From the NCBI GenBank assembly GCA_965207805.1, contig OZ242312.1, positions 2,233,204-2,297,203 on the forward strand: a DNA stretch of 64,000 nt, given 5' to 3'. Numbering within the stretch: the stretch's first letter is position 1; each line of letters begins with the position of its first letter. Source of the DNA: Gemmatimonadota bacterium (lineage in GTDB: Bacteria > Gemmatimonadota > Gemmatimonadetes > Palauibacterales > Palauibacteraceae). The notes beneath the pieces are model-generated. The model saw nothing but the letters and a program-made list of their open reading frames with translations, was not told the DNA's origin and searched no databases. The position numbers and the translations under genes were made by a program. Of the stretch, positions 1-64,000 are shown piece by piece.

Positions 1-1539
1 TCACTCCCCTCCCCCGGCCTCGACGGACACGGCTTCGACGTTCGCCGTCCGCGTTTCCACGTGCTCGATCAGCGCTTCCACCGACGCGCTCGTCCGGTTC
101 AGGAACGGTCCCGGCCAGACGCCGATGAGCAGGATCAGCGCGAGCAGCGGCGCGAGGATCAGGCGCTCCCGGCGGTTCACGTCGGTGAGCGCGCGGTTCT
201 CCTCGCGGTCGAGCCGGTTGAAGAGGACCCGCTGCACCATGGGCAGCATGTAGCAGGCCGCGAAGATCACGCCCGTCGTCGCGATGGCGGCGACCCACGG
301 GTGGGTCCTGAACGTCCCCACGAGGATCAGGAACTCGCCGACGAAGCCGTTCGTCCCCGGCAGCCCGACGGAGGACAGCGCGACGACGACGAGCGCGAAG
401 GCGAACACCGGCATCACCTTCGCGATGCCGCCGAAGTCCGCGATCTTCCGCGAGTGGCGCCGCTCATACAGCATCCCGATGAGGAGGAAGAGCGCCCCCG
501 TCGAAATCCCGTGGTTCACCATCTGGAGGATGCCGCCCTCGATCCCCTGGGTCGTGAGCCCGAACACGCCGAGCACGACGAAGCCGAGGTGCGCGACCGA
601 GGTATAGGCGATGAGCTTCTTCGCGTCCGGCTGGACCGCCGCCACCCAAGCCGCGTACAGGATCCCGATCAGCCCCAGCACGAGCATCGCGTTCACGACC
701 ATGGGATCCGTCGCCGCGGCCGGGAAGAAGGGGAGCCCGAAGCGCAGGAACCCGTACACGCCCATCTTGAGCAGCACTCCCGCCAGGATCACGGAGCCCG
801 CCGTCGGCGCCTCCACGTGCGCGTCCGGCAGCCAGGTGTGGAACGGGAAGAGCGGCACCTTGATGGCGAACGCGAGCGCGAACCCTCCGAAGAGCCAGAG
901 TTGCGCGCGCCGCGCGAGTTCGAGCGACACGAGATCCTCGTAGGCGAAGCTCCACGCCCCCGAGCCGTCCTGGAAGATCCAGGCGAGGGTCACGATCGCG
1001 ACCAGCATGAGGAGCGAGCCCACCGCCGTGTAGAGGAAGAACTTCACGGCGGAATAGATCCGGCGCTCCCCGCCCCAGACCCCGATGAGGAAGTACATCG
1101 GGATCAGCATGATCTCCCAGAACACGTAGAACAGGAAGAGATCGAGCGCGACGAAGACGCCGATCATCCCCGTCGTGAGGAAGAGGAGCATCGAGTAGAA
1201 GGCGCGCTCGCGGGTCCGGATGTGGGAGAAGGAGCCCGCCACCGCCAGCGGCATCGTGAACGTCGTGAGCAGGATCATGAGGATGGAGATCCCGTCCAGG
1301 CCCACCGCGTAGGAGATCCCCCACGCCTCGATCCACGGGATGGAGACGAGATTCTGGAACCCGGGCTCCGCCGTGTCGAAGGTCCAGAAGAGCGGCAGCG
1401 AGAGCGCGAACAGGACGAGCGTCGTCGCCAGGGCGACGGTCTTCGCGCGCGCCTCCGGCACCACGAGGCAGGCCGCGCCGCCCACAAGGGGGAGGACCAC
1501 GAGCGCGGTCAGGATCCAGTGCCCGTCGTAGAAGGCCAT
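1..1539 (-). CDS. nuoM: NADH-quinone oxidoreductase subunit M (complex I antiporter-like subunit)
   Basis: Minus-strand ORF. It begins [11 protein letters not shown] and carries the WLPDAHVEAPTAGSVILAGVLLKMG motif, with multiple TM helices. It lies immediately downstream of nuoL with an ATGA start/stop overlap at 1539. The stop codon is at bases 1-3, so the gene is complete. Confidence 0.85.
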   Translation of the reverse strand: MAFYDGHWILTALVVLPLVGGAACLVVPEARAKTVALATTLVLFALSLPLFWTFDTAEPGFQNLVSIPWIEAWGISYAVGLDGISILMILLTTFTMPLAVAGSFSHIRTRERAFYSMLLFLTTGMIGVFVALDLFLFYVFWEIMLIPMYFLIGVWGGERRIYSAVKFFLYTAVGSLLMLVAIVTLAWIFQDGSGAWSFAYEDLVSLELARRAQLWLFGGFALAFAIKVPLFPFHTWLPDAHVEAPTAGSVILAGVLLKMGVYGFLRFGLPFFPAAATDPMVVNAMLVLGLIGILYAAWVAAVQPDAKKLIAYTSVAHLGFVVLGVFGLTTQGIEGGILQMVNHGISTGALFLLIGMLYERRHSRKIADFGGIAKVMPVFAFALVVVALSSVGLPGTNGFVGEFLILVGTFRTHPWVAAIATTGVIFAACYMLPMVQRVLFNRLDREENRALTDVNRRERLILAPLLALILLIGVWPGPFLNRTSASVEALIEHVETRTANVEAVSVEAGGGE

Positions 1540-3557
1540 CACGAGAGCACCCCGAGGACGAGGAGGGCCCCAAGCATGAAGGCGACGAGGTAGGTCGTCA
1601 CGCGCCCCGTCTGGAGTTGGCCCCCGGCCCAGCCGAGGAGGCGAGCGGCGCGCCCCGCGCCGTTCACGGCGCCGTCGATGAGGCCCGCGTCCACGATCCG
1701 CCAGCACGCGCGCCACAGGGCGAGCGAGGGGCGGACGATCGCGCGGTCGTACAGTTCATCCACGTACCACTTGTCGTGGAGCACGCGGGCGAACCCGGTC
1801 GGCGCCACGGCCTGCGCCTCCGTCGGCACCGGCTTCGGCGACAGGACCCGGACGGTTCCGACGACGGCCGCGATCGCGATCGCCGCGGAGATCACCGCCC
1901 ACAGCGCCTCGCCGCCCCCGACGGGCGACCGGTATTCCGGGGCGAAGCCGTGCGCCTCCTTGACGGCGATCGCCGGCGCGAACACCGGCTCCAGCCAGTG
2001 GTGCAGCCACTCGACGGTCGGGAGCAGCGGCAGCGCCTCGGGGATATTCGCCCAGCCGCCCACGACCGAGAGGACCGCGAGCACCGCCAGCGGCGCCCAC
2101 ATGACGACGGGCACCTCGTGCAGCTTGCCTCCGGTGCGGTTCTCCCCGTGGAAGGTCATCACCATGAGCCGGGCCATGTACACGGCCGTGAGCAGCGCCG
2201 TGGCGAGCGCGACGCCCCACAGGATCGGGTATCCGTAGGCCCCCGAGTACCAGATGATCTCGTCCTTCGAGAAGAATCCGGCCAGCGGTGGCACGCCCGC
2301 GATCGCGAGGGTCGCGACCCACATGAAGACGAACGTGCGGGGCATGAACTTCCGGAGCCCGCCGTGGTTCCGCATGTCGTTCGGGTCGCCGTGGTGTGCG
2401 TCCCCGTGCCCGCCGTCCCCGTGCGCCCACGCGTGGTGCACCGCGTGGATCACGGCCCCCGCGCCCAGGAAGAGGAGCGCCTTGAAGAAGGCGTGCGTCA
2501 TCAGGTGGAAGACCCCGGCCGTGAACGCCCCCACCCCGACGGCGAGAAACATGTAGCCGAGCTGCGAGATCGTGGAGTACGCGAGCACCTTCTTGATGTC
2601 GTACTGCCGGATCGCGATCGAGGCCGCGAACAGCGCCGTCCCCGCCCCGATTGCCGCCACCACGCCCTGGGACACGGGCGAAAGCGCGAACAGGACGCTG
2701 GTGCGCGCGATGAGATAGACCCCCGCCGTCACCATCGTCGCCGCGTGAATGAGCGCCGAGACCGGCGTCGGACCCGCCATCGCGTCGGGAAGCCAGGTGT
2801 GGAGGGGAATCTGGGCCGACTTCCCCGTGCAGCCGAGGAAGAGGAGGAGCGTGATCCCGGTGACGAGCGCGCCGCCGTACGCGAGCGTCCCATCCGCCGC
2901 CGCGAGGACGGGAATGAAGTCCAGCGTCCCGAAGGCGACGAAAATCAGGAACATGGCGACGAGGAACCCCGCGTCGCCGATCCGGTTCATGATGAACGCC
3001 TTCTTCCCCGCGTTCGCGTAGTCCCGGTTCTCGTACCAGAAGCCGATGAGCAGGTACGAGCAGAGCCCCACGCCCTCCCAGCCCACGAACATCAGCGGGA
3101 AGCTGGCCCCGAGAACGAGGACGAGCATGAAGAAGACGAACAGGTTGAGATACGAGAAGTAGCGGGAATAGCCCGGATCGTCGCGCATGTAGCCGACGGA
3201 ATAGATGTGGATCAGGCTCCCGACCCCGGTGACGATCATGCACATCAGCATCGAGAGCTGGTCGAACTGGAGGTCGACCCCGATGCGGAGGTCGCCGGAC
3301 ACGATCCAGTTCCAGAGGCTGACGACTTCCGCGCCGTGCAGGTCCTCGCCATTCATCGCGATGAAGTTCACGAGGACGACGGCGAAGCTCCCGAGAAGCG
3401 CGGCGGGTCCCACGATCGTCGGGATCCGCTTGTCGTCGCGCCACAGGAATGCCCCCGCCCCGTTCACCGCCGCTCCGAGCAGCGGGAGGGCGAGGATGAG
3501 CCACGGGAGCACCGGCTGGAACCCGGCCGCCGCCTCCTGCGCGGTGAGGCTCACCAC
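1539..3557 (-). CDS. nuoL: NADH-quinone oxidoreductase subunit L (long antiporter-like subunit with C-terminal horizontal helix)
   Basis: 672 aa. Motifs: [64 protein letters not shown], and the C-terminal amphipathic region [17 protein letters not shown]. Confidence 0.9.
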
Positions 3558-3880
3558 TTCAGGAGCCGGAAGCGGTCGAGGTCCACGACTTCATAGTGCC
3601 GGAAGATCGCGATGATGATCGCGAGCCCCACGGCGGCCTCCGCCGCGGCCACGGCCATGACGAAGAAGACGAAGATCTGACCCTCGATCCCGTGCATGCG
3701 CGAGAAGGCGACAAGCGACAGGTTCGCGGCGGTCAGCATCAGCTCGATGCACATGAAGACGATGATCGCGTTGCGCCGCAGCAGGACCCCGATGACGCCG
3801 ATGGAGAACAGGATCGCGCTCACGAAGAGGGCGATGAGTCCGTTCAGGCCGAGCGCGCCCGCCATGCCCGCCTCGTTCAC
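3551..3880 (-). CDS. nuoK: NADH-quinone oxidoreductase subunit K
   Basis: About 100 aa with three TM helices (...[27 protein letters not shown]...). It sits between nuoJ and nuoL. The start could instead be the internal Met at 3865. Confidence 0.8.
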
Positions 3881-4425
3881 GTCCGCTCCCCCTCGCTCAC
3901 GCTCCGCTCCCTGCGGGCGAGCAGGATCGTGCCCACGATGGACACGAGCAGGAGGACGCCGGTGACCTCGAGCACGATCGTGTACTCTGTGAAGAGCGGC
4001 CGGGCCACGACGCCGACGACCCCCTGTTCGGCGGCCGCCTCGCGCAGCGCGCTGCCCGCAATCTCCACGACCGGCCGTGCCTCCGTCCTCCCGACGAAGA
4101 GCCGCGTGAGGACGCCGAGAAAGGCGATGGAGATCGAGCCGCCGATGAGCCCTCCCACGGGCCCCCGCAGGTCGCGCCAGTCCGCGTGCCCGAGGTTCAG
4201 GAGCATGAGGACGAAGAGGAAGAGGACCATGATGGCCCCGCCGTACAGGATCACGTTGATCGCCGCGATGTAGTGCGCATCCAGCATGAGGAACATGCCG
4301 GACGTGGCGAAGAACACGCCCACCAGGAAGATCACGGCGGACACGGGATTCCGGCGCGTGACCATGATCACCGCGCCCAGAATCGCGCTCGCCGCGAAGG
4401 CCTGGAAGAGAAAGTCCTGGATCAT
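3877..4425 (-). CDS. nuoJ: NADH-quinone oxidoreductase subunit J
   Basis: 182 aa hydrophobic protein ([39 protein letters not shown]...) positioned between nuoI and nuoK. Confidence 0.85.
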
Positions 4426-4444
4426 TGCGGCGCGGGGTCGTGGA

Positions 4445-4942
4445 TCATTGCGACGCCGGGTCCTGCGGATCCCACAACGCCGTCACGTCGTGCTCCTGCT
4501 CGACGAGCCGCTCGAGGTCGTACACCCAGCGCTCGCGCGAGTACTCCGCGTTCTCGTAGTGCACGCCGAGGTGGATCGCCTCGACCGGGCACACCTCCTG
4601 GCAGTAACCGCAGAAGATGCAGCGGAACTCGTCGATCTCGTAGATCGCCGCGTAGCGCTCGCCGCTCTCGTCCTCCGCCGGCACGAGCTTGATGCAGTTC
4701 ACGGGGCACACGGTCGGACACAGGCCGCACGCGACGCACTTGGCCCGTCCGTCCTCGTGCACCTCCATGCGGTGCGTGCCGCGCGTCCGGGGCGCCAGTT
4801 CCCACTTCTCGTCCGGGTACTGCTGCGTCTTCTTGTTCGGGCTCAGGAGGTGCCGCATGGTGATCGACATCCCCTTCGCCGCCGCCCGCACGTACGAACT
4901 CTCGGCCCGCGGCCGCTCCACGACCTTCACATCTCCAGGCAT
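4445..4942 (-). CDS. nuoI: NADH-quinone oxidoreductase subunit I (2x[4Fe-4S] ferredoxin)
   Basis: Two CxxCxxCxxxCP motifs: CVACGLCPTVCP and CIFCGYCQEVCP. Confidence 0.9.
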   Translation of the reverse strand: MPGDVKVVERPRAESSYVRAAAKGMSITMRHLLSPNKKTQQYPDEKWELAPRTRGTHRMEVHEDGRAKCVACGLCPTVCPVNCIKLVPAEDESGERYAAIYEIDEFRCIFCGYCQEVCPVEAIHLGVHYENAEYSRERWVYDLERLVEQEHDVTALWDPQDPASQ

Positions 4943-4943
4943 C

Positions 4944-6200
4944 CTACCCTCCCTGGCCCGCGGCGCCGCCGCCGGCCGACTTCGCCCCCTTCGCCCCGCC
5001 GCGGATCAGCGTCCCCCGGTCCATGGCGAAGAAGAGCACCCCCGCGAGCCCAAGATTCACGAGGAAGAGAACGAACGCGTACCAGCCGCCGAGCGGGATC
5101 CCGACCGCCTCGATTCCGAGGATGACGAAGGCGATGACGAGGATGTAGACCGTCACCGCTTCCAGCATGAACTTCCAACCCAGATCCATGAGCTGGTCGT
5201 AGCGGAAGCGCGGCAGCGTCCACCGAATCCAGACGAAGACGAGCACGAGCAGCGACGTCTTCACGCCGAAGGCGCCGAGCGTGAGCAGCGTCTTCCACCA
5301 CGTCGGCTCCCCGATCACCGTCCCATCGGAGAGGACGCGGATATTGTCCCCCTGCCAGAACGGGATGTCCCACCCGCCGAGGAAGAAAACGGTGACGAGC
5401 GCGGCGACCGTGATCACGTGCGCAAACTCGCCGATCATGAACATCGAGAACTTCATCGCCGAATACTCGGTGTGGTATCCGGTGATGAGTTCGGCCTCCG
5501 CCTCGGGCATGTCGAAAGGAAGACGGTTCGTCTCCGCGAGTCCCGAAACGAAGAAGAAGAAGAGACCGACGAGGAGCGGGAACATGAACCACGTCGCGTA
5601 CGTCGCCGGCCCCGCCGTGAACGTCTGCTGCATGGAGACGATCTCGGGGGCGCGCACGTCTCCCGTGAGGAGGATGAGCGGGACGAGGCTGAGCGCGAGC
5701 GCGACCTCGTAGCTCACCATCTGCGCAGAGCCGCGCAGGCCGCCGAGCAGCGAGTACTTCGACCCGGAGGCCCAGCCGCCCATGGCGACCCCGTACACGC
5801 CGATCGAACCGATCGCGAGCACGTAGAGGAAACCGATCGGCACGTCCGCCACGATCATCTCCACGAGCCCCCACTGCGTGGGCAGGGGGGAGGCGAAGGG
5901 GATCACGGCGAAGAGGATCGTGGCCGGCAGAATCGCGAGGACGGGCGCGAGGAGGAAGAAGGGCCGGATCGCCTGCTCCGGCATCGTCTCTTCCTTGAGG
6001 AGGTTCTTGAGCCCGTCGGCGATGACCTGAAGGAGTCCCCACGGGCCGACGCGGTTCGGGCCGCTCCGGTCCTGCATGAAGCCGCACACCTTGCGCTCGA
6101 AGATCGTGGCGAACATGACCGCGAGCATGAGCACCGAGAAGAAGAGGACGACCTTCCCCACGGTGGCGAGGGCGAAGGCGCCGCCGGTGACGGGGCTCAC
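4944..6200 (-). CDS. nuoH: NADH-quinone oxidoreductase subunit H
   Basis: NuoH/ND1-like membrane protein (...SGPNRVGPWGLLQVIADGLKNLLKE...YEVALALSLV...). Start chosen at a GTG that overlaps the nuoG stop (GTGA). An internal Met start is an alternative. Confidence 0.8.
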   Translation of the reverse strand: MSPVTGGAFALATVGKVVLFFSVLMLAVMFATIFERKVCGFMQDRSGPNRVGPWGLLQVIADGLKNLLKEETMPEQAIRPFFLLAPVLAILPATILFAVIPFASPLPTQWGLVEMIVADVPIGFLYVLAIGSIGVYGVAMGGWASGSKYSLLGGLRGSAQMVSYEVALALSLVPLILLTGDVRAPEIVSMQQTFTAGPATYATWFMFPLLVGLFFFFVSGLAETNRLPFDMPEAEAELITGYHTEYSAMKFSMFMIGEFAHVITVAALVTVFFLGGWDIPFWQGDNIRVLSDGTVIGEPTWWKTLLTLGAFGVKTSLLVLVFVWIRWTLPRFRYDQLMDLGWKFMLEAVTVYILVIAFVILGIEAVGIPLGGWYAFVLFLVNLGLAGVLFFAMDRGTLIRGGAKGAKSAGGGAAGQGG

Positions 6201-7825
6201 GCGTCGGCCTCCGCGGAACCGGCGACGCCGGCGGCTTCCGCGGCCGCGCCGGCGGCCAGGGCGCCCTTGAGCCCGATCCCGTCCCACGTGAGGCCCGCGA
6301 AGGCCGGGGCCTCCGCCGCCATCCGCTCGAACGCGCCACGCACGTCGTTGACGGCCTCGCCGTCTTCCAGGCGGGCGAGCACCCGGCTGAGCACCATCCA
6401 GCCCGGGCGGGCCAGGCCCGGCGGCCTCAGCGCCTGGTGGAAGCGCTGCACGCGGCCCTCGAAGTTCGTGAACGTGCCGTCCATCTCCGCGAAGGTCGCG
6501 ATCGGCAGCACCGCATCCGCGTTGCGCGCCGCGCCGGGCAGCCGCGTGCCGATGTAGAGGAAGAAGTCGGCCGAGGCGCCGAAGTCGTCGGCCGCGCCCT
6601 CGAGTTCGTCATCGAGCACGACGAGCGCTCCGCCGCCGGCTCCGTTGCCCGCCGCGCCATTGGGGAGCGCCGCCACGCGCCGGCCGCCGAAGAATCCCGC
6701 CCCCGCGACGTTCGCGGCGCGGTCCGCGCGCAGCTTGAGGGTCGGCACGGTAGGCAGCGCCGCGGTATCTCCCTGCGGGACCCGGAACGCAGCGCCCGCG
6801 ACGCCGAGCCGGTCGAGGAGCCGCCGGACGTAGAACAGGTTCTCGTTCGAGGCGTCCGGCGACACGACCGCGCTCCCGCCGGGCGCGCCGAGCGCGTCGA
6901 TCTTCTCCGCCACCCAGTCGAGCGCCGTGGCCCAGTCGACCGGCCGGAGTTGTTCGCCGTCGCGGATGAGGGGAACCTCGGCGCGCACGCCGCGGTTCGT
7001 CATCACGAGGTGCTTGCGGCCGTAGTCGCACATCCACCACGAGTTCACGGCCGCGTTGTGGCGCGGCTTCACGCGCACGATCTGGTTCTCCTTCGTGTCG
7101 ATCGTGACGTTGCAGCCGGTGGGACACCCGGGACACACGCTCGCCGCCGCGTCCATGTCCCACGCGCGCGCCTTGAACACGAAGTCCTCGTGCACGAGCG
7201 CGCCGACGGGGCACACGTCGACGATGTTCCCCTGGAACGGGTTGTCGAGTTCGCGCCCCGGGAAGGTGTCGATGTAGGCCTTGTCCCCGCGCTGCGCGAC
7301 GATGAGCGAATCATCCTCCGCGACGTCGCGCATGAAGCGCACGCAGCGCGTGCAGATGACGCAGCGGTCCGCGAAGTAGAGGATGTCGTCGGAGATGCGG
7401 TCCCGCCCCATGATCCGCTTGGGCTCGTCGACCCGGCTCTCGAGCTGGTTCGTGACGTAGGCGTAGTCCTGGAGCATGCACTGCCCCGCCGCGTCGCAGA
7501 TCGGGCAGTCGAGCGGGTGGTTGACGAGGAGGAACTCGATGACCGACTGGCGGGCCGTGCGCGCCGTGTCGCTCGCCGTGTTCACGACCATGTCGTCGGC
7601 CGCCTGCAGCGTGCAGGAGGGCTCGAGCTTGGGCCGTCCCTCGACCTCCACGAGACACATGCGGCACTGCGCCGGCCGCGTGGGGATGCCCGGGTGGTAG
7701 CAGTAACGGGGCACCACGACGCCCACGTGCTCCGCCGCCTCGATGACGCGCGTGCCGCTCGGGACCGTGACCTCGACCCCGTCGATCGTGAGCGTGACCG
7801 TCGCCTTCGCGCCGTTCTCAGCCAT
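6197..7825 (-). CDS. nuoG: NADH-quinone oxidoreductase subunit G (short, 542-aa form; 2Fe-2S and 4Fe-4S clusters)
   Basis: N-terminal 2Fe-2S ferredoxin fold (RYCYHPGIPTRPAQCRMCLVEV) plus cysteine clusters HPLDCPICDAAGQC and CVICTRCVRF. It lacks most of the C-terminal molybdopterin-like extension seen in E. coli NuoG. Confidence 0.85.
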   Translation of the reverse strand: MAENGAKATVTLTIDGVEVTVPSGTRVIEAAEHVGVVVPRYCYHPGIPTRPAQCRMCLVEVEGRPKLEPSCTLQAADDMVVNTASDTARTARQSVIEFLLVNHPLDCPICDAAGQCMLQDYAYVTNQLESRVDEPKRIMGRDRISDDILYFADRCVICTRCVRFMRDVAEDDSLIVAQRGDKAYIDTFPGRELDNPFQGNIVDVCPVGALVHEDFVFKARAWDMDAAASVCPGCPTGCNVTIDTKENQIVRVKPRHNAAVNSWWMCDYGRKHLVMTNRGVRAEVPLIRDGEQLRPVDWATALDWVAEKIDALGAPGGSAVVSPDASNENLFYVRRLLDRLGVAGAAFRVPQGDTAALPTVPTLKLRADRAANVAGAGFFGGRRVAALPNGAAGNGAGGGALVVLDDELEGAADDFGASADFFLYIGTRLPGAARNADAVLPIATFAEMDGTFTNFEGRVQRFHQALRPPGLARPGWMVLSRVLARLEDGEAVNDVRGAFERMAAEAPAFAGLTWDGIGLKGALAAGAAAEAAGVAGSAEADA

Positions 7826-7828
7826 GCC

Positions 7829-9118
7829 TCACCCCGCCGCGACCAGAGAAGGCTTCATCAGCGCCTCGTAATCGGCGCGGAACTTGTCGAGCGACGACTC
7901 GAGCGGGAACACGACGCTGTCCGCCAGCACGCAGATCGTGCGCCCCGTCATCTGCTCGCACAGCTCGTACAGCGTGTCGATGTCGCTCGGGCGGCCGTCC
8001 CCAGCCTCGATGCGCTGCAGGATGCGGACGACCCATGAGGTGCCCTCGCGGCACTGCACGCACTGGCCGCACGACTCGTGCGCGTAGAACTGCGCGATCC
8101 GGCGCATGGCGGCGACGATGTCCGTGTCCTCGTCCATCACGATCGGTGAGGCGGTGCCGAGCGCGCTGCCCGCCTCCGCCAGCCCCTCGTACGTCGTCGC
8201 GCAGTCGAGTTCGTCTCCGCTCAGGAACGCCGTGGAGGAGCCACCAGGGATCACGGCCTTCACCGGCTTGCCCGAGGGCGTGCCGCCGCAGGCGTCGAAG
8301 ATGATGTCGCTCAGTGGCAGCCCGAGCGCGAACTCGTAGTTGCCGGGGCGCACGAGGTGCCCGGAGCAACTCCACAGCTTCGTGCCGGGAGACTCGTCGC
8401 TCCCCCACTGCCGGTACCAGTCCGCGCCGTTCTCGAGGATCATGGGGACCGCGGCAAGCGTCTCAACGTTGTTCACCGTCGTGGGCATCCCGAACGCCCC
8501 GGCCTGCGCCGGGAAGGGCGGCTTCGCCCAGGGTTCCGCGCGGTTGCCCATGAGCGAGTTCATGAGGCCGGTCTCCTCGCCGGCGATGTAGGCCCCGGCC
8601 CCCGCGTGGATCGTCACGTCGCACGACCACGACGAACCCAGGATCCCGTCCCCGGCGAGACCGGCCTCGTACGCCTCGACGACGGCGGCGTTCAGAACCT
8701 GCGTCTCCTCGAAGAACTCGCCCCGCACGTAGATGTAGGCGTGTTCCGCCCCGATGGCGCGTGATGCGATGAGGCAGCCCTCGATGAGGAGGTGCGGCGT
8801 CCAGCGGATGACCTCGCGGTCCTTGAAGGCGCCCGGCTCGGACTCGTCCGCGTTGCAGCACAGGTAGTGCGGCTTGCCGTCGTCCTTCGGCATGAAGCTC
8901 CACTTGAGGCCCGTCGGGAAGCCCGCGCCGCCGCGTCCGCGGAGACCGGAGGCCTTCACGACCTCGGTGATCTCGGCGGGCGACATGTCGAGGGACCGCC
9001 GGAGCGCCTCGTAGCCACCCCCGGCGCGCCAGCCGTCGAGCGTGCGCGCTTCGGCCTCGCCCTGGTGCCGCGACAGCCGGGTCGTGACCTCGAGTTCGCT
9101 CCGGTGCGGAAAGCTCAT
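7829..9118 (-). CDS. nuoF: NADH-quinone oxidoreductase subunit F (NADH/FMN-binding, 4Fe-4S)
   Basis: Motifs GLRGRGGAGFPTG, GAGAYICGEETGLMNSL-like GAGAYIAGEETGLMNSLMG, and ESCGQCVQCREG. The ATG overlaps the nuoE stop (ATGA). Confidence 0.9.
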   Translation of the reverse strand: MSFPHRSELEVTTRLSRHQGEAEARTLDGWRAGGGYEALRRSLDMSPAEITEVVKASGLRGRGGAGFPTGLKWSFMPKDDGKPHYLCCNADESEPGAFKDREVIRWTPHLLIEGCLIASRAIGAEHAYIYVRGEFFEETQVLNAAVVEAYEAGLAGDGILGSSWSCDVTIHAGAGAYIAGEETGLMNSLMGNRAEPWAKPPFPAQAGAFGMPTTVNNVETLAAVPMILENGADWYRQWGSDESPGTKLWSCSGHLVRPGNYEFALGLPLSDIIFDACGGTPSGKPVKAVIPGGSSTAFLSGDELDCATTYEGLAEAGSALGTASPIVMDEDTDIVAAMRRIAQFYAHESCGQCVQCREGTSWVVRILQRIEAGDGRPSDIDTLYELCEQMTGRTICVLADSVVFPLESSLDKFRADYEALMKPSLVAAG

Positions 9119-9723
9119 GCGCCGCCTCCCGCATCCGACCCGCCGCGCCCGGCACCGTCGCCCGCGCCGTTTCGCGCCCCGCGCAGGCCGGTCACGATTT
9201 CGGGCACGCGCTCCGGCGTCACGTCCTCGAGGTAGCGCTCGTTGACCTGCACGACAGTGGCGAAGCCGCAGGCGCCGAGACATTCCGCCTCGATCACCGT
9301 GAACTCCCCGTCCTCCGAGATCTCCCCCTCGCGGGTCCCCGTCTCGGCGAGGAAGCGGTGCAGCACCTCTTCGGCCCGGTTCAGGTGGCAGGAGATGTTC
9401 GTGCACACCTGGACGAAGTGACGTCCGACCGGGTGCTTGTTGTACATCGTGTAGAAGGTCGCGATCGAGTGGACGTAGGCCGGCGTCAGTTCCAGCGCCT
9501 CGGCGACCTCGACCATGTCCGCGGGCTCGATCCACCCCTTCACCGACTGCACGAAGCCGAGCATGGGAAGGAGCGCCGCCTGCTTCGTCGGATAGCGGGA
9601 GAGGGCCGCCTCCAGCCGGTGCTTCCCCTCCTCCGTCTCGAAGATGGGACCGTCGAAGGTCTCCCTCGCCGTCAACTGGAAGGGCTGCGCGCCCACGACC
9701 GCGGGGTGGATGCGCCGGCTCAC
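9115..9723 (-). CDS. nuoE: NADH-quinone oxidoreductase subunit E (thioredoxin-like 2Fe-2S)
   Basis: Region ...VQVCTNISCHLNRAEEVL...EAECLGACGFATVVQVN. Putative GTG start overlaps the nuoCD stop. The C-terminus has a Gly-rich tail. Confidence 0.8.
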   Translation of the reverse strand: MSRRIHPAVVGAQPFQLTARETFDGPIFETEEGKHRLEAALSRYPTKQAALLPMLGFVQSVKGWIEPADMVEVAEALELTPAYVHSIATFYTMYNKHPVGRHFVQVCTNISCHLNRAEEVLHRFLAETGTREGEISEDGEFTVIEAECLGACGFATVVQVNERYLEDVTPERVPEIVTGLRGARNGAGDGAGRGGSDAGGGA

Positions 9724-11582
9724 CGGTCGATCTCCCCGAGCACGACGTCGAGCGAGGCGTTGATCGCGACGACGTCCGCGACGAGTTCGCCCCGCACGAG
9801 TTCGGGGAGCGAGGCGATGTTGATGAACGACGGGCCGCGGAAACGGCAGCGGACGGGCTTCGTGCCGCCGTCGGAGATGATCCCGAATCCCAGCTCGCCC
9901 TTCGAGCTTTCGATGGAGTACCACGTCTCGCCGGCCGGCACGCGGACGCCCTCCATCACGAGCTTGAAGTGCGAGATCATGGTGTCGATCGACCCCATCG
10001 CCTCGCCCTTCGGAGGCAGGACGATCCGGTAGTCGTCGATGTTGATCGGGCCTCCCGGGAGCCCGTCCAGCGCCTGCTCGATGATGCGGACGCTCTGCCG
10101 CATCTCCTCCACCCGCACGAGATAGCGGTCGTAGACGTCCCCCTCGGTCCCCACGGGCACGTCGAAGTCGTACTCCTCGTAGCCGAGGTAGGGGCGCGCC
10201 TTGCGCACGTCGTAGGCCACGCCGCTCGCGCGGAGGGCGGGGCCGGTGACGCCGTAGCTCAGCGCCTTGTCCGCGGAGAGCACGCCGATGTCCATCGTGC
10301 GGCCCTGCCAGATCGCGTTGCGCGACAGCAGCCGCTCGACCTCGTCCAGCGTCTCCGGGAAGGTGGACGTGAAGTCGCGCGCCGCCGCCGTCCAGCCCAC
10401 GGGCAGATCCGCCATCATCCCGCCGACCCGCGTGACGGAGGTCGTGATCCGGCCCCCCGTGTACGCCTCGTGCAGGTTGTAGATCCGCTCGCGCTCCTGG
10501 AACGTGTAGAGGAAGACGGAGAAGGCGCCGATGTCGATCGCCGTCGTCCCCAGCCACAGGAGGTGGCCGAGGATGCGGTTCAGCTCGCCGAGGATGACGC
10601 GGACGACGCGGCAGCGCTCCGTGATCTCGACGTCGAGGAGCGCTTCGACCGCCCCCGCGAAGCCGATGTTGTAGAGCATCGGCGCGAGGTAGTCCATGCG
10701 GTCCGTGTAGGGCACGCACTGGTTCCACTCGCGGTATTCGCACGTCTTCTCGAAGCCCGTGTGCAGATACCCGATATGGGGGGAGCAGCGCACGATGCGC
10801 TCCCCGTCGAGCTGGAGCACGAGCCGGAGGACGCCGTGGGTGGCCGGGTGCTGCGGTCCCATGTTGATGAGGATGGGCTCGCCCTCAAGCGCGTCCTCGG
10901 GCTGCTCGTCCGGGTGTACGTCGCGGATGCCGCCCTCCGGCGGGGCCTCAACCTCTCCATCCTCCGTGACGGCGTAGCCCGCCATCTCCAACTCCTCGAC
11001 GGCGTACATGTCGACGAGGTCGCGGGAGAGCGCGCGGCTCACCTGCCGGGAGCGGCTGAAGCGTCCCCGGAGCGGGAAGTCCTTCCGGAGCGGGAACCCC
11101 TCCTCGTAGTTCTCCGGCATGAGGATGCGGCGCAGGTCCGGATGGCCGCGGAAGCTCACGCCGTACATGTCCCACACCTCGCGCTCGAGCCAGTCGGCGG
11201 CGAGCCACAGGTCCGTGACGCTGTCCAGCTCGAGGTCGTCCATCGGGACCTCGCACGCGACCCGGAGCTGGCGGCCGTGGGCCATGGACCAGAGCTGGTA
11301 CCAGACCTGGATCGGGGCGCCGATGCCGGCGTGCGCTCCCATGACGTCCGCGAGCAGGTCGTACGCCTGGTCGGGCGTGTCGCGGAGGAAGCGGAGCGCC
11401 TCGGCGATGAGGCCGGGGTCGATCCACACGACGGGATAGCCGAGCGCGTCCGTCTCCACGCGGCGGACGCCGTCTCCGAAGCGCTCGCGCAGGGCGAGGA
11501 CCGAGGGATGGCTCGCCGCTTCCCCGTCGAGGGGCGCGACCCGCACCATGCGCGGAGGCGCGGTCGTCGTCGCGGTCGTCAA
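9720..11582 (-). CDS. nuoCD: NADH-quinone oxidoreductase fused subunit C/D
   Basis: 620 aa single ORF. It has a NuoC-like N-terminal third and a NuoD-like 49-kDa C-terminal part ending ...VVLGEIDR. Confidence 0.85.
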   Translation of the reverse strand: MTTATTTAPPRMVRVAPLDGEAASHPSVLALRERFGDGVRRVETDALGYPVVWIDPGLIAEALRFLRDTPDQAYDLLADVMGAHAGIGAPIQVWYQLWSMAHGRQLRVACEVPMDDLELDSVTDLWLAADWLEREVWDMYGVSFRGHPDLRRILMPENYEEGFPLRKDFPLRGRFSRSRQVSRALSRDLVDMYAVEELEMAGYAVTEDGEVEAPPEGGIRDVHPDEQPEDALEGEPILINMGPQHPATHGVLRLVLQLDGERIVRCSPHIGYLHTGFEKTCEYREWNQCVPYTDRMDYLAPMLYNIGFAGAVEALLDVEITERCRVVRVILGELNRILGHLLWLGTTAIDIGAFSVFLYTFQERERIYNLHEAYTGGRITTSVTRVGGMMADLPVGWTAAARDFTSTFPETLDEVERLLSRNAIWQGRTMDIGVLSADKALSYGVTGPALRASGVAYDVRKARPYLGYEEYDFDVPVGTEGDVYDRYLVRVEEMRQSVRIIEQALDGLPGGPINIDDYRIVLPPKGEAMGSIDTMISHFKLVMEGVRVPAGETWYSIESSKGELGFGIISDGGTKPVRCRFRGPSFINIASLPELVRGELVADVVAINASLDVVLGEIDR

Positions 11583-11598
11583 CGGCGGATCGCCCCGG

Positions 11599-12306
11599 TC
11601 AATCCCGGTGTTCCAGGCGGCGTTCGCGCCGGTCGCGGGAGCGGGTCAGCGCGGAGGTCGGGCCGAGCCCGCTCATGCGGTTCTGGTTCGTCGAGTTGCC
11701 GAAGGGCTGGGCGACGAGTTCGATCGTCTCCGGGGGCAGGTTCGGACGTCCGACCGCCTCCGGATCCTCGTCCCGCGACCGGGGGTCGGCCAGCGACTCT
11801 CCCTTGATCTTCTCCTGGATCATGAGGAGTCCGTAGATGAGGCCTTCCGGCCGCGGCGGGCAGCCGGGGACGTAGACGTCGACGGGGACGATGGTGTCGA
11901 TGCCCTGGACGATCGTGTAGTTGTCGAACATCCCGCCGGAACTCGCGCACGCGCCCATGGACACGCACCACTTGGGCTGCGGCATCTGGTCCCAGACGCG
12001 GCGCAGGACGGGGGCGAGCTTGTAGGTCACGCGGCCGGCGACGATCATCAGGTCCGCCTGGCGGGGGCTGAAGGACATGCGCTCCATCCCGAAGCGGCCG
12101 ATGTCGTACTTGCTCGCGGCCGAGGCCATCATCTCGATCGCGCAGCAGGCGGTCCCGAACGGCATGGGCCACAGCGAGTTGCGGCGCGCCCAGTTGACGA
12201 CGTAGTCGAGCTTCGTCGTCATCCAGTTGTGCGGGATGCCGGTGTCGAGCTCGCCGGGGTTGGCGTCCGGATGCGCGCCAGGCGGCAGCGTATCGAGGGT
12301 TCTCAT
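11599..12306 (-). CDS. nuoB: NADH-quinone oxidoreductase subunit B (4Fe-4S N2 cluster) with C-terminal extension
   Basis: Motifs [24 protein letters not shown] and GCPPRPE. An upstream SD GGGGAG is present. There are about 70 extra C-terminal residues compared with typical NuoB. Confidence 0.85.
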
Positions 12307-12331
12307 CGTGTCTCCCCGCCCGGTCCCGGGT

Positions 12332-12688
12332 TCAGTCCCATTCGAGGGCCCCCTTCTTCCACGCGTACACGAGTCCGACGCCGAGCACGGTGAGGAACGC
12401 CGTGATCTCCATGAACCCGACCATCCCCAGTTCCCGGAAGATCGCGGCCCACGGAATGAGGAAGAGCGTCTCGATGTCGAGGACGATGAAGAGCATCGCC
12501 ACGATGTAGAAATTGACCGAGAAACGCTCCCGCGTCGTCCCGAGCGGGGGAATCCCCGACTCGTACGGGCTCGCCTTCACCGGGGTGGGTCGTCGGGAGC
12601 CCACGAAATGCGACACGCCCATCATCGCGGCCGCGTTCAGCACGCCGACCAACGCGAGGATCAGGATGCCGAGATATGGGTCGAGCAA
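12332..12688 (-). CDS. nuoA: NADH-quinone oxidoreductase subunit A
   Basis: Three-TM small subunit (...[36 protein letters not shown]...). Start assigned to TTG at 12688, preceded by a strong GAGGAG SD at about 9 nt. The upstream ATG at 12772 would add 28 non-conserved residues. Confidence 0.75.
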
Positions 12689-12713
12689 GGGGGTTCGCTC
12701 CTCTCGTGCGAGC

Positions 12714-12731
12714 TTGTGAATTTCTTCACTT
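12714..12731 (-). promoter_or_regulatory. Putative Rex (redox-sensing repressor) operator in nuo promoter region
   Basis: TTGTGAA-TTTC-TTCACTT matches the Rex consensus TTGTGAA-N4-TTCACAA at 14/16 positions. It lies between a candidate -10 box and the nuoA SD. Coordinates are approximate. Confidence 0.45.
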
Positions 12732-12804
12732 TCCCGCGCCGCGAAGGTATCGCGGAGGGGTGGGAGCGGCAAGCGGTATTTGGCCTCGGAAGCCGAGGGA
12801 GCGA

Positions 12805-13683
12805 GTGAGTCGAAAGCGGCCTGTGGTGCGGAATGTGGCGATCGGCGAAGGCACGGTACGCGTGACGGTTCTGGGCGCGGGGCGCCCCGTCCTCTTCCTG
12901 CACGGGATCAGCGCCCACGGCCGCGCCTGGCGGCCCGTCGCCGAGCGCTTCGCCGAGGCACATCCGGGGTGGGAATGTTGGCTTCCCGACCTGCCGGGCC
13001 GCGGCGCATCGGACGTACGGACGGAACTCTCCTACACCCTCGACGACGAGGTGCGCCGGCTTCGTGAGCTTGTGCGGGCGCTGGCGCCGGACGGCCCGCT
13101 GCCGCAACTCGTCGCCGGGCACTCGCAGGGCGCGGCGATCGCGCTCGCCCTCGCGGCGGCGGAACCGGGCATCGGCGGCCTGCTGCTCTCGAATCCGGTC
13201 ACGCCGGAGATCCGGAGCCCAGCCGTTCTGGGGTTGCTGCGGTCGTCCGCGGTGCGGAGGGCGGTCGGAAGCCTCCTGGCGCCGCTTCACGCGCCGCTGG
13301 GACACCTGGTGCTTCGGCGGGCGTGCGGTCCCGACTTCCGCGCCCCCGCGGAGCTGGTCGCCGCCTATGCGCGGCCGTGGTCGAGCCCGGCGCGCGCCCG
13401 CACGCTCCTGCGCATCCTGGCCGACTGGCGCCCTTCGGAACTGGAGGACCGCATGCCCCGGCGCCCGGTCGCCGCCCGCGTCGTGACCGGCGCCCACGAC
13501 CCGAGGATCCCCGTTGAAGCCGCAAGGCGCCTCGCCTCCCGCCTCGACTGCGACTTCACCGTGTCCCCCGACGGCGGCCACGTCCTGACCGAACAACACC
13601 CCCGGCTCCTGGCCCGCCTCCTGGGCGAAATGGCTGGCCGGTTGGCCCCGCCCCCGGCAGCTTCTAGAGCTTCGGGGGCGTGA
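12805..13683 (+). CDS. alpha/beta-fold hydrolase
   Basis: HG oxyanion motif ([11 protein letters not shown]), nucleophile elbow GHSQGAAIA, and a conserved His near the C-terminus ([10 protein letters not shown]). It is divergent from nuoA. GTG start is uncertain; other GTGs lie within 30 nt. Confidence 0.7.
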
Positions 13684-14218
13684 CTCCGGTCTGGCCCTGG
13701 TACTTGCCGGCCTTGTCCGCGTAGCTGACCTCGCAGACCTCGTCCGACTCGAAGAAGAGGACCTGGGCGATCCCCTCGTTCGCGTACACGCGCGCGGGCA
13801 GCGGCGTCGTGTTCGAGATCTCCAGCGTCACGTGCCCTTCCCACTCGGGTTCGAAGGGCGTGACGTTCACTATGAGGCCGCAGCGCGCGTAGGTGCTCTT
13901 CCCCACGCAGATAGTGAGGATGTTCCGCGGAATCCTGAAGTACTCGATGGAGCGCGCGAGGGCGAAGGAATTCGGGGGGATGATGCAAACGTCGCCCGAG
14001 TACTCGAGGAAGGAGCGCTCGTCGAACTTCTTGGGATCGACGACCGGGAAGAGCGCGTTGTGGAAGATCCGGAATTCGTCGGCGACCCGCATGTCGTAGC
14101 CGTAGCTGCTGACGCCATAGGAGATGACGCCGTCGCGGACCTGGCGGTCGGCAAAGGGTTCGATCATCCCCTGCTCGCGCGCCATGCGCCGAATCCAGCC
14201 GTCGCTCTTGATCGCCAT
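13664..14218 (-). CDS. dcd: dCTP deaminase
   Basis: Region [13 protein letters not shown]...[10 protein letters not shown]...[21 protein letters not shown]...[30 protein letters not shown] is typical of Dcd. Confidence 0.85.
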
Positions 14219-14294
14219 CGGACCTCTGGGTTGGGGTCTCCTCCGACGCGTCAACCTACGCGCACGTCAAGGGGTGCGGCGCCGTGCCGGTGCG

Positions 14295-14684
14295 TCAGGT
14301 TTGGGTGAGGGCGATCCAGGCGGCCCAGATCCAGGCGGCGATGAGGGCGGCGCCGCCGAGGGGCGTGATCGCGCCGAGCCAGCCGATGCCGGACAGGGCG
14401 AGGGCGTAGAGCGTGCCGCTGAACACCGCGACGCCGCCCAGCATGAGCATCCCGGGACGTCTCCACCGGGCCTCCGGCCACCGGGCCGCGGCAAGGCCGA
14501 GGAGGATGAGCCCGAGGGCGTGCAGCATGTGGTAGCGGGCCGCCGTGTCGAAGATCGCGAGGGCCTCGGCCGAGAGGCGGCCTTCGAGCGAGTGCGCGCC
14601 GAATGCTCCGGCGGCGACTCCGAGCCCCGCGAGCAGGCACCCGGCCGCGAGGAGCTTGCGGTGCGGCGAATCGGCGCCGGTCAA
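14295..14684 (-). CDS. DUF423 family small membrane protein
   Basis: GAFGAH signature (AGAFGAHSLEGRL) and 3-4 TM helices. Start is uncertain, with a TTG candidate. The longer ORF runs to 14837 but has a non-membrane Arg-rich N-terminus. Confidence 0.5.
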   Translation of the reverse strand: MTGADSPHRKLLAAGCLLAGLGVAAGAFGAHSLEGRLSAEALAIFDTAARYHMLHALGLILLGLAAARWPEARWRRPGMLMLGGVAVFSGTLYALALSGIGWLGAITPLGGAALIAAWIWAAWIALTQT

Positions 14685-14694
14685 GCGAAGACGA

Positions 14695-14940
14695 TCAGTC
14701 GAACATCGGGGCCGCGCCCGCGCCCGCCCTCCGCGCGGCCTCGCCGGCGACCGTCTCCATGACCCGGTCCCAGCGCTCCGGACTGATCTCGGCCAGCGTG
14801 GCTTCGAGGAGGGCCGCCAGTTCGGCCCCTTCCTCACGCCGCATGGGGGAATCGCCGTCTTCGAGTTCCAGCCGCCTGCGCAGGTCGGTTGCGCGTTCGA
14901 GCAGATCCCTGTGACGGAGTCGTTCCTCGTAGCTCGTCAT
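14695..14940 (-). CDS. hypothetical 81-aa acidic helical protein translationally coupled to moaA
   Basis: ORF MTSYEERLRHRDLLERATDLRRRLELEDGD... Its ATG overlaps the moaA stop (ATGA). It lies in the C-terminal part of the longer alternate-frame ORF 14695..15951. Confidence 0.45.
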   Translation of the reverse strand: MTSYEERLRHRDLLERATDLRRRLELEDGDSPMRREEGAELAALLEATLAEISPERWDRVMETVAGEAARRAGAGAAPMFD

Positions 14941-15917
14941 CCGCCGACCTGACTCAGGGCGGCGAGCCCGCCGCTGCCGGCCGCCGTTCCCAGTTCCAGG
15001 TAGTGGCGCTTCGGCTTCCCGGCGAGCGCCTCCGCCACCGCGCCCTCGATACGGCCCGTGTCGCGCAGCGGGCCCTTCAGGTCGACCTCGTGATCGCCGA
15101 ACAGGCAGGTCCGCAGCTTCCCATCGGCGGTCAGCCGCATGCGGTTGCAGCGCTCGCAGTAGTTGTGGGAGAGGGGCGTGATCGCACCCACCGTCCCGGC
15201 GCCGCCCGGGAAGCGGTAATACACGGCGGGCCCGTTCCCCCGGGGTCCCGGGTCCGGCAGCAGGTCCTCGATCGCGCGGATCTTCTCGAGCACTTCGTCC
15301 GTCGAGATGAAACGGTCGGTGAGATGCAGGTTCTCTCCGACCGGCATGAGTTCGATGAAGCGCACATGCCAGGGCCGCTCCCGCGTGATCTCGGCGAAGT
15401 CGACGACCTCGTGGTCGTTGAGGCCCCGCATGATGACGCAGTTGATCTTGATCGGAGCGAAGCCCGCCTCCTCGGCGGCCCGCAGGCCGTCCATCGTCTC
15501 GTCGAAACGCCGCGCCGGCCGCCGGGCGATCTCCTCGAACCCATCCCGGTCGAGCGTATCCAAGCTGACGTTCACGCGCGCGACTCCGGCTTCCCGGAGG
15601 GCCGTCGCGAAACGCGGCAGGAGGATGGCGTTCGTGGAGAGCGAGATGTCGTCGATGCCGGGGACCGCGGCGATCATGCGGACGAGATCCGGCAGGTCCT
15701 TGCGGACGAGCGGTTCCCCGCCGGTGATCCGGACCCGCTGCAACCCGAGCGCGGCCATCTGGCGCACGATCTCGGAGATCTCCTCGTACGCGAGCATCTC
15801 GGGCTTGGGGATCCAGGCGAGCCCCTCCTCCGGCATGCAGTACGTGCAGCGCAGGTTGCAGCGATCCGTGACCGATATCCGGAGATACCGGATCCGGCGA
15901 CCGAACTGATCTCTCAT
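14937..15917 (-). CDS. moaA: GTP 3',8-cyclase (radical SAM, molybdenum cofactor biosynthesis protein A)
   Basis: CNLRCTYCMP radical-SAM CxxxCxxC motif, a C-terminal second cluster CxxCxRxR (NYCERCNRMRLTADGKLRTCLF), and a GG tail. Confidence 0.9.
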   Translation of the reverse strand: MRDQFGRRIRYLRISVTDRCNLRCTYCMPEEGLAWIPKPEMLAYEEISEIVRQMAALGLQRVRITGGEPLVRKDLPDLVRMIAAVPGIDDISLSTNAILLPRFATALREAGVARVNVSLDTLDRDGFEEIARRPARRFDETMDGLRAAEEAGFAPIKINCVIMRGLNDHEVVDFAEITRERPWHVRFIELMPVGENLHLTDRFISTDEVLEKIRAIEDLLPDPGPRGNGPAVYYRFPGGAGTVGAITPLSHNYCERCNRMRLTADGKLRTCLFGDHEVDLKGPLRDTGRIEGAVAEALAGKPKRHYLELGTAAGSGGLAALSQVGG

Positions 15918-15981
15918 GGCACCGATCGTGTGGGTTTCGCGGGAAGCTCATCGCTCCCCCGGGCCGGGAGCGGCGAGTGGC

Positions 15982-16019
15982 GGGACTCCGCGCAGCCTTT
16001 CGCAGCCGCGCGGAGTCCC
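15982..16019. repeat. GC-rich perfect inverted repeat (12-bp stem, 14-nt loop)
   Basis: GGGACTCCGCGC-N14-GCGCGGAGTCCC lies in the intergenic region between the small leader-like ORF and moaA. No U-tract follows. Confidence 0.5.
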
Positions 16020-16031
16020 CGCTGCGGACGA

Positions 16032-16052
16032 CTAGTGTCGATACGACACTAG
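16032..16052. repeat. 9-3-9 palindrome CTAGTGTCG-ATA-CGACACTAG (possible operator or RNA hairpin)
   Basis: Perfect 9-bp arms with a 3-nt spacer. It overlaps the stop codon of the 40-aa ORF and is about 115 nt upstream of the moaA start. Confidence 0.45.
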
Positions 16053-16171
16053 CTGATCGCCGTGACGTCCTCCTGCATCATCATGTTGTCGTCATCGTCG
16101 CCACAGTCTCCGGCAAACGAGACCGTCGCGATCATCGCGACGACCAGCAGGTTGCGGACCATTTTCAACAT
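16049..16171 (-). CDS. putative 40-aa leader-like or secreted micro-protein (MLKMVRNLLVVAMIATVSFAGDCGDDDDNMMMQEDVTAIS)
   Basis: Very strong SD (GAGGAGGA) 4 nt upstream of the ATG. It has a hydrophobic signal-like N-terminus, an acidic run and a Met triplet. It lies between moaE and moaA. Confidence 0.35.
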   Translation of the reverse strand: MLKMVRNLLVVAMIATVSFAGDCGDDDDNMMMQEDVTAIS

Positions 16172-16250
16172 GGCGTCCTCCTCGATTTGGGCGCCCGCGC
16201 CCGAGGCCGGTTGCCTCGGAATCCGTCGGACCGCCCCTGACCAGACCTTC

Positions 16251-16742
16251 CTACTCGAACCGGGCGCCGCCGGCCGGGGCTTCCGTCTCCAGGGCCGGGG
16301 CTCCCACCCAGTGCGACTCGCCATCCTCGTAGTGCTCGTGCTTCCAGACCGGCAATCTGACCTTGATCGTTTCGATAACCCACCGCGAAGCCCGGTAGCC
16401 GTCGTCGCGGTGTGCCGACGTGACCGCGATCGCCACGCTGACCTCTCCCAGCCCGAGATCGCCCACCCGGTGGGCCGCGGCGATGGAGCCCACGTCGAAC
16501 CGCTCAAGCGCCTCGTGGCAGATGGCGGACAACTCCCGTTCCGCCATCTCACCGTACGCCTCGTACGTGAGGCGCGACACCGTGAGACCGCGGTTCGTGC
16601 GGCGAACCCGCCCCTGAAAGAAGAGCAGCGCGCCGTCCTCCACCGACCCGATCTCCCGTACAATATCCTCGAACTGCGCGAAATCGTCCAGACTTTCGCG
16701 GGTGATCCAGGCTCGGACGCGGTCGTCAGCCCCCGGCGACAT
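16251..16742 (-). CDS. moaE: molybdopterin synthase catalytic subunit
   Basis: MoaE fold sequence ...LLFFQGRVRRTNRGLTVSRLTYEAYGEMAE...HRVGDLGLGEVSVAIAVTSAHRDDGYRASRWVIETIK. Confidence 0.85.
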   Translation of the reverse strand: MSPGADDRVRAWITRESLDDFAQFEDIVREIGSVEDGALLFFQGRVRRTNRGLTVSRLTYEAYGEMAERELSAICHEALERFDVGSIAAAHRVGDLGLGEVSVAIAVTSAHRDDGYRASRWVIETIKVRLPVWKHEHYEDGESHWVGAPALETEAPAGGARFE

Positions 16743-16746
16743 CGGC

Positions 16747-16998
16747 TCAGCCACCCGATACCGGGGGGATGAGGGCGACCTCGTCTCCGTCGGACAGGGT
16801 CGTGCCGGCCTCCCCATAACTCTGGTTGACGGCGACGACGACGCGCTCTGGAAGCCAGTCGAGCCCCCCGGGCCCGCGCAGGGTCTCGACGAGGTCCGCC
16901 ACGGTGCTGCCCGCCGGGAGTTCCGCCGACCCCTCCCTGCGCGCGGCGAGTTCGCCGTACACGCCGAAGAAGAGGGTGCGAACCGAGATCCGATCCAT
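16747..16998 (-). CDS. moaD: molybdopterin synthase sulfur-carrier subunit
   Basis: 83 aa ubiquitin-like protein ending in the -GG C-terminus (...LIPPVSGG). Confidence 0.8.
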   Translation of the reverse strand: MDRISVRTLFFGVYGELAARREGSAELPAGSTVADLVETLRGPGGLDWLPERVVVAVNQSYGEAGTTLSDGDEVALIPPVSGG

Positions 16999-17011
16999 TA
17001 CGGGCGCCTGT

Positions 17012-17287
17012 TCATGGGCGCGCGTCCGCCAGCGCGAGGTAGGCGAGGAGCCGCGGCACGATCCCCTCTTCGCGCAGCGTCGTCACGCGGACCCGCGTGC
17101 CATCGGGCCCCCGTGGATCCGGGAAGGCGGCCACGGCGAGGTTGCCCCGGAAGGTGCAGAACGCGATGTGCGTGTCGCTCTCGGTATCGACCCAGGCGTC
17201 CACCATCCGGTCGTCCCCGAGAAAAAAGTCTCGCGCGGCGGCCAGCACGTCCGCCGGGGCCAGCGCGCTTACGGTCTCTGTCGTCAT
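17012..17287 (-). CDS. hypothetical protein (91 aa) upstream of moaD
   Basis: ORF MTTETVSALAPADVLAAARDFFLGDDRMVDAWVDTESDTHIAFCTFRGNLAVAAFPDPRGP... GGGGAG SD upstream. No recognisable motif. Confidence 0.45.
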   Translation of the reverse strand: MTTETVSALAPADVLAAARDFFLGDDRMVDAWVDTESDTHIAFCTFRGNLAVAAFPDPRGPDGTRVRVTTLREEGIVPRLLAYLALADARP

Positions 17288-17384
17288 GGACTCTCCCCGC
17301 GTACCATCCAGCAACCGAAAGATAGGGGCGCCGCAGCCCTCTCTCAAATCCGACCGATCCCCTTCGACAAACGAGCGCCCGACC

Positions 17385-18557
17385 GTGTCCGCTACGCAGT
17401 TTTCTCCGAACGTCGCCCGGCTCAAGGCATCGGCCACGCTGGTGCTGGCCGCCCGCGCCCGGAAGCTGAGGGCGGCGGGAGTTCCGGTCGTGGACCTCTC
17501 GGCCGGCGAGCCGCAGTACCCCGCCCCGCCCTTCGCGGCCCGCGCCGGCATTCGGGCGGTGGAGGAGGGGAAGACGGGGTATCCTCCCACGTCCGGGCTG
17601 CCCGAACTGCGCGAGGCGATCGCGCGCTATCTGCGCGAGACGACGGCCGCCGAGACGGTGGATGCGGATTCCGTGATCGTGAGCGCGGGCGTGAAGCAGT
17701 CGCTGTTCAACTGCTGCTACGCCCTCTTCGGCGCCGGCGAGGAGGTGCTGGTGCCCGCGCCCTTCTGGCCGAGCTATACGACGATCGTCCGCCTCGCGGG
17801 GGCGGAGCCGGTCATCGTGGAGACGACGTGGGAGGGCGGGTTCGTGCCGACGGTCGAGGACCTCGAGGCGGCCCGCACGGCGCGGACCCGGGGACTCATG
17901 CTCAACAGCCCCGGGAACCCAACGGGTGCGGTCGTCCCGCCCGACCTTCTGCGCGACATCATGGCATGGGCGGAGCGGCACGGGATCTGGGTGCTCTCCG
18001 ACGAGATCTACCGGCGGCTCGCCTACGCGGCCTCGGCGCCGTCCGTGTTCGACATCGCGGAGCGCGGCGAGAGGACGATCCTGCTCGACGGCGTCTCAAA
18101 GGCGTTCTGCATGCCGGGGTTCCGCATCGGGTATGCCGTCGGACCGACGGACGTCGTCCGGAAGATGGCGGATCTGCAGGGACAGACGACCTCCGGGGCT
18201 GTCGGGCCCTCCCAGCACGCGGCCACGGCCGCGCTCGGCGAGAGCGCGCCTCGCGAGGCGTTCGTGGCGGACCTCCTGTCCAGGCTCTCCGAACTTCGGG
18301 AACTGGGGCTGTCGAGGTTCGCGGAGATCGATGGGATCGAGGCGTTTCAGCCCGACGGCGCCCTGTATTTCTATGGGCGGATCACCGATCGCGGCGCCAC
18401 GTCGCTCGACGTCGCCGAGCGGCTGCTCGCCGACGCGCAGGTGGCGTGCATGCCCGGGGAGCCGTTCGGTTCTCCCGGACACCTGCGCTTCAACTTCGCG
18501 GTGGAGCGGGAAGTCCTGGAAGAAGGACTGGAACGGATCGCCGGCTTCTTCGGCTGA
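17385..18557 (+). CDS. PLP-dependent aminotransferase, class I (aspartate aminotransferase-like)
   Basis: Region ...VVDLSAGEPQYPAPP...NSPGNPTGAV...LDGVSKAFCMPGFRIGYAV (SKAF Lys motif). GTG start inferred from the conserved N-terminus SPNVARLKASATLVL. Confidence 0.8.
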   Translation: MSATQFSPNVARLKASATLVLAARARKLRAAGVPVVDLSAGEPQYPAPPFAARAGIRAVEEGKTGYPPTSGLPELREAIARYLRETTAAETVDADSVIVSAGVKQSLFNCCYALFGAGEEVLVPAPFWPSYTTIVRLAGAEPVIVETTWEGGFVPTVEDLEAARTARTRGLMLNSPGNPTGAVVPPDLLRDIMAWAERHGIWVLSDEIYRRLAYAASAPSVFDIAERGERTILLDGVSKAFCMPGFRIGYAVGPTDVVRKMADLQGQTTSGAVGPSQHAATAALGESAPREAFVADLLSRLSELRELGLSRFAEIDGIEAFQPDGALYFYGRITDRGATSLDVAERLLADAQVACMPGEPFGSPGHLRFNFAVEREVLEEGLERIAGFFG

Positions 18558-18598
18558 GAACCGCCGGATGCGGCCCGGTCAGCTCCGGTGCGGCGCCG

Positions 18599-18898
18599 TC
18601 AGCCCCGGTTCTCGAGGCTCGCAGCCACCTCGTCGCGCAGCAGACGGGAGGGCTTGAAGACGGGCACCTTCCTCTGCGGCACGCGGACCGGATCTCCCGT
18701 GCGCGGATTGCGCGCCATGCGGGTCCGGCGCTCCCGAACCTTGAACGTGCCGAAGCCGCGAATCTCGATGTGGTTGCCTTGCACGACGGCTCCCTTGACC
18801 GCGTTCAGAAACGCGTTGACCACCGCGGCACAGTCCCTCTTGGTCACGCCGGGGCCGATGGCCTCGTGGACCTGTTCGATGAGATCCGCCTTCGTCAT
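18599..18898 (-). CDS. HU/IHF-family nucleoid-associated DNA-binding protein
   Basis: MTKADLIEQV...GFGTFKVRERRTRMARNPRTGDPVRVP. Strong SD GGAGGGGAGGGAGA. Confidence 0.85.
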   Translation of the reverse strand: MTKADLIEQVHEAIGPGVTKRDCAAVVNAFLNAVKGAVVQGNHIEIRGFGTFKVRERRTRMARNPRTGDPVRVPQRKVPVFKPSRLLRDEVAASLENRG

Positions 18899-18961
18899 TC
18901 TCCCTCCCCTCCGAGCGTTTGCAATCCTGTGTATTGGCGTTCCGCTCCGGGACGGGAGCGG

Positions 18962-19861
18962 CTATCTCAGCTCAAACAGGAGTCTCGGCCCGCTGGGACG
19001 CAGGGGCGCCAGCGACCCGAGCCATGCCCGCGCATCGCCGATGCTCAGCCCGCCGAGCAGGTCGAACAGAGTGACCCTCGGTTCGCGCGGCCGCACAGTC
19101 CGTGGGTCCGTTCCCAGGCCCGCCATCCGACCGGCGAGCGCGATGGTCTCCGGCAGGGTCATCAGGCCGTCGACGAGTCCGAGTTCATTTGCTTGCCGGC
19201 CCGAGAAGATCCGGCCGTCCGCCAGCCCGAGCACGGTCTCCCGATCCAGGTTCCGGTTCTCGGACACCACCTCGACGAACTGCTCGTGCACGTCGCCCAC
19301 GACTTCCTCAAGGATCTCGCGGTCCTCGGGAGAAAGGGCGCGGGCGTAGCCGCCCAGGTCCTTGTGCTCGCCGCTCGCCACGACTTCCCAGCCGACGCCG
19401 ACCTTCCGAAAAAATTCCTCGGCGTTGGGGAATTCCATGATGACGCCGATGGACCCGGTCATCGTGCCGGGCAGCGCGTACACGCTGTCGGCCCCGACCG
19501 CGGCGTAATATCCCCCGGAGGCTCCCACATCGCCCATCCACGCGAGGACGGGCCGGTCGTCGTCGTCCCGCAGATCGCGGATGGCTTCGAAGATGCTCTG
19601 CGAGGCCCCCACGGTCCCTCCCGGGGACTCGATCTCGATCACGAACGCGCGCACGCCGGGGTCTTCCCTGAAACCGTCGAGCGCCTTCGTGAACGCAGCT
19701 TCGTCCGTGATCACGCCCCGCAGCGGGACGACCGCGACTCGTCCTCCCGCGAGAAACGACGTATTCCCCACCGTCCACCAGATGGACAGGACCGCGCCCA
19801 CGCCGAAGAGGCCGAGCAGCGCCAGGAGCGCGATCACCGTGTTTCGCTTGTCGTAGGTCAC
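18962..19861 (-). CDS. sppA: signal peptide peptidase SppA (36K type)
   Basis: N-terminal TM segment, region ...VIEIESPGGTVGASQ...GDVGASGGYYAA..., and Ser-Lys dyad context. Confidence 0.85.
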   Translation of the reverse strand: MTYDKRNTVIALLALLGLFGVGAVLSIWWTVGNTSFLAGGRVAVVPLRGVITDEAAFTKALDGFREDPGVRAFVIEIESPGGTVGASQSIFEAIRDLRDDDDRPVLAWMGDVGASGGYYAAVGADSVYALPGTMTGSIGVIMEFPNAEEFFRKVGVGWEVVASGEHKDLGGYARALSPEDREILEEVVGDVHEQFVEVVSENRNLDRETVLGLADGRIFSGRQANELGLVDGLMTLPETIALAGRMAGLGTDPRTVRPREPRVTLFDLLGGLSIGDARAWLGSLAPLRPSGPRLLFELR

Positions 19862-19934
19862 GTCGCGCGGCGGTCCGTGTGTGAGGGTCCGTTGGCGAAG
19901 GCCCGCCGCAACCTAGACCACACAACGCGAACGT

Positions 19935-21050
19935 TCAACGCTCCATTTTCTCGACGAAGCGGTTGAACAGGTACCGGCTGTCGTGGGGTCCCGGCGCCGA
20001 CTCGGGGTGGTACTGCACCGCGAACACCGGGCGCTCCCGGTGGACGAGCCCTTCCACGGTGCCATCGTTCAGATTTCGGTGCGTGATCTCGAGGTCGTCT
20101 CCGCCCTCGATCCGCCCATCTTTTTCGAGCACGGAGAAGCCGTGGTTCTGGGAGGTGATCTCCACGGCGCCCGTGGCATGGTTGAGCACGGGGTGATTCC
20201 CGCCCCGGTGCCCGTAGGGCAGCTTGTAGTTCGTGCCCCCGAATGCGCGCGCGATGAGCTGATGTCCGAGGCAGATCCCGAACAGGGGGACTCCCGCGTC
20301 GCTAAGGGTGCGGATGCGCTCGACGGCGCCCGGCACCGCCTCCGGATCGCCGGGCCCGTTCGAGACAAAGACGCCGTCCGGGCGGGCGGCCAGCAGCACC
20401 TCGGCGTCGGTGTCGCAGGGGACGACGCGCACCCGGTATCCTTCGCGGCGGAAGAGGTCGAGGCTACGCGTCTTCACCCCGTAGTCGAGGCAGAGCACGA
20501 GGCCGCGCTCGGCCGACCCGTTGAGGGCGTCGAGTTCGTACGGCTCGGGCGTCGAGACGGCGGTCGCGAGGTCGCGGCCGGACATCTCCGGCTCGGCGGC
20601 CAGGCGCTCCGCGGCGCGCTCCGGCGGCACCCCGTCGTGCGCCACGACCGCCCGCATGGCGCCCGCGTCGCGGATGTGACGCGTCAGTGCCCGCGTGTCC
20701 GCGCCGACGAGGGTCGGAATCCCGTGCGAAGCGAGGTACTCGGGCAGCGTCGAATCGGCCGGCCCGGACCCGATCTCGTGCGAAAGGTGCCTCACGACGA
20801 AGCCCGCGACCCAGGGCCGCCGCGATTGCACGTCGGGATCGCGGATGCCGTACACCCCCTGCATGGGCGCGGTCATGACGACGATCTGCGCGGCGAAGGA
20901 AGGGTCCGTGAGCACCTCGTGGTATCCCGTCATCACCGTCGTGAAGACGGCTTCGCCGGCGGTCTCGGTCTCCGGGCCCACGTAGTCGCCGACGAATCGG
21001 CGGCCGTCCTCGAGCAGGAGGTATCCTGGGCGTGCTTGCGTCTCGCTCAC
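19935..21050 (-). CDS. carA: carbamoyl-phosphate synthase small (glutamine amidotransferase) subunit
   Basis: Motifs ...LLLEDGRRFVG...GICLGHQL...HGFSV...YHPE. GTG start chosen to match the canonical N-terminus. An in-frame ATG at 21095 is the alternative. Confidence 0.85.
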   Translation of the reverse strand: MSETQARPGYLLLEDGRRFVGDYVGPETETAGEAVFTTVMTGYHEVLTDPSFAAQIVVMTAPMQGVYGIRDPDVQSRRPWVAGFVVRHLSHEIGSGPADSTLPEYLASHGIPTLVGADTRALTRHIRDAGAMRAVVAHDGVPPERAAERLAAEPEMSGRDLATAVSTPEPYELDALNGSAERGLVLCLDYGVKTRSLDLFRREGYRVRVVPCDTDAEVLLAARPDGVFVSNGPGDPEAVPGAVERIRTLSDAGVPLFGICLGHQLIARAFGGTNYKLPYGHRGGNHPVLNHATGAVEITSQNHGFSVLEKDGRIEGGDDLEITHRNLNDGTVEGLVHRERPVFAVQYHPESAPGPHDSRYLFNRFVEKMER

Positions 21051-21142
21051 GTGGCGCGTCCAATGTGGCGGTTGAAGGTGCGGGGACCCGGGCATCGGCT
21101 CGCGGCTCGCGTGCCACGCGAACCCAAGCTGCGGGAGGCGCG

Positions 21143-21772
21143 TTGACGACCGACTCCGGACCCGGGCGGGAGAGCGGGACCGATGCTCCGCTCGTTCATA
21201 TCTTCGCCGACGAGTCCTGCCTCGGCAACCAGTTCGAGAATCGCAGGAATCCGGGGGCGGCGGCCGGTCTCATCGAACGGTTCGACGAGCGCGGCGGCTG
21301 GTATCGGCGGGACTTCGCCCACTTCGATCCGGACACGACGAACAACCGGATGGCGATCGTGTCCGGCATCGTCGGGCTGGGCTCCCTGCGGCGGGTGTGC
21401 CGCGTCGTCTTCACGAGCGACAGCCAGTATCTCGTCCGCGGCATGAAGGAATGGGTGCACGGCTGGGCCCGCCGCGGATGGCGCCGGAAGGGCGGACCGA
21501 TCGAGAACCTCGACCTTTGGCGGGAACTCGTGCGGGCCGCCGCACGCCACCGCGTGGAGTGGCGCTGGACTCGGGGACACGCCGACGACGTGAAGAACGC
21601 CTACGCGGATCACCTTGCCGTGACGGCGGCGCGGGAGCGGCGGGGCACGGACGGACTCGTCCCGTCCGGGTTCGAGACCTGGCTGGCGGAGGCGCAGGAG
21701 CGGGAGCGGTTCGTCGAGTTCCTGGATCTGCCGAGCGACGCGTTCGCCGAGGACCCCCGCCCCCCCGGCTAG
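21143..21772 (+). CDS. rnhA: ribonuclease HI
   Basis: Motifs HIFADESCLGN...FTSDSQYLVRGMKEWVHGW...ENLDLW...TRGHADDVKNAYADHLA. Start uncertain: TTG at 21143 or ATG at 21032. It is divergent from carA. Confidence 0.75.
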   Translation: MTTDSGPGRESGTDAPLVHIFADESCLGNQFENRRNPGAAAGLIERFDERGGWYRRDFAHFDPDTTNNRMAIVSGIVGLGSLRRVCRVVFTSDSQYLVRGMKEWVHGWARRGWRRKGGPIENLDLWRELVRAAARHRVEWRWTRGHADDVKNAYADHLAVTAARERRGTDGLVPSGFETWLAEAQERERFVEFLDLPSDAFAEDPRPPG

Positions 21773-22209
21773 GAGCCGGGGTTCCCCTCCTCGCCTTCCG
21801 TTCCATCGGGATCCGTGGCGCCCTCCTCCGAGCCGGGCGTGGCGGCTTCGTCGGACGGCGCCGCGCCCTCTCCGAGGTCGGGCGAAACGTCCAGAAGCGA
21901 AGGCGGCGCTTCCGGGAGACTCTGCTGGCCGGGAAGTCCCTGACGCAGGATCGATTCCGGCGCCGCATCCGGACGGGCGGAGAGCACGGTCAGCACGAGC
22001 GCGAGGAAGAGGAAACTCCCCCCGCCGTACCAACTCATCTTCGTCAGCGCGTTGGCCGCCTGGCGACCTCCCATGAAGGAGTCCGTGGAGGACGAGGCTC
22101 CGCCAAAGGAGGCGGCAAGCCCGCCGCCCTTCGCGGACTGGAGGAGGATCATCACGCACAGCACGAGCGCGATGAGCGAAATCAATACGATCAGGAACGG
22201 GAACATCAT
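21769..22209 (-). CDS. secG: preprotein translocase subunit SecG
   Basis: Two TM helices (MMFPFLIVLISLIALVLCVMILLQSAKGGGLAASFGG...) and a disordered acidic C-terminus. Confidence 0.8.
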   Translation of the reverse strand: MMFPFLIVLISLIALVLCVMILLQSAKGGGLAASFGGASSSTDSFMGGRQAANALTKMSWYGGGSFLFLALVLTVLSARPDAAPESILRQGLPGQQSLPEAPPSLLDVSPDLGEGAAPSDEAATPGSEEGATDPDGTEGEEGNPGS

Positions 22210-22310
22210 CTACCTGCCATGGTTGGATCAGCCGTTTAAGCTAGGGCGGACCGGGGCACGGGGCCAGTTTTCCGCGCGGGCGGCGCCGACGACACCGGCC
22301 GAGGTCCGGC

Positions 22311-23075
22311 TTACCGGCCCGCCGCGCAGATCGCGGCCCAGCTGTCGGGACCGAGGCTCGCGCCGCCCACGAGCACGCCGTCCACGCCGGGGGCGGCAAG
22401 TAGCACATCGATGTTGGCCGGCTTGACGCTCCCGCCGTAGAGGATCACCGCGCGTTCCGCATCGCATCCTTCCGTCTGCGCGAGCCGCTCGCGGACGATC
22501 GCGTGGGCCTCCGCGGCGTCAGCGGGGCTCGCCGTGCGGCCGGTTCCGATCGCCCACACGGGCTCGTAGGCGTAGACGAGGCGGGCGCGGCCTTCGCGGT
22601 CGAGCGGGTGGAGGGCTTCCCGAATCTGCGTCTCGAGCACCGTCGCGAGCCGCCCCGCCTCTCGCTCCTCCAGCGTCTCGCCCACACACAGGACGGGCCG
22701 GAGTCCGGCCTCGAGAATGCGAACCAGTTTGCGTCCGACCTCCGCATCGGTATCGCCGAACTCCCGGCGGCGCTCCGAGTGGCCCGCCAGCGCCCAGGTG
22801 GCGCCGGTCGCAGGGACCATGGCGGCTGAAATGGCGCTCGTGTGCGCGCCCTCGACCTCGGTGTGCACGTCCTGCACGCCGAACTCGAGGTCCGGACGCC
22901 CGGAAACCGCGGCGGCGAAGGCCGCCAGGCTGATGGCGGGAGGGAACACGACCACGGTCGCGTCGCTGCGGGGCCTGTAGCTGGCGGCGAACCGTTCCAC
23001 GAACGCCCCGGTCTCATCCGGGCCGTGGCACATCTTCCAGTTCGCGGCGAACACGGGGGTGCGCGGCTGGCTCAC
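22311..23075 (-). CDS. tpiA: triosephosphate isomerase
   Basis: Motifs AANWKM...GHSERR...YEPVWAIGTG...GGSV. The GTG start overlaps the pgk stop and is preceded by an AAAGGAGG SD. Confidence 0.9.
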   Translation of the reverse strand: MSQPRTPVFAANWKMCHGPDETGAFVERFAASYRPRSDATVVVFPPAISLAAFAAAVSGRPDLEFGVQDVHTEVEGAHTSAISAAMVPATGATWALAGHSERRREFGDTDAEVGRKLVRILEAGLRPVLCVGETLEEREAGRLATVLETQIREALHPLDREGRARLVYAYEPVWAIGTGRTASPADAAEAHAIVRERLAQTEGCDAERAVILYGGSVKPANIDVLLAAPGVDGVLVGGASLGPDSWAAICAAGR

Positions 23076-24268
23076 GGACGCCTCCTTTCGGCGAGGACGT
23101 CGAGTCCGGGCAGACACCCGCTCGACAGGTACTCGAGGGCCGCGCCGCCGCCGGTGCAGACATGCGACACGCGGTCGAAAAGCCCGGCCCGGCGCACGGC
23201 GGCCGCGGAGTCGCCGCCGCCGATGACGGTGAACCCACCCGCCGCCGTGGCCTCCGCGGCGGCTTCCGCGATGGCGAACGTGCCCGCCTCGAACCTCGGG
23301 TCCTCGAACAGGCCCATGGGACCGTTCCAGAAGAAGGCGGCGCACCCGCGCAGCGCCTCGGCGTAGCGGACGCGAGACCCGGGCCCGATGTCGAGGGCCG
23401 CCATCTCCGGCCTGATCGCATCGACCCCGACGCAATGGACCCTCTCTCCCTCCTCACCCGACCGGTCCAGGACCATCACGTCCGTCGGCAACCGAAGCCG
23501 TTCCCCTCCCGCGGACAGGATGGACCGGGCGAGATCCAGCGCCGCCTCCTCGACGAGCGAGGTCCCTGTCTCGATGCCCTGTGCGCGGAGGAACGTGTTC
23601 GCCATGGCGCCACCCACCAGGATCAGATCGGCGCGTTCCGCGAAGCGGCGCATGAGTTCGATCTTGTCACCGATCTTGGCTCCCCCGAAGGCGACGACGA
23701 ACGGACGACCCGGGCGGTCCAGCGCGCCCAGCGCCTCCAGTTCGCGCTCGACGAGCAGCCCCGCCGCGGAAGGGCTCAGGAGGGCCGGCACGCCCGTCGT
23801 CGAGGCGTGCGCGCGGTGCAGCGTGCCGAACGCGTCGTTGACGAAAAAGTCGCCCAGCCGGGCAAGGCGACCGACGAGGACGTCGTCGTTCGCCGTCTCG
23901 CCGGGGAGGAAACGCGTGTTCTCCACAAGGAGCACCTGCCCGGTCTCCAGTTCGCGGCTCGCGCGGAGCGCATCTTCTCCGTCGCACGGCGCGGAAAAGA
24001 GGACGTCGGTCACGAGCATGTCGGCGAGCGCGGAGGCTACGGGCGCAAGCGACAGCGCGGGATCCGGCCGGCCGCCCGGCCGGCCCAGGTGCGAGAGCAG
24101 CACGGGCCGGGCGTCACGCCGCAGCAACCACCGCAGCGTCGGCAGCGATGCCTCGATGCGCGTCGCATCCGCGACCCGCCCGGCGTCGAGCGGCACGTTG
24201 TAGTCCACCCGCACGAGTCCCCGCTTCCCGGCCAGATCGGCCGGGAGGTCGCCCAAAGTTCGGGTCAC
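23072..24268 (-). CDS. pgk: phosphoglycerate kinase
   Basis: Motifs RVDYNVP...LLSHLGRP...FGTLHRAHAS...GGGDS typical of Pgk. Confidence 0.9.
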   Translation of the reverse strand: MTRTLGDLPADLAGKRGLVRVDYNVPLDAGRVADATRIEASLPTLRWLLRRDARPVLLSHLGRPGGRPDPALSLAPVASALADMLVTDVLFSAPCDGEDALRASRELETGQVLLVENTRFLPGETANDDVLVGRLARLGDFFVNDAFGTLHRAHASTTGVPALLSPSAAGLLVERELEALGALDRPGRPFVVAFGGAKIGDKIELMRRFAERADLILVGGAMANTFLRAQGIETGTSLVEEAALDLARSILSAGGERLRLPTDVMVLDRSGEEGERVHCVGVDAIRPEMAALDIGPGSRVRYAEALRGCAAFFWNGPMGLFEDPRFEAGTFAIAEAAAEATAAGGFTVIGGGDSAAAVRRAGLFDRVSHVCTGGGAALEYLSSGCLPGLDVLAERRRP

Positions 24269-24289
24269 AACGGGACGGGTCGGGGCCGC

Positions 24290-25318
24290 TCAGGCGCCGA
24301 CGGCGGCGGGCAAACGCTCTCCGACGAAACTCGCCAGGTCCACGAGACGGTTCGAATACCCCCACTCGTTGTCGTACCACGAGATGACCTTTACGAGCGT
24401 GCCGTCCATGACGGAGGTCGACTTTGCGTCGACGATCGCGCTGGCCGGGTGTCCCGTGAAGTCGACGGACACGAGCGGTTCTTCGGTGTATTCGAGCACG
24501 CCGTCGAGCGGCCCTTCCGCCGCCTCCCGAAACGCGGCGTTGATCTCGTCCGCCGAAGTGTCCCGCGACACGGTGGCCACGAGGTCCACGATCGATACGT
24601 CCGGCGTCGGGACGCGCATCGCCATCCCGTCGAGCTTCCCCCTGACCTGCGGGAGAACGAGGCCCACGGCCTTCGCCGCGCCCGTGGTCGTGGGGATGAT
24701 CGAGAGCGCGGCGGCCCGGGCGCGCCGGAGGTCCTTGTGCGGGAGGTCGAGGAGCTGCTGGCCGTTCGTGTACGCGTGGACCGTCGTCATGAGGCCGCGC
24801 TCGAAACCGAACCGGTCGAGCAGAACCTTCACGACCGGAGCGATGCAGTTGGTCGTGCAGCTCGCGTTCGAGATCACGTCGTGCTGAGCCGGATCGTATT
24901 CGTCCGCGTTCACGCCGAGGACCAGCGTGATGTCCGGCTCGATGCCGGGCGCGGAGATGAGGACCTTCTTCGCGCCGGCCCGCAGATGCCGGGTCGCATC
25001 CTCCCGCTTTCGGAAGATCCCCGTGGATTCGATCACGATGTCCACGTCGAGTTCCGCCCACGGGAGGTCGGCCGGATCTCGCTCGGAGAAGACGCGCACG
25101 CGTTCCTCTCCCAGCACGAGTTCTCCGCCGTCCACGCGGACGTCGCCGGGAAAGCGCCCGTGCACGGAGTCGTACTTGAACAGATGGGCGAGCGTCGCCG
25201 CATCCGTGAGATCGTTTATCGCAACGAAATCAAGGTCCCCGCGCGGATTCTGAAGCGCCGCACGGAGGATATTCCGGCCGATGCGGCCGAAACCGTTGAT
25301 GGCAACCCTCACACTCAT
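24290..25318 (-). CDS. gap: glyceraldehyde-3-phosphate dehydrogenase
   Basis: [21 protein letters not shown] active-site Cys, and WYDNEWGYS. Confidence 0.9.
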
Positions 25319-26151
25319 TCGGATTCCTCTCGGGAAGGATTAGGGGCGAAGGCCCCTGTCGGCGATTCGTCCCCGTCCAGGGGACGCAAGGTGCGCGCAA
25401 AACTAACGGTGGCCACGCTGCGGAATCCAGCCTCGGCCAGCGTCTCGGCGCAGGCGATGGCGGTGGCTCCGGTCGTGAGCACATCGTCGATGATGATGGC
25501 GCTCCGGCATACGTCCGGGGGGTCGGCACGTAACCGGAAACGACCCTGTACGTTCGTTCGGCGCCGAGCCCCGCGGAGGCCCGCCTGGCGGCCGCCGCCC
25601 GGGAGGCGGTGGAGGAACGACCCCAGCGACCCGACGCCGCGGTCGGCCAGGCCGCGGGCGAGTTCGCCGGCCTGGTTGAATCCCCGTTCCCGCAATCGGG
25701 CCGGCGTGAGCGGCACCGGGACCAGCCAGGGCGCGCCTTCGCCGATACGAGACGCGATCGCCTCGGCGCCAGGCGCCATGCGACCGGCCATCCAGGGCGC
25801 GAGGGCGCGCCAGTGGTCGTATTTCAGGGCACGTACCGTGCGGGCGGCCAGGCCCTCGAAAGCGAAGGGGGCGTCGGCCGCGACGAAGACGTCGGGCCAC
25901 TCCTCGCACGTGCCACACCGCACAAGCTCCCCGGCCGCCGCGGCAAGGTTGCCGAGCGGCTGAGCGCAACGGAAGCAGCGGGGATTCGCCAGCCGAGGAA
26001 GTCGAGACTGGCACAGAGCGCAGAGCGGCGGGCCATCGGGAGCGACGCCGCGCCGGCACCCTACACATGCCGCGGGCACGAGGGCATCGAAGGCCGTGGC
26101 TGCGGCTCTGCCCACGAGCCGCAGCCGGTCGCCGCGCGCCACGGCCCTCAC
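25315..26151 (-). CDS. comF: ComF-family protein (double zinc-ribbon plus phosphoribosyltransferase domain)
   Basis: CxxC...CxxC pairs (CVGCRRG...CALCQS; CFRCAQPL...CGTC) and PRTase motif [12 protein letters not shown]. The GTG start overlaps the aroE stop. Confidence 0.7.
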
Positions 26152-27035
26152 ACGACGCTCGATCCGTCCTCGGAGTCCGGCCCCCGTTGCAACTCGAGTT
26201 CTGTCGCGGCCGCCTCCCGCATCGCTTCGAACGGGGCCGCGCGCCCGGGGAACCAGCGCTCGAGCGAGAGCGCCGCCTGGCCGACGAGCATGTCGAGTCC
26301 GCCCGTGGCCCGGATTCCGAGGGCGCGCGCGTGTCGGACCCACGTCGTCTCTCCGGCCGCGTACACCATGTCGAAGGCGGCGCCGAACCGACCCCCTGCG
26401 GCGCCCCGATCCAGGTCGAAGGGGAGCGGATCCCCGGAAGAAAGCCCGAGGCTCGTCGAGTTCAGCACGAGATCGTACGTCGCGCCGGAGTACGGCGCCG
26501 CGACCACGCGCACGGCGTCCGCCGCGCGGTCGGCGTCGGTCGCGTGGGCCATCGCCCCATTGCGCAGCGCGTGTGCCCGTGCCGCCGTCCGGTTGAGGAT
26601 TTCGACGGACGACACTCCGCCTTCAAGCAACGCATGGACCGCCGCTCGGGCCGCGCCCCCGGCGCCCAGGAGAAGTACGCGCGCGCCCCGCGGTTGGAAG
26701 CCGAAGCGGGAGAGGGCGCTGTGGAGCCCGCCGACATCCGTGTTGTCGCCCGCGAGCTCGCCATCCGGTCGACGCCACCAGCAGTTGCACGCCCCGGTCG
26801 CTCGGACCGCGGCGCTCGGCTCCGCGAGCGCTCGGGCCGCCCGAAGCTTGTGCGGGAGCGTCACGTTTCCGCCGGCCAGATCCGCGCTCCGCATGACCGG
26901 TCCGACCTCGTCGGGCCTGGTCCGCCGGGCGGCGTATTCCGCGTCGAGTCCGAGGACTTCGAAGGCCGCGCGGTGCATGGCGGGGGAAATCGAGTGCCGC
27001 ACGGGGTCCCCGAGCAGCGTGAAGCGGAGCGTCAC
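26148..27035 (-). CDS. aroE: shikimate dehydrogenase
   Basis: Motifs GDPVRHSISPAMH...VTLPHK...NTDVGG...LLGAGGAARA. Confidence 0.85.
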   Translation of the reverse strand: MTLRFTLLGDPVRHSISPAMHRAAFEVLGLDAEYAARRTRPDEVGPVMRSADLAGGNVTLPHKLRAARALAEPSAAVRATGACNCWWRRPDGELAGDNTDVGGLHSALSRFGFQPRGARVLLLGAGGAARAAVHALLEGGVSSVEILNRTAARAHALRNGAMAHATDADRAADAVRVVAAPYSGATYDLVLNSTSLGLSSGDPLPFDLDRGAAGGRFGAAFDMVYAAGETTWVRHARALGIRATGGLDMLVGQAALSLERWFPGRAAPFEAMREAAATELELQRGPDSEDGSSVV

Positions 27036-27520
27036 GGCCCGGACCCTTCGCGTCCTCCTCGCGGGTCGTCGCCGAGCGCGTCGAAGAGTCCCCGCATGGC
27101 CAGCGCCAGCAACTTCCGGGTCGCCTCATACGTCTCGACATCTCCGCCATACGGATCCGGGACCCCATCCTGGCTCCGCTCGTGGTGCGCGGGCAGGAAA
27201 TCCGTCATGACGTGTACGGCCGCGTCCGGAGCCAGTCGCGCGGCCGCCCGGGCATGCGACGCCTCCATGCCGACAATCAGGTCGGCCCATTCGAGCAGTT
27301 CCAGCGAAAGTTCCCGGGAGGCGTGCCCCGCGAGGTCGAGTCCGTGTGCGGCGGCGACCGCGACGCCGGGACCCGAGGCCGGCTGGCCGGGAAACGCGAA
27401 GGTGCCCGCCGACGCGCATGAGACCTCCGCCCACCCCCGCGCGTCGGCCTCGGCCCGCGCGATGACCTCGGCCAGCGGACTGCGGCAGATGTTGCCGGTG
27501 CAGACGAAGAGGAGGTTCAT
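27032..27520 (-). CDS. low-molecular-weight protein phosphatase (LMW-PTP/YwlE-like)
   Basis: P-loop CTGNICRS (FVCTGNICRSP) and a DPY motif. The ATG overlaps the tsaC stop. Confidence 0.8.
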   Translation of the reverse strand: MNLLFVCTGNICRSPLAEVIARAEADARGWAEVSCASAGTFAFPGQPASGPGVAVAAAHGLDLAGHASRELSLELLEWADLIVGMEASHARAAARLAPDAAVHVMTDFLPAHHERSQDGVPDPYGGDVETYEATRKLLALAMRGLFDALGDDPRGGREGSGP

Positions 27521-28221
27521 CCCGGTGATCTTCCGGCGGGATACGCGGAGAGGACCCGGGTAAGGTCCGTCGCCGGAACGGCTCCCTCGCGCAGGACGTG
27601 GACCGCCTTGTCCGTCACTCGGACGAGGGTCGACGGCATCGAATCGGCAAGATCGCCCGCGTCGAGCCAACCCACCGTGCGCGCACCGGATCCGACCCCG
27701 GACAGCACGGCGCGCACCTCCGCGCCCGTCCTCGCCGGGGGTGTTCCCGTCACGTTCAGACTCGTGGAAGTCATCAGCCCTCCGGCCCGCTCGAGCAACC
27801 GTCTCACGACCGGATGCGGGTCGACGCGCACCGCAATGCCGGATTCGCTCCCGTCATCCAGCACCATGGTAAGCGGGCCCGGCCAGAAGGCATCGGCAAG
27901 CCAGCGCGCGGCGATCGTCCACCGCGCCCAGGGCAGCGCCTTCATGAGCGCATCGCGGCTCGCGGCGAGTCGGATCAGCGGCCCCGGCGGACGCCGCTTG
28001 ATCGCGGCGATCCGCGCGTCCACATCCGGCCATGGCCGGCCGCCCAGCCCATACACCGTCGAGGTCGGGTGCGCCACGACCCCCCGGGCGTCGAGCAGCG
28101 CCGCCGCCCGGTCGAGCGCTTCGTCGTCCGTCGCCAGCGCCCGGCCCGGCCCGGCTTCCCCCGCGGCGCCCCCCCACTCGCGCCACTTTATCACGTCGAA
28201 CCCCTTCTCGCCCCCGTCCAT
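27517..28221 (-). CDS. tsaC: L-threonylcarbamoyladenylate synthase (YrdC/Sua5 family)
   Basis: Region ...VVAHPTSTVYGLGG...SLNVTGTPPA... Confidence 0.8.
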   Translation of the reverse strand: MDGGEKGFDVIKWREWGGAAGEAGPGRALATDDEALDRAAALLDARGVVAHPTSTVYGLGGRPWPDVDARIAAIKRRPPGPLIRLAASRDALMKALPWARWTIAARWLADAFWPGPLTMVLDDGSESGIAVRVDPHPVVRRLLERAGGLMTSTSLNVTGTPPARTGAEVRAVLSGVGSGARTVGWLDAGDLADSMPSTLVRVTDKAVHVLREGAVPATDLTRVLSAYPAGRSPG

Positions 28222-28225
28222 GACA

Positions 28226-28954
28226 CTAGCTCCCCAAAGCGATCAACCCGCTCTCAACCATGGCGCGCGCGAGCGCCAGGTCGCTCGCCGTCGTGATCTT
28301 CAGGTTCGCCGGATCGCCCTCCACGGTGGAGACGTCGATGCCGAGCCGCTCGCACAGCAGCGCGTCGTCCGTCATTGCGGCGGCGTCCTGCGCTTCCCAT
28401 GCGCCGGCATCGTCGAGCGCGTGCGTACGGTTCAGAACTTCGGCCGGAAACCCCTGTGGCGTCTGTACGCGGCGGAGTCGCTCACGCGGCACGGTCGCCT
28501 CGATCCAACCTCCCTCATCCACCCGCTTCACCGTGTCCTCCACGGCTATCACCGGCACCGCCGGGCCGTTCCGGGCCCCATCCACGACGCGGGAAACGAG
28601 TTCGGCCGACATGAACGGACGCGCCCCATCATGCACGAGCACCGTCTCGACCTGCCCCCCCAGCGCCGCAGCGCCGGCGCGCACGGAATCGGCTCGAAAC
28701 ACTCCGCCCGACACGACGAGAACCCCATCCGGAAGCCACGGCGGGGGCGAGGCCGCCCGCTGCGGCGACAGCACGACGACGACCCGGTCGATGTCGGCAT
28801 GGTTCACGAGCGTCCGTACCGACCAGGCGAGCACCGGAATACCGCAGAGGTCGACGAACTGCTTGGGCCGCGACGCACCGAAGCGATGCCCCTGCCCCGC
28901 CGCGACGACGACGGCGCCGACGCCGCGGGGGGCCGCCGGCTCTCCGGCCCGCAC
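28226..28954 (-). CDS. ispD: 2-C-methyl-D-erythritol 4-phosphate cytidylyltransferase
   Basis: Region VVVAAGQGHRFG...PKQF...VLVHDGARPF...QTPQGF. Confidence 0.85.
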   Translation of the reverse strand: MRAGEPAAPRGVGAVVVAAGQGHRFGASRPKQFVDLCGIPVLAWSVRTLVNHADIDRVVVVLSPQRAASPPPWLPDGVLVVSGGVFRADSVRAGAAALGGQVETVLVHDGARPFMSAELVSRVVDGARNGPAVPVIAVEDTVKRVDEGGWIEATVPRERLRRVQTPQGFPAEVLNRTHALDDAGAWEAQDAAAMTDDALLCERLGIDVSTVEGDPANLKITTASDLALARAMVESGLIALGS

Positions 28955-30339
28955 TAGTCGGGTTCCGGACGGCGGCTCACGGATTCAAACGCCGTGAAGG
29001 CCTTGTGGAAGTAGAGTTCGACGGTTCCCGTGGGCCCGTTGCGCTGTTTGCCCACGATGAGTTCGGCCTTCCCGGCCAATCCCCGTTCCTCCACTTCTTC
29101 CGGCTTGCGGTGCATCTCCTCACGGAAGATGAAGAGGACGACGTCCGCATCCTGTTCGATCGCTCCGGACTCGCGCAGATCGGAGAGCCGCGGCCGATTC
29201 CCTTCGCGCTGTTCAGGCGCCCTCGAGAGCTGGGAGAGCGCGAGGAGCGGCACGCCGACCTCCTTCGCGATCGCCTTCAGCGACCGGGAGATCGCGCTGA
29301 TTTCCTGCTGGCGGTTCTCGACCCGCGCTCCGCCGGACATCAGCTGCAGGTAGTCGAGCACGACGAGCCCGACGCCGACTTCGGCGTGGAGACGCCGCAC
29401 CTTGGCACGGAGTTCGATGGGCGAGATCGCGGGCGTATCGTCGATCCAGATCGGGGCCGTGTTCAGGTGTCCAGCTCCGCTCGCCAGGCGCGTGAAGTCG
29501 TCGGATGACAACCGTCCCGTACGGATACGGCTCGAATCCACCTTGGACTCCGCGCTCAGCATCCGCTGGACGAGCGACTCTCTCGACATTTCGAGCGAAA
29601 AGATCGCCACGGGAACGTCCTCGCCGATCGCCGTATGCTGGGCGATGTTCAGCGCGAGGGCCGTCTTGCCCATCGAAGGACGCCCGGCGAGGACGATCAG
29701 GTCGGCCGGCTGGAACCCCGCTGTCATCCGGTCGAGATCGGGGAAGCCGGACGCGACGCCGGTGATCGAACCCGGGTTCCGCACGAGCTCGTCGATCCGG
29801 TCCATCGTCGAGCGCAGGACTTCCTTGATGCGGACGAAGGTTCCGCGCTGCTCCGCCTGCGAGATCTCGAAGATCCTCTGCTCCGCGCGGTCGAGCGTCT
29901 CGTCGACGTCGCCCGACCCCGTTTCGTAGGCGTCCTGGATGATCTCGGTGGCGCTCGAGATAAGCCGCCGGAGCACCGTCTTGTCGCGCAGAATTCGGCA
30001 GTGGTGGCCGACGTTGGCCGCGGTGGGCACCGCGTCCACGAGTCTCGCGAGGTAGGCCATCCCCCCCACGGCGTCGAGTTCCGCGGCCGTCTGCAGTTCG
30101 TCCGCCAGCGTGACGGCGTCGATCACGTCGCCGCGCCCGTACAGGCGCACCATCGCGCGGAAGATCCGGCGGTTGCCTTCCCGGTGGAAGGCGGAATCGT
30201 CGATCTGTTCGAGGGTGACGGCCACGGCGTCGCCGTCGATGAGCATCGCCCCGAGAACCGAGATCTCGGCCTCCTCGGACCACGGCGTGCGCCGGGCTTC
30301 GATCCCGTCGCTGGGGAGGCTGATCGCCGTGTCAACCAC
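28954..30339 (-). CDS. dnaB: replicative DNA helicase DnaB
   Basis: Walker A GRPSMGKTA, Walker B VVLDYLQLM, and ...ALSQLSR...GAIEQDADVVLFI. GTG start with conserved N-terminus; the longer ORF N-terminus is Arg/Cys-rich junk. No intein. Confidence 0.9.
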   Translation of the reverse strand: MVDTAISLPSDGIEARRTPWSEEAEISVLGAMLIDGDAVAVTLEQIDDSAFHREGNRRIFRAMVRLYGRGDVIDAVTLADELQTAAELDAVGGMAYLARLVDAVPTAANVGHHCRILRDKTVLRRLISSATEIIQDAYETGSGDVDETLDRAEQRIFEISQAEQRGTFVRIKEVLRSTMDRIDELVRNPGSITGVASGFPDLDRMTAGFQPADLIVLAGRPSMGKTALALNIAQHTAIGEDVPVAIFSLEMSRESLVQRMLSAESKVDSSRIRTGRLSSDDFTRLASGAGHLNTAPIWIDDTPAISPIELRAKVRRLHAEVGVGLVVLDYLQLMSGGARVENRQQEISAISRSLKAIAKEVGVPLLALSQLSRAPEQREGNRPRLSDLRESGAIEQDADVVLFIFREEMHRKPEEVEERGLAGKAELIVGKQRNGPTGTVELYFHKAFTAFESVSRRPEPD

Positions 30340-31144
30340 TGCGGGCCTCGCGATCTCCGACGCCGTCGAGCATGCGGCGCACGATCTGCAGATCCTCCCA
30401 CGTCGGCCGGATCCAGCCCGGGTTGCGGAGCAGCGCCGCCGGGTGATAGGTGGCGACGACGGGATACCCGGAATAGCGGTGCACGGTGCCGCGGAGCCGG
30501 CCCAGCGCGGATTTCGTCTCGAGCAGCGTGCGCGCCGCGAAGGCACCGAAGGCGATGATCACCTCGGGTTCGATGAGCGCGAGCTGCCGCAGAAGATAGG
30601 GGGAACAGGCCGCGACCTCTTCGGGGAGCGGGTCGCGGTTCCGGGGCGGCCGGGACTTCAAGACGTTGCAGATGTAGACGGACGTCCGCGGTAGCCCGAT
30701 CGACAGCAGCAGTCGGTCGAGCAGCCGGCCGGCACGGCCGACGAAGGGGCGACCGGTCTCGTCCTCGCGCGCCCCGGGCGCCTCCCCCACGCACACGACG
30801 CGGGCGTCCGCCGCCCCCTCGCCGAAGACCGGGTTCTTCCGCGATTCGTGGAGCGTGCAGCGAGCGCAGGAGGCGACGAGCGCGGCCAGCGTCTCCAGAT
30901 CCGGCGCCTCGGCGATCTGCGGCCCCGTCACGATCTCCGGCTCCTTCGGCGCGGGATCCGGGCTCGGGGCCGCGTCCGGCAGGGCGGCGGCGTCCGCTCG
31001 CCCCGCGCGTCCGGCGGAGGCCAGACCGCGGACGACCTCTTCGCGGGTGGCGTGCTCGAGCATAAGCCCGTTCCCCTCCGCGGAGAGCGTCTGCTCGAGA
31101 AAGGCGCGGGCGAGCGTCCGGGCCCCGACGTCGGGCGGCTTCAC
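30332..31144 (-). CDS. uracil-DNA glycosylase, family 4 (4Fe-4S)
   Basis: Motifs GEAPGAREDETGRPFVG and HPAALLRNP, with a cysteine cluster CARC...C. The ATG overlaps the coaBC stop. Confidence 0.8.
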   Translation of the reverse strand: MKPPDVGARTLARAFLEQTLSAEGNGLMLEHATREEVVRGLASAGRAGRADAAALPDAAPSPDPAPKEPEIVTGPQIAEAPDLETLAALVASCARCTLHESRKNPVFGEGAADARVVCVGEAPGAREDETGRPFVGRAGRLLDRLLLSIGLPRTSVYICNVLKSRPPRNRDPLPEEVAACSPYLLRQLALIEPEVIIAFGAFAARTLLETKSALGRLRGTVHRYSGYPVVATYHPAALLRNPGWIRPTWEDLQIVRRMLDGVGDREARSG

Positions 31145-32358
31145 CGCCCCGCCGCCGCCGGGATCGAGGCTTCGACCCGGTCGAGCAGCTCGTCCGCCAA
31201 CTCGGTCTTCTTCGCCAAAGGCAACTCCTCGATCCTGCCGTTCCGGTCGATCAACGTGATGCGGTTCGTATCGGACTCGAATCCCGCGCCGGGCTCCACG
31301 GCCGAGTTCACGGCGACGAGGTGCATGCCCTTCCGCTCGAGCTTCTCCCGTCCGCGGGTGAGAAGATCCTCCGTCTCGAGCGCAAAACCCAGAGTAAAGA
31401 TTCCCTTCCGTTCGCGGAACGCCCGCGTCTCCAAGAGCAGGTCCGGTCCCGCCCGGAGCGCGAGTTCGAACCCCTTCCCGGCCCCGCTCGTCTTCTTGAT
31501 TTTCGAGTCCGCCGCGCGGGCCGGCTCGAAATCGCCGACGGCCGCAGCCATCAGGAGGATGTCCGCATCGGTCAACGCCGTCTCCAGCGCGGCCAGCATC
31601 TCGCCGGCCGTCTCGACCTCCACCACGTCGGGCCCCGCGGGGCGCGGCACGCGACTGGGTCCGCTGATGAGCGTGACTTCGCCCCCGCGCCGCCAGGCGG
31701 CCTCGGCAAGCGCGAACCCCATGCGGCCCGAGGAGCGGTTCGTGATGAAGCGGACGGGATCGAGCGCGGCTCTCGTGGGCCCCGCTGTCGCGACGACCTT
31801 ATGTCCGCGCAGACCCGTCGCCGTTTCGAGCACCCGCCCGATGCGCGGCAGGATCTCTTCGGGCTCCAGCAGCCGGCCCGGCCCGCTTTCCCCCTCCGCG
31901 AGCGGACCATCGGCCGGCCCGGCGATCCCGTAGCCGACGTCGATCAGCCGCGCGACGTTCGCCTGCGTGATCGGATGCTCCCACATCCGCGTGTTCATCG
32001 CGGGACAGATGATCACCGGCGCCCGCGAGGCCAGCACGGCGGTCGTCGCCAGATCGTCCGCGGCGCCGACCGCCAGTCTGGAGATGAGGTTGGCCGTAGC
32101 GGGCGCGACGACGACGACATCGGCTTCGAGCCCGAGATCCAAATGCGCCATGGGCCGGTCCCACAGCGACGCGTGGACCGGGCGGCCCGTGATCCCCTCG
32201 AACGTGACGCGGCCGATGAAGCGCTCGGCCGACGCGGTCAGGATGACCTCGACCCCGGCCCCGGCCTCGATCAGGCGGCGGGTGAGGATCGCGCTCTTGT
32301 ACGCGGCAATCCCGCCGGATACGACGAGCAGCACGCAACGACCGTCGAAGGGCCGCAC
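31141..32358 (-). CDS. coaBC: bifunctional phosphopantothenoylcysteine decarboxylase/synthetase
   Basis: N-terminal flavoprotein region (LLVVSGGIAAYKS...PAMNTRMW) and C-terminal CoaB region (...ATAGPTRAALDPVRFITNRSSGRMG...AAAVGDF). Confidence 0.9.
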   Translation of the reverse strand: MRPFDGRCVLLVVSGGIAAYKSAILTRRLIEAGAGVEVILTASAERFIGRVTFEGITGRPVHASLWDRPMAHLDLGLEADVVVVAPATANLISRLAVGAADDLATTAVLASRAPVIICPAMNTRMWEHPITQANVARLIDVGYGIAGPADGPLAEGESGPGRLLEPEEILPRIGRVLETATGLRGHKVVATAGPTRAALDPVRFITNRSSGRMGFALAEAAWRRGGEVTLISGPSRVPRPAGPDVVEVETAGEMLAALETALTDADILLMAAAVGDFEPARAADSKIKKTSGAGKGFELALRAGPDLLLETRAFRERKGIFTLGFALETEDLLTRGREKLERKGMHLVAVNSAVEPGAGFESDTNRITLIDRNGRIEELPLAKKTELADELLDRVEASIPAAAGR

Positions 32359-32365
32359 GGAGCTG

Positions 32366-32587
32366 CTAGGGCATCAGGGTGGGGCGCGCCCGGACCAGCC
32401 GGTACTGCAGCTTCTTCTCTTCCGAGGTCAGCGCATCCGCGGCGACCGTCGTCAGCTTCTCCGCGCCATACGGCGAGCGTTCGAGCGGCAGCGCGTTGAG
32501 TTCGCGCGCATACTTCGCGGCGACGAGCACGCCCAGATACTTGTTGGTCGCCGCCTTCGCGACGGCGTCCGGCGTAAACACCTTCAT
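32366..32587 (-). CDS. rpoZ: DNA-directed RNA polymerase subunit omega
   Basis: MKVFTPDAVAKAATNKYLGVLVAAKYARELN... About 73 aa. Confidence 0.75.
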   Translation of the reverse strand: MKVFTPDAVAKAATNKYLGVLVAAKYARELNALPLERSPYGAEKLTTVAADALTSEEKKLQYRLVRARPTLMP

Positions 32588-32686
32588 TCTATTTCTCCCT
32601 CGACCATCGCGGTCCAGCACGTTCCATGACGTTCCGAGCCGCGGTCCCTCGCCGGACCGCGCCCGTTCAGGAATCTACCACATGCG

Positions 32687-33343
32687 TCAAACGGCATCCA
32701 ACTCCTTGATGATGCGTTTCACGTACCGCCAGTCCGCCGCGCCGAGGCAGCCGGCGGGCGCGAGTCCTTTCGCCACAAGCGCCGACACCTCGGCGACGGC
32801 GTCCTCGATCCGGTCATTGACGACGAGACGATCGAACTCCGCCGCGGCCTGCAGCTCCGATCGGGCGTTCACGAGCCGGCGCCGGAGTTGCTTCGGGCTC
32901 TCACTTCCCCGCCCCCGCAACTGCCGCGCGATCCGTTCCGCGGTGGGCGGGACGATGAAGATGGAGAGGACGTCCGCGACGGCCTCCCACACCTGCCGAG
33001 CCCCCTGCACGTCGATGTCCAGCAGGAGATGGGCGCCCGCGTCCCGCGCCCGGTCGAGGTTGTCGCGCGGCGTTCCGTAGCGTTCGCCGTGTACCGTCGC
33101 GCATTCGAGCATGGCCCCGGAGTCCACCAGCGCCTCGAACCGGTTCCGCGAGACGAAGCGGTAGTCCACCCCATCCCGCTCCCCCGCGCGCGGCGCCCTG
33201 GTCGTCATCGAAACCGAGAACAGGAATCCGGGGGAGCCGGCTTCGGCGAGCAACCGATCGCGGATCGTCGTCTTGCCCGCCCCGGAGGGTCCGGAAAGAA
33301 TGACGGGAAAGAGGGTGCGCGACCCGGCCGCCGCGGGACTCAC
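32687..33343 (-). CDS. gmk: guanylate kinase
   Basis: P-loop GPSGAGKTT and region ...SVSMTTRAPRAGERDGVDYRFV... Confidence 0.85.
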   Translation of the reverse strand: MSPAAAGSRTLFPVILSGPSGAGKTTIRDRLLAEAGSPGFLFSVSMTTRAPRAGERDGVDYRFVSRNRFEALVDSGAMLECATVHGERYGTPRDNLDRARDAGAHLLLDIDVQGARQVWEAVADVLSIFIVPPTAERIARQLRGRGSESPKQLRRRLVNARSELQAAAEFDRLVVNDRIEDAVAEVSALVAKGLAPAGCLGAADWRYVKRIIKELDAV

Positions 33344-34209
33344 TCGACGTTCTCCACCTGCTCCCGGAGCCGCTCGATCTCGTTCTTCGCCTCCACCACG
33401 AGTCTCGATATGCGGGAGTCGTTCGCCTTTGCGCCCAGCGTGTTGAATTCGCGCTGCAACTCCTGAACGAGAAAGCCGAGCCGGCGCCCCACCGGCTCGT
33501 CGGCCGGGGCCTCGAGGAACTCCTCGAAGGCTTCGACGTGCGAGCGGGCGCGCACGAGCTCCTCGCTGATCTCCCAGCGGTCCGCGATGAGGGCGATCTC
33601 GCGCAGCAGCCGGTCTTCATCCAGGCCCTTTCCGGCCAGGTCCTCGACCGCGTCCCGGAGGCGGCGGCGCTCGCGCGCAAGTCGTTCCGGCGCCAACGCC
33701 TCCGCGCCATCGATAGCGTTCCGCAGCCCCGCCAGCCGTCCCCTGAGGTCGACCTCGAGCCGACCCCCCTCCCGCGCCCGCATCTCCACCAGGAGGTCGA
33801 GCGCCTCCGCCGCCGCCTGCTTCACATCGTCCGTCTCCGGCACGAACTCCACGCCCTCGCCACCCGTTGTCCGGAAGATCCCGCCCACGCGCAGCAGCGA
33901 GGCCACGTCGGGTTCGCCGGACACCCCGAAGTCATCCCGCAGCCGTGCGCACGCGTCAAGCACTTCCCGCACGCGGGCCTCGTCCAGGCTCGCGCCTCCC
34001 GCGTCCGGCGTGCCCTCCACCCGGACGAACAGATCCAGGCGGCCGCGGCGGGCCCGGGATTCCGCCAAGGCGCGCAGCTCGCTTTCCCAGCGCTCCCTCC
34101 CGGGGGGTGCCTTCACCACGACCTTCAGCCCCCGGGAATTCACCGAGCGTGCTTCCACCGTGACCGCCCCGCCTTCCCGCGTCACGGTCGCCGAGCCGTA
34201 GCCGGTCAT
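33340..34209 (-). CDS. yicC: YicC-family endoribonuclease
   Basis: MTGYGSA...SVNSRGL... and a C-terminal DUF1732-like region ...EISEELVRARSHVEAFEEFL...LGFLVQELQREFNTLGAKAND. Confidence 0.8.
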   Translation of the reverse strand: MTGYGSATVTREGGAVTVEARSVNSRGLKVVVKAPPGRERWESELRALAESRARRGRLDLFVRVEGTPDAGGASLDEARVREVLDACARLRDDFGVSGEPDVASLLRVGGIFRTTGGEGVEFVPETDDVKQAAAEALDLLVEMRAREGGRLEVDLRGRLAGLRNAIDGAEALAPERLARERRRLRDAVEDLAGKGLDEDRLLREIALIADRWEISEELVRARSHVEAFEEFLEAPADEPVGRRLGFLVQELQREFNTLGAKANDSRISRLVVEAKNEIERLREQVENVE

Positions 34210-34270
34210 GCTGCGAATCACTTCGACATCTCCCCGCGCGGCGCCCGGTCGATCAGCGGCCCCGGGCCGA

Positions 34271-36130
34271 TCAATTGAAGAACTCCCAGCGAAGACCGAA
34301 CACATTGAGCTGCCGGGGGAACCGCGCCCCCTGAAAATCTCCGAGTTGGTTGGCGCCCAGGTTGCCGAAACGCCAGAAGAACCGAAAGTCGGCGATCTTG
34401 AACATCAGGTGTCCGCCCATCCAGCTGTCGGCATCCAGCATCACCGGATCGGGCGAGCCGGGAACCGGGACCAGCCGCGCCCCGCGTCGATCGATGAACA
34501 CGGACACCCAGATCCGGAGGTTCTCATCGAAGAAGGTATCGGACAGGTATAGCTCCGTGCGGAACAGGCGGTCGGGAAGGAAGAGGGTCTCGGCGCCCCG
34601 GGAGTCGAACTTCCGCCACGAAGCACGCAGGCGGATCGGCTCCACTCCCCGGAGCAGTACGCCGAGGGGCACGACCGGCCCGTCGAAGCGCACTTCAAGC
34701 GACGTGATATCCACCTCCCCGGAGTCCGCCACGACGAGCCGATCGAAGGGGGCGCCGAAGCCGACCTGCCGATCCATCCACTGCTCCGAGTAGCGTCCGG
34801 CGAGGTTGAACGGCCCGACCTGGAGGGCCGCCGAGGCGCCGCGGGAGTCGAACCGCACGCTGTCCGCGAGCGGGAATTCCGATGTCTCGAGACTGTCGAG
34901 CATGGGATGCAGAGGAAAGCCGACGCCCCGGGTCCCCTCTGAGGTGAACGCCCTTAATTCGATCGGAAACAGGAGCGTCTCCCGGAAGGCCGCCCCCGCC
35001 CGCCAGGACTTCGTCGGAAACTCGTTCCAGCTCGCGAGTTCCGCCCCGCCCTCGAGCGCGAAGGGGCCGATGGGCTGCCAGGCGGAGAGATCCGCGATGC
35101 GCGAGGCGTAGGCGTCGCGCCCGGCGAAGCGGAGGCCCATCGAGATCCCTCCCGACCCCGGCTGCGCCGAGAACCGCAGGCCGACGCCATCCGCCCCCCG
35201 CTTGGGCGCAAGGCTGTCCGGGACGCCGGTGCCGAGATCCTTGAAGCTCGTGGCCTGCCCGTAGGCTTCGATCTGGGCCCGCTGCCCGAGGTTGGCCCGC
35301 GTCCGGGCCACGAATTCCCGACGCGTGAGTTCCAGCGTGTCGAGCCCGGTGCGTTCGATGTTCTCGGAACGGTACTCGAACTGAACCCCGAAATCGTTCG
35401 AGCGCGGCATCCACGAGAAGCGGCCCTGGACGGCGAACCGGTTCTGGTCGTTCTGCCGGTCCCGGACGTCGTAGCGCTCGAAGGAGGCTTCCACGTTGGA
35501 CGCGCCGCCCAGCGAGTTGGCGAAGACGGCGTCGAGGATCTCGGAGCGCGGGTCTCCGGTCAATCCGCTCACGCGCGAGTAAGCCTGGACGCCGTCGTGG
35601 CGGATGAGGTCCACATCGATGACGAGGCCGTCCGCGCCGCGATACACGCGTACCCGGTCGACGTAGTTCAGCGACACGCGCCGGAGGTCCGCCTGCGCGC
35701 GGGAGAGGGAGAGGACTTCGCGGCCGTCGATGTAGAGGGTCGCGAACCCCGGCCCGAAGCCGCCGTCGAAGACGTGGTGCGGCCCCTGGTAGAACTCGCC
35801 GCGAACACCCGTGATTCCCGGCACGTGCTCGAGGAGGAGTTCGATGAGGGTGAACGAGGGCGACGCGTGCACGCACTCCCGGTCGCAGTCGAATATCTCG
35901 TGCGTCGGGCCGCGCAGACCTGTCAGCCGCCCCGGAAAACTCTGCGCCCGCTGCCGCACGCTGTCGGCGAACGCGGCGAGGACCGAGTCGGGCACGACCT
36001 CCAGGCTGTCCGCGACCGGCGGCTCAGGCGGCTCCTGGGCATGCGCCGCGGAGACGCCCCCGACCGTGAGCAGCAGCGCGCCCATCAGCCCGCGGCGAAA
36101 CCCTGCGCCGCGGACGGAGATCTTCTTCAC
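34271..36130 (-). CDS. TonB-dependent-receptor-like outer membrane protein (plug plus short beta-barrel, 619 aa)
   Basis: Signal peptide VKKISVRGAGFRRGLMGALLLTVGGVSAAHAQ and a plug-like region SFTLIELLLEHVPGITGVRG...GFATLYIDGREV. It is beta-strand rich and ends with an aromatic C-terminus (...LRWEFFN). The GTG start overlaps the pepA stop; an ATG 15 codons in is the alternative. Confidence 0.6.
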   Translation of the reverse strand: MKKISVRGAGFRRGLMGALLLTVGGVSAAHAQEPPEPPVADSLEVVPDSVLAAFADSVRQRAQSFPGRLTGLRGPTHEIFDCDRECVHASPSFTLIELLLEHVPGITGVRGEFYQGPHHVFDGGFGPGFATLYIDGREVLSLSRAQADLRRVSLNYVDRVRVYRGADGLVIDVDLIRHDGVQAYSRVSGLTGDPRSEILDAVFANSLGGASNVEASFERYDVRDRQNDQNRFAVQGRFSWMPRSNDFGVQFEYRSENIERTGLDTLELTRREFVARTRANLGQRAQIEAYGQATSFKDLGTGVPDSLAPKRGADGVGLRFSAQPGSGGISMGLRFAGRDAYASRIADLSAWQPIGPFALEGGAELASWNEFPTKSWRAGAAFRETLLFPIELRAFTSEGTRGVGFPLHPMLDSLETSEFPLADSVRFDSRGASAALQVGPFNLAGRYSEQWMDRQVGFGAPFDRLVVADSGEVDITSLEVRFDGPVVPLGVLLRGVEPIRLRASWRKFDSRGAETLFLPDRLFRTELYLSDTFFDENLRIWVSVFIDRRGARLVPVPGSPDPVMLDADSWMGGHLMFKIADFRFFWRFGNLGANQLGDFQGARFPRQLNVFGLRWEFFN

Positions 36131-37578
36131 CCTGGCTCGCGGACGCGCAGCCACTCGTGGACCAGGCGGACCCCGACCCCGGTGGCGCCCTTCGGCTGCC
36201 AGCCGCGCGCCTCCTTCGCCCACGCCGTGCCCGCGATGTCGAGGTGGGCCCAGGGCACGTCGTCCGACACGAACTCGCGCAGGAACCAGCCCGCGGTGAT
36301 CGTGCCCGCGCCTCGGCCGCCGATGTTCTTGATGTCCGCGATGTCGGAGTCGAGCTGCGCCCGGTACGCCTTCCACAGCGGCAGGGGCCACGTCCGCTCC
36401 CCCGTCGCTTCGCCGGCCTCCGACAGCTCGTCCGCGATCCCGCGGTCGTTCGCGAGCACCGCCACGGCGTGATGGCCGAGCGCAATGACGCAGGCCCCGG
36501 TCAGCGTGGCCATATCGACGATCGCCACCGGATCCAGCCGCTGCGCGTAGGTCAGAGCGTCCGACAGGATGAGGCGGCCCTCCGCGTCCGTGTTGATGAC
36601 CTCGATCGACTTGCCCGACAGTCCACGGATCACGTCTCCCGGCTTCACGGCATCCCCCGCCGGGAGATTCTCCGTCGCGGGCACGAGGCCGACCACGCGC
36701 TGCGGGATCTCGAGGCGCGCCGCCGCGATCATGACCCCGAACACGGCGGCGGCGCCCGCCATGTCGTACTTCATGTCCTCCATGCCCGAGGCGGGTTTGA
36801 GCGAGATCCCTCCCGCATCGAAGGTCACGCCCTTGCCGACGACGACGAAGGGGTCGCCACCCGATCCCTCGTGCTCCATCTCGATGAAGCGCGGCTCTTC
36901 GACGGACCCGCGGGCCACGGTGAGGAGGCCCCCGAACCCTTCCTCCTCCAGCCGCTTACGGTCGCGCACCTCAACCCGGAAGCCATGTTTGTCCGCCAGC
37001 CGCTCCGCCTCCGCGGCGAGGTAGCGCGGCGTCGCCACGTTGCCCGGCAGCGTCACGAGTTCGCGCGTCGCGTTCTGCGCCTCGGCGAGCACGCAGCCCC
37101 GCCGCACCGCGGCTTCGGCCTCAGGGCCGGCCTTGCCCCCTGCGATGAGGACCCGCTCTTCCGGCGCTACGGTGCGGCCCTCCGCGTCGCGGAGCCCGTC
37201 GTACCGCCAGTCCCCGAGCGCGAGCCCCTCGGCGGACGCCTGCCACGCCGCGCCGTCGGCCATCTCCGGCACGCGGAACCCGACGGACCCGAGGCCGCGT
37301 GCGCGAGCCGCTCTGACCCCTGCCCCCGCCGCCCGCCGGCACGATTCGGCCATCGGCCTCGCTCCGGCGTCGAGCCGAACGACGAAGACATCCGGGGCGT
37401 CCACAGCCCCGAGGCGCGCCCATCCCGACACCTCCCCGGAGCGCCCATGGCCCTCCAGCCACGCCGTCGCCGGGCCTTCCCACCACTCACCCGTCGCGTC
37501 CGCGTCGTCGAACCACGGGACCACGAGAGCCTCCAGTTCCCGTTCGACAGGTATCCCCGAGCGTATCTCCACCGACAC
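36127..37578 (-). CDS. pepA: leucyl aminopeptidase (M17)
   Basis: Region VGKGVTFDAGGISLKP...NTDAEGRL... Confidence 0.85.
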   Translation of the reverse strand: MSVEIRSGIPVERELEALVVPWFDDADATGEWWEGPATAWLEGHGRSGEVSGWARLGAVDAPDVFVVRLDAGARPMAESCRRAAGAGVRAARARGLGSVGFRVPEMADGAAWQASAEGLALGDWRYDGLRDAEGRTVAPEERVLIAGGKAGPEAEAAVRRGCVLAEAQNATRELVTLPGNVATPRYLAAEAERLADKHGFRVEVRDRKRLEEEGFGGLLTVARGSVEEPRFIEMEHEGSGGDPFVVVGKGVTFDAGGISLKPASGMEDMKYDMAGAAAVFGVMIAAARLEIPQRVVGLVPATENLPAGDAVKPGDVIRGLSGKSIEVINTDAEGRLILSDALTYAQRLDPVAIVDMATLTGACVIALGHHAVAVLANDRGIADELSEAGEATGERTWPLPLWKAYRAQLDSDIADIKNIGGRGAGTITAGWFLREFVSDDVPWAHLDIAGTAWAKEARGWQPKGATGVGVRLVHEWLRVREPG

Positions 37579-37609
37579 CTTCCTTGTCTCGACCCTTGTC
37601 TCAACGAAA

Positions 37610-37651
37610 GAAGCGGGCTCGGCAGCCCCCTGGAGGCCTGCGGCCCGCTTC
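37610..37651 (-). terminator. putative intrinsic terminator downstream of citrate synthase
   Basis: 9-bp stem GAAGCGGGC...GCCCGCTTC followed on the transcribed (minus) strand by CTTTCGTT. Coordinates are approximate. Confidence 0.45.
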
Positions 37652-37710
37652 CGTTGGCGTGATGGCCGGCGCCGGACGCGGCGGGCCCCGGCCCCTTCCG
37701 CGACTTCGGT

Positions 37711-38835
37711 TCAGCGCTCGTCCATCGGCACCCAGCGCAGGTCCATCTCACCCACATACTCCGCACGCGGCCGAATGAGCCGGTTGTCCGCGTGCTGCTC
37801 CATGACGTGCGCCGTCCAGCCACCCATCCGCCCCATCGCGAAGAGCGGCGTGTAGAGGTCGATCGGGATGCCCAGCGCGTAGTAGACCGTCGCGCAGTAG
37901 AAGTCGACGTTCGGGTTGATCCCCTTCTCGGAGATCATCCGGTCCTCCAGCTTCCGGGACATCTCGTAGAACTTTCCGAGGCCCGCCTGCTGTGTGAGGA
38001 CACGGGACATCTCGCGAAGATGCGTCGCCCGCGGATCCTCCGTCTTGTAGACGCGGTGGCCGAAGCCCATGATCTTCCGCTTCTCGGCGAAAGCCCGGTC
38101 GAGCCACGGCCCGACGTTTTCCGGGTCGCCGATCTCGATCAGCGTGTGCATGGCCCTCGCGTTCGCCCCGCCGTGCAGCTCGCCCTTCAGCGCTCCCACT
38201 CCTCCGGTCACGGCCGAGTGCATGTCCCCGAGCGTGGCGGCGATGACCCGACAGGCGAACGTCGAAGCGTTGAACCCGTGGTCGAGGTAGAGGAGCAGCG
38301 TCCGGTCGAGCGCATCGACGGCTTCCTCCGTGCCGGGCTCGCCATTCGCCATCCTCACGAAGTCGGCGGACAGGGAAAGCGATGGGTCGGGGTCCAGCGG
38401 CTCCAGTCCCTGCCGAATGCGGTGTATCGCCGCAATGATCGTGGGGGTCCGCGCCACGAGGCTCTCCGCCTTGCGCCGGTTCGCTTCGATCGAGTTGTCC
38501 TCGGCATCCGGGTCGTACACGCCCTCCAGCGAGACCCCGGTACGGAGGGCCGCCATCGGCACGGTCTCCGCCGGAAGACCCTTGAGTCCCGCTATCGTTC
38601 TCGGATCCAGCGCGCGCTGCGCGGCCAGCGCCGCCTCGAACTCGTCGAGTTCCGACCGCTTCGGCAGCCGCCCGTTCCAGAGCAGGAAGACGCTCTCGGG
38701 GAACGAGACGTTCGGCGCGAGTTCGTGGATGTTGTAGCCCCGATAGACGAGGATGCCCTTTAGTCCGTCGATGAAGCTGAGGTGAGTCTGCGAGGCGACG
38801 ACGCCTTCTAGCCCTTTCCCGGCGGCGGCGGTCAT
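37711..38835 (-). CDS. gltA: citrate synthase (short, about 374-aa type)
   Basis: Motifs ...LHGGANA..., GFGHRVYKTEDPR and ...NVDFY.... Confidence 0.85.
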   Translation of the reverse strand: MTAAAGKGLEGVVASQTHLSFIDGLKGILVYRGYNIHELAPNVSFPESVFLLWNGRLPKRSELDEFEAALAAQRALDPRTIAGLKGLPAETVPMAALRTGVSLEGVYDPDAEDNSIEANRRKAESLVARTPTIIAAIHRIRQGLEPLDPDPSLSLSADFVRMANGEPGTEEAVDALDRTLLLYLDHGFNASTFACRVIAATLGDMHSAVTGGVGALKGELHGGANARAMHTLIEIGDPENVGPWLDRAFAEKRKIMGFGHRVYKTEDPRATHLREMSRVLTQQAGLGKFYEMSRKLEDRMISEKGINPNVDFYCATVYYALGIPIDLYTPLFAMGRMGGWTAHVMEQHADNRLIRPRAEYVGEMDLRWVPMDER

Positions 38836-38883
38836 TCTGTCACGAGGCCTTTCAGTATGGCGCGGGAGGTTCCGCGCGGACGG

Positions 38884-39135
38884 CTAGCGGATGGCGGGGT
38901 CGAGTTTCGCCTGCTTGAAGTGCTTTTTGAGATCATCGAGACTGAGCTGTTCGAACGAACCCTGCGGAAGCCGAAGCCGCCGCTGGGTCTGGTACGGGTC
39001 GGAGAAGCAGACGAACACGACCGCCTCGAAATCGTCGGGCGGAGCCTTTTCGTTCGGATCCGGCCAGAAGACCTCGCGCGAAGCGAGCCATGCTTTCCAC
39101 CGGCGCCCGTCGTCATCCTGGAAGGTCTTTGTCAT
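38884..39135 (-). CDS. hypothetical protein (83 aa)
   Basis: ORF MTKTFQDDDGRRWKAWLASREVFWPDPNEKAPPDDFEAVVFVCFSDPYQTQRRLRLPQGSFEQLSLDDLKKHFKQAKLDPAIR. Strong SD GAGGTGG 4 nt upstream. Confidence 0.5.
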   Translation of the reverse strand: MTKTFQDDDGRRWKAWLASREVFWPDPNEKAPPDDFEAVVFVCFSDPYQTQRRLRLPQGSFEQLSLDDLKKHFKQAKLDPAIR

Positions 39136-39472
39136 TTCCACCTCTGGTGGCCGGGGACGCTCCGTCCGTGAACGGACAGCGGGACGTTTCCGGCCTCGAT
39201 ACGCACTTTTCGCAGCCAAGAAAGATAGCGTACGATCACGAAATCGGGAAGAAGGTTCGCGGTCGGAGGGATCGGCGAATGGCGGTCTGTCTCGGTCAGC
39301 CCGGCGGGACCTCCCCATCCGGCGCATCTGGTCCGGGGAGCCGGCATCCGAACGCGAAACCACCCCCCATGAGAAGGCCGACGAGCAGTCCGAGCAGAAT
39401 CGTCACGAGGACGTAGTACAGTGTGATAGTCATGCCGGAAGAATGTCGGATCCGACCGCGGATGTCCAGCGC

Positions 39473-40237
39473 TTATGTGCGGCGTCGGTGCAGGCGCCGG
39501 AGAACGCGTTGCTGGAAGGCGATCCGTTCCATCACCCGATCGACGATCCGTTGGGCGTTCTGTCGCGAACGGCCCTCGGCGGCGAGATCGTCGTACGGCA
39601 CGGGCCGGCCCACGTAGATGGAAACCCGCTGCCCGATCCGCGGCAGGCGGGAGCCTATGGGAAGGACGCGATCCAGTCCTTCCAGCGTGATCGGGACCAC
39701 CTGCGGCCGCGTCTGGAGAATGACCATGCCCGCCCCGGCGCGACCGCGTCCGACCCGCCCGTTCCGCGAGCGCGTACCCTCCGGGAAGAGCGTGAGTATC
39801 CCCGCTCGAAGCACGTTTGCCGAGCGGATCATCGCGCTCAGGTCGCGGCGGCCGCGCCGCACCGGAATGCACTGGAACTGGTGGAACACCCAGCCGAAAA
39901 ACGGGTTTCTGAAGAAGTTCTCCGCCGCCGCCGCATTCCAGGGCGCCAGGCGGGGCCTGAATGTCTTTTCGGGAAAGAACAGGTAGTAGGCGATCGGAAA
40001 CGAGTCGATCATCGATTGATGATTCGAGAGGACGAGCGTGTTCGGAAGGTGGGGGACGCGTCGCCGCCCGTAGACCCGCGTTCGATTGAGGAGACCGAAG
40101 AGGAGGAAAACGCAGGGTGGAGCCACGAGGTTCGTGATGATCCAGCGCGTGACCGGCGTCAGCCACCGCGTGATGGGGCCCGGGGCCCAATCCGGGGGCG
40201 ATCCGCTCGCCCGCTTCGGGTTCTCGCGATCCATCAT
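39473..40237 (-). CDS. plsC: 1-acyl-sn-glycerol-3-phosphate acyltransferase family protein
   Basis: Acyltransferase motifs NHQSMID (HX4D) and FPEGTRS, with an N-terminal TM helix. Confidence 0.8.
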   Translation of the reverse strand: MMDRENPKRASGSPPDWAPGPITRWLTPVTRWIITNLVAPPCVFLLFGLLNRTRVYGRRRVPHLPNTLVLSNHQSMIDSFPIAYYLFFPEKTFRPRLAPWNAAAAENFFRNPFFGWVFHQFQCIPVRRGRRDLSAMIRSANVLRAGILTLFPEGTRSRNGRVGRGRAGAGMVILQTRPQVVPITLEGLDRVLPIGSRLPRIGQRVSIYVGRPVPYDDLAAEGRSRQNAQRIVDRVMERIAFQQRVLRRLHRRRT

Positions 40238-40332
40238 CGCCTGAGAGTAGGTTGCCTCGGAATCGGCGGGAAGGCCGGGCGGTCGAAACGCCGGCGAACC
40301 ATGAAGACCTGGAGCCAGCGCGCGTGCGAGTG

Positions 40333-41568
40333 ATGGATCTTGCCATCATCGGAGGAGGGCCGGTCGGGCTCGAGGCTGCGGCCCGCGCGGCCCGCATGGG
40401 CCTCACGACGGTCCTGTTCGAGGGCGGGACGGTGGCGGATCACGTCCGGGCCTGGGGCTGGCTTCGGCTCTTCTCCCCATTCGAGTGGAACGCGGGACCC
40501 GCCGGGCTTGAGATGCTGCGCGGGCGGGGGGCCGAACTGCCGGCGGCGGGAACGCTGCTCACGGGCGCGGAGTTGCGGACGTACTATCTGCTGCCCCTCG
40601 CCGCGGCCCTGCGGTCGCGCGTGGAGGTCCGCGAGGGCGCGCGCGTGCGGGACGTCGCCCGGGCGGACCGGCTGAAGGGCGAGGGGCTCGGCGAGGCCGC
40701 ACGGGCCGAAGAGCCCTTCCGGCTGCTCGTGGAGGAGGGCGGAACCGAGACCGAGGTGTTCGCCCGGGCCGTGTTCGACTGCTCGGGAACCTACGGCCGC
40801 CCCAACTGGGCGGGCCCGGGCGGCACGCCCGCTATCGGCGAGCGATCCGCGCGACGTGCGATCGAATACCGCATCCCGGATGCGTTCGGGGCCCAGCGTG
40901 GGCGCTACGCGGCGCGACGAACGCTCCTCCTCGGAAGCGGACATTCGGCGGCCACCACCGCGTGCGCGCTCGCGGCGCTGGCCCGGGCCGTCCCGGGGAC
41001 GCGGTTCACCTGGGCCAGCCGCGAGGCGCACGGCGTCCCGCTGCGCGCGATCCCGGATGATCCGCTCCCCGAACGCGTGAAGCTCACGCGCCGCGCCAAC
41101 GCGATCGCGGCCGAACCGCCCCCCGGTTGCGAGTGGCTCTCACGGAGTCGGCTGCTCGCCGTCCGGCCGACCGATGCGCGCGGGCTCGAGGTCGACCTGG
41201 AGATTGACGGAGAGACTCGGCGTGACCGGTTCGATCGGGTCGTGGCAAACGTCGGCTACGAGCCCGACGATCACCTGTATCGCCAACTCCAGGTGCACGC
41301 CTGCTACGCGTCTCTTGGCCCCATGGGGGTCTCGGCCGCGCTCCTCGCCGCTCAGGGCCCGCCGGGCGACGCGCCCGCCGACTGCTGTATCGGGGCGGAC
41401 GCGCTCGGGCCCGAGACGCTGCGCAACCCGGAGCCCGATTTCTTCATCCTCGGCGCCAAGAGCTTCGGCAAGAACTCCGCCTTCCTCATGCAGACGGGGT
41501 ACGAGCAGGTCGCCGACGCGTTCTCGCTCCTCGGCTGGAACGCCGCGCGCGCGACCGGGACGCGCTGA
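40333..41568 (+). CDS. FAD/NAD(P)-binding oxidoreductase
   Basis: Rossmann dinucleotide motif MDLAIIGGGPVGLEAAARAARMG at the inferred start. Function not assignable from sequence alone. Confidence 0.65.
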   Translation: MDLAIIGGGPVGLEAAARAARMGLTTVLFEGGTVADHVRAWGWLRLFSPFEWNAGPAGLEMLRGRGAELPAAGTLLTGAELRTYYLLPLAAALRSRVEVREGARVRDVARADRLKGEGLGEAARAEEPFRLLVEEGGTETEVFARAVFDCSGTYGRPNWAGPGGTPAIGERSARRAIEYRIPDAFGAQRGRYAARRTLLLGSGHSAATTACALAALARAVPGTRFTWASREAHGVPLRAIPDDPLPERVKLTRRANAIAAEPPPGCEWLSRSRLLAVRPTDARGLEVDLEIDGETRRDRFDRVVANVGYEPDDHLYRQLQVHACYASLGPMGVSAALLAAQGPPGDAPADCCIGADALGPETLRNPEPDFFILGAKSFGKNSAFLMQTGYEQVADAFSLLGWNAARATGTR

Positions 41569-41596
41569 CCGGGCCGGCCGCGTCGGCCGGCCGCGC

Positions 41597-43291
41597 TCAC
41601 ATCCGCTTGTAGGCCGGGCCGCTGCCGCCCTCACGCGGCGTCCAGCGCGGACCGAGGACGTCCGTCGCCTTGCAGTCGATGCAGTTCGGCGCGTTCACCA
41701 CCAGGCGATCGCCGTCGCGCTCGTACACGCCCGCCGGACAGAGGCTCGCGTACAGTTCCGCCATCTCCGGCGATACTGCCGTGCCCGCTTCGCCGCCCGC
41801 CAGAAGGTGCGAGGGGATATCGTCCCGGGTCGCGTTCCCGGAGCGGAAGACCGCGTCGACCTTGGCGACGGCGTGCTCGGAGTCATACGCGGAGTCGAGC
41901 CCCAAACGCTTGTGACGAGGGCCCGCCGCGTCGGGCTCGCTCGGGATCCGGGCGCCGGGAAACGTTCCGCCCGTGGCCTGCATGAGCCCCGCCCTGAGGC
42001 CTCCCGAGAAGAAGCCGGACTTGAAGGCGAGCCGCTGGTTCCGGTTGCGGTACAGCGGGTCCTGGATGAGGCTCTCCCGCAGCGCCGCGTCGTAGGACGC
42101 GAGCCGAGCCGCCGGGACGGCGCCCTCCGCCCCGTCCGCCTGGGCGGGCCCGGCCGACAGGGCCCGGCCGATGGCGTCGGCCGCGAGGACGCCCGACCGC
42201 ATCGCGTAGTGGATGCCCTTGAGTGACGCGACGTCGACGAGTCCCGCGGCATCTCCCGCGATGAGCAGCCCATCCCCGCTCAGCCGGTCCGGGATGGCAT
42301 GGTAGCCGCCCTCCGGAATCGTCTTCGCTCCCCACTCCACGAGTTCGCCCCCGTCCAGGATCTCGCGCACGAACGGGTGCTGCTTGAAGCGCTGCAGCAG
42401 CGCATGCACGTCGAGGTCGACGTAGGGCGCGTCGAGGCCCACGACGAGACCCAGCGACACGAGATTCCCGCCCATGGGATAGATGAAGCTGCCGCCGAAC
42501 GCATCCCGCGGAAGCGGCCAGCCCATGGTATGCGTGACCGCGTCGGGCGGATGCGCGACCTCCCACAGTTCCTTGACGCCGAGCGCGAAGATCTGCGGGT
42601 TCGCCGAACCGACGCCCTCCAGCTCGAGCCAGGCCTGGCTCAGGGGTCCGCGGGTCCCTTCGGCGAGCACGGTGACCCGCGCGGAGAGGTCCGTGGCCGG
42701 CATGTAGCCGCCCTCCGGATTCCCCTCGCGGTCGAGACCGGCGGGGGTCGTGCGGACGCCGGTGACCTGCCCTTCGCGCATGAGGAGGGCATCGGCCGGG
42801 AACCCCGTGAACACGTTCACCCCCAGCCCTTCCGCCTGCGCCCCCAGCCAGCGCACGATCTCGCAGATCGAGGCCACGTGATAGCCGTGGTTCCGCATCG
42901 AGGGCGGGGTCGGGAGCCGGACCCTTCCGCGCTCCGTGAGGAGCAGCACCCGGTCGCCGGCTACGCGGCCACGGAGGGGAAGCTCCGCCTCGTCGAGGTC
43001 CGGGAAGAGCGTACGAAAAGCCTGCGGGTTCACGACCGCCCCGGAGAGGCAGTGCTCCCCGAGTTCACCCGACTTCTCGAGAACGCCGATCTCGAGGTCG
43101 ACGAGCGGCCCTCCTTCCGCGCGATCGCGCGCCGCGAGTTGCGCCAGCCGGATCGCTCCCGCGAGCCCGGCCGGACCTCCGCCCACGAACAGGACATCGA
43201 GCGGCACTGCCTCCGGGTCGGGATCCCCTTCGATGATGAAGCGCGCCCGGGGCAGCGGTAGCTGCGCGGACGCGGGAATCAGCGATTTCAC
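41597..43291 (-). CDS. electron-transfer flavoprotein:ubiquinone oxidoreductase (ETF-QO)
   Basis: FAD motif VLFVGGGPAGLAGA and C-terminal 4Fe-4S ferredoxin-like CPAGVY...NCIDCKA. Confidence 0.85.
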   Translation of the reverse strand: MKSLIPASAQLPLPRARFIIEGDPDPEAVPLDVLFVGGGPAGLAGAIRLAQLAARDRAEGGPLVDLEIGVLEKSGELGEHCLSGAVVNPQAFRTLFPDLDEAELPLRGRVAGDRVLLLTERGRVRLPTPPSMRNHGYHVASICEIVRWLGAQAEGLGVNVFTGFPADALLMREGQVTGVRTTPAGLDREGNPEGGYMPATDLSARVTVLAEGTRGPLSQAWLELEGVGSANPQIFALGVKELWEVAHPPDAVTHTMGWPLPRDAFGGSFIYPMGGNLVSLGLVVGLDAPYVDLDVHALLQRFKQHPFVREILDGGELVEWGAKTIPEGGYHAIPDRLSGDGLLIAGDAAGLVDVASLKGIHYAMRSGVLAADAIGRALSAGPAQADGAEGAVPAARLASYDAALRESLIQDPLYRNRNQRLAFKSGFFSGGLRAGLMQATGGTFPGARIPSEPDAAGPRHKRLGLDSAYDSEHAVAKVDAVFRSGNATRDDIPSHLLAGGEAGTAVSPEMAELYASLCPAGVYERDGDRLVVNAPNCIDCKATDVLGPRWTPREGGSGPAYKRM

Positions 43292-44391
43292 CGCGGGGTC
43301 CCTAGAACGCCCGCCTCGCGGAGCAAGTCCAGCGTGGGTTCGAGCGGGAGAGATTCGACCGACCGTCCCCCGTGGCCCGTCACGGACATCGCCTTGAACA
43401 GCGAGTTGATGACGGCTTCATCCGTCGCTTCGACCACCGCCTCGAAGACGCGCGACAGGGCACGCCCGTCCCTGACCGCGGGCTCCTCGCCCGTCGAGAA
43501 GGCGATCGCGTAGTCGCCGGAACCGTGCGACATGTACGACCCGGCGCGGGCGAGCCCCATGAACGAGCGGTCGGCCACCCGGTCGAGTTCGCGGTGGGCC
43601 AGCGGCAAGTCCGTCGCGATCACGATCATCACGGAACCGTCGCCATCCCCCTCGGCGCGCGCTCCACGCAGACCGGCCGCGGCGAGCTTCTCTCCAACCC
43701 TCACGCCGTCGATCCGCAGCGAGCCGCCGAAGTTGCTCTGCACGAGCACGCCGACGGTCACGACCCGCCCGCCGATCTCGACCCGCCGGGAGGAGGTCCC
43801 GATGCCGCCCTTCCAGCCGAAGGCGATCGTCCCTGTCCCCGCCCCGACCGTCCCCTCCTCCACCGGGCCGCTCGCCGCGGTCCGCAGCGCTTCGCGCACG
43901 TGCTCGGGCCGGATCGGGCGGACGCGGATGTCGCTCAGGTACCCGTCGTTCGTCTCGCCGACGACCGGGTTCATCGACCGCACGTCGCGGTTCGCGGGGA
44001 GCGACAGGAGCGTGTCGAGGAGGGCGTCGGCCGCGCGGAACACACTCAGCGTCCCGGTGAGGAGGATCGGCGTCTCGAGTTCGCCGAGCTCGTTGACCTG
44101 GCTCAGTCCCACGAGCTTCCCGAAGCCGTTCCCGACCGCGATCGCCGCCCGCACCCGCCGCTCAAAGACGTTGTCGCCGTGGGGGAGAATCGCCGTGACC
44201 CCCGTGCGGATCGAGTCGCCCTCCCACACCGTGCGGTGGCCGACCCGCACCCCGGGCACGTCCGTGATCGCATTCAGCGGCCCCGCCGGCAGGCGCCCGA
44301 TGAGGACGCCCGCCTCCCGCGCTCGGGGCCGCTCCCCGCCGGCCGGCCGCGCCTCCTGGCCCGTGGCGTCCGCGGGCGGCAATAACGCCAT
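43288..44391 (-). CDS. DmpA/S58-family aminopeptidase-like protein
   Basis: ...IGRLPAGPLNAITDVPGVRVGH...GTGTIAFGWKGGIGTSSR... typical of the L-aminopeptidase D-Ala-esterase/amidase family. Start uncertain; the ORF runs to 44643. Confidence 0.65.
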   Translation of the reverse strand: MALLPPADATGQEARPAGGERPRAREAGVLIGRLPAGPLNAITDVPGVRVGHRTVWEGDSIRTGVTAILPHGDNVFERRVRAAIAVGNGFGKLVGLSQVNELGELETPILLTGTLSVFRAADALLDTLLSLPANRDVRSMNPVVGETNDGYLSDIRVRPIRPEHVREALRTAASGPVEEGTVGAGTGTIAFGWKGGIGTSSRRVEIGGRVVTVGVLVQSNFGGSLRIDGVRVGEKLAAAGLRGARAEGDGDGSVMIVIATDLPLAHRELDRVADRSFMGLARAGSYMSHGSGDYAIAFSTGEEPAVRDGRALSRVFEAVVEATDEAVINSLFKAMSVTGHGGRSVESLPLEPTLDLLREAGVLGTPR

Positions 44392-44440
44392 GGCTGCGAG
44401 TACGATCGCTGCCGGCGTTCCCGCCTTGCTGGCCGTCCGG

Positions 44441-45127
44441 CTAGTTCCCACCGGTGATCGTGGCCCGCTCGATGTAGTCCAGTTCAGCGAACTCTGCCTG
44501 CAGGTAGGCGTTCCCCTCGTCCTGAATACGCCCCTGGCTCGGCCCGCTTCCGCCCGGCGCACCCTCCCCGTACTCGGAATACAGTGCGTCCACCACGTCC
44601 ATGCCTTCAATGACCTCGCCGATGGCGGCGAATCCCATCCCATCGAGGCGCGAGTTGTCGCCGAAGTTGATGAAGAGCTGCGTGCTCCGGCTGTTCGGCA
44701 TGGACGTCTGCGCGAAGCTTATTCTCCCGCGCGTATTGCCGACGACCACCGGATCGTCCTGGATGTTCGCGTCCCGCCACGCGCTCTGGATCTCCGGATT
44801 TCCATTGATCCCGAACTGCGCCATGAAGCCGGCGATCACGCGGAAGAACCGCACGTCGTCGAAGAACCCGTTCTCCACCAGGTTGTAGAAGCGGTCCACG
44901 CCGTTGGGGGCCCACTGGCGGTGCGCCTCCACCACGAACGTGCCCTTCGAAGTCTCGAAGCGCGCCCGAAAAGTCTCCGGTGCCGTCATGTTCACCTCTG
45001 CAGAAGCCGGGTCCCCGAGGAATTCGCTCGGCCCTCCGCCCCGTTCGCAGGCGGTCACCGCCAGCAGACACCCGAGGAGCAGCCAACCCGGCCTGAAACC
45101 GGACCTGGATAGACGCGACCGTACCAT
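44441..45127 (-). CDS. peptidyl-prolyl cis-trans isomerase, cyclophilin type (lipoprotein)
   Basis: Lipobox LLLGCLLAVTAC followed by cyclophilin motifs ...FFRVIAGFMAQFG...GRISFAQTSMPNSRSTQLFINF.... Confidence 0.85.
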   Translation of the reverse strand: MVRSRLSRSGFRPGWLLLGCLLAVTACERGGGPSEFLGDPASAEVNMTAPETFRARFETSKGTFVVEAHRQWAPNGVDRFYNLVENGFFDDVRFFRVIAGFMAQFGINGNPEIQSAWRDANIQDDPVVVGNTRGRISFAQTSMPNSRSTQLFINFGDNSRLDGMGFAAIGEVIEGMDVVDALYSEYGEGAPGGSGPSQGRIQDEGNAYLQAEFAELDYIERATITGGN

Positions 45128-45204
45128 CTCGACCCCCGTCAGCTTCTTGTGTGTTTGAGTGCGCCCCGGCGGACCGCTGCCACGGCCTCCCGGCGGGCGT
45201 GCCG

Positions 45205-48200
45205 TCAGATACGGCGTGCCACGATGTAACGATATGCGACCGGAATTGCGACGAGCACGAACAACGTACTCGAAATCAACCCGCCGATGGTCGCGAGCGC
45301 GAGGGCGTTCCAGATGTTCTGATCCTGGGACGGGGCGAACAGAACGAGCGGCAGGAGTCCGAACACCGTCGTGAGCGTCGTCATGAGGATGGGGCGCACG
45401 CGCTCCAGCGTCCCCTGTACGATCGCCGCGGCCGTCGGCATGCGTTTGCGCACTTCGCCGATATGGTAGACCACAAGGATGGCGTTGTTCACCACGATGC
45501 CGCCCATCATGATCGTGCCGATGAACGCGGTGCGGGTGAACGTGGCGTCGGTGTAGAAGAAGATGAGGAAGACGCCGATGAGGGCGAAGGGCAGCGAGAA
45601 GAGCACGACGAACGGCGCCAGGAGCGACTCGAACAGACCCGCCGTCACCATGTAGATGAGGAGGATGGAGAAGGCGAGCACGACCCACATTTGCGTCGTC
45701 TCCTCGGTCGTCCAGCCCCCGTAACGCGACTTCTCGATCCGGTACCCCGGCGGGAGTTCCATCGCGTCCACCACCGCGTCGCGGACGAGGTCGCCGAACC
45801 TCACCGGTCCCCGGAACTCCCAGGCCACGGTCCGCTCGTACTGCTGGTCTTCGCGTCGGATGCTGGCCAGAACCTGCCGCCGCCCCACCTCCGCGACGTT
45901 GGCGAGCCGGAGTTCCTCGCGGGAAGAGATCGGCACGCGGAGATCGCTCAGATCGTGGAAGTCGAACTCGCGGTACCCGTCCACCTTGACGGCGTACCGC
46001 ACCTCCTCGCCGCCCACCCGGATCCGGCTCCCGAACGGCCGACCCTGAATGTTGCTGGACACGTAGTTGAGCAACTGCTGCACCGGGAGGTTGTACGCCG
46101 CCAGCGCCTCCCGGTCCGGCTCCACGTAGTACTCGAATTCCCGGTCGCGCTGATACCAGTTGCTGTTCGCGTTCGGGTCCACGTCACGGATCCGAGCGAA
46201 TCGCGTCAGACGCGACGCAATCTCCTCGGCGATCTCCTGCACCGTCAGGTAGTTGTACCCGAGCACCTGGAGACTGTAGTTGGGCGGGCTCGAGCCGCCG
46301 CCGTAGAAGCTCGGACCGAACCCCCGCACGAAGACGTCGACGCCCGAGAACCCGTAGCTGTAGGCCGTCATCTGGTCCTTGATGGCCACCGGGATGGATG
46401 TGTGCTCGAGTTCGTCGGGGAATTGCGCGCGCATGAAGGCGTAGTTGGGCCGAACCTGCGCCTCGAAGCGTTCCACTTCAGCGATGGTGGCAAGCTTCGC
46501 CTCGAAGGAACGCGCGAGTTCGTCCGTGCGCTCCAGCCCCGCGCCGCGCGGGAAGCTGATCGTGATCGTGATATAGCTGTCGCTCCCGCCGAATCCGCTC
46601 CAGTACCTCCCCGTGCTCACATGTTCGTCGAACAGATACCAGCTCCCGGCGAGGCTCCCGAGGCAGACGAGCGCGACCAGGACGGGGTGCCGGAGCGCGA
46701 ACCCGAGGAGCGACCGGTATCCCATGATGTAGAACGGTTCGGACGGCCGGATCGGCGCTTTTGCGGCGTCCCCCGTCGTCAAGCCCGGATCGACCACGGC
46801 CCCGGAGGAATCCCGCATGCGGGAGATGCGCGACGCGAGAGCCGGAACGAAGGTGAACGCCACGAAGAGGCTCGCGATGATCGAGAAGCCCACGGCGAAC
46901 GTGAGCGGCAGGTAGTAGACCCGCAGCTCCCCCTGCAGGAAGAGGAAGGGGACGAGCACGATCGCGGTCGTCAGCGTCGCCGCGAGGACCGGCAGGACGA
47001 CCTGGCGCGCCCCGCGGCTCGCGGCATCGGATGGGTCCGCCCCCGCCCGGCGATGACGCTCCACGTTTTCGAGCACGACGATGCCGTTGTCCACGACGAG
47101 GCCGAACCCCCACGCGAGTCCCCACAGCGTGAGCAGGTTGAGCGAGAACCCGCCGATGTAAAGGAAATTCACCGCCGTCAGGACGCTGAACCCGATCGTG
47201 GCGAACACGACGAGGACGGCGCCGAGCGACCGCAGGAAGAGCGTGAGCACGATGAAGATCACGATGGCGGCGGCGATGGCGCGGAGCCGAAGTTCCGTGA
47301 GCTGCTCACGGATGTTCTCGCTCTGATCCTGCAGCAACTCGAGGCCCACGCCCGCCGGAAGCGTGGAGCCCAGCTCGGTCATCGCGGCCTTCACGTCGTC
47401 CGCGATCTGGATCACGTTCGTGCCCGACTGGCGGTACACACTGATCGAGATCGTGGGCTGCGAGTTGATGCGCCAGAAGAACAGCGGGTCTTCCGTCTGG
47501 TCGCGCACGTGCCCCAGATCGCCCACGCGGACGGGTCCATCCGGCCGCGTGAGAACGATCATGTCCGCGATGTCGGACACCTCGAGCGCCCGGGTGCGAA
47601 CGGCGATGGCAAACTGCCGCCCATCGAGTTCGACCGATCCCGGAGCGTTCGGCTCGGAGAGCTCGGCGATCCGCCGGCTGACGTCCTCGGGCCGCAGCCC
47701 GAGCGCCTCCAGCCGGCCCCGGTCGAGCTCGACCGCGATTTCGCGGCGCTCGGCCCCCCGCACGTCCACCGCGGACACGCCCGGCAGCCCCCGCACGAAG
47801 GGCGCGATCTCCTCCTCGGCGATCTCTCCCAGGCGCGCGAACGTGTAGGGGCCGGTGAGGGAGAAGCTGAGCAGCCGCTCCTCTTCCTCGGCAAATTCCT
47901 GCGGGACGTACTCGGAGAGGAGGGGCACCACGCCCTCGGGCAACTCGTCCCGGATCGAGTTGATCCGTTCGCCGAGCTCGAGGCGGGCGAACTCCATGCG
48001 CGTATCGCGCTCGAATTCGACTTCGATGCGGGCGCTGGACCCCGTCCCGCGTGGATCGGCGGAGGATTCCGAGACGACCCTCTCCACGCCGCCGACCTGC
48101 TGGATGACGGTTTCGAGCGGCGCGGTCACGAACGCTTCCAGCGCCTCGGGAGAGGCGCCGTTCCACGTGGCGGAGACTGTGAGACGGGGGAACTCGACCT

Positions 48201-48309
48201 CGGGCAGATCCTCGACCGGAATGAGCCGGAAGCTCGTCACGCCGAGCGCGAAGAGCGCGATGTAGATGGCGGCGGTCGCCACCGGCCGGCGGATGGCCAG
48301 ATCGATCAT
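45205..48309 (-). CDS. RND efflux transporter permease (HAE1/AcrB-MdtC-like), distal of tandem pair
   Basis: 1034 aa, 12-TM RND architecture, beginning MIDLAIRRPVATAAIYIALFALGV. Confidence 0.9.
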   Translation of the reverse strand: MIDLAIRRPVATAAIYIALFALGVTSFRLIPVEDLPEVEFPRLTVSATWNGASPEALEAFVTAPLETVIQQVGGVERVVSESSADPRGTGSSARIEVEFERDTRMEFARLELGERINSIRDELPEGVVPLLSEYVPQEFAEEEERLLSFSLTGPYTFARLGEIAEEEIAPFVRGLPGVSAVDVRGAERREIAVELDRGRLEALGLRPEDVSRRIAELSEPNAPGSVELDGRQFAIAVRTRALEVSDIADMIVLTRPDGPVRVGDLGHVRDQTEDPLFFWRINSQPTISISVYRQSGTNVIQIADDVKAAMTELGSTLPAGVGLELLQDQSENIREQLTELRLRAIAAAIVIFIVLTLFLRSLGAVLVVFATIGFSVLTAVNFLYIGGFSLNLLTLWGLAWGFGLVVDNGIVVLENVERHRRAGADPSDAASRGARQVVLPVLAATLTTAIVLVPFLFLQGELRVYYLPLTFAVGFSIIASLFVAFTFVPALASRISRMRDSSGAVVDPGLTTGDAAKAPIRPSEPFYIMGYRSLLGFALRHPVLVALVCLGSLAGSWYLFDEHVSTGRYWSGFGGSDSYITITISFPRGAGLERTDELARSFEAKLATIAEVERFEAQVRPNYAFMRAQFPDELEHTSIPVAIKDQMTAYSYGFSGVDVFVRGFGPSFYGGGSSPPNYSLQVLGYNYLTVQEIAEEIASRLTRFARIRDVDPNANSNWYQRDREFEYYVEPDREALAAYNLPVQQLLNYVSSNIQGRPFGSRIRVGGEEVRYAVKVDGYREFDFHDLSDLRVPISSREELRLANVAEVGRRQVLASIRREDQQYERTVAWEFRGPVRFGDLVRDAVVDAMELPPGYRIEKSRYGGWTTEETTQMWVVLAFSILLIYMVTAGLFESLLAPFVVLFSLPFALIGVFLIFFYTDATFTRTAFIGTIMMGGIVVNNAILVVYHIGEVRKRMPTAAAIVQGTLERVRPILMTTLTTVFGLLPLVLFAPSQDQNIWNALALATIGGLISSTLFVLVAIPVAYRYIVARRI

Positions 48310-51300
48310 GGTTCCACGCTCCCCCGCGCCATGCCCGGAGCCGCCGGCCCGGAGCGGCCGCCGAGGCCGTATCCCGGCGTCGGCTGGAGCGCGGCCGGAT
48401 CGCGGCGCTCGGGCTGCGGGCCCGGGTCGGGCCCCACGGACACGGATGGCTCGACCAGAACCGAATATACGACCGGCACGACGATCAGCGTGAGGAAGGT
48501 CGCGGAGATGAGGCCGCCGATCACCGCGACGGCCAGGGGGGCGCGGAGGTCGGCCCCGGCCCCCAGCCCTGCGGCGAGCGGGAGCAGCCCGACCACGGTC
48601 GTGATCGTCGTCATCACGATGGGACGGAGCCTCAGCCGGCCCGCTTCAAGGATCGCCGACCGCTTCGGCAGCCCCGCCCGCCTCCGCTGGTTGATGAAGT
48701 CGACCTTCACGATGGCGTCGTTGACGACGATGCCGATGAGGATCACGAGCCCGATGCCGCTCATCGCGTTGAGGCCGTCCCCGGCGATCCAGAGCGCGGT
48801 GACCGCCCCGATCGCCGCCAGCGGCACCGCGGTCAGGACGACGAGCGGCTGCACGAGCGACTCGAACTGGGCGGCCATGATGAGGAAGACGAGGGCCAGC
48901 GCGAGCGCGAAGGCGAAGGTGAGCGAGCGAAAGCTGTCCTGCATCTCCTCGTTCTCGCCGCCGACGCGCACGGTCGTGAGGGCCGGCCGCGGGATGTCCG
49001 CGATCGCGGCCTCCACCTCCCGGACCGACGTCCGGAGCCCGCCCTCGGCCACGTCCGCGAGCACCTGGATCGTGCGGTTCTGATCCTCCCGCCGGATTTC
49101 GACCGGGCCGAACCCCTGCCGAACCGTCACGAGTTCCCCGATCGGCACGCCCTGCAGCCGAAGCGCAAGCACCCTGTCGAGTTCCCGCCGGGCCGTCTCC
49201 GGGATCGTGACGCGGATGTCGACCTTGTCGGCGAATACCGAGTACGCGTTGTTCGTCTCCGACCCCCGGAGGTAGTCCTCGATCGCCGTCGCGACCGAAG
49301 TCACCGTGATCTGGTGGCGGGCCGCCACCTCCCGATTGACTTCGATGACGAGTTCCGGCTGGGTACGAAGGAAGTCCAGCCGGACATCGGCCAGCGTCGA
49401 GACGCCCTCGAGCCGGGTCTCGATCGCCTCGGCGACCGGCACGAGCTCATCCAGTTCCCCGCTCTGCACCTTCACCGCGAGGTCCGCCTCCCCGACCGCC
49501 AGCGCCCTGCCGAGCGAGGTTGCCCGCCCGGTCTCGATCGTCACGAAGGCCGGATCCAGCTCGCTCCCCGCGAGCCGCTCGCGCAGTTCGGCGATCGCGT
49601 CGCGCGTCGGCCGCGACGACCCGGCGAGCTGGACATCGAGCGCCGCGTTGTTGAGTCCGGTCAGGTCGCGCGCGGCGAGTTCGCTGCCCCGGCTGCGGCC
49701 CACCCGGGTGAAGACGCCCGAGACGTCCGCCATGCCGAGCAGGAGCCGCTCCACGTCCCCGGCCGCCTCGTCCGTCGTCCTGATCGGCGTCCCCTGCGGG
49801 AGGTTGAGTTCGACCCAGAACTGCCGCTCGTCGACGCGCGGCATGAGGCCCCGCGGGAGAGATCCGGCGAGCATGACGGCGCCGGCCAGGGCGACGACGG
49901 CGATCGCGAGCACCTCCAACCGGTGCGCCAGCGCCCATTCGAGCGTCCGCTCGTACCGGCCCGCGAAACGGAGGAACGCGCGCTCGAAGGCCCGCAGGAA
50001 GGGACCGAAGAGCCGGCCCAGGATCCTGCCGCCGCCGGTCGCGACATCGACGCCCGTGAGCCGGACCGAGCGCCCCACGTAGGCGATCGCGCCCCCGACC
50101 CCTTGCACGCCCCCGACGGCACCCCGACGCACGGCGCGGGCGAACCGTCGCACGCGTCCCGGCCGCTCGGCTTCCGGCGCTTCGAGCCGCCCCGAAGGCG
50201 GCACTTCGCCGGCAGAGCCCGCGGCTTCCACTCCGCGCTTCCCGCGGGCCACCTGCGCGGCGAGCACCGGAAGCAGCGTGAGCGCCACGAGCAGCGAGGC
50301 GAGGAGCGAAAACGTCACTGCAAGCGAAAGGTCGCCGAAGAGCGCGCCCGCCACGCCCTCGACATACAGCACCGGACCGAACACGGCGATCGTGGTGAGC
50401 GTCGACGCCGTGATCGCCGCGGCCACTTCCCGGGCGCCCCGCCCGGCCGACTCCCGCCCGCTCCCGCCTGATTCCTCGCGGTGCCGGAAGATGTTCTCGA
50501 GCACCACGATGGAGTTGTCGACGAGCAGTCCGACCCCGAGCGCGAGGCCGCCGAGGGACATGATGTTGAGGCTGACGTCGAATGCGTAGCAGAGCGCGAA
50601 GGCAGCCATGACCGAGATCGGGATGGCGAGCCCGATCGCGAGCGGATACCTCGGATCGCGCAGGAAGAGAAAGAGGACGAGGAAAGCCAGCGCCCCGCCC
50701 AGCAGCAGGGCGGAGACCACGTTCGAGATCGCGTCCCGTATGAACGCCGCCTGGCTGGAGGCGATCTCGATCGATATTCCCGGGAATTCCTCCCGCAGTT
50801 GATCCAGCGTCTCGCGCACGCCGTCCGCCACGCGGACCGTGTTCGTCCCCGCCTCCTTGAACACCTGCAGCCCGATCGCGGGCTCCCCGTTGAAGCGTGC
50901 GATCGTCTCGAGGTCCGCGATCGTGTCGACGACCGTCGCGACGTCGGCCAGCCGCACGGGACGGGCCCCGACCCCGCGCGGCCGCGCGATGACGACGTCG
51001 AGCAGTTCATCGACCTCCCGGAACTGTCCCAGCGTGCGCAGGCTGTACTCGAACCGGCCCCGCTGGATCGTGCCGCCGGGCGCATTGTAGTTCGCCTGGT
51101 CGAGCGCGTTCGAGATCTCGCTGAGCGAGACCTCGTGCACATCGAGGTATTCCGGGTCCACGATGACCCGCAGCTCCCGCTCGGGCCCGCCCGTAAGCCC
51201 CGCCAGCGACACGCCGTCCAACTGCTCCAGGCGGCGCTTGAAGACGACCTCGGAGAGATCCCGCAGGTTCCGCAGGTCCGCCCCGCTCACGGCGAGGGTC

Positions 51301-51716
51301 ATGATCGGATCGCTCGTCGGATCCGATCTCAGAATCGTGGGCCGCTCCGAGCCATCGGGGAGGAGGTCGGACAGGTTGTCCAGCTTCTCCCGCGTGTGAA
51401 GGGTCGCGAACTCCATGTCCGTGCCCCACGCGAACTGGAGCTGCACGAGCGATTGCCCCTCCCGCGAACGCGAGGAGATGCTTCGCGCCCCGGGGATCGA
51501 GTACAGCCGCTGCTCGATGGGTTCCGTGATGAAGCGCTCGACCTCCGCGGGCCCCGCGTCCGAATACGTCGTCCACACGGAGAGCGTCGGGAAGGCGACG
51601 TCCGGCAGAAGATCGATCGGCAGACGGAGAAACGACACCACACCCAGCACGCCGATGCCCACATAGAGCATCGCCGTCGCCACCGGCCGTCGAAGCGAGA
51701 TGTCGGGGAGCGCCAC
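48306..51716 (-). CDS. RND efflux transporter permease (HAE1/AcrB-MdtB-like), proximal of tandem pair
   Basis: 1136 aa, beginning MALPDISLRRPVATAMLYVGIGVLGV. Its stop overlaps the start of the downstream RND gene. Confidence 0.9.
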   Translation of the reverse strand: MALPDISLRRPVATAMLYVGIGVLGVVSFLRLPIDLLPDVAFPTLSVWTTYSDAGPAEVERFITEPIEQRLYSIPGARSISSRSREGQSLVQLQFAWGTDMEFATLHTREKLDNLSDLLPDGSERPTILRSDPTSDPIMTLAVSGADLRNLRDLSEVVFKRRLEQLDGVSLAGLTGGPERELRVIVDPEYLDVHEVSLSEISNALDQANYNAPGGTIQRGRFEYSLRTLGQFREVDELLDVVIARPRGVGARPVRLADVATVVDTIADLETIARFNGEPAIGLQVFKEAGTNTVRVADGVRETLDQLREEFPGISIEIASSQAAFIRDAISNVVSALLLGGALAFLVLFLFLRDPRYPLAIGLAIPISVMAAFALCYAFDVSLNIMSLGGLALGVGLLVDNSIVVLENIFRHREESGGSGRESAGRGAREVAAAITASTLTTIAVFGPVLYVEGVAGALFGDLSLAVTFSLLASLLVALTLLPVLAAQVARGKRGVEAAGSAGEVPPSGRLEAPEAERPGRVRRFARAVRRGAVGGVQGVGGAIAYVGRSVRLTGVDVATGGGRILGRLFGPFLRAFERAFLRFAGRYERTLEWALAHRLEVLAIAVVALAGAVMLAGSLPRGLMPRVDERQFWVELNLPQGTPIRTTDEAAGDVERLLLGMADVSGVFTRVGRSRGSELAARDLTGLNNAALDVQLAGSSRPTRDAIAELRERLAGSELDPAFVTIETGRATSLGRALAVGEADLAVKVQSGELDELVPVAEAIETRLEGVSTLADVRLDFLRTQPELVIEVNREVAARHQITVTSVATAIEDYLRGSETNNAYSVFADKVDIRVTIPETARRELDRVLALRLQGVPIGELVTVRQGFGPVEIRREDQNRTIQVLADVAEGGLRTSVREVEAAIADIPRPALTTVRVGGENEEMQDSFRSLTFAFALALALVFLIMAAQFESLVQPLVVLTAVPLAAIGAVTALWIAGDGLNAMSGIGLVILIGIVVNDAIVKVDFINQRRRAGLPKRSAILEAGRLRLRPIVMTTITTVVGLLPLAAGLGAGADLRAPLAVAVIGGLISATFLTLIVVPVVYSVLVEPSVSVGPDPGPQPERRDPAALQPTPGYGLGGRSGPAAPGMARGSVEP

Positions 51717-51747
51717 GGTCAGGCGACCTGCATGCGGCGGCGTTCGG

Positions 51748-53145
51748 TCATGGGCTGCCGGGCCCGCTCTCGAGGTACTCGGCGAGACTGGACCACGTGA
51801 TCCGGTAATCGTACTGCCGCTGGATCAGATCGGTCTCGGCCCGCTGCACCGCGTCGATCGCCTGCTGGAGCTCCGTGAAGCTCACGGTCCCGAGCCGGTA
51901 ACGCTCCTGCTGCATCTCGAGACGCTCGCGCGAGATCGCGTACACGCGCTCGAGCAGATCCAGCGTCTGAGCCAACTGTGAAATGTCGTCGCCGAACCGC
52001 CGCACATCGCGCTCGATCTCCAGCCGCCGACGTCGTAGATCCTCCTCGGCCTGCCGCCTGGCGGCAGACGCCTGGGCGTTCTCCCGTTCACGCTGGAAGC
52101 CGTCGAAGAGGCTCCAGGATGCCGTGATACTGAAACCGTGACTCGTGTCGCCCGGGTCGAACTGCCAGAACGAGTCCTCGGGACCGAAGTTCTCGCTACG
52201 GCTCCATCCCAGATTCACGCTGACCTGCGGCAGGTAGCGGGCGCGGGCGGTCCACAACGACGCGGCGGCCGCGGCGCGCTCCGCGTCGAGCGCCGCAAGT
52301 TCCGGATCGGAGGTCACGGCGGTCTGAACAACGAGGTCGATATCCGGGATGCCCTCGGGCATGCCGTCGTCGCCCGTGAGCACGAGGCCGTCGCCGGTGT
52401 CGGGCGGCAGACCCATCGATACCACGAGTTGGCGCAGCCCGGCGCGCAACTGGTTTTCTTCGGCGGCGAGGGCAATCCGCGCGTTCAACAGGTTCCCCTC
52501 CGCGGCGAGCAGATCCGTTCGTTCCACCGCCGCGATCTCGTACCGCCGGCTGGCGATCTCGAGTTCGAGTTCCCGGTCCGCGATCTGAGTTCGCGTGAGT
52601 TCCAGCAGTTCCTGTCGCCGCAGGGCCTCGAGGAAATCGCGGCGCACCGCAAGCACCACCTCGCGCTGCCGGTCGTCGTAGTATCGCTGCGCGGCGCGAA
52701 GACTTGCCGCGGACCGCGAGATCTCGGAGAAACGCCGTCCGCGATCCAGGACGACCCAGCTCAGGCCCAGCGTCTGCCTCGCGTTCTGGCTCGAAGACGT
52801 GAGGACCCCCGGAAGCGTCTCCGACAAACCCTCCTCGCCGACGAACGTAGTCCGCGAGAAACTCGACCGACCGAGGTCGGCGTTCACGCTGGCCGTGGGG
52901 AGGAACGCTCCCCAGGCAGCCAATCGGTCGGCGCCCGCCCGATCCGCCTGCGTCCGGGATATCCGCAGGACCGGGCTCTCGGTGAGGGCGATCCGAATCG
53001 CTCTCGTGATGTCGATCGTGTCCGGGAGCGCCGGACGCTGAGCAACGGAGGGCGTCGGGGCGGTGAGACCTCCGACCGCCAGGGCGGCGGCGAGCGCCCC
53101 CGCCCTGCGAAACCGGGGCCGGCGCCCTCCGGCTCCGCGCCTCAC
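51748..53145 (-). CDS. TolC-like outer membrane efflux protein (OMF)
   Basis: Signal peptide, two repeated coiled-coil/beta-barrel halves, and typical OMF heptad regions. The ATG overlaps the MFP stop. Confidence 0.8.
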   Translation of the reverse strand: MRRGAGGRRPRFRRAGALAAALAVGGLTAPTPSVAQRPALPDTIDITRAIRIALTESPVLRISRTQADRAGADRLAAWGAFLPTASVNADLGRSSFSRTTFVGEEGLSETLPGVLTSSSQNARQTLGLSWVVLDRGRRFSEISRSAASLRAAQRYYDDRQREVVLAVRRDFLEALRRQELLELTRTQIADRELELEIASRRYEIAAVERTDLLAAEGNLLNARIALAAEENQLRAGLRQLVVSMGLPPDTGDGLVLTGDDGMPEGIPDIDLVVQTAVTSDPELAALDAERAAAAASLWTARARYLPQVSVNLGWSRSENFGPEDSFWQFDPGDTSHGFSITASWSLFDGFQRERENAQASAARRQAEEDLRRRRLEIERDVRRFGDDISQLAQTLDLLERVYAISRERLEMQQERYRLGTVSFTELQQAIDAVQRAETDLIQRQYDYRITWSSLAEYLESGPGSP

Positions 53146-54392
53146 CGCGAACCGCCCGTGGAGCCGTTCGGCGTGTCGTCCGGGGCGGGTTCCGCTGGCG
53201 TAGCCAGGTCGTTGTGGTTCTCGATCCGCACCTGGGCGTCGTGCGTGAGGGTGGCGTGGCCGTCGACGAGCACGACTTCGCCGCCCGCGGGCACGAAGGT
53301 GTCATCTCCCTCCGGGTTGGGGATGATCTCGACCTGCGTGTCGTTCTCAAGGCCGAGCGTCACGTACTCCCACTGGGCGCGTCCCGTCTCCGAACCCGGG
53401 GCTCCCGGCTCGAAGACGAACACGACCTGGCGCCGGCTCCGCTCGACGACCGCTTCCTTCGGCACGAACGTCCGGTCCGCGAGCTGACGGCCGGCGATCC
53501 GCACGTTCCCCGGCATGCCCGGCACGATTCGAGCCTCGGGATTCGACAGGCGCACCGTGACCCGCGCCGTCTGCGTCTCGGGATCGACCAGCGGATTCAC
53601 GCTCACCACCCGCCCCTCGAAGATCTCTCCCCGCAGCGCGGGGAACGTGGCCGTCGCCACCCGTCCCACCTCCACGAGCGGGAGTTCGGAATGCAGGACC
53701 TCGGCGTCGATATCGATCTCGGAAAGGTCGACGATGGTCGCGATCGAATCGCCCGACCGGACCCGGCTGCCGTGCGCCACGCCGAGGTTCGCCACCAGCC
53801 CGGCGAAGGGGGCGACGATCCGCGTCTTTCCAAGTTCGTAGCGCGCTTCCGCGAGTTGCGCCTCATAGTCCGGGAGGCTCACCCGAATGCGGGCCTGTTC
53901 GGCGCGGGCCAGCCGGACCGAATCCGGCAACTCGTCATCGAAGAGCACCCGGTCGAGATACTCCGCTTGCGCGCGCGCCACGCCGGCTTCCGCCCGCTGC
54001 GCCCGGAGTTCGTAGAGCGCCGGGTCGATCCGCGCCAGGAGCTGGCCCGCCTGCACCTGCACGCCCTCCTGTACCGGCACCGCGGTCACCGGCCCGTCGA
54101 CTTCCGAGTGGAGCGCCGCCCTGCGCAGAGACGCGGCCCGCCCGCTCGCGGTGACCCATAGCACGAACGTGTCGCGCTGGATCACGGCCCCTTCGACGGG
54201 AAGGAAAATGTCCGTCGCGAAGGCCGCCGCCGAGGCTGTCCCCCGCACGGCCTCGGCCACGGAATCGGCCGCGGCGTCGCCGAAGCTCTGCGGCTCGTCC
54301 TCCCCGTCCTCGTTCAGCCGCATGAAGATGCCCACGACGGCCGCGCCCGCGACGAGCAGGACGATCAACGTGACCCAATGACGTGCCTTCAT
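53142..54392 (-). CDS. RND efflux periplasmic adaptor (membrane fusion protein, HlyD family)
   Basis: N-terminal TM anchor MKARHWVTLIVLLVAGAAVVG, followed by coiled-coil, lipoyl and beta-barrel regions (...RIVAPFAGLV...). Confidence 0.85.
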   Translation of the reverse strand: MKARHWVTLIVLLVAGAAVVGIFMRLNEDGEDEPQSFGDAAADSVAEAVRGTASAAAFATDIFLPVEGAVIQRDTFVLWVTASGRAASLRRAALHSEVDGPVTAVPVQEGVQVQAGQLLARIDPALYELRAQRAEAGVARAQAEYLDRVLFDDELPDSVRLARAEQARIRVSLPDYEAQLAEARYELGKTRIVAPFAGLVANLGVAHGSRVRSGDSIATIVDLSEIDIDAEVLHSELPLVEVGRVATATFPALRGEIFEGRVVSVNPLVDPETQTARVTVRLSNPEARIVPGMPGNVRIAGRQLADRTFVPKEAVVERSRRQVVFVFEPGAPGSETGRAQWEYVTLGLENDTQVEIIPNPEGDDTFVPAGGEVVLVDGHATLTHDAQVRIENHNDLATPAEPAPDDTPNGSTGGSR

Positions 54393-54673
54393 AAGCCTCG
54401 CACCGCTGTGTTCGGTTCGCGTCGTCGACCAGTCGGAGTGGCCGCGGCAAGCTCAATCTATCGCAAGACTGTCAACCGGCTATCAACCATCAGAGATCGA
54501 GACTTTGACACGGGAACGTGTGCCGACCGTTGTACGGCCCGCGGACCCGGCCACATCACCCCGGGGGGAGCTTAGACGGGCGGGCGCCCTCGATCAACTA
54601 ATTCAATAGTAGAACGGAGAGAGGCGTAGAGGGGCGAGAGCGTAAGGGGATGCGGCGCGCCGATCCAAACGGC

Positions 54674-54705
54674 GGGAGGGCGGCATCGCGCGATGCCGCC
54701 CTCCC
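54674..54705 (-). terminator. perfect 15-bp GC-rich hairpin immediately 3' of the secreted aminotransferase gene
   Basis: GGGAGGGCGGCATCG-CG-CGATGCCGCCCTCCC, followed on the minus strand by a GUUUGG short U-run. Coordinates are approximate. Confidence 0.5.
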
Positions 54706-54711
54706 CGTACG

Positions 54712-55878
54712 TCAGATCCAGTCCTTCTTGCGGAAGTCGGTCATGACCTCGGCGAGCTTCTCCATGTCCGACGGGAGGCCCATCGAGAGCCGGCTCCAGT
54801 CCGTCATCGGCGGGAACGGGCGGCCCACGTTGAACCCGGCCTCGAACATGCGCTCGTTGTAGGTCGCGAGTTCGCCCTTGATCCGGTGCATGACGAAGTT
54901 CGTGTGGCTCGGCAGGACTTCGATGTCGAGTTGGGCAAGGGCGTCGTACATGATCGCCTTCGCTTCGTCGTTCGTCTTCACGCTCTTCGCGAAGAACTCG
55001 TCGTCGGCGAGCGAGGCGACGGCGGCCACGCCAGCGACGTGGTTGGGCGCGTTCCGCGTCGCAAACGGGAGGACGCGCTGGACGGTGGCCTCGTGCGCGA
55101 TCCCGTAGCCGAGCCGGATCCCGGCCATCGCGTACACCTTCGAGAAGGTGCGGGCGACGATCAGGTTCGGATGGCGCTCGATGAGCGGGACGAACGTCTC
55201 GTAGCCCGGATCGTCCGCGAGTTCGAAGTACGCCTCGTCGACGAGGAAGAGGTGCTGCTCGCCCTCGTCCCGGATCCAGTCCATGATCGGCCTGGTCGCG
55301 GTGAGCGTGCCGGTGGGGTTGTTCGGGTTGCAGAAGTAGATCACGCTGGGCGCGGACGACTTCGCGACCTCTTGGCGCATGCGGTCGATGTCGTGCGCGT
55401 AGTCGCTCGTGAGCGGCACGGTGACGTGATCGTAGGCGAACGGCTGCGAGTACCTGGGGACGTCCTCGTACGTCGGCTCCGCGTAGATGAGGCGGCCACC
55501 GTCCGCCGCCCAGGCCGCCGACGCGATGCGCAGGATCTCGGTCGAGCCGGAGCCGAAGAAGAGCTGGCCGGGCTTGACGCCGAGTCGCGCCACGAGCGCC
55601 TCGCGCACGAGTTCGCCGGTCGCGCCGGGATAGCGGTTCGCCTCGTCGAGCCCGTCGACGATCGCCTGCCGCGCCGACGGGGCAATGCCGAGCGGGTTCT
55701 CGTTCGAACTCAACCGGACGGGCCCGTTGTAGTCACGTCCCGGTCGGCGGGGGTTGAAGATGGTGTCGAGGCCGCGCGCCGCCGTCGCGCCCGCGAGGGG
55801 TGCGGCAAGGGGTGCGGCGGCGATGCCGGCGACGCCGGCACCCGTGAGTCCGGTTCGAAGAAACGCCCTTCGCTTCAT
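54712..55878 (-). CDS. class II (HisC-like) PLP aminotransferase with twin-arginine (Tat) signal peptide
   Basis: Start MKRRAFLRTGLTGAGVAGIAAAPLAAPLAGATAARG (RR-x-FL Tat motif), then HisC-like region ...LSSNENPLG...YFCNPNNPTG...RTFSKVYAMAGIRLGY. AGGGAGG SD upstream. Confidence 0.75.
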   Translation of the reverse strand: MKRRAFLRTGLTGAGVAGIAAAPLAAPLAGATAARGLDTIFNPRRPGRDYNGPVRLSSNENPLGIAPSARQAIVDGLDEANRYPGATGELVREALVARLGVKPGQLFFGSGSTEILRIASAAWAADGGRLIYAEPTYEDVPRYSQPFAYDHVTVPLTSDYAHDIDRMRQEVAKSSAPSVIYFCNPNNPTGTLTATRPIMDWIRDEGEQHLFLVDEAYFELADDPGYETFVPLIERHPNLIVARTFSKVYAMAGIRLGYGIAHEATVQRVLPFATRNAPNHVAGVAAVASLADDEFFAKSVKTNDEAKAIMYDALAQLDIEVLPSHTNFVMHRIKGELATYNERMFEAGFNVGRPFPPMTDWSRLSMGLPSDMEKLAEVMTDFRKKDWI

Positions 55879-55996
55879 GTGGCCTCCCTGGTGTTCCGAG
55901 GACGCCGCCGCCGCGGGGAGGCGGCGCCCGCCCATGCTTCGTTGAAACATGGCCCGCAGGACGCCGAACGTCCAGCGCCGCCGGCTCATCCCGCGT

Positions 55997-57328
55997 TCAG
56001 CGGGGAGGCGGAGGATCCCGGCGCGGGGGCGGCTCTTCAGGCGGCTCGCCCCGCCCGGATCTTCGTTCCGTGACGAGGAGGCGGACGCCGGAAATGGCGC
56101 CGTCCATCAGAGAGTCGATCGCCGCCCGCAGTTCTTCCCCGCGCAGGTTTGCCAGCTGCTCCCGCACGTCCTCGGGGAGCCGCCGGATGAGCTGTGCGTG
56201 GCCGCGCTCCCGCCATTCGCGGCGGCGTGGTTCGGCCTCGGTGCGCTCGGCATCCGGCGATACCGCCTCTCCCTCCCCGAACGCGCCGACCGCCGTGAGG
56301 AACGGGAGCGCGAACGCGCTGTCGAGGGTCGCGGCTCGCTCGTAGTGCGCCTCGGCCTCTTCCGGGTTGCCGGCGCGGTGCAGCGCGTTGCCTCGGTGAA
56401 AGGCGGCCAGGGCCTCCAGGTTCCGCGTGCCGAGGTGGCTGATGCGAACGACCTCGCCCGGCGGTGGCGTGCCTGAGAGGTTGGCCGCGAGCCGCACGGT
56501 CAGCGTGTCCACGAGTTCGAACACATCGGCGCCCCGGGCGAAGTCCGCCGACGCGATGGTCCCGTTCTCGAGTTCGATCAACTGTGCGTCGATGCGCATG
56601 TCCTCCGGCGACCCCGTTACGCTGCCCCAAAGCAGCATGCGGGCGCCGCTTCCGCGCGCCACGGTCAGCGCCAGCGCCTCCGGGATTTCCTCCTCCTCGG
56701 AGACCCCGCCCTCCATGAGGAGGTCGTAGAGGCTCTGTCGGCCGACAACACGCAGACCGGGGAGTTGCGCCAGGTTCGTCGTGAGCAGGTCGGCGAGACC
56801 CGAGCCGAGCCATTCCAGTTCCGGATCGGGCACGTTGTTCCGGAAGGGCAGGACCGCGAGCGAGTTCGGGCCCAGGTCGGGAACCAAACCCGCGAAACTC
56901 AGCGCCTCGCCGCCGACATCCGCCCCGTCCGCGGCCGCGGCGGGCGCCGCTGTCTCCACGCTTCCGGCCTGCGCCGGTACTGCGGTCGCGATCCGATAGG
57001 TGCCGATCGCGCCCAGGGAGGCCAGCGTGAGCAGGAGCCAGGCTTCCGCACGGCGAATCCGCTGGGGGCCGCGTTCACCGTGAAACCAGCCGATGACGAG
57101 AAATGCGGGGAATCCGAGGATGGCGAGGAAGACGACCGTGTCGAGGATCTTCCTCGAGAATGCGTAGGTCCCGACGATGAAGTCGGTGATCTCCACGCCG
57201 AGCCAGGCCGCGCCCACGTACACGAGCGCGATCTGCACCATGCGCCGCTTCCGGATCTTCTCCAGGATCGACGCGCCGTTCCCCTCGCTGTTCATCATCT
57301 TCCGCCCGTCCCGATCTCCGGAGCCCAC
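55997..57328 (-). CDS. membrane-anchored TolB-N-like/TPR protein (CadC-like architecture without DNA-binding domain)
   Basis: KIRKRRMVQIALVYVGAAWLGVEITDF juxtamembrane/TM segment, then TolB_N-like region SLAVLPFRNN...LADLLTTNLAQLPGLRVVGRQS, TPR-like helices, and a Pro/Arg/Glu-rich tail. Start could be Met11/12. Confidence 0.55.
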   Translation of the reverse strand: MGSGDRDGRKMMNSEGNGASILEKIRKRRMVQIALVYVGAAWLGVEITDFIVGTYAFSRKILDTVVFLAILGFPAFLVIGWFHGERGPQRIRRAEAWLLLTLASLGAIGTYRIATAVPAQAGSVETAAPAAAADGADVGGEALSFAGLVPDLGPNSLAVLPFRNNVPDPELEWLGSGLADLLTTNLAQLPGLRVVGRQSLYDLLMEGGVSEEEEIPEALALTVARGSGARMLLWGSVTGSPEDMRIDAQLIELENGTIASADFARGADVFELVDTLTVRLAANLSGTPPPGEVVRISHLGTRNLEALAAFHRGNALHRAGNPEEAEAHYERAATLDSAFALPFLTAVGAFGEGEAVSPDAERTEAEPRRREWRERGHAQLIRRLPEDVREQLANLRGEELRAAIDSLMDGAISGVRLLVTERRSGRGEPPEEPPPRRDPPPPR

Positions 57329-57367
57329 GCTCGTCCCCGCTGAAGGCTATCGAGCCATGCGACACCG

Positions 57368-57395
57368 CCGGAGCGGCGAACGTTTGCCGCTCCGG
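57368..57395. repeat. perfect 10-bp hairpin CCGGAGCGGC-N8-GCCGCTCCGG between BNR gene and downstream gene
   Basis: Intergenic, no U-tract. Coordinates are approximate. Confidence 0.45.
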
Positions 57396-57418
57396 CGGGC
57401 CACGGGAGCCACGGACTG

Positions 57419-60400
57419 CTAGCGGTCGTTATCTCGATCGGGCTCATCCCAGAACCCGAAGCCTTCCTTTCGCACAACCTCCAGCGGGATCGTATGGGTT
57501 TCGTCGCCAATCGTGATCGCCACCGTGTAGGTGCCGGGATCGGCCAGGCCCCCCCGGCCGCCGCCGAAGAACCGGCGGAAAACCGACATGCCGCCCCGCT
57601 CCCGGATGGCCTCGCCCACCTGCTGGAAGACCTCGCGCATGGCCGCCGGGTCGGCGCCGCTCTGGGCGGCCGCGGCGGCAGCCATGGCCGCGGTGCGGCC
57701 TCCTCCCCGGCCTCCGCCCTGCCCCGCCCGGCCGGGCGGCGGATAGCGCTCGGCCGGCCGCTCCTGCCAGCTGGCGCCCGCGCCGCCTCCACCGCCCCCG
57801 CCACCGGTGAACATGCGGATGATGGCGCCCTGGTTACCGCCCTGCATCATTTCGAGCACCTGGTCCATCGTCTCCCGCGCGATCCCTTCGTGCTCGACCA
57901 GCGAGTCCCCCACCGTCTGGTAGAGCCGCGCCGTGCGAAGGCTGTCCAGCCGATCCGCGGGTGACGGCTCCTGTGGCGCGCTCCGCCGGTTGAACGTCCA
58001 CCGCACGCGCTGCACCCCGGCCGAGGCCGAGCCGTTCAGCGTCTGCACCGTGTCGCCCGCCGCGTTCAGGATCGCGATGGAGGCCTGGGGGCGGTTGCCG
58101 CCTCGCGCGGCCACCATGCCCGCCATGCCCGCGGGCATCGCAAAGGCAGGGGCCGCCGCCGCGCCCGCAGCCTCCTCTTCGGCCTCCTCCTCGGTCTCTT
58201 CAGCCTCTTCCTCGGCCTCTTCTTCAGCCTCTTCCTCGGCGGCCTCGGCGAGCGCTTCCGCAACATCCTCCGGGACGTAGTAGGAGATCTCGGCCCCGTA
58301 GCGGCCGGCATCGCCCTGGAAGGTGCTCTGCGCGATGAACTCGCCGCCCACCGGCGCGTCCCCGAACTGGATCGCCGTCTTCGGCTGGAACACCGTCACC
58401 GCCTCCGGCAGGCGCCCGCCGTCGAGTTGCTGCAGGAGCGAGATGTCCGCCACGAAGATGGAGCGCCCGTGCGTTCCCGCGATGATCTCGCTCTCGCGCG
58501 GATGGATCTTCAGATCGTGTACGGGCACCGTGGGCAAGCCGTTCATGAAGCGCGACCACGAGCCGCCCCGGTCGGTGGACACGTAGGCCCCCACGTCCGT
58601 CCCCACGAAGAGGAGATCCGGGTTCACCGGGTCTTCCCGGACCACGTGCACGAAGTCCGGCGCCCCGGTCGGAAGGTTCGACGAGATCGAGCGGAAGGTC
58701 TCCCCGGCGTCATCCGTCACGTAGACGTACGGCGCGTAGTCGTCACGCCGGTGGTTGTCGAACGTCACGTAGAAGCGGTTCGGGTCATGGCTCGAGGGCT
58801 CGATCCGGCTCACGTACGTCCCCTCCGGAACGCCGTCGAAGCGATCCGTGAGTTCGATCCACTCCGCGCCCTCGGGCGTCCGCCACACGCGGCCGTCGTC
58901 CGTCCCCGCGTAGAGTTCGCCTTCGTTGAGCTTCGACTCGGCGAGCGAGACGATCGTGGCGAAGTTCTCCGCGCCCGTGACGTCCGGCGTGATGCCGCCC
59001 GTCGTGTTGTACGCGATCTCGATCTTCTCCGGATCGGCGTAGGTGAGGTCGTCCGAGATCGGCGTCATCTCATCCGTGTCGTAGGTCCACTTCAGGACCC
59101 GGTTCGCCCCGATGTACAACGTCTGCGGGTCGTGGGGCGACAGTTCGAGCGGCGTGTTCCAGTTGAACCGCATGTCGAATAATGCAGAGTCCCGCGCGAC
59201 GAGGGCCTGCAACTCGTCGATCTGCGCCACGTTGCCGGCCGGGGGATTGTCGGGGTCGTCGCCCGTCAGGATCGCGATCGAGTCGCGCAGCGTCTGCGTG
59301 CGCTCGCGCCAGTCCGGGTGCTGAAGCTGGTGGCGCTCGCCCGTGCGCGTGTTCCGCCAGTAGATCCGCCCCTGCTGCGATTCCCCGAACACGATGTCCG
59401 GGTTCGTCGGATCCTGCGGCGCGTAGAAGCCGTCGCCGCCCCCGATCGAATACCACATGTGATTGTCGATGGAGCCGCCGGCGCGGGCGCTCGGCCCGCA
59501 CCACGTATAGTTGTCCTGCAGTCCGCCGCACACGCGATAGGGCGTGTCCATGTTGTAGCTGACCGCATAGAACTGTCCCATCGGGATACGGTTGGGGAAC
59601 TCGAAGTTGCCGCCCCGGTCCCATGTGATCGCGATCCCGCCGTCGTTGCCCAGTATGAAGTGGTCCGGATTGATCGGATTCCACCACAGTGCGTGATAGT
59701 CGACGTGCACGCCCTGGGCCGGGTTCCCCACCGTGCGGCCCCCGTCCCGGGAGAAGAAGAGGGAAGACCAGTAGATGAAGTCCGGATCGTCCGGCGACAC
59801 CCAGACGCCCGAATAGTAGAAGGGCCGCGAGTTGTTCGAGTTCATGAACTCCCACGTCGCGCCGCCGTCGGCGGAGCGGTACAGGCCGGAGGCGTGACGG
59901 TCCCCGTTCTCATCCGCCTCCTCCGGGGCCTCCGCCTCGACCATCGCGTACATCACCTGCGGGTAGCTCGGGGCGATGACGATCTCGAGCCGCCCCAGCA
60001 TGGTCTCCGGCAGGCCGTTGCCCTCCACCTTCTCCCATGTGTCGCCGGCGTCGGTGGACTTCCAGATCGCGCTCCCCGGGCCGCCGCTGTTGAAGAAGTA
60101 CGGACCGCGCACGCGCTCCCAGCTCGTAGCCCACAGGATGTCCGGATTCTGCGGATGCATGTCGACGTCCACGAAGCCCGCCTTGTCGGAGACGAAGTTC
60201 ACGCGCTCCCACGTGTCGCCGCCGTCCGTCGTGCGGTAGAGCCCGCGCTCTTCGTTGTCTCCCCACGGGTGGCCGAGCGCGGCGACGTACACCCAGTCGG
60301 CCTTCGTCGGGTGGACGACGATGCGGCCGATCGCCTGCGTGTCCTCGAGCCCCTTCAGCTCCCAGGTGAGCCCGCCGTCGACGGACTTGTAGATGCCGCC

Positions 60401-60763
60401 TCCGGGCGAGATCGAGTTGCGCGAGTCTTCCTCGCCGGTCCCGGCCCACACGATGTCCGGGTTGCTCGGCGCGATCGCGAGGTCGCCCATCGAGACGACG
60501 CGCTCGTTGTCGAAGACGGGCCGGAAGGTCGTCCCGTTGTTCGTCGTCTTCCAGATGCCGCTCGACGCACCCGCGATGAAGAAGGTCGCGGTGCCGGGAA
60601 TGCCTTCGATGTCCGTGACGCGCCCGGCCATGTTCGCCGGGCCGATGGAACGCCATTCCATCTCGGCCATGAAGTCTTCATCGGCGACGGCCTCCTGCGC
60701 GGCCGCCGGGGCCGGGAGGACGGTGGTCGCGAAGAGGACGGGGAGAAACGCACGCTTCAGCAT
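57419..60763 (-). CDS. secreted BNR/Asp-box repeat (sortilin/Vps10-like) glycosyl-hydrolase-family protein, 1114 aa
   Basis: Signal peptide MLKRAFLPVLFATTVLPAPAAAQEA. Multiple SxDxGxTW BNR repeats (KSVDGGLTW, RTTDGGDTW, KSTDAGDTW, RSADGGATW, STDRGGSW). C-terminal low-complexity AEEEAEEEAEEEAEETEEEAEEEA and G8 runs. AGGAG SD upstream. Confidence 0.8.
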   Translation of the reverse strand: MLKRAFLPVLFATTVLPAPAAAQEAVADEDFMAEMEWRSIGPANMAGRVTDIEGIPGTATFFIAGASSGIWKTTNNGTTFRPVFDNERVVSMGDLAIAPSNPDIVWAGTGEEDSRNSISPGGGIYKSVDGGLTWELKGLEDTQAIGRIVVHPTKADWVYVAALGHPWGDNEERGLYRTTDGGDTWERVNFVSDKAGFVDVDMHPQNPDILWATSWERVRGPYFFNSGGPGSAIWKSTDAGDTWEKVEGNGLPETMLGRLEIVIAPSYPQVMYAMVEAEAPEEADENGDRHASGLYRSADGGATWEFMNSNNSRPFYYSGVWVSPDDPDFIYWSSLFFSRDGGRTVGNPAQGVHVDYHALWWNPINPDHFILGNDGGIAITWDRGGNFEFPNRIPMGQFYAVSYNMDTPYRVCGGLQDNYTWCGPSARAGGSIDNHMWYSIGGGDGFYAPQDPTNPDIVFGESQQGRIYWRNTRTGERHQLQHPDWRERTQTLRDSIAILTGDDPDNPPAGNVAQIDELQALVARDSALFDMRFNWNTPLELSPHDPQTLYIGANRVLKWTYDTDEMTPISDDLTYADPEKIEIAYNTTGGITPDVTGAENFATIVSLAESKLNEGELYAGTDDGRVWRTPEGAEWIELTDRFDGVPEGTYVSRIEPSSHDPNRFYVTFDNHRRDDYAPYVYVTDDAGETFRSISSNLPTGAPDFVHVVREDPVNPDLLFVGTDVGAYVSTDRGGSWSRFMNGLPTVPVHDLKIHPRESEIIAGTHGRSIFVADISLLQQLDGGRLPEAVTVFQPKTAIQFGDAPVGGEFIAQSTFQGDAGRYGAEISYYVPEDVAEALAEAAEEEAEEEAEEEAEETEEEAEEEAAGAAAAPAFAMPAGMAGMVAARGGNRPQASIAILNAAGDTVQTLNGSASAGVQRVRWTFNRRSAPQEPSPADRLDSLRTARLYQTVGDSLVEHEGIARETMDQVLEMMQGGNQGAIIRMFTGGGGGGGGAGASWQERPAERYPPPGRAGQGGGRGGGRTAAMAAAAAAQSGADPAAMREVFQQVGEAIRERGGMSVFRRFFGGGRGGLADPGTYTVAITIGDETHTIPLEVVRKEGFGFWDEPDRDNDR

Positions 60764-60878
60764 GATTCGCGGCTCCTGACTGTGGTGGTGCTCGTGGGCG
60801 CAGTAGTGCCTTGTCGGCGCAAGTGAATAGACACCCGCGCGCGCTCCGGCGTTTGAGAAACGAGTCGACGCCCGCGCG

Positions 60879-61892
60879 TCAACGCCGACTCCCCGGCGTC
60901 GAACTGCAGGGTGGAGGGTCGTCTTCCTTCAGCGCGCGGATCCGCCGCACCAGCCGGTCGCGCCAGGCGCAGAGGGGTTCGGTGGCGGATGTTCCGTACA
61001 TCCCCTCCGTTTCGGCGTGGATCCCAGCGATCACGCGGTCCGAGAACTCGGGGTCCGCCTCCAACTCGCGCCACATCTCGCGGTACGCGTCGCCGTAGCG
61101 CCCGTAGTAGTCCCCCGCGCCGCCGTCCGCGTTCGTGTGGCCGGTGCCGAACGGCCCGAGCAGCGCCCAGCGCAGCCCCAGTCCTTCGCGGACCACCGTG
61201 TCGATCGCGTCCGCGGAGGCGGCGCCCGATCCGTACAGGAAGACGGCCTCGCGGATCAGGGCGGCCTGAAGCCGGTTGAGAAGGAAACCGGACAGGTAGC
61301 GGTTCATCTGCACGGGAGACTGACCCACGCTGTCGAGGAAAGAGAGCGCGGCGGTCAGCACTTCGCGGCGCGTGCCCTCCCCCGGAAGGACTTCCACGAC
61401 GGGGATGACGTGCGGCGGATTCACGGGGTGCGCGACGACGCAGCGACCCGAACCCGCGAGACCGGCCGCAATCCGCGACATGTCGTGAGCGGAAGTCGAA
61501 CTGGCCAGAATCGTGCCGGGACCCGCCACGGCGTCCAGTTCGGCGAAGATCCGCTGCTTGACCGCGAGCGTCTCCGGCCCGCTCTCCTGCACCCATCCGG
61601 CGCCCGACAGCGCCTCGTGCACCGTGTCGCAGCGGATCGCCCGCTCTTCCCCGGCGGCCCCGGAATCGATGAATCCGAGGGCCTCGTCCTCGTTCGCGGA
61701 GTTCCGCGCCCAATCGAGTGCGCGCGCCAACTGCTCCGGGTCGGGGTCGAAGACGCGCGTCTCGCAACCGGCCCGGGCGAATACGCGGATCCAGCTCCGG
61801 CCGATGACGCCGGCCCCGACTACGGCAACAGTTCGAATCGTGGGCTGGGTCACGGGCCTGACATCGTCGGCGAAACGAGGGCGAAGGGTCAT
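60879..61892 (-). CDS. 3-hydroxyacyl-CoA dehydrogenase family protein (NAD-binding)
   Basis: Rossmann motif VAVVGAGVIGRSW and a 3HCDH C-terminal domain. The ATG is inferred at Met129 of the longer ORF; the upstream part is a Ser/Arg-rich artefact. Confidence 0.75.
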   Translation of the reverse strand: MTLRPRFADDVRPVTQPTIRTVAVVGAGVIGRSWIRVFARAGCETRVFDPDPEQLARALDWARNSANEDEALGFIDSGAAGEERAIRCDTVHEALSGAGWVQESGPETLAVKQRIFAELDAVAGPGTILASSTSAHDMSRIAAGLAGSGRCVVAHPVNPPHVIPVVEVLPGEGTRREVLTAALSFLDSVGQSPVQMNRYLSGFLLNRLQAALIREAVFLYGSGAASADAIDTVVREGLGLRWALLGPFGTGHTNADGGAGDYYGRYGDAYREMWRELEADPEFSDRVIAGIHAETEGMYGTSATEPLCAWRDRLVRRIRALKEDDPPPCSSTPGSRR

Positions 61893-61975
61893 GCCGGAGG
61901 AGGGACTCGAACCCTCAAGGGATTGCTCCCACCGGATTTTGAGTCCGGCGCGTCTGCCAGTTCCGCCACTCCGGC
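61892..61975 (-). tRNA. tRNA-Leu (anticodon CAA)
   Basis: Reverse complement GCCGGAG-UG-GCGG-AACUGGCAGA-CGCG-CCGGA-CUCAAAA-UCCGG-[long variable arm UGGGAGCAAUCCCU]-GAGGG-UUCGAGU-CCCUC-CUCCGGC-A. This is a class II tRNA with the D-arm of tRNA-Leu and T-loop GGTTCGAGTCC. No encoded CCA. Confidence 0.8.
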
Positions 61976-62019
61976 TCGCGAGCGCGGCCCTCAGATCTAC
62001 AACAGCGGGCCGCGCGCGA

Positions 62020-63294
62020 CTATTGCATCTCGTCGAGCGCCTGGTACACCAGCGTGCGCAGCTTCGCGTGGTCGTCCACGCCGCCCGTCGGGATGAGCTG
62101 CGTGAAGTAGACGACGACGAGATCCTCGGCGGGATCCACCCAGTACGTCGAGTGGTATGCCCCGCCCCACCCGTACTCGCCCACCGAGCCGGGAGTTCCG
62201 CGCGCTCCGAGATCGGCCAGCACGCTGAACCCGAGGCCGAAGCCGACGCCGCCGCCCCAGTTGAACCGGTCCCCAACGTGGTTGACGGTCATGAGGTCGA
62301 CGCTCTTGCTCGACAGAATGCGGGCGCCGTCGAGTTCGCCGCCGTTCAGCATCATCTGCAGGAAGCGGGCGTAGTCGTGCGCGGTGGAGAGGAGCCCCGC
62401 CCCGCCGGAGAAGCTCGTCCGCGGGCCATCGACGTATGCCCCCTGGCCGACCATGCCGCCCGGGTCGGGCGCGGGCGAGAGTCCGTCCTCGGAGGCCGAG
62501 TACACGACGCTCAGCCGATCACGCTTCTCCTCCGGGAGGTAGAAGTGCGTGTCCATCATACCCAGCGGCTCGAAGATCCGCGTGCGGAGGAAGTCGTCCA
62601 GCGGCTCGCCCGACACTTCCTCGACGAGGGCGCCGAGGATGTCCGTCGCGTAGCCGTACACGAAGCGCTCACCCGGCTGCGCGTCCATGGGGAGGGCGGC
62701 CATGCGCCGTACCGTCTCCCGGACCGGCTCGTCGCGGTGCGCAAAATACCAGCCCTGGATGTCGGCCTCCGCCCACAGGTCGGCCGCCGGACCGCCCCCG
62801 TAGCCGATCCCGGCGGTGTGCGTGAGCAGGTCCCGGATCGTGATCGGCCGGTTCGCGGGCACGATGTCGTATCCCCCCGCCCCGTCGGCGACCGCGACGG
62901 TCGTCTCCATGTACTCGGGCAGATAGCGGCCGAGCGGGTCGGAGATCAGGAGATCCCCTTCCTCCTGCAGGATCATGACGCCGACGCTCACGATCGCCTT
63001 CGTCTGCGAGGCGATGCGGAAGATGTCGTCCGTCTCCATGGGGTCGCCGGCTGCGACGTCCCGGTGGCCGACCGCCTCCAGGTAGGAGACCTCGCCCCCG
63101 CGCGCGACGAGGGCGACGGCGCCGGCCAGCTCCCCCTCCTCCACGTAGGAGTCCAGGGCGCCGCTGAGCCGCTCGAGGCGATCCGCGTCCGACTCGGCCG
63201 CCGTCGACCCCGGGACGCCCGCCACGGCAAGCGCCACGCCGACCACGAACACCGGGAGTACGCCCCACAGGAGGCGCTTGGGCATTCTGTTCAT
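62020..63294 (-). CDS. serine hydrolase, beta-lactamase/PBP4-like (class C fold)
   Basis: Signal peptide [26 protein letters not shown] and an S-x-x-K motif (RIASQTKAI). Start could be Met37. Confidence 0.8.
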
Positions 63295-63331
63295 CCTTCG
63301 TCCTCTGTCTTCCATCTGTCGCGGTCCCCCG

Positions 63332-64000
63332 TCAATCGAGCGCGGGGTGCCGCGTGTGCCAGTCCGTCGCCGCCTGGAAGGCGTGCGCCACACTCAGGAT
63401 CTTGTCGTCGGCGAACAGATCGCCGATCAGGGTCGTCGTGAGCGGCTGATCCGCCTCCTCGCCCTCGGGCCCGAGCGGGCCGAAGCCGTACTGGACGACC
63501 GCCGCGGGGTGTCCCGTCTCGTTCGTGAGCCCCACCTCACCCGAGCCGGTGGCGAACATGTCGAAGCCCTCCATCGCCTCGGCCATGCGCTTCATCACGA
63601 TGAGGCGCCGCCGCTGCGCGTGCACGTAGTCCATCGCGAGGCCCTCTCGCCCCCGGCGAAACCGCGTGAAGTCGCGCTCCTGCGTCTCGCTGAGCCCTTC
63701 CGGCACCGGGGGCAGTTCTCCGCCCGGGGCCACGTGGAAGTCGAAGGCCGACGACGACTCGGCGCCCAGCGAACTCGCCGCCTGGGCGGGCAGCTCGCGC
63801 ATGAGCCGCGGCCGCGCACCGAGCTCCTCCAGTTTCTCGACGAAGGAGTGCGGCGCGTCTTCCGTGTACCCGATCGAGAGCGCGCCCAGGTCCGGATTCC
63901 GCTCGAAACGGAACGGCATCGTGATTGAGGCGGGGTCCTTCTCGTCCGCGCCGTGGATCTCGTTGAACACGAGCGCGCAGTCCTCGATCGTGCGGCACAT
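63332..64000 (-). CDS. amidase-signature-family enzyme, C-terminal fragment (gene continues past window end)
   Basis: C-terminal region ...[56 protein letters not shown] typical of AS amidases. The N-terminus lies outside the window. Confidence 0.65.

Follow-up and report, generated by a model that had tools for sequence, protein, structure and literature searches.

A predicted Rex-type operator downstream of the complex I promoter and matching boxes at rex promoters in Gemmatimonadota

The window, i.e. the whole 64,000-nucleotide stretch of DNA analysed here, has a G+C content of 69.4%, equal to that of the sponge Palauibacter MAGs, and opens with an operon for respiratory complex I, which is encoded on the minus strand and runs off the start of the window. 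The first gene of this operon, nuoA (12332..12688, minus strand), begins with a TTG start codon at position 12688 and encodes a protein of 118 amino acids, which was assigned by Pfam (Oxidored_q4) and has identical 118-aa counterparts on public contigs. The rest of the operon (1..12306, minus strand) was delineated from open reading frames, GC3, and, on identical public contigs, the Pfam assignments of nuoB, nuoCD, and nuoE. It includes nuoB (11599-12306), a fused nuoCD (9720-11582), and nuoE, as well as nuoF, G, H, I, J, K, L, and M, which are named from gene order only. The NuoC-NuoD fusion comprises 620 aa in the window and is called with 609 to 628 aa on public contigs with identical NuoA; because the called lengths vary despite this identity, they suggest a variable region within the fusion protein. 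Divergently to nuoA, a gene with a GTG start at 12805 (12805..13683, plus strand) encodes an alpha/beta-hydrolase of 292 aa with matches to Abhydrolase_6 and Abhydrolase_1. Positions 12689-12804 constitute the exact 116-nt spacer between the two start codons, and the gene boundaries agree with public gene calls on contigs encoding identical NuoA.

Within this spacer, an 18-bp inverted repeat is located at 12714..12731, the place at which a palindrome had been reported in an earlier note on this DNA. The repeat, for which no strand was assigned, reads TTGTGAATTTCTTCACTT on the plus strand and AAGTGAAGAAATTCACAA, i.e. AAGTGAA-GAAA-TTCACAA, on the nuo (minus) strand. We predict it to be a Rex-type operator based on its sequence, chance statistics, the footprint upstream of nuoA genes, and the boxes found in rex promoters, as detailed below. 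On the nuo strand, the spacer displays the order TTGCCG, 17 nt, TACCTT, 12 nt, the 18-mer, GAGGAG, 9 nt, and the TTG start. TTGCCG (12767..12772, minus strand) and TACCTT (12744..12749, minus strand), the latter of the TAnnWT type, represent the predicted -35 and -10 elements of the nuo promoter, as judged from their sequence and conserved arrangement, and GAGGAG (12698..12703, minus strand) is the Shine-Dalgarno sequence, which is conserved in the nuoA loci L003-L010. While the proposed promoter was not called in a strict sigma-70 scan, all elements described in the earlier note are present. In contrast, the operator does not overlap the -10 element as had been stated there, since it begins 12 nt downstream of it. 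The box is thus located between the predicted -10 element and the ribosome-binding site, 26-43 nt upstream of the nuoA start, and its other end is separated by 74 nt from the hydrolase start. Transcription of nuo presumably starts upstream of the box, which would correspond to about +5 to +22 of the transcript.

Of the 14 positions that are specified in the Rex consensus TTGTGAA-N4-TTCACAA, the window site matches 12, so that the 14/16 match given previously was a miscount. Both mismatches fall on the last two bases of the plus strand, and the core of the operator, GTGAA-N4-TTCAC (12716-12729, no strand assigned), is matched at 10 of 10 positions. No other site in the 64-kb window has two or fewer mismatches to the consensus, with 0.01 such sites expected, and only one of 100 shuffles of the window contained any. 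The exact core occurs twice in the window compared to 0.02 expected copies. The second copy, GTGAACACGTTCAC at 42807-42820, was rejected as an operator, because it lies in frame within a gene for an ETF-ubiquinone oxidoreductase (41597-43291, minus strand; assigned by Pfam), where GTG AAC GTG TTC AC corresponds to the preferred codons for V-N-V-F-T, indicating that this copy is a by-product of coding. Comparable in-frame copies of the core were seen at L049:6520 and L052:6609.

We scanned a genome collection with NuoA and oriented the resulting 80 loci on nuoA for comparison. The closest NuoA proteins (93-98% identity) belong to Candidatus Palauibacter MAGs of the Gemmatimonadota, and an identical NuoA is present in sponge and Tara Pacific coral metagenomes. 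The window is accordingly assigned to a sponge-associated, Candidatus Palauibacter-like member of the Gemmatimonadota. Among the 49 Gemmatimonadota loci having upstream sequence, 44 carry the exact core GTGAA-N4-TTCAC 25-45 nt before the nuoA start. These loci come from Palauibacter, Longimicrobiales, Gemmatimonadales, and Gemmatimonadaceae, their NuoA identities reach down to about 47%, and the core before nuoA is nearly the sole such site in each 20-kb locus. The core was absent before nuoA in about 29 loci of Chloroflexota, Nitrospirota, Acidobacteriota, Myxococcota, and Planctomycetota. In addition, a Rex-like box of a different location, CTGGTGAACTTTTTCACAAGG, was seen in three Vicinamibacterales (Acidobacteriota) loci, where it lies between -35 and -10 elements just after nuoN (L077:19765-19778, L081:19806-19819, L074:19341-19354). 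The gene that follows encodes a small membrane protein, which resembles atpZ/atpI and would mark the start of an atp operon, and Rex may control ATP synthase in this order.

For a closer view of the promoters, 45 distinct upstream regions including the window were picked by an exact match to the core and aligned. The invariance of the core among them is by construction, and the informative figure is therefore the 44 of 49 loci. Outside of the -35, the -10, and the box, all sequence in the 45 regions diverges, and 43 of them share the arrangement TTGnnn, 17/18 nt, TAnnWT, 8-19 nt (mode 12-14), box, and ribosome-binding site. All Palauibacter loci have TTGCCG as their -35 element; the other Gemmatimonadota have TTGACA or TTGACC there. 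The nuoA loci of P. denitrificans and P. poriticola (L005, L006) have a 5' UTR identical to that of the window. In Gemmatimonadaceae loci, the gene upstream is dcd instead of the hydrolase, and the position of the box relative to nuoA is unchanged. In the five loci without the exact core (L025, L032, L033, L035, and L054), the box about 40 nt upstream of nuoA is degenerate or missing: degenerate versions read GTGACCAATATCAC, GTGAGGAATTTCAC, and GTCAAACTTTCCAC, L054 retains one intact half-site, and L032 has no box. The promoter itself is kept in all five despite the degenerate or absent box, and in these lineages, control of complex I by Rex could have been relaxed or lost.

The promoters of nuoA (L003-L076) and of rex (L096, L099, L100, and L101) in Gemmatimonadota combine a classical -35 with a -10 element of the form TAnn(A/T)T, as in TACCTT, TAACTT, TAATTT, and TAGGTT; a -10 element TATAAT was not seen in any of them. 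This form is reminiscent of the TAnnTTTG -7 element of Bacteroidetes.

tblastn searches with T-Rex, B. subtilis Rex, and E. coli CRP and FNR as queries revealed neither rex nor a gene of the CRP/FNR family within the window or L001-L082, and the regulator of nuo is thus not encoded locally; for rex in the window, this agrees with the earlier note. Palauibacterales have been described as facultative aerobes with nitrate, nitrite, or N2O respiration (PMC10469786), and K01926 (rex) is present in 44 of 48 of their MAGs, including every near-complete MAG of the genus Palauibacter, among them P. denitrificans and P. poriticola (Table S3, PMC10469786). The MAGs without K01926 are three with a completeness of 50-60% and one Kutchimonas MAG (Table S3, PMC10469786). 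Based on this KEGG KO table for congeneric MAGs, the source genome of the window probably carries rex as well.

An exhaustive representative search yielded 150 diverse Rex proteins, and a profile was built from twelve high-G+C members of the 'STVRRLSLYLR' type. Among the proteins returned by a search with this profile were some that carry the NCBI names Rex [Longimicrobiaceae bacterium] and Rex [Gemmatimonadaceae bacterium]. Together with the related P0222, these score 250-275 bits compared to cut-offs of 126-226 for the NCBIfam Rex equivalogs. A Rex orthologue, which the earlier note had made a test of its proposal, is thus present in the order and genus according to the K01926 table and in the phylum according to the equivalog scores. 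The rex genes reside in a conserved block (L095, L096, L097, L099, and L100) that contains genes for a STAS protein, an anti-sigma-type HATPase kinase, and a GAF/SpoIIE phosphatase, followed by ksgA, rex, an ADI-family (amidinotransferase-like) gene, and RNase T, and the synteny ksgA-rex-ADI was observed in three lineages. This conserved neighbourhood indicates vertical inheritance of rex within the phylum. The STAS, HATPase, and GAF/SpoIIE genes beside rex amount to a partner-switching module. A tblastn search with Rex against plasmids revealed no Gemmatimonadota Rex there. P0399 (L102) was left out, as it is found in a different context (dnaA-gyrA-rex) and has no taxon assigned.

A sponge-associated clade of Rex proteins with 64% identity, retrieved from 4-Mb contigs of the sequencing project that also produced Palauibacter in a search with T-Rex (query verified against PDB 1XCB), was also considered as Gemmatimonadota and rejected, since it belongs to Trueperaceae/Deinococcales. 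In these sponge Trueperaceae/Deinococcales (L083 and L084; about 4 Mb), Rex is 63-64% identical to Thermus Rex, and rex is directly preceded by a gene for a SPOR-domain protein, with a stop/start overlap in L083 and adjacent in L084. No GTGA-N6-TCAC site was found in L083.

Each of the named rex loci of Longimicrobiaceae and Gemmatimonadaceae has a single core site, which is a canonical, perfect box in the rex promoter. The rex-promoter boxes read TTGTGAAACAATTCACAA in L096, TTGTGAAGAAATTCACAA in L099, TTGTGAATGATTTCACAA in L100, where the box overlaps the -10 element TAGGTT, and ATGTGAACGATTTCACAA in L101; in L099, the last 16 of 18 bases are identical to the window box. A metagenome scan with a profile of the Gemmatimonadota-type Rex yielded 80 more loci, 79 of which show synteny with ksgA and/or ADI. 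A box lies within 130 nt upstream of rex in 79/79 testable genes, and it is a perfect TTGTGAA-N4-TTCACAA in 71, with one mismatch in five and two mismatches in three. The three boxes with two mismatches read AAGTGAAAAGATTCACAA, and their half-sites are the same two as in the window site. No other core sites were detected in the rex loci (465 kb). Because all 79 rex genes carry a box, autoregulation of Rex via a canonical operator appears to be universal in the Gemmatimonadota rex clade. Judged by its sequence, the nuoA box is of the same motif family as the rex boxes. The central four bases of the boxes are A/T-rich, matching the A/T-rich centre of the S. aureus Rex consensus TTGTGAAWWWWTTCACAA (quoted in PMC5355995). 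At position 2, T is missing from all 45 nuoA boxes, 36 of which have A and nine C; at position 17, 29 of them have G. The prediction of the earlier note that the motif would recur upstream of redox genes was thus borne out by the core before nuoA in 44 of 49 loci and the canonical box at 79 of 79 rex genes. Beyond these two targets, scanning the nuo loci (about 1.5 Mb) and the rex loci (465 kb) revealed no further recurrent intergenic sites in Gemmatimonadota that could point to additional regulon members.

The palindrome could be read in other ways than as a Rex site. Since GTGA-N6-TCAC is common to the Rex and CRP consensus sequences, and TGTGA-N6-TCACA is matched by the site at 9 of 10 positions, it might be bound by a regulator of the CRP/FNR family or another dimeric protein, and the fact that the nuoA boxes of every genome deviate at position 2 from the Rex consensus would be compatible with this. 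However, we consider such a regulator improbable. The E. coli CRP consensus has GTGAT/ATCAC, whereas 44 of 49 loci have A as the fifth base of each half-site (GTGAA/TTCAC), a signature of Rex, and the same type of box precedes the rex genes themselves. In the window, the CRP/FNR pattern is not enriched (5 matches compared to 8.8 expected), and, as described above, homologues of either protein are missing from the window and from L001-L082. Among the 48 Palauibacterales MAGs, K10914 (CRP) was assigned in 10, none of them in the genus Palauibacter, and K01420 (FNR) in one, likewise outside this genus, compared to 44 with rex, although KO assignment could miss divergent members.

Because the box is located downstream of the -10 element and is predicted to be transcribed, it could alternatively act in the 5' UTR as an RNA hairpin with a 5-bp stem (GUGAA/UUCAC) and a 4-nt loop that affects mRNA stability or translation or serves as a target of an RNA-binding protein. 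Immediately before the ribosome-binding site, the minimum-free-energy structure indeed contains a small hairpin, but shuffled sequences fold with a stability that is not significantly lower (z = -1.8), and an Rfam search gave no match over the box. Both arms are conserved in sequence across very divergent genomes without compensatory changes, and the variants found in L025 (GTGAC/ATCAC) and L033 (GTCAA/TCCAC) break the pairing. These variants, together with the unremarkable fold, favour a double-stranded DNA site for a dimeric protein. In rex promoters, the palindrome overlaps the -10 element (e.g., TAGGTTGTGAA in L100) and therefore cannot act there as a 5'-UTR hairpin. Overall, a function of the box as RNA seems very unlikely to us. 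That the palindrome arose by chance in an AT-richer intergenic spacer and lacks a function would be in line with the statistics at a relaxed threshold, at which three mismatches are tolerated: here, 0.24 sites are expected in the window, and 22 of 100 shuffles give at least one match. With at most two mismatches, however, the expectation drops to the 0.01 sites given above, and chance is ruled out for practical purposes, because 44 of 49 genomes have retained the box at this position despite completely diverged flanks.

We therefore regard it as highly probable that the palindrome before nuo is an operator of the redox-sensing repressor Rex, predicted to be encoded elsewhere in the genome. The proposal of the earlier note that a Rex-type redox operator is located at the complex I genes is in this way supported in silico by the footprint upstream of nuoA, the presence of Rex in the lineage, and the boxes in rex promoters. 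Binding of Rex, its sensitivity to NADH, and the sign of regulation at nuo are inferred for this operator, and the mechanism would be as follows. A Rex dimer, composed of winged-helix (PF06971) and Rossmann (PF02629) domains, would bind the 18-bp site at roughly +5 to +22 and, when NADH is low relative to NAD+, block promoter escape or early elongation of nuo. Upon accumulation of NADH, NADH-bound Rex would leave the DNA and its release would allow transcription of the 13-14-gene complex I operon, and more complex I would in turn provide a greater capacity to re-oxidise NADH. Rex would also shut off its own gene via a canonical and stronger box, which overlaps the promoter of that gene.

The nuoA boxes deviate systematically from the consensus. 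Because position 2 is never T and position 17 is mostly G, their affinity for Rex may be low; alternatively, another factor may contribute. The consistent deviation of the nuoA boxes compared to the perfect rex boxes in 71 of 79 loci suggests two affinity grades, and the difference between the two types of boxes is conserved across orders. A further-reaching reading, which we put forward as tentative and ourselves find rather doubtful, is that Rex control of complex I and rex autoregulation are ancestral to the whole Gemmatimonadota, with two deliberately different operator grades. If this were true, nuo would be derepressed at a lower NADH/NAD+ ratio than rex. The redox response would then be graded and hard-wired, in a phylum that is largely aerobic or facultative and for which Rex had not been described.

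Soils, sediments, sponges, and corals harbour abundant Gemmatimonadota, hardly any of which have been cultured. Our literature search found no paper linking Rex to Gemmatimonadota and no described transcriptional regulon for the phylum. The predicted operators would thus extend the Rex redox switch to Gemmatimonadota, where it has not been described before, while the mechanism itself is already known. They offer a concrete and testable regulatory link that is conserved across the phylum, with Rex predicted to act on complex I and on rex, and provide a handle for reading metatranscriptomes of sponge symbionts under fluctuating oxygen. In addition, about 125 natural operator variants constitute a set for studying the tuning of Rex affinity. 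The findings are hence useful for annotating an under-studied phylum and leave the view of how Rex works unchanged.

Among known systems, the operator (ROP) of nuoA1-N1 in Streptomyces avermitilis and S. coelicolor likewise acts on the complex I operon, and it is an 18-bp inverted repeat of the same TTGTGAA-N4-TTCACAA family. In S. avermitilis, Rex represses nuoA1-N1, atpI, cydA1, and rex-hem and binds to their operators, and NADH abolishes binding (PMC5355995). Likewise, the nuo operator of Streptomyces, TTGTGACCTGCTTCACAT, is sub-consensus (PMC5355995), and S. avermitilis Rex also binds to half-sites TCGTGAA and to right halves TTCACGA (PMC5355995). Rex is autoregulated through its own box in Streptomyces, as we predict for Gemmatimonadota. 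The two systems differ in the position of the operator, which extends from -42 to -16 and covers the -35 element at Streptomyces nuoA1, whereas the Gemmatimonadota site lies downstream of the -10 element at roughly +5 to +22. In this respect, the latter is more similar to the cydA1 operator of S. avermitilis (-3 to +25), which demonstrates that an operator downstream of the start can be functional (PMC5355995). The S. avermitilis operators are experimentally established; the Gemmatimonadota site belongs to another phylum and is a prediction from sequence.

The generalised Rex regulons, which were reconstructed by comparative genomics, share with our observations the same consensus and the same logic, with NADH-oxidising or respiratory genes as targets in addition to autoregulation, and were derived by the same footprinting of orthologous promoters that was applied here. 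The survey by Ravcheev and colleagues reportedly covered Firmicutes, Thermotogales, Actinobacteria, Chloroflexi, Deinococcus-Thermus, and Proteobacteria. The generalised Rex consensus, in the form in which it is quoted from that work, is TTGTGAANNNNTTCACAA (Ravcheev et al. 2012, J Bacteriol 194:1145, as quoted in PMC5317091). At the protein level, the Rex of Thermus (T-Rex, PDB 1XCB / 3IKT) has the same domain architecture as Gemmatimonadota Rex, PF06971 plus PF02629, and the Gemmatimonadota proteins are 43-46% identical to the Thermus sp. Rex P0014, which is itself 89% identical to T-Rex. Thermus Rex nonetheless represents a different clade, as the Gemmatimonadota proteins group with Rex proteins of the 'STVRRLSLYLR' type.

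Follow-up and report, generated by a model that had tools for sequence, protein, structure and literature searches.

The stretch of DNA analysed here (the window, 64,000 nt) contains genes arranged in the order orf91-moaD-moaE-(micro-ORF)-moaA-orf81-DUF423-dcd (Table 1). MoaD and MoaE were recognised in an NCBIfam profile search, the latter being matched in the orthologous loci also by Pfam MoaE, and MoaA is a full-length TIGR02666 equivalog (371.6 bits vs a cutoff of 284). In the 333-bp gap between moaE and moaA a preliminary description had noticed an ORF running from 16171 to 16049, with a near-optimal Shine-Dalgarno (SD) sequence, an Asp4 run and a Met triplet. The coordinates and the translation of this micro-ORF were confirmed on the minus strand, and the other features, including the SD GAGGAGGA at 16183-16176, were found in place. 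The same is true for the symmetric elements described around it: the perfect 9-3-9 palindrome in which the stop codon is embedded, the 12-bp GC hairpin that follows the micro-ORF, and the hairpin CCGAGGC-N5-GCCTCGG located 5' of the SD. The promoter-like TTGAGA-17-TATCTT upstream of orf91-moaD-moaE is, judged by its sequence, the probable promoter of the operon. The motif directly preceding the moaA start codon is common to all loci, the rest of the spacer varies in length from 106 to 241 nt. Statistics of SD usage in the window were too noisy for use.

Table 1. Position of genes and sequence elements in and around the moaE-moaA gap of the window
Feature	Position	Strand	Remark
Promoter-like TTGAGA-17-TATCTT	17319..17347	minus	upstream of orf91-moaD-moaE; 1 found vs 0.3 expected
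moaE (molybdopterin synthase catalytic subunit)	16251..16817	minus	upstream neighbour; ORF 16817->16251
Extended RNA stem-loop, 19 pairs, 48 nt	16189..16236	minus	ends 5 nt before the SD region
SD of the micro-ORF, GAGGAGGA	16176..16183	minus	GGAGG 5 nt from ATG
Micro-ORF, 40 aa + stop	16049..16171	minus	16171->16049; translation exactly MLKMVRNLLVVAMIATVSFAGDCGDDDDNMMMQEDVTAIS
Perfect 9-3-9 palindrome	16032..16052		overlaps the stop codon
GC-rich stem-loop, ~18 pairs including G.U	15980..16022	minus	at the end of the micro-ORF; no U-tract
Third, weaker hairpin, CTCG-CGCTCCC...GGGAGCG-CGAG	15947..15977	minus	confined to the window's clade
Motif AACCC(T)CA-N6-CGGTGCC	15918..15938	minus	moaA-proximal, SD-less, directly before ATG
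moaA (GTP 3',8-cyclase)	14937..15917	minus	downstream neighbour; ATG at 15917

The micro-ORF was found between moaE and moaA at each of the 15 distinct Candidatus Palauibacter loci compared, with start codon, SD, reading frame and stop codon intact in every case and with a GGAGG-type SD kept at equal spacing (15/15). It is a single-copy sequence of fixed position in all genomes compared, and the ten homologous clusters of the protein (39-42 aa) are always encoded in the order moaE-ORF-moaA. In relatives outside the genus (L005, L007-L011) moaE abuts moaA and the micro-ORF is absent. It must be noted that a 40-codon ORF in such GC-rich DNA (GC3 of the micro-ORF is 0.88) is not beyond what can be expected by chance, thus the reality of the gene rests on its conservation and on the pattern of codon positions. 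The first 32 codons are 78-100% identical between loci, as compared with 89-96% for MoaA and 42-63% for the flanking DNA (gap1 and gap2). In this core, codon positions 1, 2 and 3 are variable at 8, 5 and 24 of the 32 codons, respectively (24/32 vs 13/64, p=3.6e-7), most of the substitutions are synonymous, and pN/pS of the micro-ORF is 0.07-0.4. Twenty residues, spread over positions 1-31 of the protein, are invariant, among them F19, A20, G21, D22, C23, G24, D26, D28, N29 and M31. The C-terminal tail is variable and has no codon-position bias (8/7/7). The comparison demonstrates purifying selection at the protein level on the first 32 codons, and by these alignments the micro-ORF is a real, Palauibacter-specific gene, which in this marine member of the Gemmatimonadota, a Candidatus Palauibacter, resides in the moaE-moaA gap.

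The protein appears to be an orphan. Among 1.84 billion (1.84e9) representative proteins only two representative clusters matched it, and no distant homologues were found in that set, in Pfam, NCBIfam, PHROGs or the PDB sequences. One extra match (P0011) was rejected as spurious, it aligns only with the hydrophobic stretch, and does so in four places. The weak profile matches of the peptide fall only on the N-terminal regions of profiles, i.e. on their signal-peptide ends. In the literature searched, neither a micro-ORF nor a leader peptide is described at moaA, and the Palauibacterales paper contains nothing on molybdenum cofactor (Moco).

The first 20 residues resemble a signal peptide or a membrane helix. 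The basic residues K3 and R6, both invariant, precede the hydrophobic segment L8-A20, of which L8-V17 is uncharged, as in the n-region and the 7- to 15-residue h-region of Sec-type signal peptides; by eye only, S18-F-A20 followed by G21 fits the -3/-1 rule. The AF2 model consists of an N-terminal helix (residues 2-23) and a disordered acidic tail. We infer that the N-terminus, with its hydrophobic stretch of 13-14 residues, either serves as a signal peptide of the Sec type, which may be cleaved after A20, or anchors the protein in the membrane as a short N-in/C-out segment. The cleaved form, if produced, would be GDCGDDDDNMMMQEDVTAIS. In both cases the acidic tail (GDCGDDDDNMMM...), which contains Cys and Met, would come to lie outside the cytoplasm, and its plausible ligands there would be a cation or a membrane protein as partner. 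The micro-ORF product is best read as an acidic orphan micro-protein, secreted or anchored in the membrane.

Two other identities were considered for parts of the protein. The lipobox, as defined by the PROSITE PS51257 rule, has the form [LVI..]-[AST..]-[AGS]-C, and the residue that precedes the Cys must be uncharged. The invariant FAGDCG is lipobox-like, yet it fails the rule: in S-F-A-G-D-C the position -1 is occupied by the invariant D22, and because of this residue the micro-protein is not a lipoprotein. An EF-hand-like reading of DDDDNMMM was also rejected, in a by-eye comparison positions 1, 3 and 5 fit, positions 6 and 12 do not, and they are not conserved. A scan of the other proteins of the window for lipoprotein-like or signal-like N-termini yielded no useful comparison set.

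The micro-ORF is bracketed by two RNA stem-loops. The downstream one, built on perfect 12-bp arms (15982-15993 and 16008-16019) and extended by G.U pairs to about 18 pairs, folds at -38.1 kcal/mol (z=-6.95), and none of 200 shuffled sequences was as stable. A GC hairpin of 10-16 pairs is present at this place in all 15 loci (z -2.9 to -7.5), with at least five unrelated stem sequences, and compensatory changes can be seen inside the window's clade. Its distance from the stop codon is 9-14 nt in the relatives and 28 nt in the window's species. With respect to canonical intrinsic terminators, the GC-rich hairpin is there and the U-tract is not: as the preliminary description had stated, neither the palindrome nor the GC hairpin is followed by one, the tail 3' of the GC stem is CCACTCGCCG, there are 1-3 T per 10 nt across the loci, and a terminator scan found nothing here. 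Similar GC hairpins lacking the U-tract trail the stop codons of other genes in the window. The possibility that the GC hairpin belongs to a REP-like repeat family was dismissed, there being no repeats of it in the window. The third hairpin is much less stable (-19.1 kcal/mol, z=-2.1, equalled by 7 of 200 shuffles). A further hairpin, which encloses the stop codon and can be made out by eye in each lineage, was discarded as no more stable than dinucleotide shuffles (z -1.7 to +0.9).

The upstream stem-loop has the motif CCGAGGC-N5-GCCTCGG (16201-16219) as its tip, and a conserved GGTCA (16238-16242) lies just 5' of it. Its dot-bracket architecture is equal in the window and in L081/L090, despite their differing sequences. 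In the comparison of loci 91.6% of the cells are paired, as opposed to 30-54% in slid controls, and 8 of the 19 pairs have changes on both sides, although these compensatory changes mostly follow one split between two clades and thus represent few independent events. The fold has z=-2.8 in the window, individual loci give modest values (z -0.7 to -3.6). Comparison of the loci demonstrates that both stem-loops bracketing the micro-cistron have been kept through compensatory changes or wholesale replacement of the stem.

Considering these comparative data, we find it probable that the gap harbours a real, Palauibacter-specific gene of a 40-residue secreted or anchored protein, which is located inside the moa operon and bracketed by intercistronic stem-loops. 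The interval between the 5' stem-loop and the SD is too short to accommodate a promoter, so the micro-ORF would be transcribed from the operon promoter through this stem-loop; its translation would start from a strong SD of its own. The flanking hairpins would most likely be intercistronic mRNA-end elements, i.e. leaky terminators and/or barriers to exonucleases or processing, and the GC hairpin a putative partial terminator or 3'-end stabiliser. With such elements, mRNA of the micro-cistron and of moaDE could reach levels independent of that of the SD-less moaA. Between the GC hairpin and moaA neither inspection by eye nor a scan revealed a convincing sigma-70 or ECF-type promoter in the window's clade, hence efficient termination at the GC hairpin would leave moaA unexpressed. 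In the window's species moaA would be reached by read-through, and in some sister species it might have a separate promoter: in three lineages (L081, L085 and L090) a promoter-like TTGAGG-17-TAT(C/A)TT is located 3' of the hairpin.

It is useful to compare this arrangement with known systems. Among bacterial proteins of very small size that are exported or span the membrane once are the entericidins EcnA/EcnB (41-48 aa), the Pf3 coat protein, M13 procoat, KdpF, AcrZ and MgtS. The micro-protein is like these in having about 40 residues, a positive N-terminus followed by one hydrophobic helix, a short acidic segment of the kind that can be translocated across the membrane, and a gene amid larger operon genes. 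It differs from them in having no sequence relationship to any, in not being a lipoprotein, in its hydrophobic stretch of only 13-14 residues and in its restriction to one genus. Intercistronic stem-loops serving segmental mRNA stability or partial termination are exemplified by the Rhodobacter puf hairpins after pufA, the E. coli malE-malF REP and the RNase III sites of phage T7. Here too, stable hairpins conserved in structure and not in sequence lie between cistrons and bracket the cistron of a small hydrophobic polypeptide, but in the window they do not form a repeat family. Intrinsic terminators without a U-tract ('I-shaped') have been described for high-GC bacteria such as mycobacteria; the GC hairpin resembles them by its long GC stem about 10-14 nt past the stop codon, by the lack of a U run and by the occurrence of such stems at other gene ends in the window. 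Since the downstream genes of the operon must still be expressed, termination at the GC hairpin, if there is any, can be at most leaky.

A more specific proposal would tie the micro-protein to the Moco pathway: the exported or anchored peptide, rich in Cys, Asp and Met, would bind a metal ion or modulate a membrane transporter (e.g. of molybdate or tungstate), and the two stem-loops would set the level of its mini-cistron independently of moaA. We think this unlikely. If true, molybdenum-cofactor metabolism of the marine and sponge-associated Palauibacter would include a small accessory factor that is new and confined to them.

The preliminary description had suggested, as one of two possibilities, a translation-coupled attenuator controlling moaA. 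According to this explanation the progress of the ribosome on the leader peptide, slowed for example at Met-Met-Met when Met or SAM is scarce, would decide on hairpin formation and transcription stop before the gene of the SAM-dependent MoaA. There is a similarity to the leader-peptide attenuators trp, his and pyrBI, a short ORF with its own SD and then a very stable hairpin lie directly upstream of a biosynthetic gene, and in most species the hairpin begins 9-14 nt past the stop codon, near the edge of a terminating ribosome. The distance is not critical, however, since in the window's species it has grown to 28 nt past the stop through a tolerated insertion of 17 nt. The NMMM run is nearly conserved, but not invariant (MMQ in L089, MM-GM in L090), and as Met has a single codon, the choice of codons in the MMM of most loci is uninformative. 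Purifying selection is not confined to one run of codons, it spans the entire hydrophobic and acidic core, which points to a constraint on the peptide itself. In contrast to trp, his and pyrBI, a U-tract is lacking and no antiterminator is conserved: when the 5' arm pairs with upstream sequences only 2.6-15 kcal/mol are gained, with partners differing by lineage, vs 20-37 kcal/mol for the hairpin. In the window's clade, where no promoter is seen between hairpin and moaA, read-through must feed moaA, as the attenuator would demand, but three lineages have the promoter-like element after the hairpin, and ordinary genes carry the same type of hairpin at their 3' side. Taken together, we hold attenuation to be quite unlikely.

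It is very unlikely that the micro-ORF is a functionless chance ORF or the decaying remnant of a lipoprotein gene. ORFs of 40 codons are common in GC-rich DNA, the C-terminal tail lacks a codon-position bias, and the sequence is lipoprotein-like, with an FAGDC that fails the lipobox rule. Neither variant is easily reconciled with a pN/pS well below 1, the excess of third-position changes and an ORF that is intact at every one of the 15 loci, between flanks that have diverged to ~50%.

The second possibility raised in the preliminary description combined a secreted or membrane micro-protein with an operator for a dimeric regulator. The micro-protein part has fared well, being supported by the conserved SD, purifying selection, the helix 2-23 with its acidic tail and the profile matches at signal-peptide ends. 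That a regulator of moaA uses the palindrome, the GC inverted repeat or both as DNA operators is, however, scarcely credible. The palindrome is perfect and unique within 64 kb (0 expected), its folding energy as RNA is -14.1 kcal/mol (z=-4.7), and it is identical in eight contigs of the window's species, originating from different samples. Unlike the micro-ORF, it is not conserved beyond this species: it is absent from L001/L096/L101, L002, L003, L006, L089, L004 and L081-L091, and bases 16032-16048 (TGTCGTATCGACACTAG on the coding strand) represent a species-specific 17-nt insertion duplicating CTAG. A repeated or mobile element can be dismissed as well, as the palindrome occurs in a single copy in the window, and we infer that it has no conserved role. 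The long GC inverted repeat upstream of moaA swaps its sequence fully between clades and keeps its pairing, including G.U pairs that can form only in the sense RNA; pairing kept while the sequence changes marks an RNA structure and speaks against a protein-binding site. 

The Moco riboswitch (Rfam RF01055; PMC2408646) is located upstream of Moco biosynthesis genes in other phyla, and its presence here had been considered in the preliminary description. Apart from the similar location upstream of a Moco gene there is no resemblance: RF01055 gave no match in 15700-16500 even at E<=10, the whole window contains no hit that reaches the gathering score, and nine orthologous loci were negative at E<=0.1. 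The best hit to other Rfam families, the gyrA RNA model (20 bits vs a threshold of 45), was rejected as reflecting a generic hairpin only. With Moco riboswitch, attenuator and operator a tempting but wrong annotation is removed from the sequence upstream of moaA.

A type I toxin-like small hydrophobic peptide, encoded by a structured mRNA under antisense RNA control, would account for the short hydrophobic orphan and for the stable hairpins flanking its message, but it is as hard to believe as the operator. The gene lies on the same strand as the housekeeping operon that surrounds it, its position is fixed and it is single-copy in all genomes, its SD is strong and accessible, and a crude scan of the plus strand (13500-19500) found no sigma-70-like promoter. 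The highly acidic tail sets the peptide apart from known type I toxins. There is next to no likelihood that the micro-protein, a small Cys-containing peptide whose gene directly precedes that of a radical SAM enzyme, is a RiPP-type precursor modified by the adjacent enzyme, since this enzyme is an equivalog-level, full-length MoaA (TIGR02666) beside MoaD/MoaE, MoaA is retained without the peptide in the relatives outside the genus, and the N-terminus of the peptide looks like an export signal, not like a RiPP leader.

The Palauibacter-specific small protein gene in the moa operon adds a well-supported, clade-restricted gene to an uncultured and widespread marine and sponge-associated lineage. 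The observation that Palauibacter operons are punctuated by long GC stem-loops lacking U-tracts and conserved as structures bears on operon and terminator prediction in Gemmatimonadota. In practical terms, the work offers a short target for a synthetic peptide (GDCGDDDDNMMM...) and two RNA elements that can be tested in heterologous hosts. In some MAG records the micro-ORF is already listed as 'hypothetical protein'.

Both the minus-strand reading of 15700-16500 and the ORF table confirmed all the elements of the preliminary description. The flanking genes are also as it named them: MoaA and MoaE were confirmed by family match (MoaA scored 371.6 bits against the TIGR02666 equivalog, cutoff 284), and MoaD was recognised too.

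Features between moaE and moaA (window positions)
Feature	Position	Strand	Detail
moaE ORF	end 16251	minus	ORF table
CCGAGGC-N5-GCCTCGG	16201-16219		tip of a larger stem-loop
Micro-ORF SD GAGGAGGA	16183-16176	minus	GGAGG 5 nt from ATG
Micro-ORF, 40 codons	16171->16049	minus	product MLKMVRNLLVVAMIATVSFAGDCGDDDDNMMMQEDVTAIS
Perfect 9-3-9 palindrome	16032-16052		contains the micro-ORF stop codon
Perfect 12-bp GC inverted repeat	15982-15993/16008-16019		minus-strand reading
moaA	ATG at 15917	minus	ORF table

The micro-ORF is very probably a real gene. A peptide search yielded ten clusters of 39-42-residue proteins, all from one clade, two of the clusters carrying the NCBI name 'hypothetical protein'. 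The sites encoding these peptides, together with those encoding the exact peptide of the window, make up 15 distinct loci; all share the gene order orf91-moaD-moaE-micro-ORF-moaA-orf81-DUF423-dcd, and in all of them the start codon, Shine-Dalgarno (SD) sequence, frame and stop are intact. Nei-Gojobori estimates were 0.12-0.68 for pS against 0.01-0.25 for pN, with pN/pS mostly 0.07-0.4. In codons 1-32 the variable sites at positions 1, 2 and 3 number 8, 5 and 24, of 32 each (Fisher p=3.6e-7); over the last ~10 codons variation is even (8/7/7). Twenty residues are invariant (M1, K3, R6, N7, L9, V10, V11, I14, A15, T16, F19, A20, G21, D22, C23, G24, D26, D28, N29, M31). Identity to the window is 78-100% for the 32-residue core and 89-96% for MoaA of the same loci; for the non-coding DNA on both sides it drops to 42-63% (nucleotides), and the length of the downstream spacer ranges from 106 to 241 nt. 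GC3 (0.88) is like that of the window genes. An overlapping plus-strand ORF (15977-16240) has the sense-strand wobble positions as its codon position 1, thus it is not the conserved one. The small-gene call is sound.

Palauibacter is a member of the Gemmatimonadota, order Palauibacterales, in the PAUC43f group, whose members are marine and sponge-associated (PMC10469786). In a MoaA-based scan with one genome per species, Candidatus Palauibacter MAGs had MoaA 90-96% identical to that of the window, followed by other Longimicrobiales and Gemmatimonadales at ~65% or lower. In the related loci L005 (MoaA 81% identical) and L007-L011 (63-65%) the micro-ORF is missing and moaE directly adjoins or overlaps moaA. 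A profile built from the ten peptide sequences and run against 1.84 billion representative proteins found two Palauibacter representatives, one spurious multi-hit on a hydrophobic repeat and nothing else. Pfam, NCBIfam, PHROGs and PDB sequences gave no match above noise, the weak matches all aligning to the signal-peptide end of profiles. Because of this absence from the outer loci and the lack of relatives in the searches, the module is regarded as an insertion at genus level that codes for an orphan family. No account of the arrangement turned up in literature searches, and no described protein or RNA family includes it. Two further conserved small genes without a family lie in the moa operon, in every Palauibacter locus and without Pfam match: orf91 (17012-17287, minus), directly upstream of moaD, and orf81 (14695-14940, minus), whose start overlaps the end of moaA by 4 nt (ATGA), suggesting translational coupling.

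AlphaFold2, run with the ten-sequence alignment, predicted a helix at residues 2-23, with pLDDT near 80, followed by disorder in the tail. The signal-peptide-like N-terminus noted earlier stands, with the invariant basic K3 and R6 ahead of 13-14 uncharged hydrophobic residues (L8-G21), among which S18-F-A20 directly precedes G21. We infer from these features either a Sec-type signal peptide, with possible cleavage after A20, or a short anchor of N-in/C-out topology; the former is slightly favoured, 13-14 residues being few for a transmembrane helix. A lipoprotein was rejected, invariant D22 occupying position -1 of the would-be lipobox, and a RiPP precursor was rejected as well. The tail after G21 is highly acidic and contains clustered Met residues and one invariant Cys, and FAGDCG is invariant in the family; our best guess is that this presumably extracytoplasmic tail binds a cation or a partner. 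There is a slim chance that the gene is genuinely connected with Moco or metal handling, which, if true, would make it more significant.

With G.U pairs included, the GC repeat following the stop extends over 15980-16022 and has a folding energy of -38.1 kcal/mol (z=-6.95), unmatched by any shuffle. Every one of the 15 loci has a hairpin here, with 10-16 pairs and energies of -20 to -37 kcal/mol; at each it is more stable than its own dinucleotide shuffles (z -2.9 to -7.5), and it begins 9-14 nt past the stop codon, except in the window, where the distance is 28 nt. At least five unrelated types of stem occur (GGACTCCGCGC, GGGGCCCCGGG, GGGGGAGAGTCG, GGGGGGACGGCCG/GGGGGGAGTCGGG, GGGGGGGCGACC). 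Within the window's clade 95.7% of the hairpin's cells pair, against 39-57% in slid controls, three pairs carry double compensatory changes, and its G.U pairs would become A.C on the opposite strand. This covariation identifies it as an RNA structure of the sense transcript. A protein-binding DNA site was rejected, as the stem sequence changes while pairing, including sense-only G.U, is kept; a repeat check across the window disposed of a repeat family. As described earlier, neither this hairpin nor the palindrome has a U-tract; its 3' tail is pyrimidine-rich, yet holds 1-3 U only, and the hairpin does not qualify as a canonical terminator. Perfect 9-14-bp GC hairpins without U-tract also stand directly after the stop codons of other window genes (26098-26126, 41572-41592, 54674-54705, 57365-57398), the second between convergent genes, thus the micro-ORF hairpin is of the usual gene-end type, and such hairpins appear to be ordinary gene-end structures of this genome.

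The palindrome also folds well as RNA (-14.1 kcal/mol, z=-4.7), again better than every shuffle. Eight contigs from different samples, all of the window's own species, carry it unchanged; it is single copy within the 64-kb window and absent from all other species, including locus L001, which encodes an identical peptide. The alignment of CTAG[TGTCGTATCGACACTAG]TCG... in the window against CTAG-CCG... elsewhere marks it as a 17-nt insertion duplicating CTAG, which lengthens the distance between stop and GC hairpin from about 13 to 28 nt. Since the insertion became fixed, this distance is not critical. The proposed operator for a dimeric regulator is not upheld: confinement to one species excludes a conserved operator role of the palindrome, and the GC repeat is conserved as RNA pairing.

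The small hairpin upstream of the SD is the tip of a 48-nt stem-loop (16189-16236) whose end lies 5 nt upstream of the SD region. The quite different sequences of the window and of loci L081/L090 yield an identical dot-bracket string, the outer stem changing, for example, from GGGCG/CGCCC to GGAUG/CAUCC. In a 12-sequence alignment 91.6% of cells pair (slid controls 30-54%) and 8 of 19 pairs changed on both sides, the structure being read from the window sequence and the double changes mostly tracking one deep two-clade split. As nothing fits between stem-loop and SD, transcription of the micro-ORF has to pass through the stem-loop, likely from a promoter-like TTGAGA-17-TATCTT at 17347-17319 (minus), and such hairpins are therefore not efficient terminators. 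Just 5' of the stem-loop, GGTCA/(T)TGGTCA (16238-16242, minus) is kept across clades with differing stems; no matching -10 element follows, thus it is probably not a sigma-70 promoter.

The other earlier proposal, that the micro-ORF is a leader-peptide attenuator translationally coupled to moaA, is very improbable. When the micro-ORF and the hairpin 5' arm were folded with the 3' arm withheld, pairing of the 5' arm gained only 2.6-15 kcal/mol, with partners differing by lineage, and hairpins around the stop codon were no better than shuffles. The peptide sequence itself is constrained, the Met run imperfectly conserved and the U-tract missing. In addition, the spacers of three lineages (L081:4129-4370, L085:4123-4361, L090:4126-4327) hold a promoter-like TTGAGG-17-TAT(C/A)TT, detected by promoter scan in L090 and by eye (8/12) in L081 and L085, whose -35 and -10 are conserved while the sequence between them diverged. 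The ~110-nt segment with this element is missing in L082/L083 (4129-4265), though the micro-peptide is identical. Neither the Moco riboswitch (RF01055) nor any other Rfam family matched the region.

Taken at sequence level, the comparison establishes a small ORF of the moa operon that is conserved, selected and SD-led, with a conserved RNA stem-loop on either side. The peptide would be either exported or anchored in the membrane, with the acidic tail on the outer side. The stem-loops may serve as leaky terminators and/or as exonuclease and processing barriers, which would uncouple moaDE and micro-ORF message levels from that of moaA; in the window's species, read-through would supply moaA. The intercistronic hairpins of the puf operon, REP elements and U-less terminators of high-GC bacteria are known to stabilise or partially terminate; the first two resemble our stem-loops in position and the last in lacking a U-tract. 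Like very small exported or membrane proteins, the micro-ORF sits within an operon.

In all Palauibacter loci moaA has no SD and AACCC(T)CA-N6-CGGTGCC directly precedes its ATG (window 15918-15938, minus); relatives outside the genus have an SD-like GGAGG/GGAGA there. On a TARA Oceans contig (L089:811-1829) moaA is broken into two ORFs of 127 and 212 aa, by either a frameshift or an assembly error. A tRNA (61892-61975, minus) is the sole gathering-level Rfam match in the 64 kb.

What the first reader, a model, noticed from the sequence alone, without database searches (positions are those of the whole stretch)
54712..55878. HisC-like PLP aminotransferase carrying a twin-arginine export signal
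The N-terminus MKRRAFLRTGLTGAGVAGIAAAPLAAPLAGATAARG is a textbook Tat signal (RR-A-F-L, hydrophobic h-region, AxA-like cleavage context). It is fused to an otherwise standard class II aminotransferase core (SSNENPLG, NPNNPTG, the Lys-containing RTFSKVYAMAGIRLGY). Histidinol-phosphate/aromatic aminotransferases are cytoplasmic. A Tat-exported, pre-folded PLP enzyme implies a periplasmic transamination activity, for example detoxification, cofactor or cell-wall-related chemistry, which is rarely characterised. A strong dedicated terminator follows it.
Basis: partly seen in the sequence, partly recalled or inferred. Interest (0 to 1): 0.5.

Follow-up and report, generated by a model that had tools for sequence, protein, structure and literature searches.

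The report
Tat-exported HisC-like periplasmic aminotransferase
This gene from a sponge-associated Gemmatimonadota bacterium encodes a vitamin-B6 aminotransferase that really does carry a conserved twin-arginine export signal, but it belongs to a very large, already recognised clade of exported HisC-like transaminases (one characterised member, PtaA of Pseudomonas), so it is a new member of a known kind whose substrate is still unknown.

Summary
The minus-strand CDS 54712-55878 encodes a 388-aa fold-type I PLP aminotransferase. Its first ~33 residues form a canonical Tat signal (K-R-R-A-F-L-R, a 26-residue Gly/Ala/Thr-rich uncharged h-region, AxA sites, and a basic residue in the c-region).

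The start codon is secure. GGGAGG lies 4 nt upstream, several orthologous ORFs begin exactly at M-x-R-R, and there is no in-frame ATG/GTG before the catalytic core.

The signal is a family trait. It is present in 114 of the 120 closest homologues and in about 120 of the 150 best 50%-identity cluster representatives. The family consensus is [S/N/T]-R-R-x-[F/W]-L-[K/R], and the Arg codons vary synonymously.

The protein is not HisC. It scores below the TIGR01141 cut-off, lacks residues that canonical HisC conserves, and has no his-operon context. It is also not a PtaA or PRK09105 equivalog.

Its closest solved structure is 3LY1, the mature form of a signal-bearing relative.

The precedent is known: PtaA is a Tat-exported periplasmic transaminase, and the Tat signal of P. 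aeruginosa PA2531 has been validated experimentally.

Relatives sit recurrently next to exported amidases, peptidases and a dicarboxylate/amino-acid symporter. This suggests periplasmic amino-acid or peptide catabolism, but that is inference.

The "strong terminator" is a strong hairpin with only a 3-U tail.

The parts
54712..55878 (-). Complete CDS (388 codons plus TGA stop) of the precursor HisC-like PLP aminotransferase
   Evidence: PF00155 E 1.2e-38. 94-98% identical orthologues occur in Candidatus Palauibacter genomes.
55780..55878 (-). Region coding for the predicted Tat signal peptide (residues 1 to ~33). n-region MKRRAFLR; h-region TGLTGAGVAGIAAAPLAAPLAGATAA (26 uncharged residues, mean Kyte-Doolittle 1.25); candidate AxA cleavage sites AGA|T and ATA|A; Arg35 in the c-region
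   Evidence: AF2 pLDDT is below 50 for residues 1-36. The cleavage site is inferred by the -3/-1 rule and was not predicted by a dedicated tool.
55858..55875 (-). Twin-arginine motif K2-R3-R4-A5-F6-L7 (consensus Z-R-R-x-F-L)
   Evidence: Conserved in 114/120 and 120/150 homologues. Arg codons vary synonymously.
55883..55888 (-). Shine-Dalgarno GGGAGG, 4 nt upstream of the ATG
   Evidence: Conserved in all related loci.
54715..55779 (-). Mature catalytic domain (residues ~34-388), fold-type I PLP aminotransferase
   Evidence: AF2 pLDDT is mostly above 90 from residue 50 onward. The best PDB match is 3LY1 (TM 0.91-0.93, rmsd 1.8 A), with sequence E 4.5e-71.
55138..55140 (-). Codon of Lys247, the predicted PLP Schiff-base lysine (equivalent to E. 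coli HisC Lys214)
   Evidence: Alignment with E. coli HisC. Invariant in the family.
54674..54705 (-). Perfect 14-bp G+C-rich hairpin 9 nt after the stop codon, followed by GCCGUUUGG. A probable, atypical transcription terminator or RNA-stabilising hairpin
   Evidence: dG -39.5 kcal/mol for the 65-nt stretch, z -2.8. Not called by the consensus terminator scan.
63335..64000 (-). C-terminal 222 aa of an amidase-signature enzyme that runs off the window end. Its orthologue in L021 carries an RR signal, and homologues lie next to or overlap the aminotransferase gene in other lineages. A possible functional associate, not shown
   Evidence: 76.6% identity to the L021 amidase..
55997..57328 (-). 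Upstream syntenic neighbour: a 443-aa membrane protein with a weak TPR match (its relatives give a weak CsgG hit), separated by a 118-bp gap. Probably a separate transcription unit
   Evidence: Synteny is seen in L002/L003, L060 and L021. It is broken by an inserted restriction-modification block in L001.

Best explanation
The gene encodes a precursor that binds PLP and folds (probably as a dimer, like its HisC-fold relatives) in the cytoplasm. The precursor is then exported folded through the Tat translocase by its N-terminal K-R-R-A-F-L signal, which is probably cleaved after an AxA site near residue 31-33. In the periplasm the enzyme would carry out ordinary ping-pong transamination: an alpha-amino group passes to PLP bound at Lys247, and the resulting PMP is discharged onto a 2-oxo-acid acceptor.

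It is a member of a large, ancient clade of exported HisC-like transaminases whose only characterised member is PtaA of Pseudomonas. It is not the histidine-biosynthesis enzyme.

The most likely physiological role in this organism is an inference from recurrent gene neighbours in relatives. The enzyme would process free amino acids, or amino-acid-like moieties with a free alpha-amino group, that exported peptidases and amidases release in the periplasm. It would convert them to 2-oxo acids and/or funnel amino groups into an importable amino acid such as glutamate.

Shown here: catalytic residues intact, conserved Tat motif, secure start codon, distinct clade.
Inferred: actual export, signal cleavage, dimer state, substrate class, identity of the acceptor.

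The confidence of 0.8 applies to the exported-periplasmic-transaminase core. The amino-acid/peptide catabolic role on its own deserves only about 0.45.
For: Enzyme identity: PF00155 at E 1.2e-38. The PLP ligands Lys247, Asp214, Tyr217, Asn187, Arg255, Tyr83 and Arg363 align with E. coli HisC K214, D184, Y187, N157, R222, Y55 and R335. They are at least 85% conserved in both the exported clade and canonical HisC. The AF2 model has pLDDT 86, and the HisC-fold structure 3LY1 is its best match.

Tat signal: the motif, a 26-residue uncharged h-region of low hydrophobicity, and a basic c-region. The family consensus is [S/N/T]RRx[F/W]L[K/R], found in 114/120 and 120/150 homologues. Arg codons vary synonymously and the SD is conserved. 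Orthologous ORFs begin at M-x-RR. Residues 1-36 are disordered in the model.

Distinct clade: all 19 canonical, signal-less HisC-type sequences fall basal, and the RR-bearing sequences form one block in an NJ tree. HisC Tyr20, Asp85, Tyr113 and Pro242-Tyr243 are not conserved. The TIGR01141 score is 232.7, below the cut-off of 276.55.

Precedent: PtaA is exported with bound PLP by Tat and occurs in non-pyoverdine producers (PMC6206403). The Tat signal of PA2531 was validated (PMC6085387). 3LY1 corresponds to the mature part of an RR-bearing protein.

Role: an exported (RR-motif) amidase lies directly upstream of or overlaps the gene in L030 and L032. It lies nearby in L039 and L021, and 7.5 kb upstream on the same strand in the window. 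Other neighbours are peptidases M24 (L004, L066), M14 (14-bp gap, L066), S9 (L061, L030, L032, L021), M49 (L057) and S15 (L063). Amidohydro_3 occurs in L060 and L066. An SDF symporter lies directly upstream in L063 and nearby in L004.
Against: No export experiment and no dedicated Tat predictor could be run. Tat genes are not in the window, and the rest of the genome could not be searched.

The gene appears monocistronic, and no operon partner is conserved across the whole family. Neighbourhoods differ beyond about 55% identity. The peptidase and amidase association was not tested statistically, and Gemmatimonadota genomes may simply be rich in peptidases.

A periplasmic 2-oxo-acid acceptor, and therefore PLP regeneration, is unexplained even for PtaA (PMC6206403).

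I did not verify that a separate canonical hisC exists in this genome. Palauibacterales are reported to be often histidine auxotrophs (PMC10469786).
Confidence: 0.8

Rival explanations
1. It is a PtaA-type tailoring enzyme. In the periplasm it transaminates the free alpha-amino group of one specific exported secondary metabolite, such as a siderophore or peptide natural product, rather than bulk amino acids.
For: PtaA is the only characterised family member and does exactly this. The query matches the PtaA model at 203.8 bits. The PtaA authors proposed roles in other periplasmic biosynthetic pathways for homologues in non-producers (PMC6206403). An RND efflux operon lies immediately downstream in conserved synteny and could in principle export a product.
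Against: The score is far below the PtaA equivalog cut-off of 500. None of 10 diverse RR-bearing relatives reaches it either. There is no NRPS-sized or other biosynthetic gene among the window ORFs. Neighbours in relatives are hydrolases and peptidases, not biosynthetic genes. Tandem arrays of 5-8 paralogues in Alphaproteobacteria fit many substrates better than one metabolite.
Confidence: 0.15
2. The N-terminal segment is not cleaved. It works as a Tat-inserted membrane anchor, so the enzyme is tethered to the outer face of the cytoplasmic membrane rather than soluble in the periplasm.
For: The h-region is long (26 uncharged residues). Some Tat substrates are known to keep their signal as an anchor (general knowledge). 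No cleavage predictor could be run.
Against: AxA-type sites (AGA, ATA) follow the h-region in the query. Relatives end their signals in A-x-A, for example ANAQ and AHAQ. The h-region is Gly/Ala/Pro-rich with low hydrophobicity (1.25), which is poor for a stable transmembrane helix. The crystallised relative 3LY1 is soluble without this segment.
Confidence: 0.1
3. It is a cytoplasmic histidinol-phosphate or aromatic aminotransferase. The RR segment would be untranslated, non-functional, or a chance resemblance.
For: The best NCBIfam hit by E-value is hisC (232.7 bits). Several database sources name homologues 'histidinol-phosphate aminotransferase'. Arg363, the equivalent of HisC Arg335, is retained.
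Against: The score is below the hisC cut-off. No alternative start exists that keeps the core (direct reading). The SD and start are conserved. The RR motif is conserved across hundreds of clusters down to about 30% identity, with synonymous codon turnover. HisC-conserved Tyr20, Tyr113 and Pro242-Tyr243 are lost. There is no his-operon context. Export of relatives has been shown experimentally.
Confidence: 0.04

Closest known systems
PtaA, periplasmic transaminase A of Pseudomonas fluorescens and P. aeruginosa (NCBIfam NF051461; Ringel et al. 2017, cited via PMC6206403). The Tat signal of the P. aeruginosa aminotransferase PA2531 was validated in PMC6085387; that PA2531 is the PtaA orthologue is my recollection and was not checked here.
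   Same: HisC-like fold-type I PLP aminotransferase with an N-terminal twin-arginine signal. Exported folded with PLP. Acts in the periplasm. Usually encoded on its own outside biosynthetic clusters. Homologues were already noted in species that make no pyoverdine.
   Different: The query reaches only 203.8 bits against a 500-bit equivalog cut-off. It comes from Gemmatimonadota (Candidatus Palauibacter). No pyoverdine or NRPS context is visible. The substrate is therefore almost certainly different and is unknown.
PDB 3LY1, 'putative histidinol-phosphate aminotransferase' YP_050345.1 of Pectobacterium (Erwinia) atrosepticum, a structural-genomics entry with no assigned function
   Same: Closest solved relative: E 4.5e-71 over query residues 51-388, including the C-terminal FRKKxWI. 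Foldseek TM 0.91-0.93, rmsd 1.8 A, 37% identity. An RR-bearing representative of a related 50%-identity cluster shows that the crystallised chain is the mature part of a signal-bearing precursor.
   Different: Gammaproteobacterial, about 37% identical, and also uncharacterised, so it gives the fold but no function.
Canonical HisC, histidinol-phosphate aminotransferase (TIGR01141; E. coli b2021, PDB 1FG7/1GEW)
   Same: Same fold. Same PLP-binding residues (K214, D184, Y187, N157, R222, Y55) and the same Arg335 equivalent.
   Different: HisC is cytoplasmic with no signal and sits in his operons. The query scores below the cut-off, is 23% identical, has no his neighbours, and lacks HisC-conserved Tyr20, Asp85, Tyr113 and Pro242-Tyr243. 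That these residues recognise the substrate is recalled from the HisC structural literature and was not tested here.
NCBIfam NF006580 (PRK09105) 'pyridoxal phosphate-dependent aminotransferase' subfamily
   Same: Its alignment to the query spans residues 2-381, so the model includes the signal region. It is the best-scoring model for most of the 10 diverse RR-bearing relatives tested.
   Different: 231 bits against a cut-off of 444. Neither the query nor any of the 10 diverse relatives qualifies, so the curated subfamily covers only a small part of the exported clade.
PvdN, a Tat-exported class V PLP enzyme of pyoverdine maturation
   Same: Another PLP enzyme exported folded by Tat and active in the periplasm (PMC6206403, PMC6085387).
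   Different: Different family (Aminotran_5) and different chemistry (oxidative decarboxylation to succinamide). It is an analogy only.

Membership tests
Fold-type I PLP aminotransferases, class I/II (Pfam PF00155) | Profile match above the gathering threshold | tested here: met
   133.7 bits against 19.7, covering residues 54-377.
Fold-type I PLP aminotransferases, class I/II (Pfam PF00155) | Schiff-base lysine and PLP-binding Asp, Tyr, Asn and Arg residues | tested here: met
   K247, D214, Y217, N187, R255, T244, S246 and Y83 align with E. coli HisC K214, D184, Y187, N157, R222, T211, S213 and Y55. They are at least 85% conserved in both clades.
Fold-type I PLP aminotransferases, class I/II (Pfam PF00155) | Two-domain alpha/beta aminotransferase fold | tested here: met
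   AF2 pLDDT 86 and pTM 0.84. Top 50 PDB matches are all HisC-type aminotransferases, apart from a few entries of the homologous threonine-phosphate decarboxylase CobD.
HisC, histidinol-phosphate aminotransferase (TIGR01141 equivalog) | Score at or above the curated cut-off | tested here: not met
   232.7 bits, below 276.55.
HisC, histidinol-phosphate aminotransferase (TIGR01141 equivalog) | Residues conserved in canonical HisC (E. coli Tyr20, Asp85, Tyr113, Pro242-Tyr243, Arg322) | tested here: not met
   Query has I40, T113, V140, R275-N276 and N350 at these positions. Y113 is 94% and P242/[F/Y]243 are 88% conserved in canonical sequences but not in the exported clade. Their functional roles are recalled, not tested.
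HisC, histidinol-phosphate aminotransferase (TIGR01141 equivalog) | Cytoplasmic protein with histidine-biosynthesis gene context | tested here: not met
   It carries a Tat signal. Neighbours are a TPR membrane protein, a Sortilin/BNR protein and an RND efflux operon, with no his genes.
PtaA, pyoverdine transaminase (NF051461 equivalog) | Score at or above the curated cut-off | tested here: not met
   203.8 bits, below 500.
PtaA, pyoverdine transaminase (NF051461 equivalog) | Twin-arginine signal on a HisC-like PLP transaminase | tested here: met
PtaA, pyoverdine transaminase (NF051461 equivalog) | Organism produces pyoverdine (substrate: gamma-linked N-terminal Glu of pyoverdine) | not testable with these tools
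   No NRPS-sized gene among the ORFs of the 64-kb window. The host is Gemmatimonadota. The whole genome was not searchable.
NF006580 / PRK09105 aminotransferase subfamily | Score at or above the curated cut-off | tested here: not met
   231.4 bits, below 444, although the alignment spans residues 2-381.
Tat (twin-arginine) pathway substrates | Z-R-R-x-hydrophobic-hydrophobic motif near the N-terminus | tested here: met
   K2-R3-R4-A5-F6-L7. The motif is conserved family-wide.
Tat (twin-arginine) pathway substrates | Uncharged, weakly hydrophobic h-region, followed by a c-region with a small-x-small site and often a basic residue | tested here: met
   26 uncharged residues with mean Kyte-Doolittle 1.25; AGA and ATA sites; Arg35 (and direct reading). 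These rules were applied by hand; TatP and SignalP were not available.
Tat (twin-arginine) pathway substrates | tatA and tatC present in the genome | not testable with these tools
   No TatA-like motif in the window.
Tat (twin-arginine) pathway substrates | Tat-dependent export demonstrated | not testable with these tools
   Shown only for relatives: PtaA (PMC6206403) and the PA2531 signal (PMC6085387).

The most novel reading that the evidence does not exclude
The exported HisC-like clade, with several hundred clusters at 50% identity across Gemmatimonadota, Bacteroidota, Acidobacteriota, Alpha- and Gammaproteobacteria and others, would carry out a general and so far undescribed periplasmic amino-acid transamination metabolism. 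That metabolism would be coupled to exported peptidases and amidases. The enzyme family would have diversified by substrate, up to tandem batteries of 5-8 paralogues in Emcibacteraceae and Kordiimonadaceae. PtaA would be only one specialised offshoot. This would imply a periplasmic pool of 2-oxo-acid acceptors and a route of nitrogen and carbon acquisition that current models of bacterial amino-acid uptake do not include.
Probability: 0.35. Interest if true: 0.6.

Novelty: new member of a known kind. Interest (0 to 1): 0.33.

Why it matters
Automated annotation calls these proteins 'histidinol-phosphate aminotransferase'. That can falsely complete histidine pathways in metabolic reconstructions of uncultured lineages such as Palauibacterales, which are reported to be often histidine auxotrophs.

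The family shows that PLP-dependent transamination outside the cytoplasm is phylogenetically widespread, not a Pseudomonas curiosity. Its substrates and the source of the periplasmic amino acceptor remain unknown.

For this particular gene, the value is mainly correct classification plus a testable link to exported amidases and peptidases.

Tried and rejected
(1) Downstream or upstream alternative starts. Rejected: there is no in-frame ATG/GTG before the core, and the upstream extension is not conserved.

(2) The consensus promoter/terminator scan found nothing in 54300-56200. The hairpin was found only by folding.

(3) The primary PtaA paper (PMC5682972) is not held, so I relied on the review and on the P. 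aeruginosa Tat-substrate paper.

(4) Search for paralogues or a canonical hisC in the window. There is only a weak hit to another aminotransferase at 17.1-18.6 kb. The whole genome could not be searched.

(5) A TatA motif search in the window found nothing.

(6) TENA/THI-4 genes upstream of relatives (L058, L064) were considered as operon partners. Rejected: they have no signal peptides.

(7) The 377-aa downstream gene in L057 has a Sec-type signal but no family assignment, so it was uninformative.

(8) NCBIfam scans of the associated amidase gave only generic amidase/AtzE-like sub-threshold hits, so no substrate clue.

(9) The literature search for any other characterised periplasmic or exported aminotransferase returned only the PtaA/PvdN literature.

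(10) The PHROGs and PADLOC libraries and the phage and plasmid collections were not used, because nothing suggested mobile or defence elements for this gene.
Full report
**What is there**

The finding's coordinates hold a minus-strand CDS, 54712-55878, of 388 codons. The window has 69% G+C, and the ORF has GC3 0.92, typical of real genes here.

The mechanical ORF extends to 55989, but several results point to the ATG at 55878 as the start:
- GGGAGG lies 4 nt upstream.
- In 94-98% identical loci the upstream extension differs in length and sequence. It is absent in L008 and L023, where the ORF begins at MKRR.
- More distant loci (L002, L004, L058) also begin exactly at M-x-R-R.
- A GGAGG-type SD precedes this ATG in all 25 loci inspected.
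- Reading the DNA directly, there is no in-frame ATG or GTG between Met1 and Leu56. The TTG at Leu56 lies inside the conserved V-R-L-S-S-N-E-N-P core.

**The enzyme part**

Pfam gives Aminotran_1_2 at E 1.2e-38.

Alignment with E. coli HisC (taken from NC_000913) shows that the PLP ligands are kept. The Schiff-base lysine K247 corresponds to K214. D214, Y217, N187, T244, S246, R255 and Y83 correspond to D184, Y187, N157, T211, S213, R222 and Y55. R363 corresponds to R335.

An AlphaFold2 model built on 59 homologues has mean pLDDT 86 and pTM 0.84. Residues 1-36 are below 50, and the rest is mostly above 90. Foldseek against the PDB ranks 3LY1 first (TM 0.91-0.93, rmsd 1.8 A), followed by HisC and aromatic aminotransferase structures. 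The protein looks like a competent aminotransferase.

**The signal**

Residues 2-7 are K-R-R-A-F-L. After Arg8 come 26 uncharged residues rich in Gly, Ala, Thr and Pro (mean Kyte-Doolittle 1.25). Then come AGA and ATA small-x-small sites, and Arg35 follows. This is what Tat signals look like: long, weakly hydrophobic, with a basic c-region (general knowledge of Tat signal peptides). I could not run TatP or SignalP.

The stronger evidence is evolutionary.
- Among the 120 closest homologues (47-96% identity), 114 have RR followed by at least 12 uncharged residues. The other six are N-terminally truncated.
- An exhaustive HMMER search of 1.84 billion cluster representatives gave 1,231 clusters at E <= 1e-30. 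About 120 of the best 150, down to about 31% identity, carry the motif. Their consensus is [S/N/T]-R-R-x-[F/W]-L-[K/R], which is the textbook Tat consensus.
- The h-regions diverge freely while the RR-x-F core stays.
- The two Arg codons change synonymously among relatives (CGA AGG, CGA CGG, AGA CGA, CGA CGC, CGA CGT, CGC CGC, CGC CGA).

This is selection on a translated, functional motif.

**Not HisC, but a distinct exported clade**

The NCBIfam hisC equivalog scores 232.7 bits against a cut-off of 276.55. PtaA scores 203.8 against 500. PRK09105 scores 231.4 against 444, with the alignment running from residue 2, so that model includes the signal region.

In a neighbour-joining tree of 161 sequences rooted on E. 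coli HisC, all 19 signal-less canonical sequences sit at the base. These have the PYxPGK-type N-termini. The RR-bearing sequences form one contiguous block. The few unlabelled members inside that block are fragments, RK variants, or cases my regular expression missed. The tree has no support values.

Positions that canonical HisC conserves are not conserved in the exported clade. These are E. coli Y113 (94% conserved in canonical sequences), P242-[F/Y]243 (88%), Y20 and D85. From memory of the HisC structural literature, several of these contact histidinol phosphate. I did not test that.

There is no his gene nearby in the window or in related loci.

**Origin**

Genome-collection hits at 94-98% identity are all Candidatus Palauibacter, many of them MAGs from sponges. 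Palauibacterales are reported to be frequently auxotrophic for histidine (PMC10469786). That fits this gene not being a pathway HisC, and it warns that the gene may be miscounted as one.

**What is already known**

The pyoverdine review (PMC6206403) describes PtaA as a normal PLP transaminase that is unusual only in being active in the periplasm. PtaA is exported folded with its cofactor by Tat. It is present in species that cannot make pyoverdine, and for that reason it was given a general name. The review also notes that regeneration of PLP from PMP in the periplasm is unexplained.

The Tat signal of the P. aeruginosa aminotransferase PA2531 was validated with an amidase reporter (PMC6085387).

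The best PDB relative, 3LY1 (E 4.5e-71), is a structural-genomics entry. An RR-bearing representative of a related 50%-identity cluster, P0189, aligns its residues 36-379 with chain residues 7-349. The crystallised protein is therefore the mature part of a signal-bearing precursor.

A full-text search for any other periplasmic, exported or secreted aminotransferase returned only this literature.

Ten diverse RR-bearing relatives all fail the PtaA and PRK09105 cut-offs. Most of the clade therefore has no curated family and no known function.

**Transcription unit and context**

A perfect 14-bp G+C hairpin lies at 54674-54705, 9 nt after the stop. The 65-nt stretch folds at -39.5 kcal/mol with z -2.8. 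Only three U follow it, and the consensus scan reports no terminator or sigma-70 promoter.

The gene is 118 bp downstream of a 443-aa membrane protein with a weak TPR match. It is 320 bp upstream of an RND efflux operon: MFP 53142-54392, OMP 51748-53145, and pumps 48306-51716 and 45205-48309.

The order Sortilin/BNR, then TPR/CsgG-like, then aminotransferase, then (ECH), then RND is kept down to about 55% identity. In L001, however, a restriction-modification and SLFN block is inserted between the TPR gene and the aminotransferase. This suggests the aminotransferase is an independent unit.

Beyond that clade the neighbourhoods differ, but a theme recurs.
- Amidase: an amidase-signature enzyme with its own RR signal lies directly upstream of the aminotransferase in L030 and overlaps its ORF by 4 bp in L032. 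It lies nearby in L039 and in L021 (75% identical aminotransferase). The window itself contains the C-terminal 222 aa of that amidase at 63335-64000 on the same strand.
- Peptidases: M24 (L004, L066), M14 (14-bp gap, L066), S9 (L061, L030, L032, L021), M49 (L057) and S15 (L063).
- Other neighbours: Amidohydro_3 (L060, L066) and an SDF dicarboxylate/amino-acid symporter (L063, L004).

I did not test this enrichment against genome background.

**Most likely mechanism**

The sequence of events would be:
1. Cytoplasmic folding and PLP loading.
2. Tat export.
3. Signal cleavage near residue 31-33.
4. Periplasmic ping-pong transamination.

I put about 0.8 on this exported-transaminase reading.

The substrate class is inferred only from neighbours and from the paralogue arrays described below. 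I favour amino acids, or amino-acid-like moieties, released by exported hydrolases. The amino group would pass to a periplasmic 2-oxo acid. A PtaA-like role in tailoring one specific exported metabolite remains possible (about 0.15). An uncleaved membrane-anchored form is possible (about 0.1) and is a sub-case of the exported reading rather than exclusive of it. A cytoplasmic HisC reading is disfavoured (about 0.04).

**Seen in passing**

In MAGs of Emcibacteraceae, Kordiimonadaceae and an unclassified alphaproteobacterium (L024-L028), the exported aminotransferase occurs as head-to-tail arrays of 5-8 paralogues. Each has its own xTRR(D/E)WL signal. The five L024 paralogues I aligned are 38-68% identical to one another, with catalytic residues intact and variable pocket-region positions. 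This looks like a substrate-diversified battery. It is the most interesting lead that came out of this work.

**Verdict**

The feature is a new member of a known, though barely characterised, kind rather than a novelty. Interest is modest, at about 0.33.

Noticed in passing
L024 523-10353; L025 1903-10246; L028 4417-12899; L027 3102-8980; L026 8-6019: Head-to-tail tandem arrays of 5-8 paralogous Tat-signal HisC-like aminotransferase genes in Emcibacteraceae, Kordiimonadaceae and an unclassified alphaproteobacterial MAG. Each gene has its own xTRR(D/E)WL N-terminus. The five L024 paralogues aligned are 38-68% identical to one another with catalytic residues intact. The arrays are flanked by thioredoxin-like and large helicase/nuclease-like ORFs, which I named from their N-terminal sequences only and did not scan against any family library. 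This suggests a substrate-diversified periplasmic transaminase battery.
   Followed up: partly
window 63335-64000 (-); L030 2015-3814; L032 4852-6711; L039 3977-5866; L021 4689-6485: An amidase-signature enzyme (PF01425) of about 600 aa with its own twin-arginine N-terminus. In L030, L032 and L039 the signal ends in a lipobox-like VAAC. It recurs next to the aminotransferase and overlaps its ORF by 4 bp in L032. The window holds only its C-terminal 222 aa. NCBIfam gives only generic sub-threshold amidase/AtzE-like hits.
   Followed up: partly
L061 4608-5845 (same in L062): A class V aminotransferase (Aminotran_5, the PvdN family) lies directly upstream of the HisC-like gene. Its reading frame begins with a Tat-like MRRRNFLQRMTAAAATP, which is then interrupted by an in-frame TGA before the called start. 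This could be a frameshift, a pseudogene or an assembly error. It echoes the PvdN/PtaA pairing.
   Followed up: no
window 45205-54392 (-): RND efflux operon immediately downstream: MFP 53142-54392, outer-membrane factor 51748-53145, and two tandem RND pumps at 48306-51716 and 45205-48309. Its position relative to the aminotransferase is syntenic down to about 55% identity.
   Followed up: partly
window 55879-55989 (-): The mechanical ORF extends 37 codons upstream of the real start (MSRRRWTFGV...). The extension is not conserved among 94-98% identical genomes and is absent in L008 and L023. It contains an RRR by chance and could mislead start prediction.
   Followed up: yes
L001 1695-7746: In one Palauibacter genome (85% identical orthologue), three genes are inserted between the TPR gene and the aminotransferase: a Type ISP restriction-modification gene (N6_Mtase plus Type_ISP_C, 1124 aa), a 300-aa ORF, and a SLFN/AlbA_2-HATPase_c_4 gene. 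This looks like a small defence island.
   Followed up: no
L058 4556-5936; L064 3997-5347: Two tandem TENA/THI-4 (thiaminase II-like) genes lie just upstream of the aminotransferase in two Gemmatimonadota contigs. They have no signal peptides, so adjacency is probably coincidental. It is noted because Palauibacterales are described as thiamine producers.
   Followed up: partly
window 57419-60763 (-) and 62020-63393 (-): A 1114-aa Sortilin/BNR-repeat protein with a Sec-type signal and a long Glu/Ala- and Gly-rich low-complexity segment near its C-terminal third. Also a signal-anchored serine hydrolase of the beta-lactamase/AcmB-like family (SxxK motif). Together with the amidase and the aminotransferase, these make this stretch rich in exported enzymes.
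   Followed up: no
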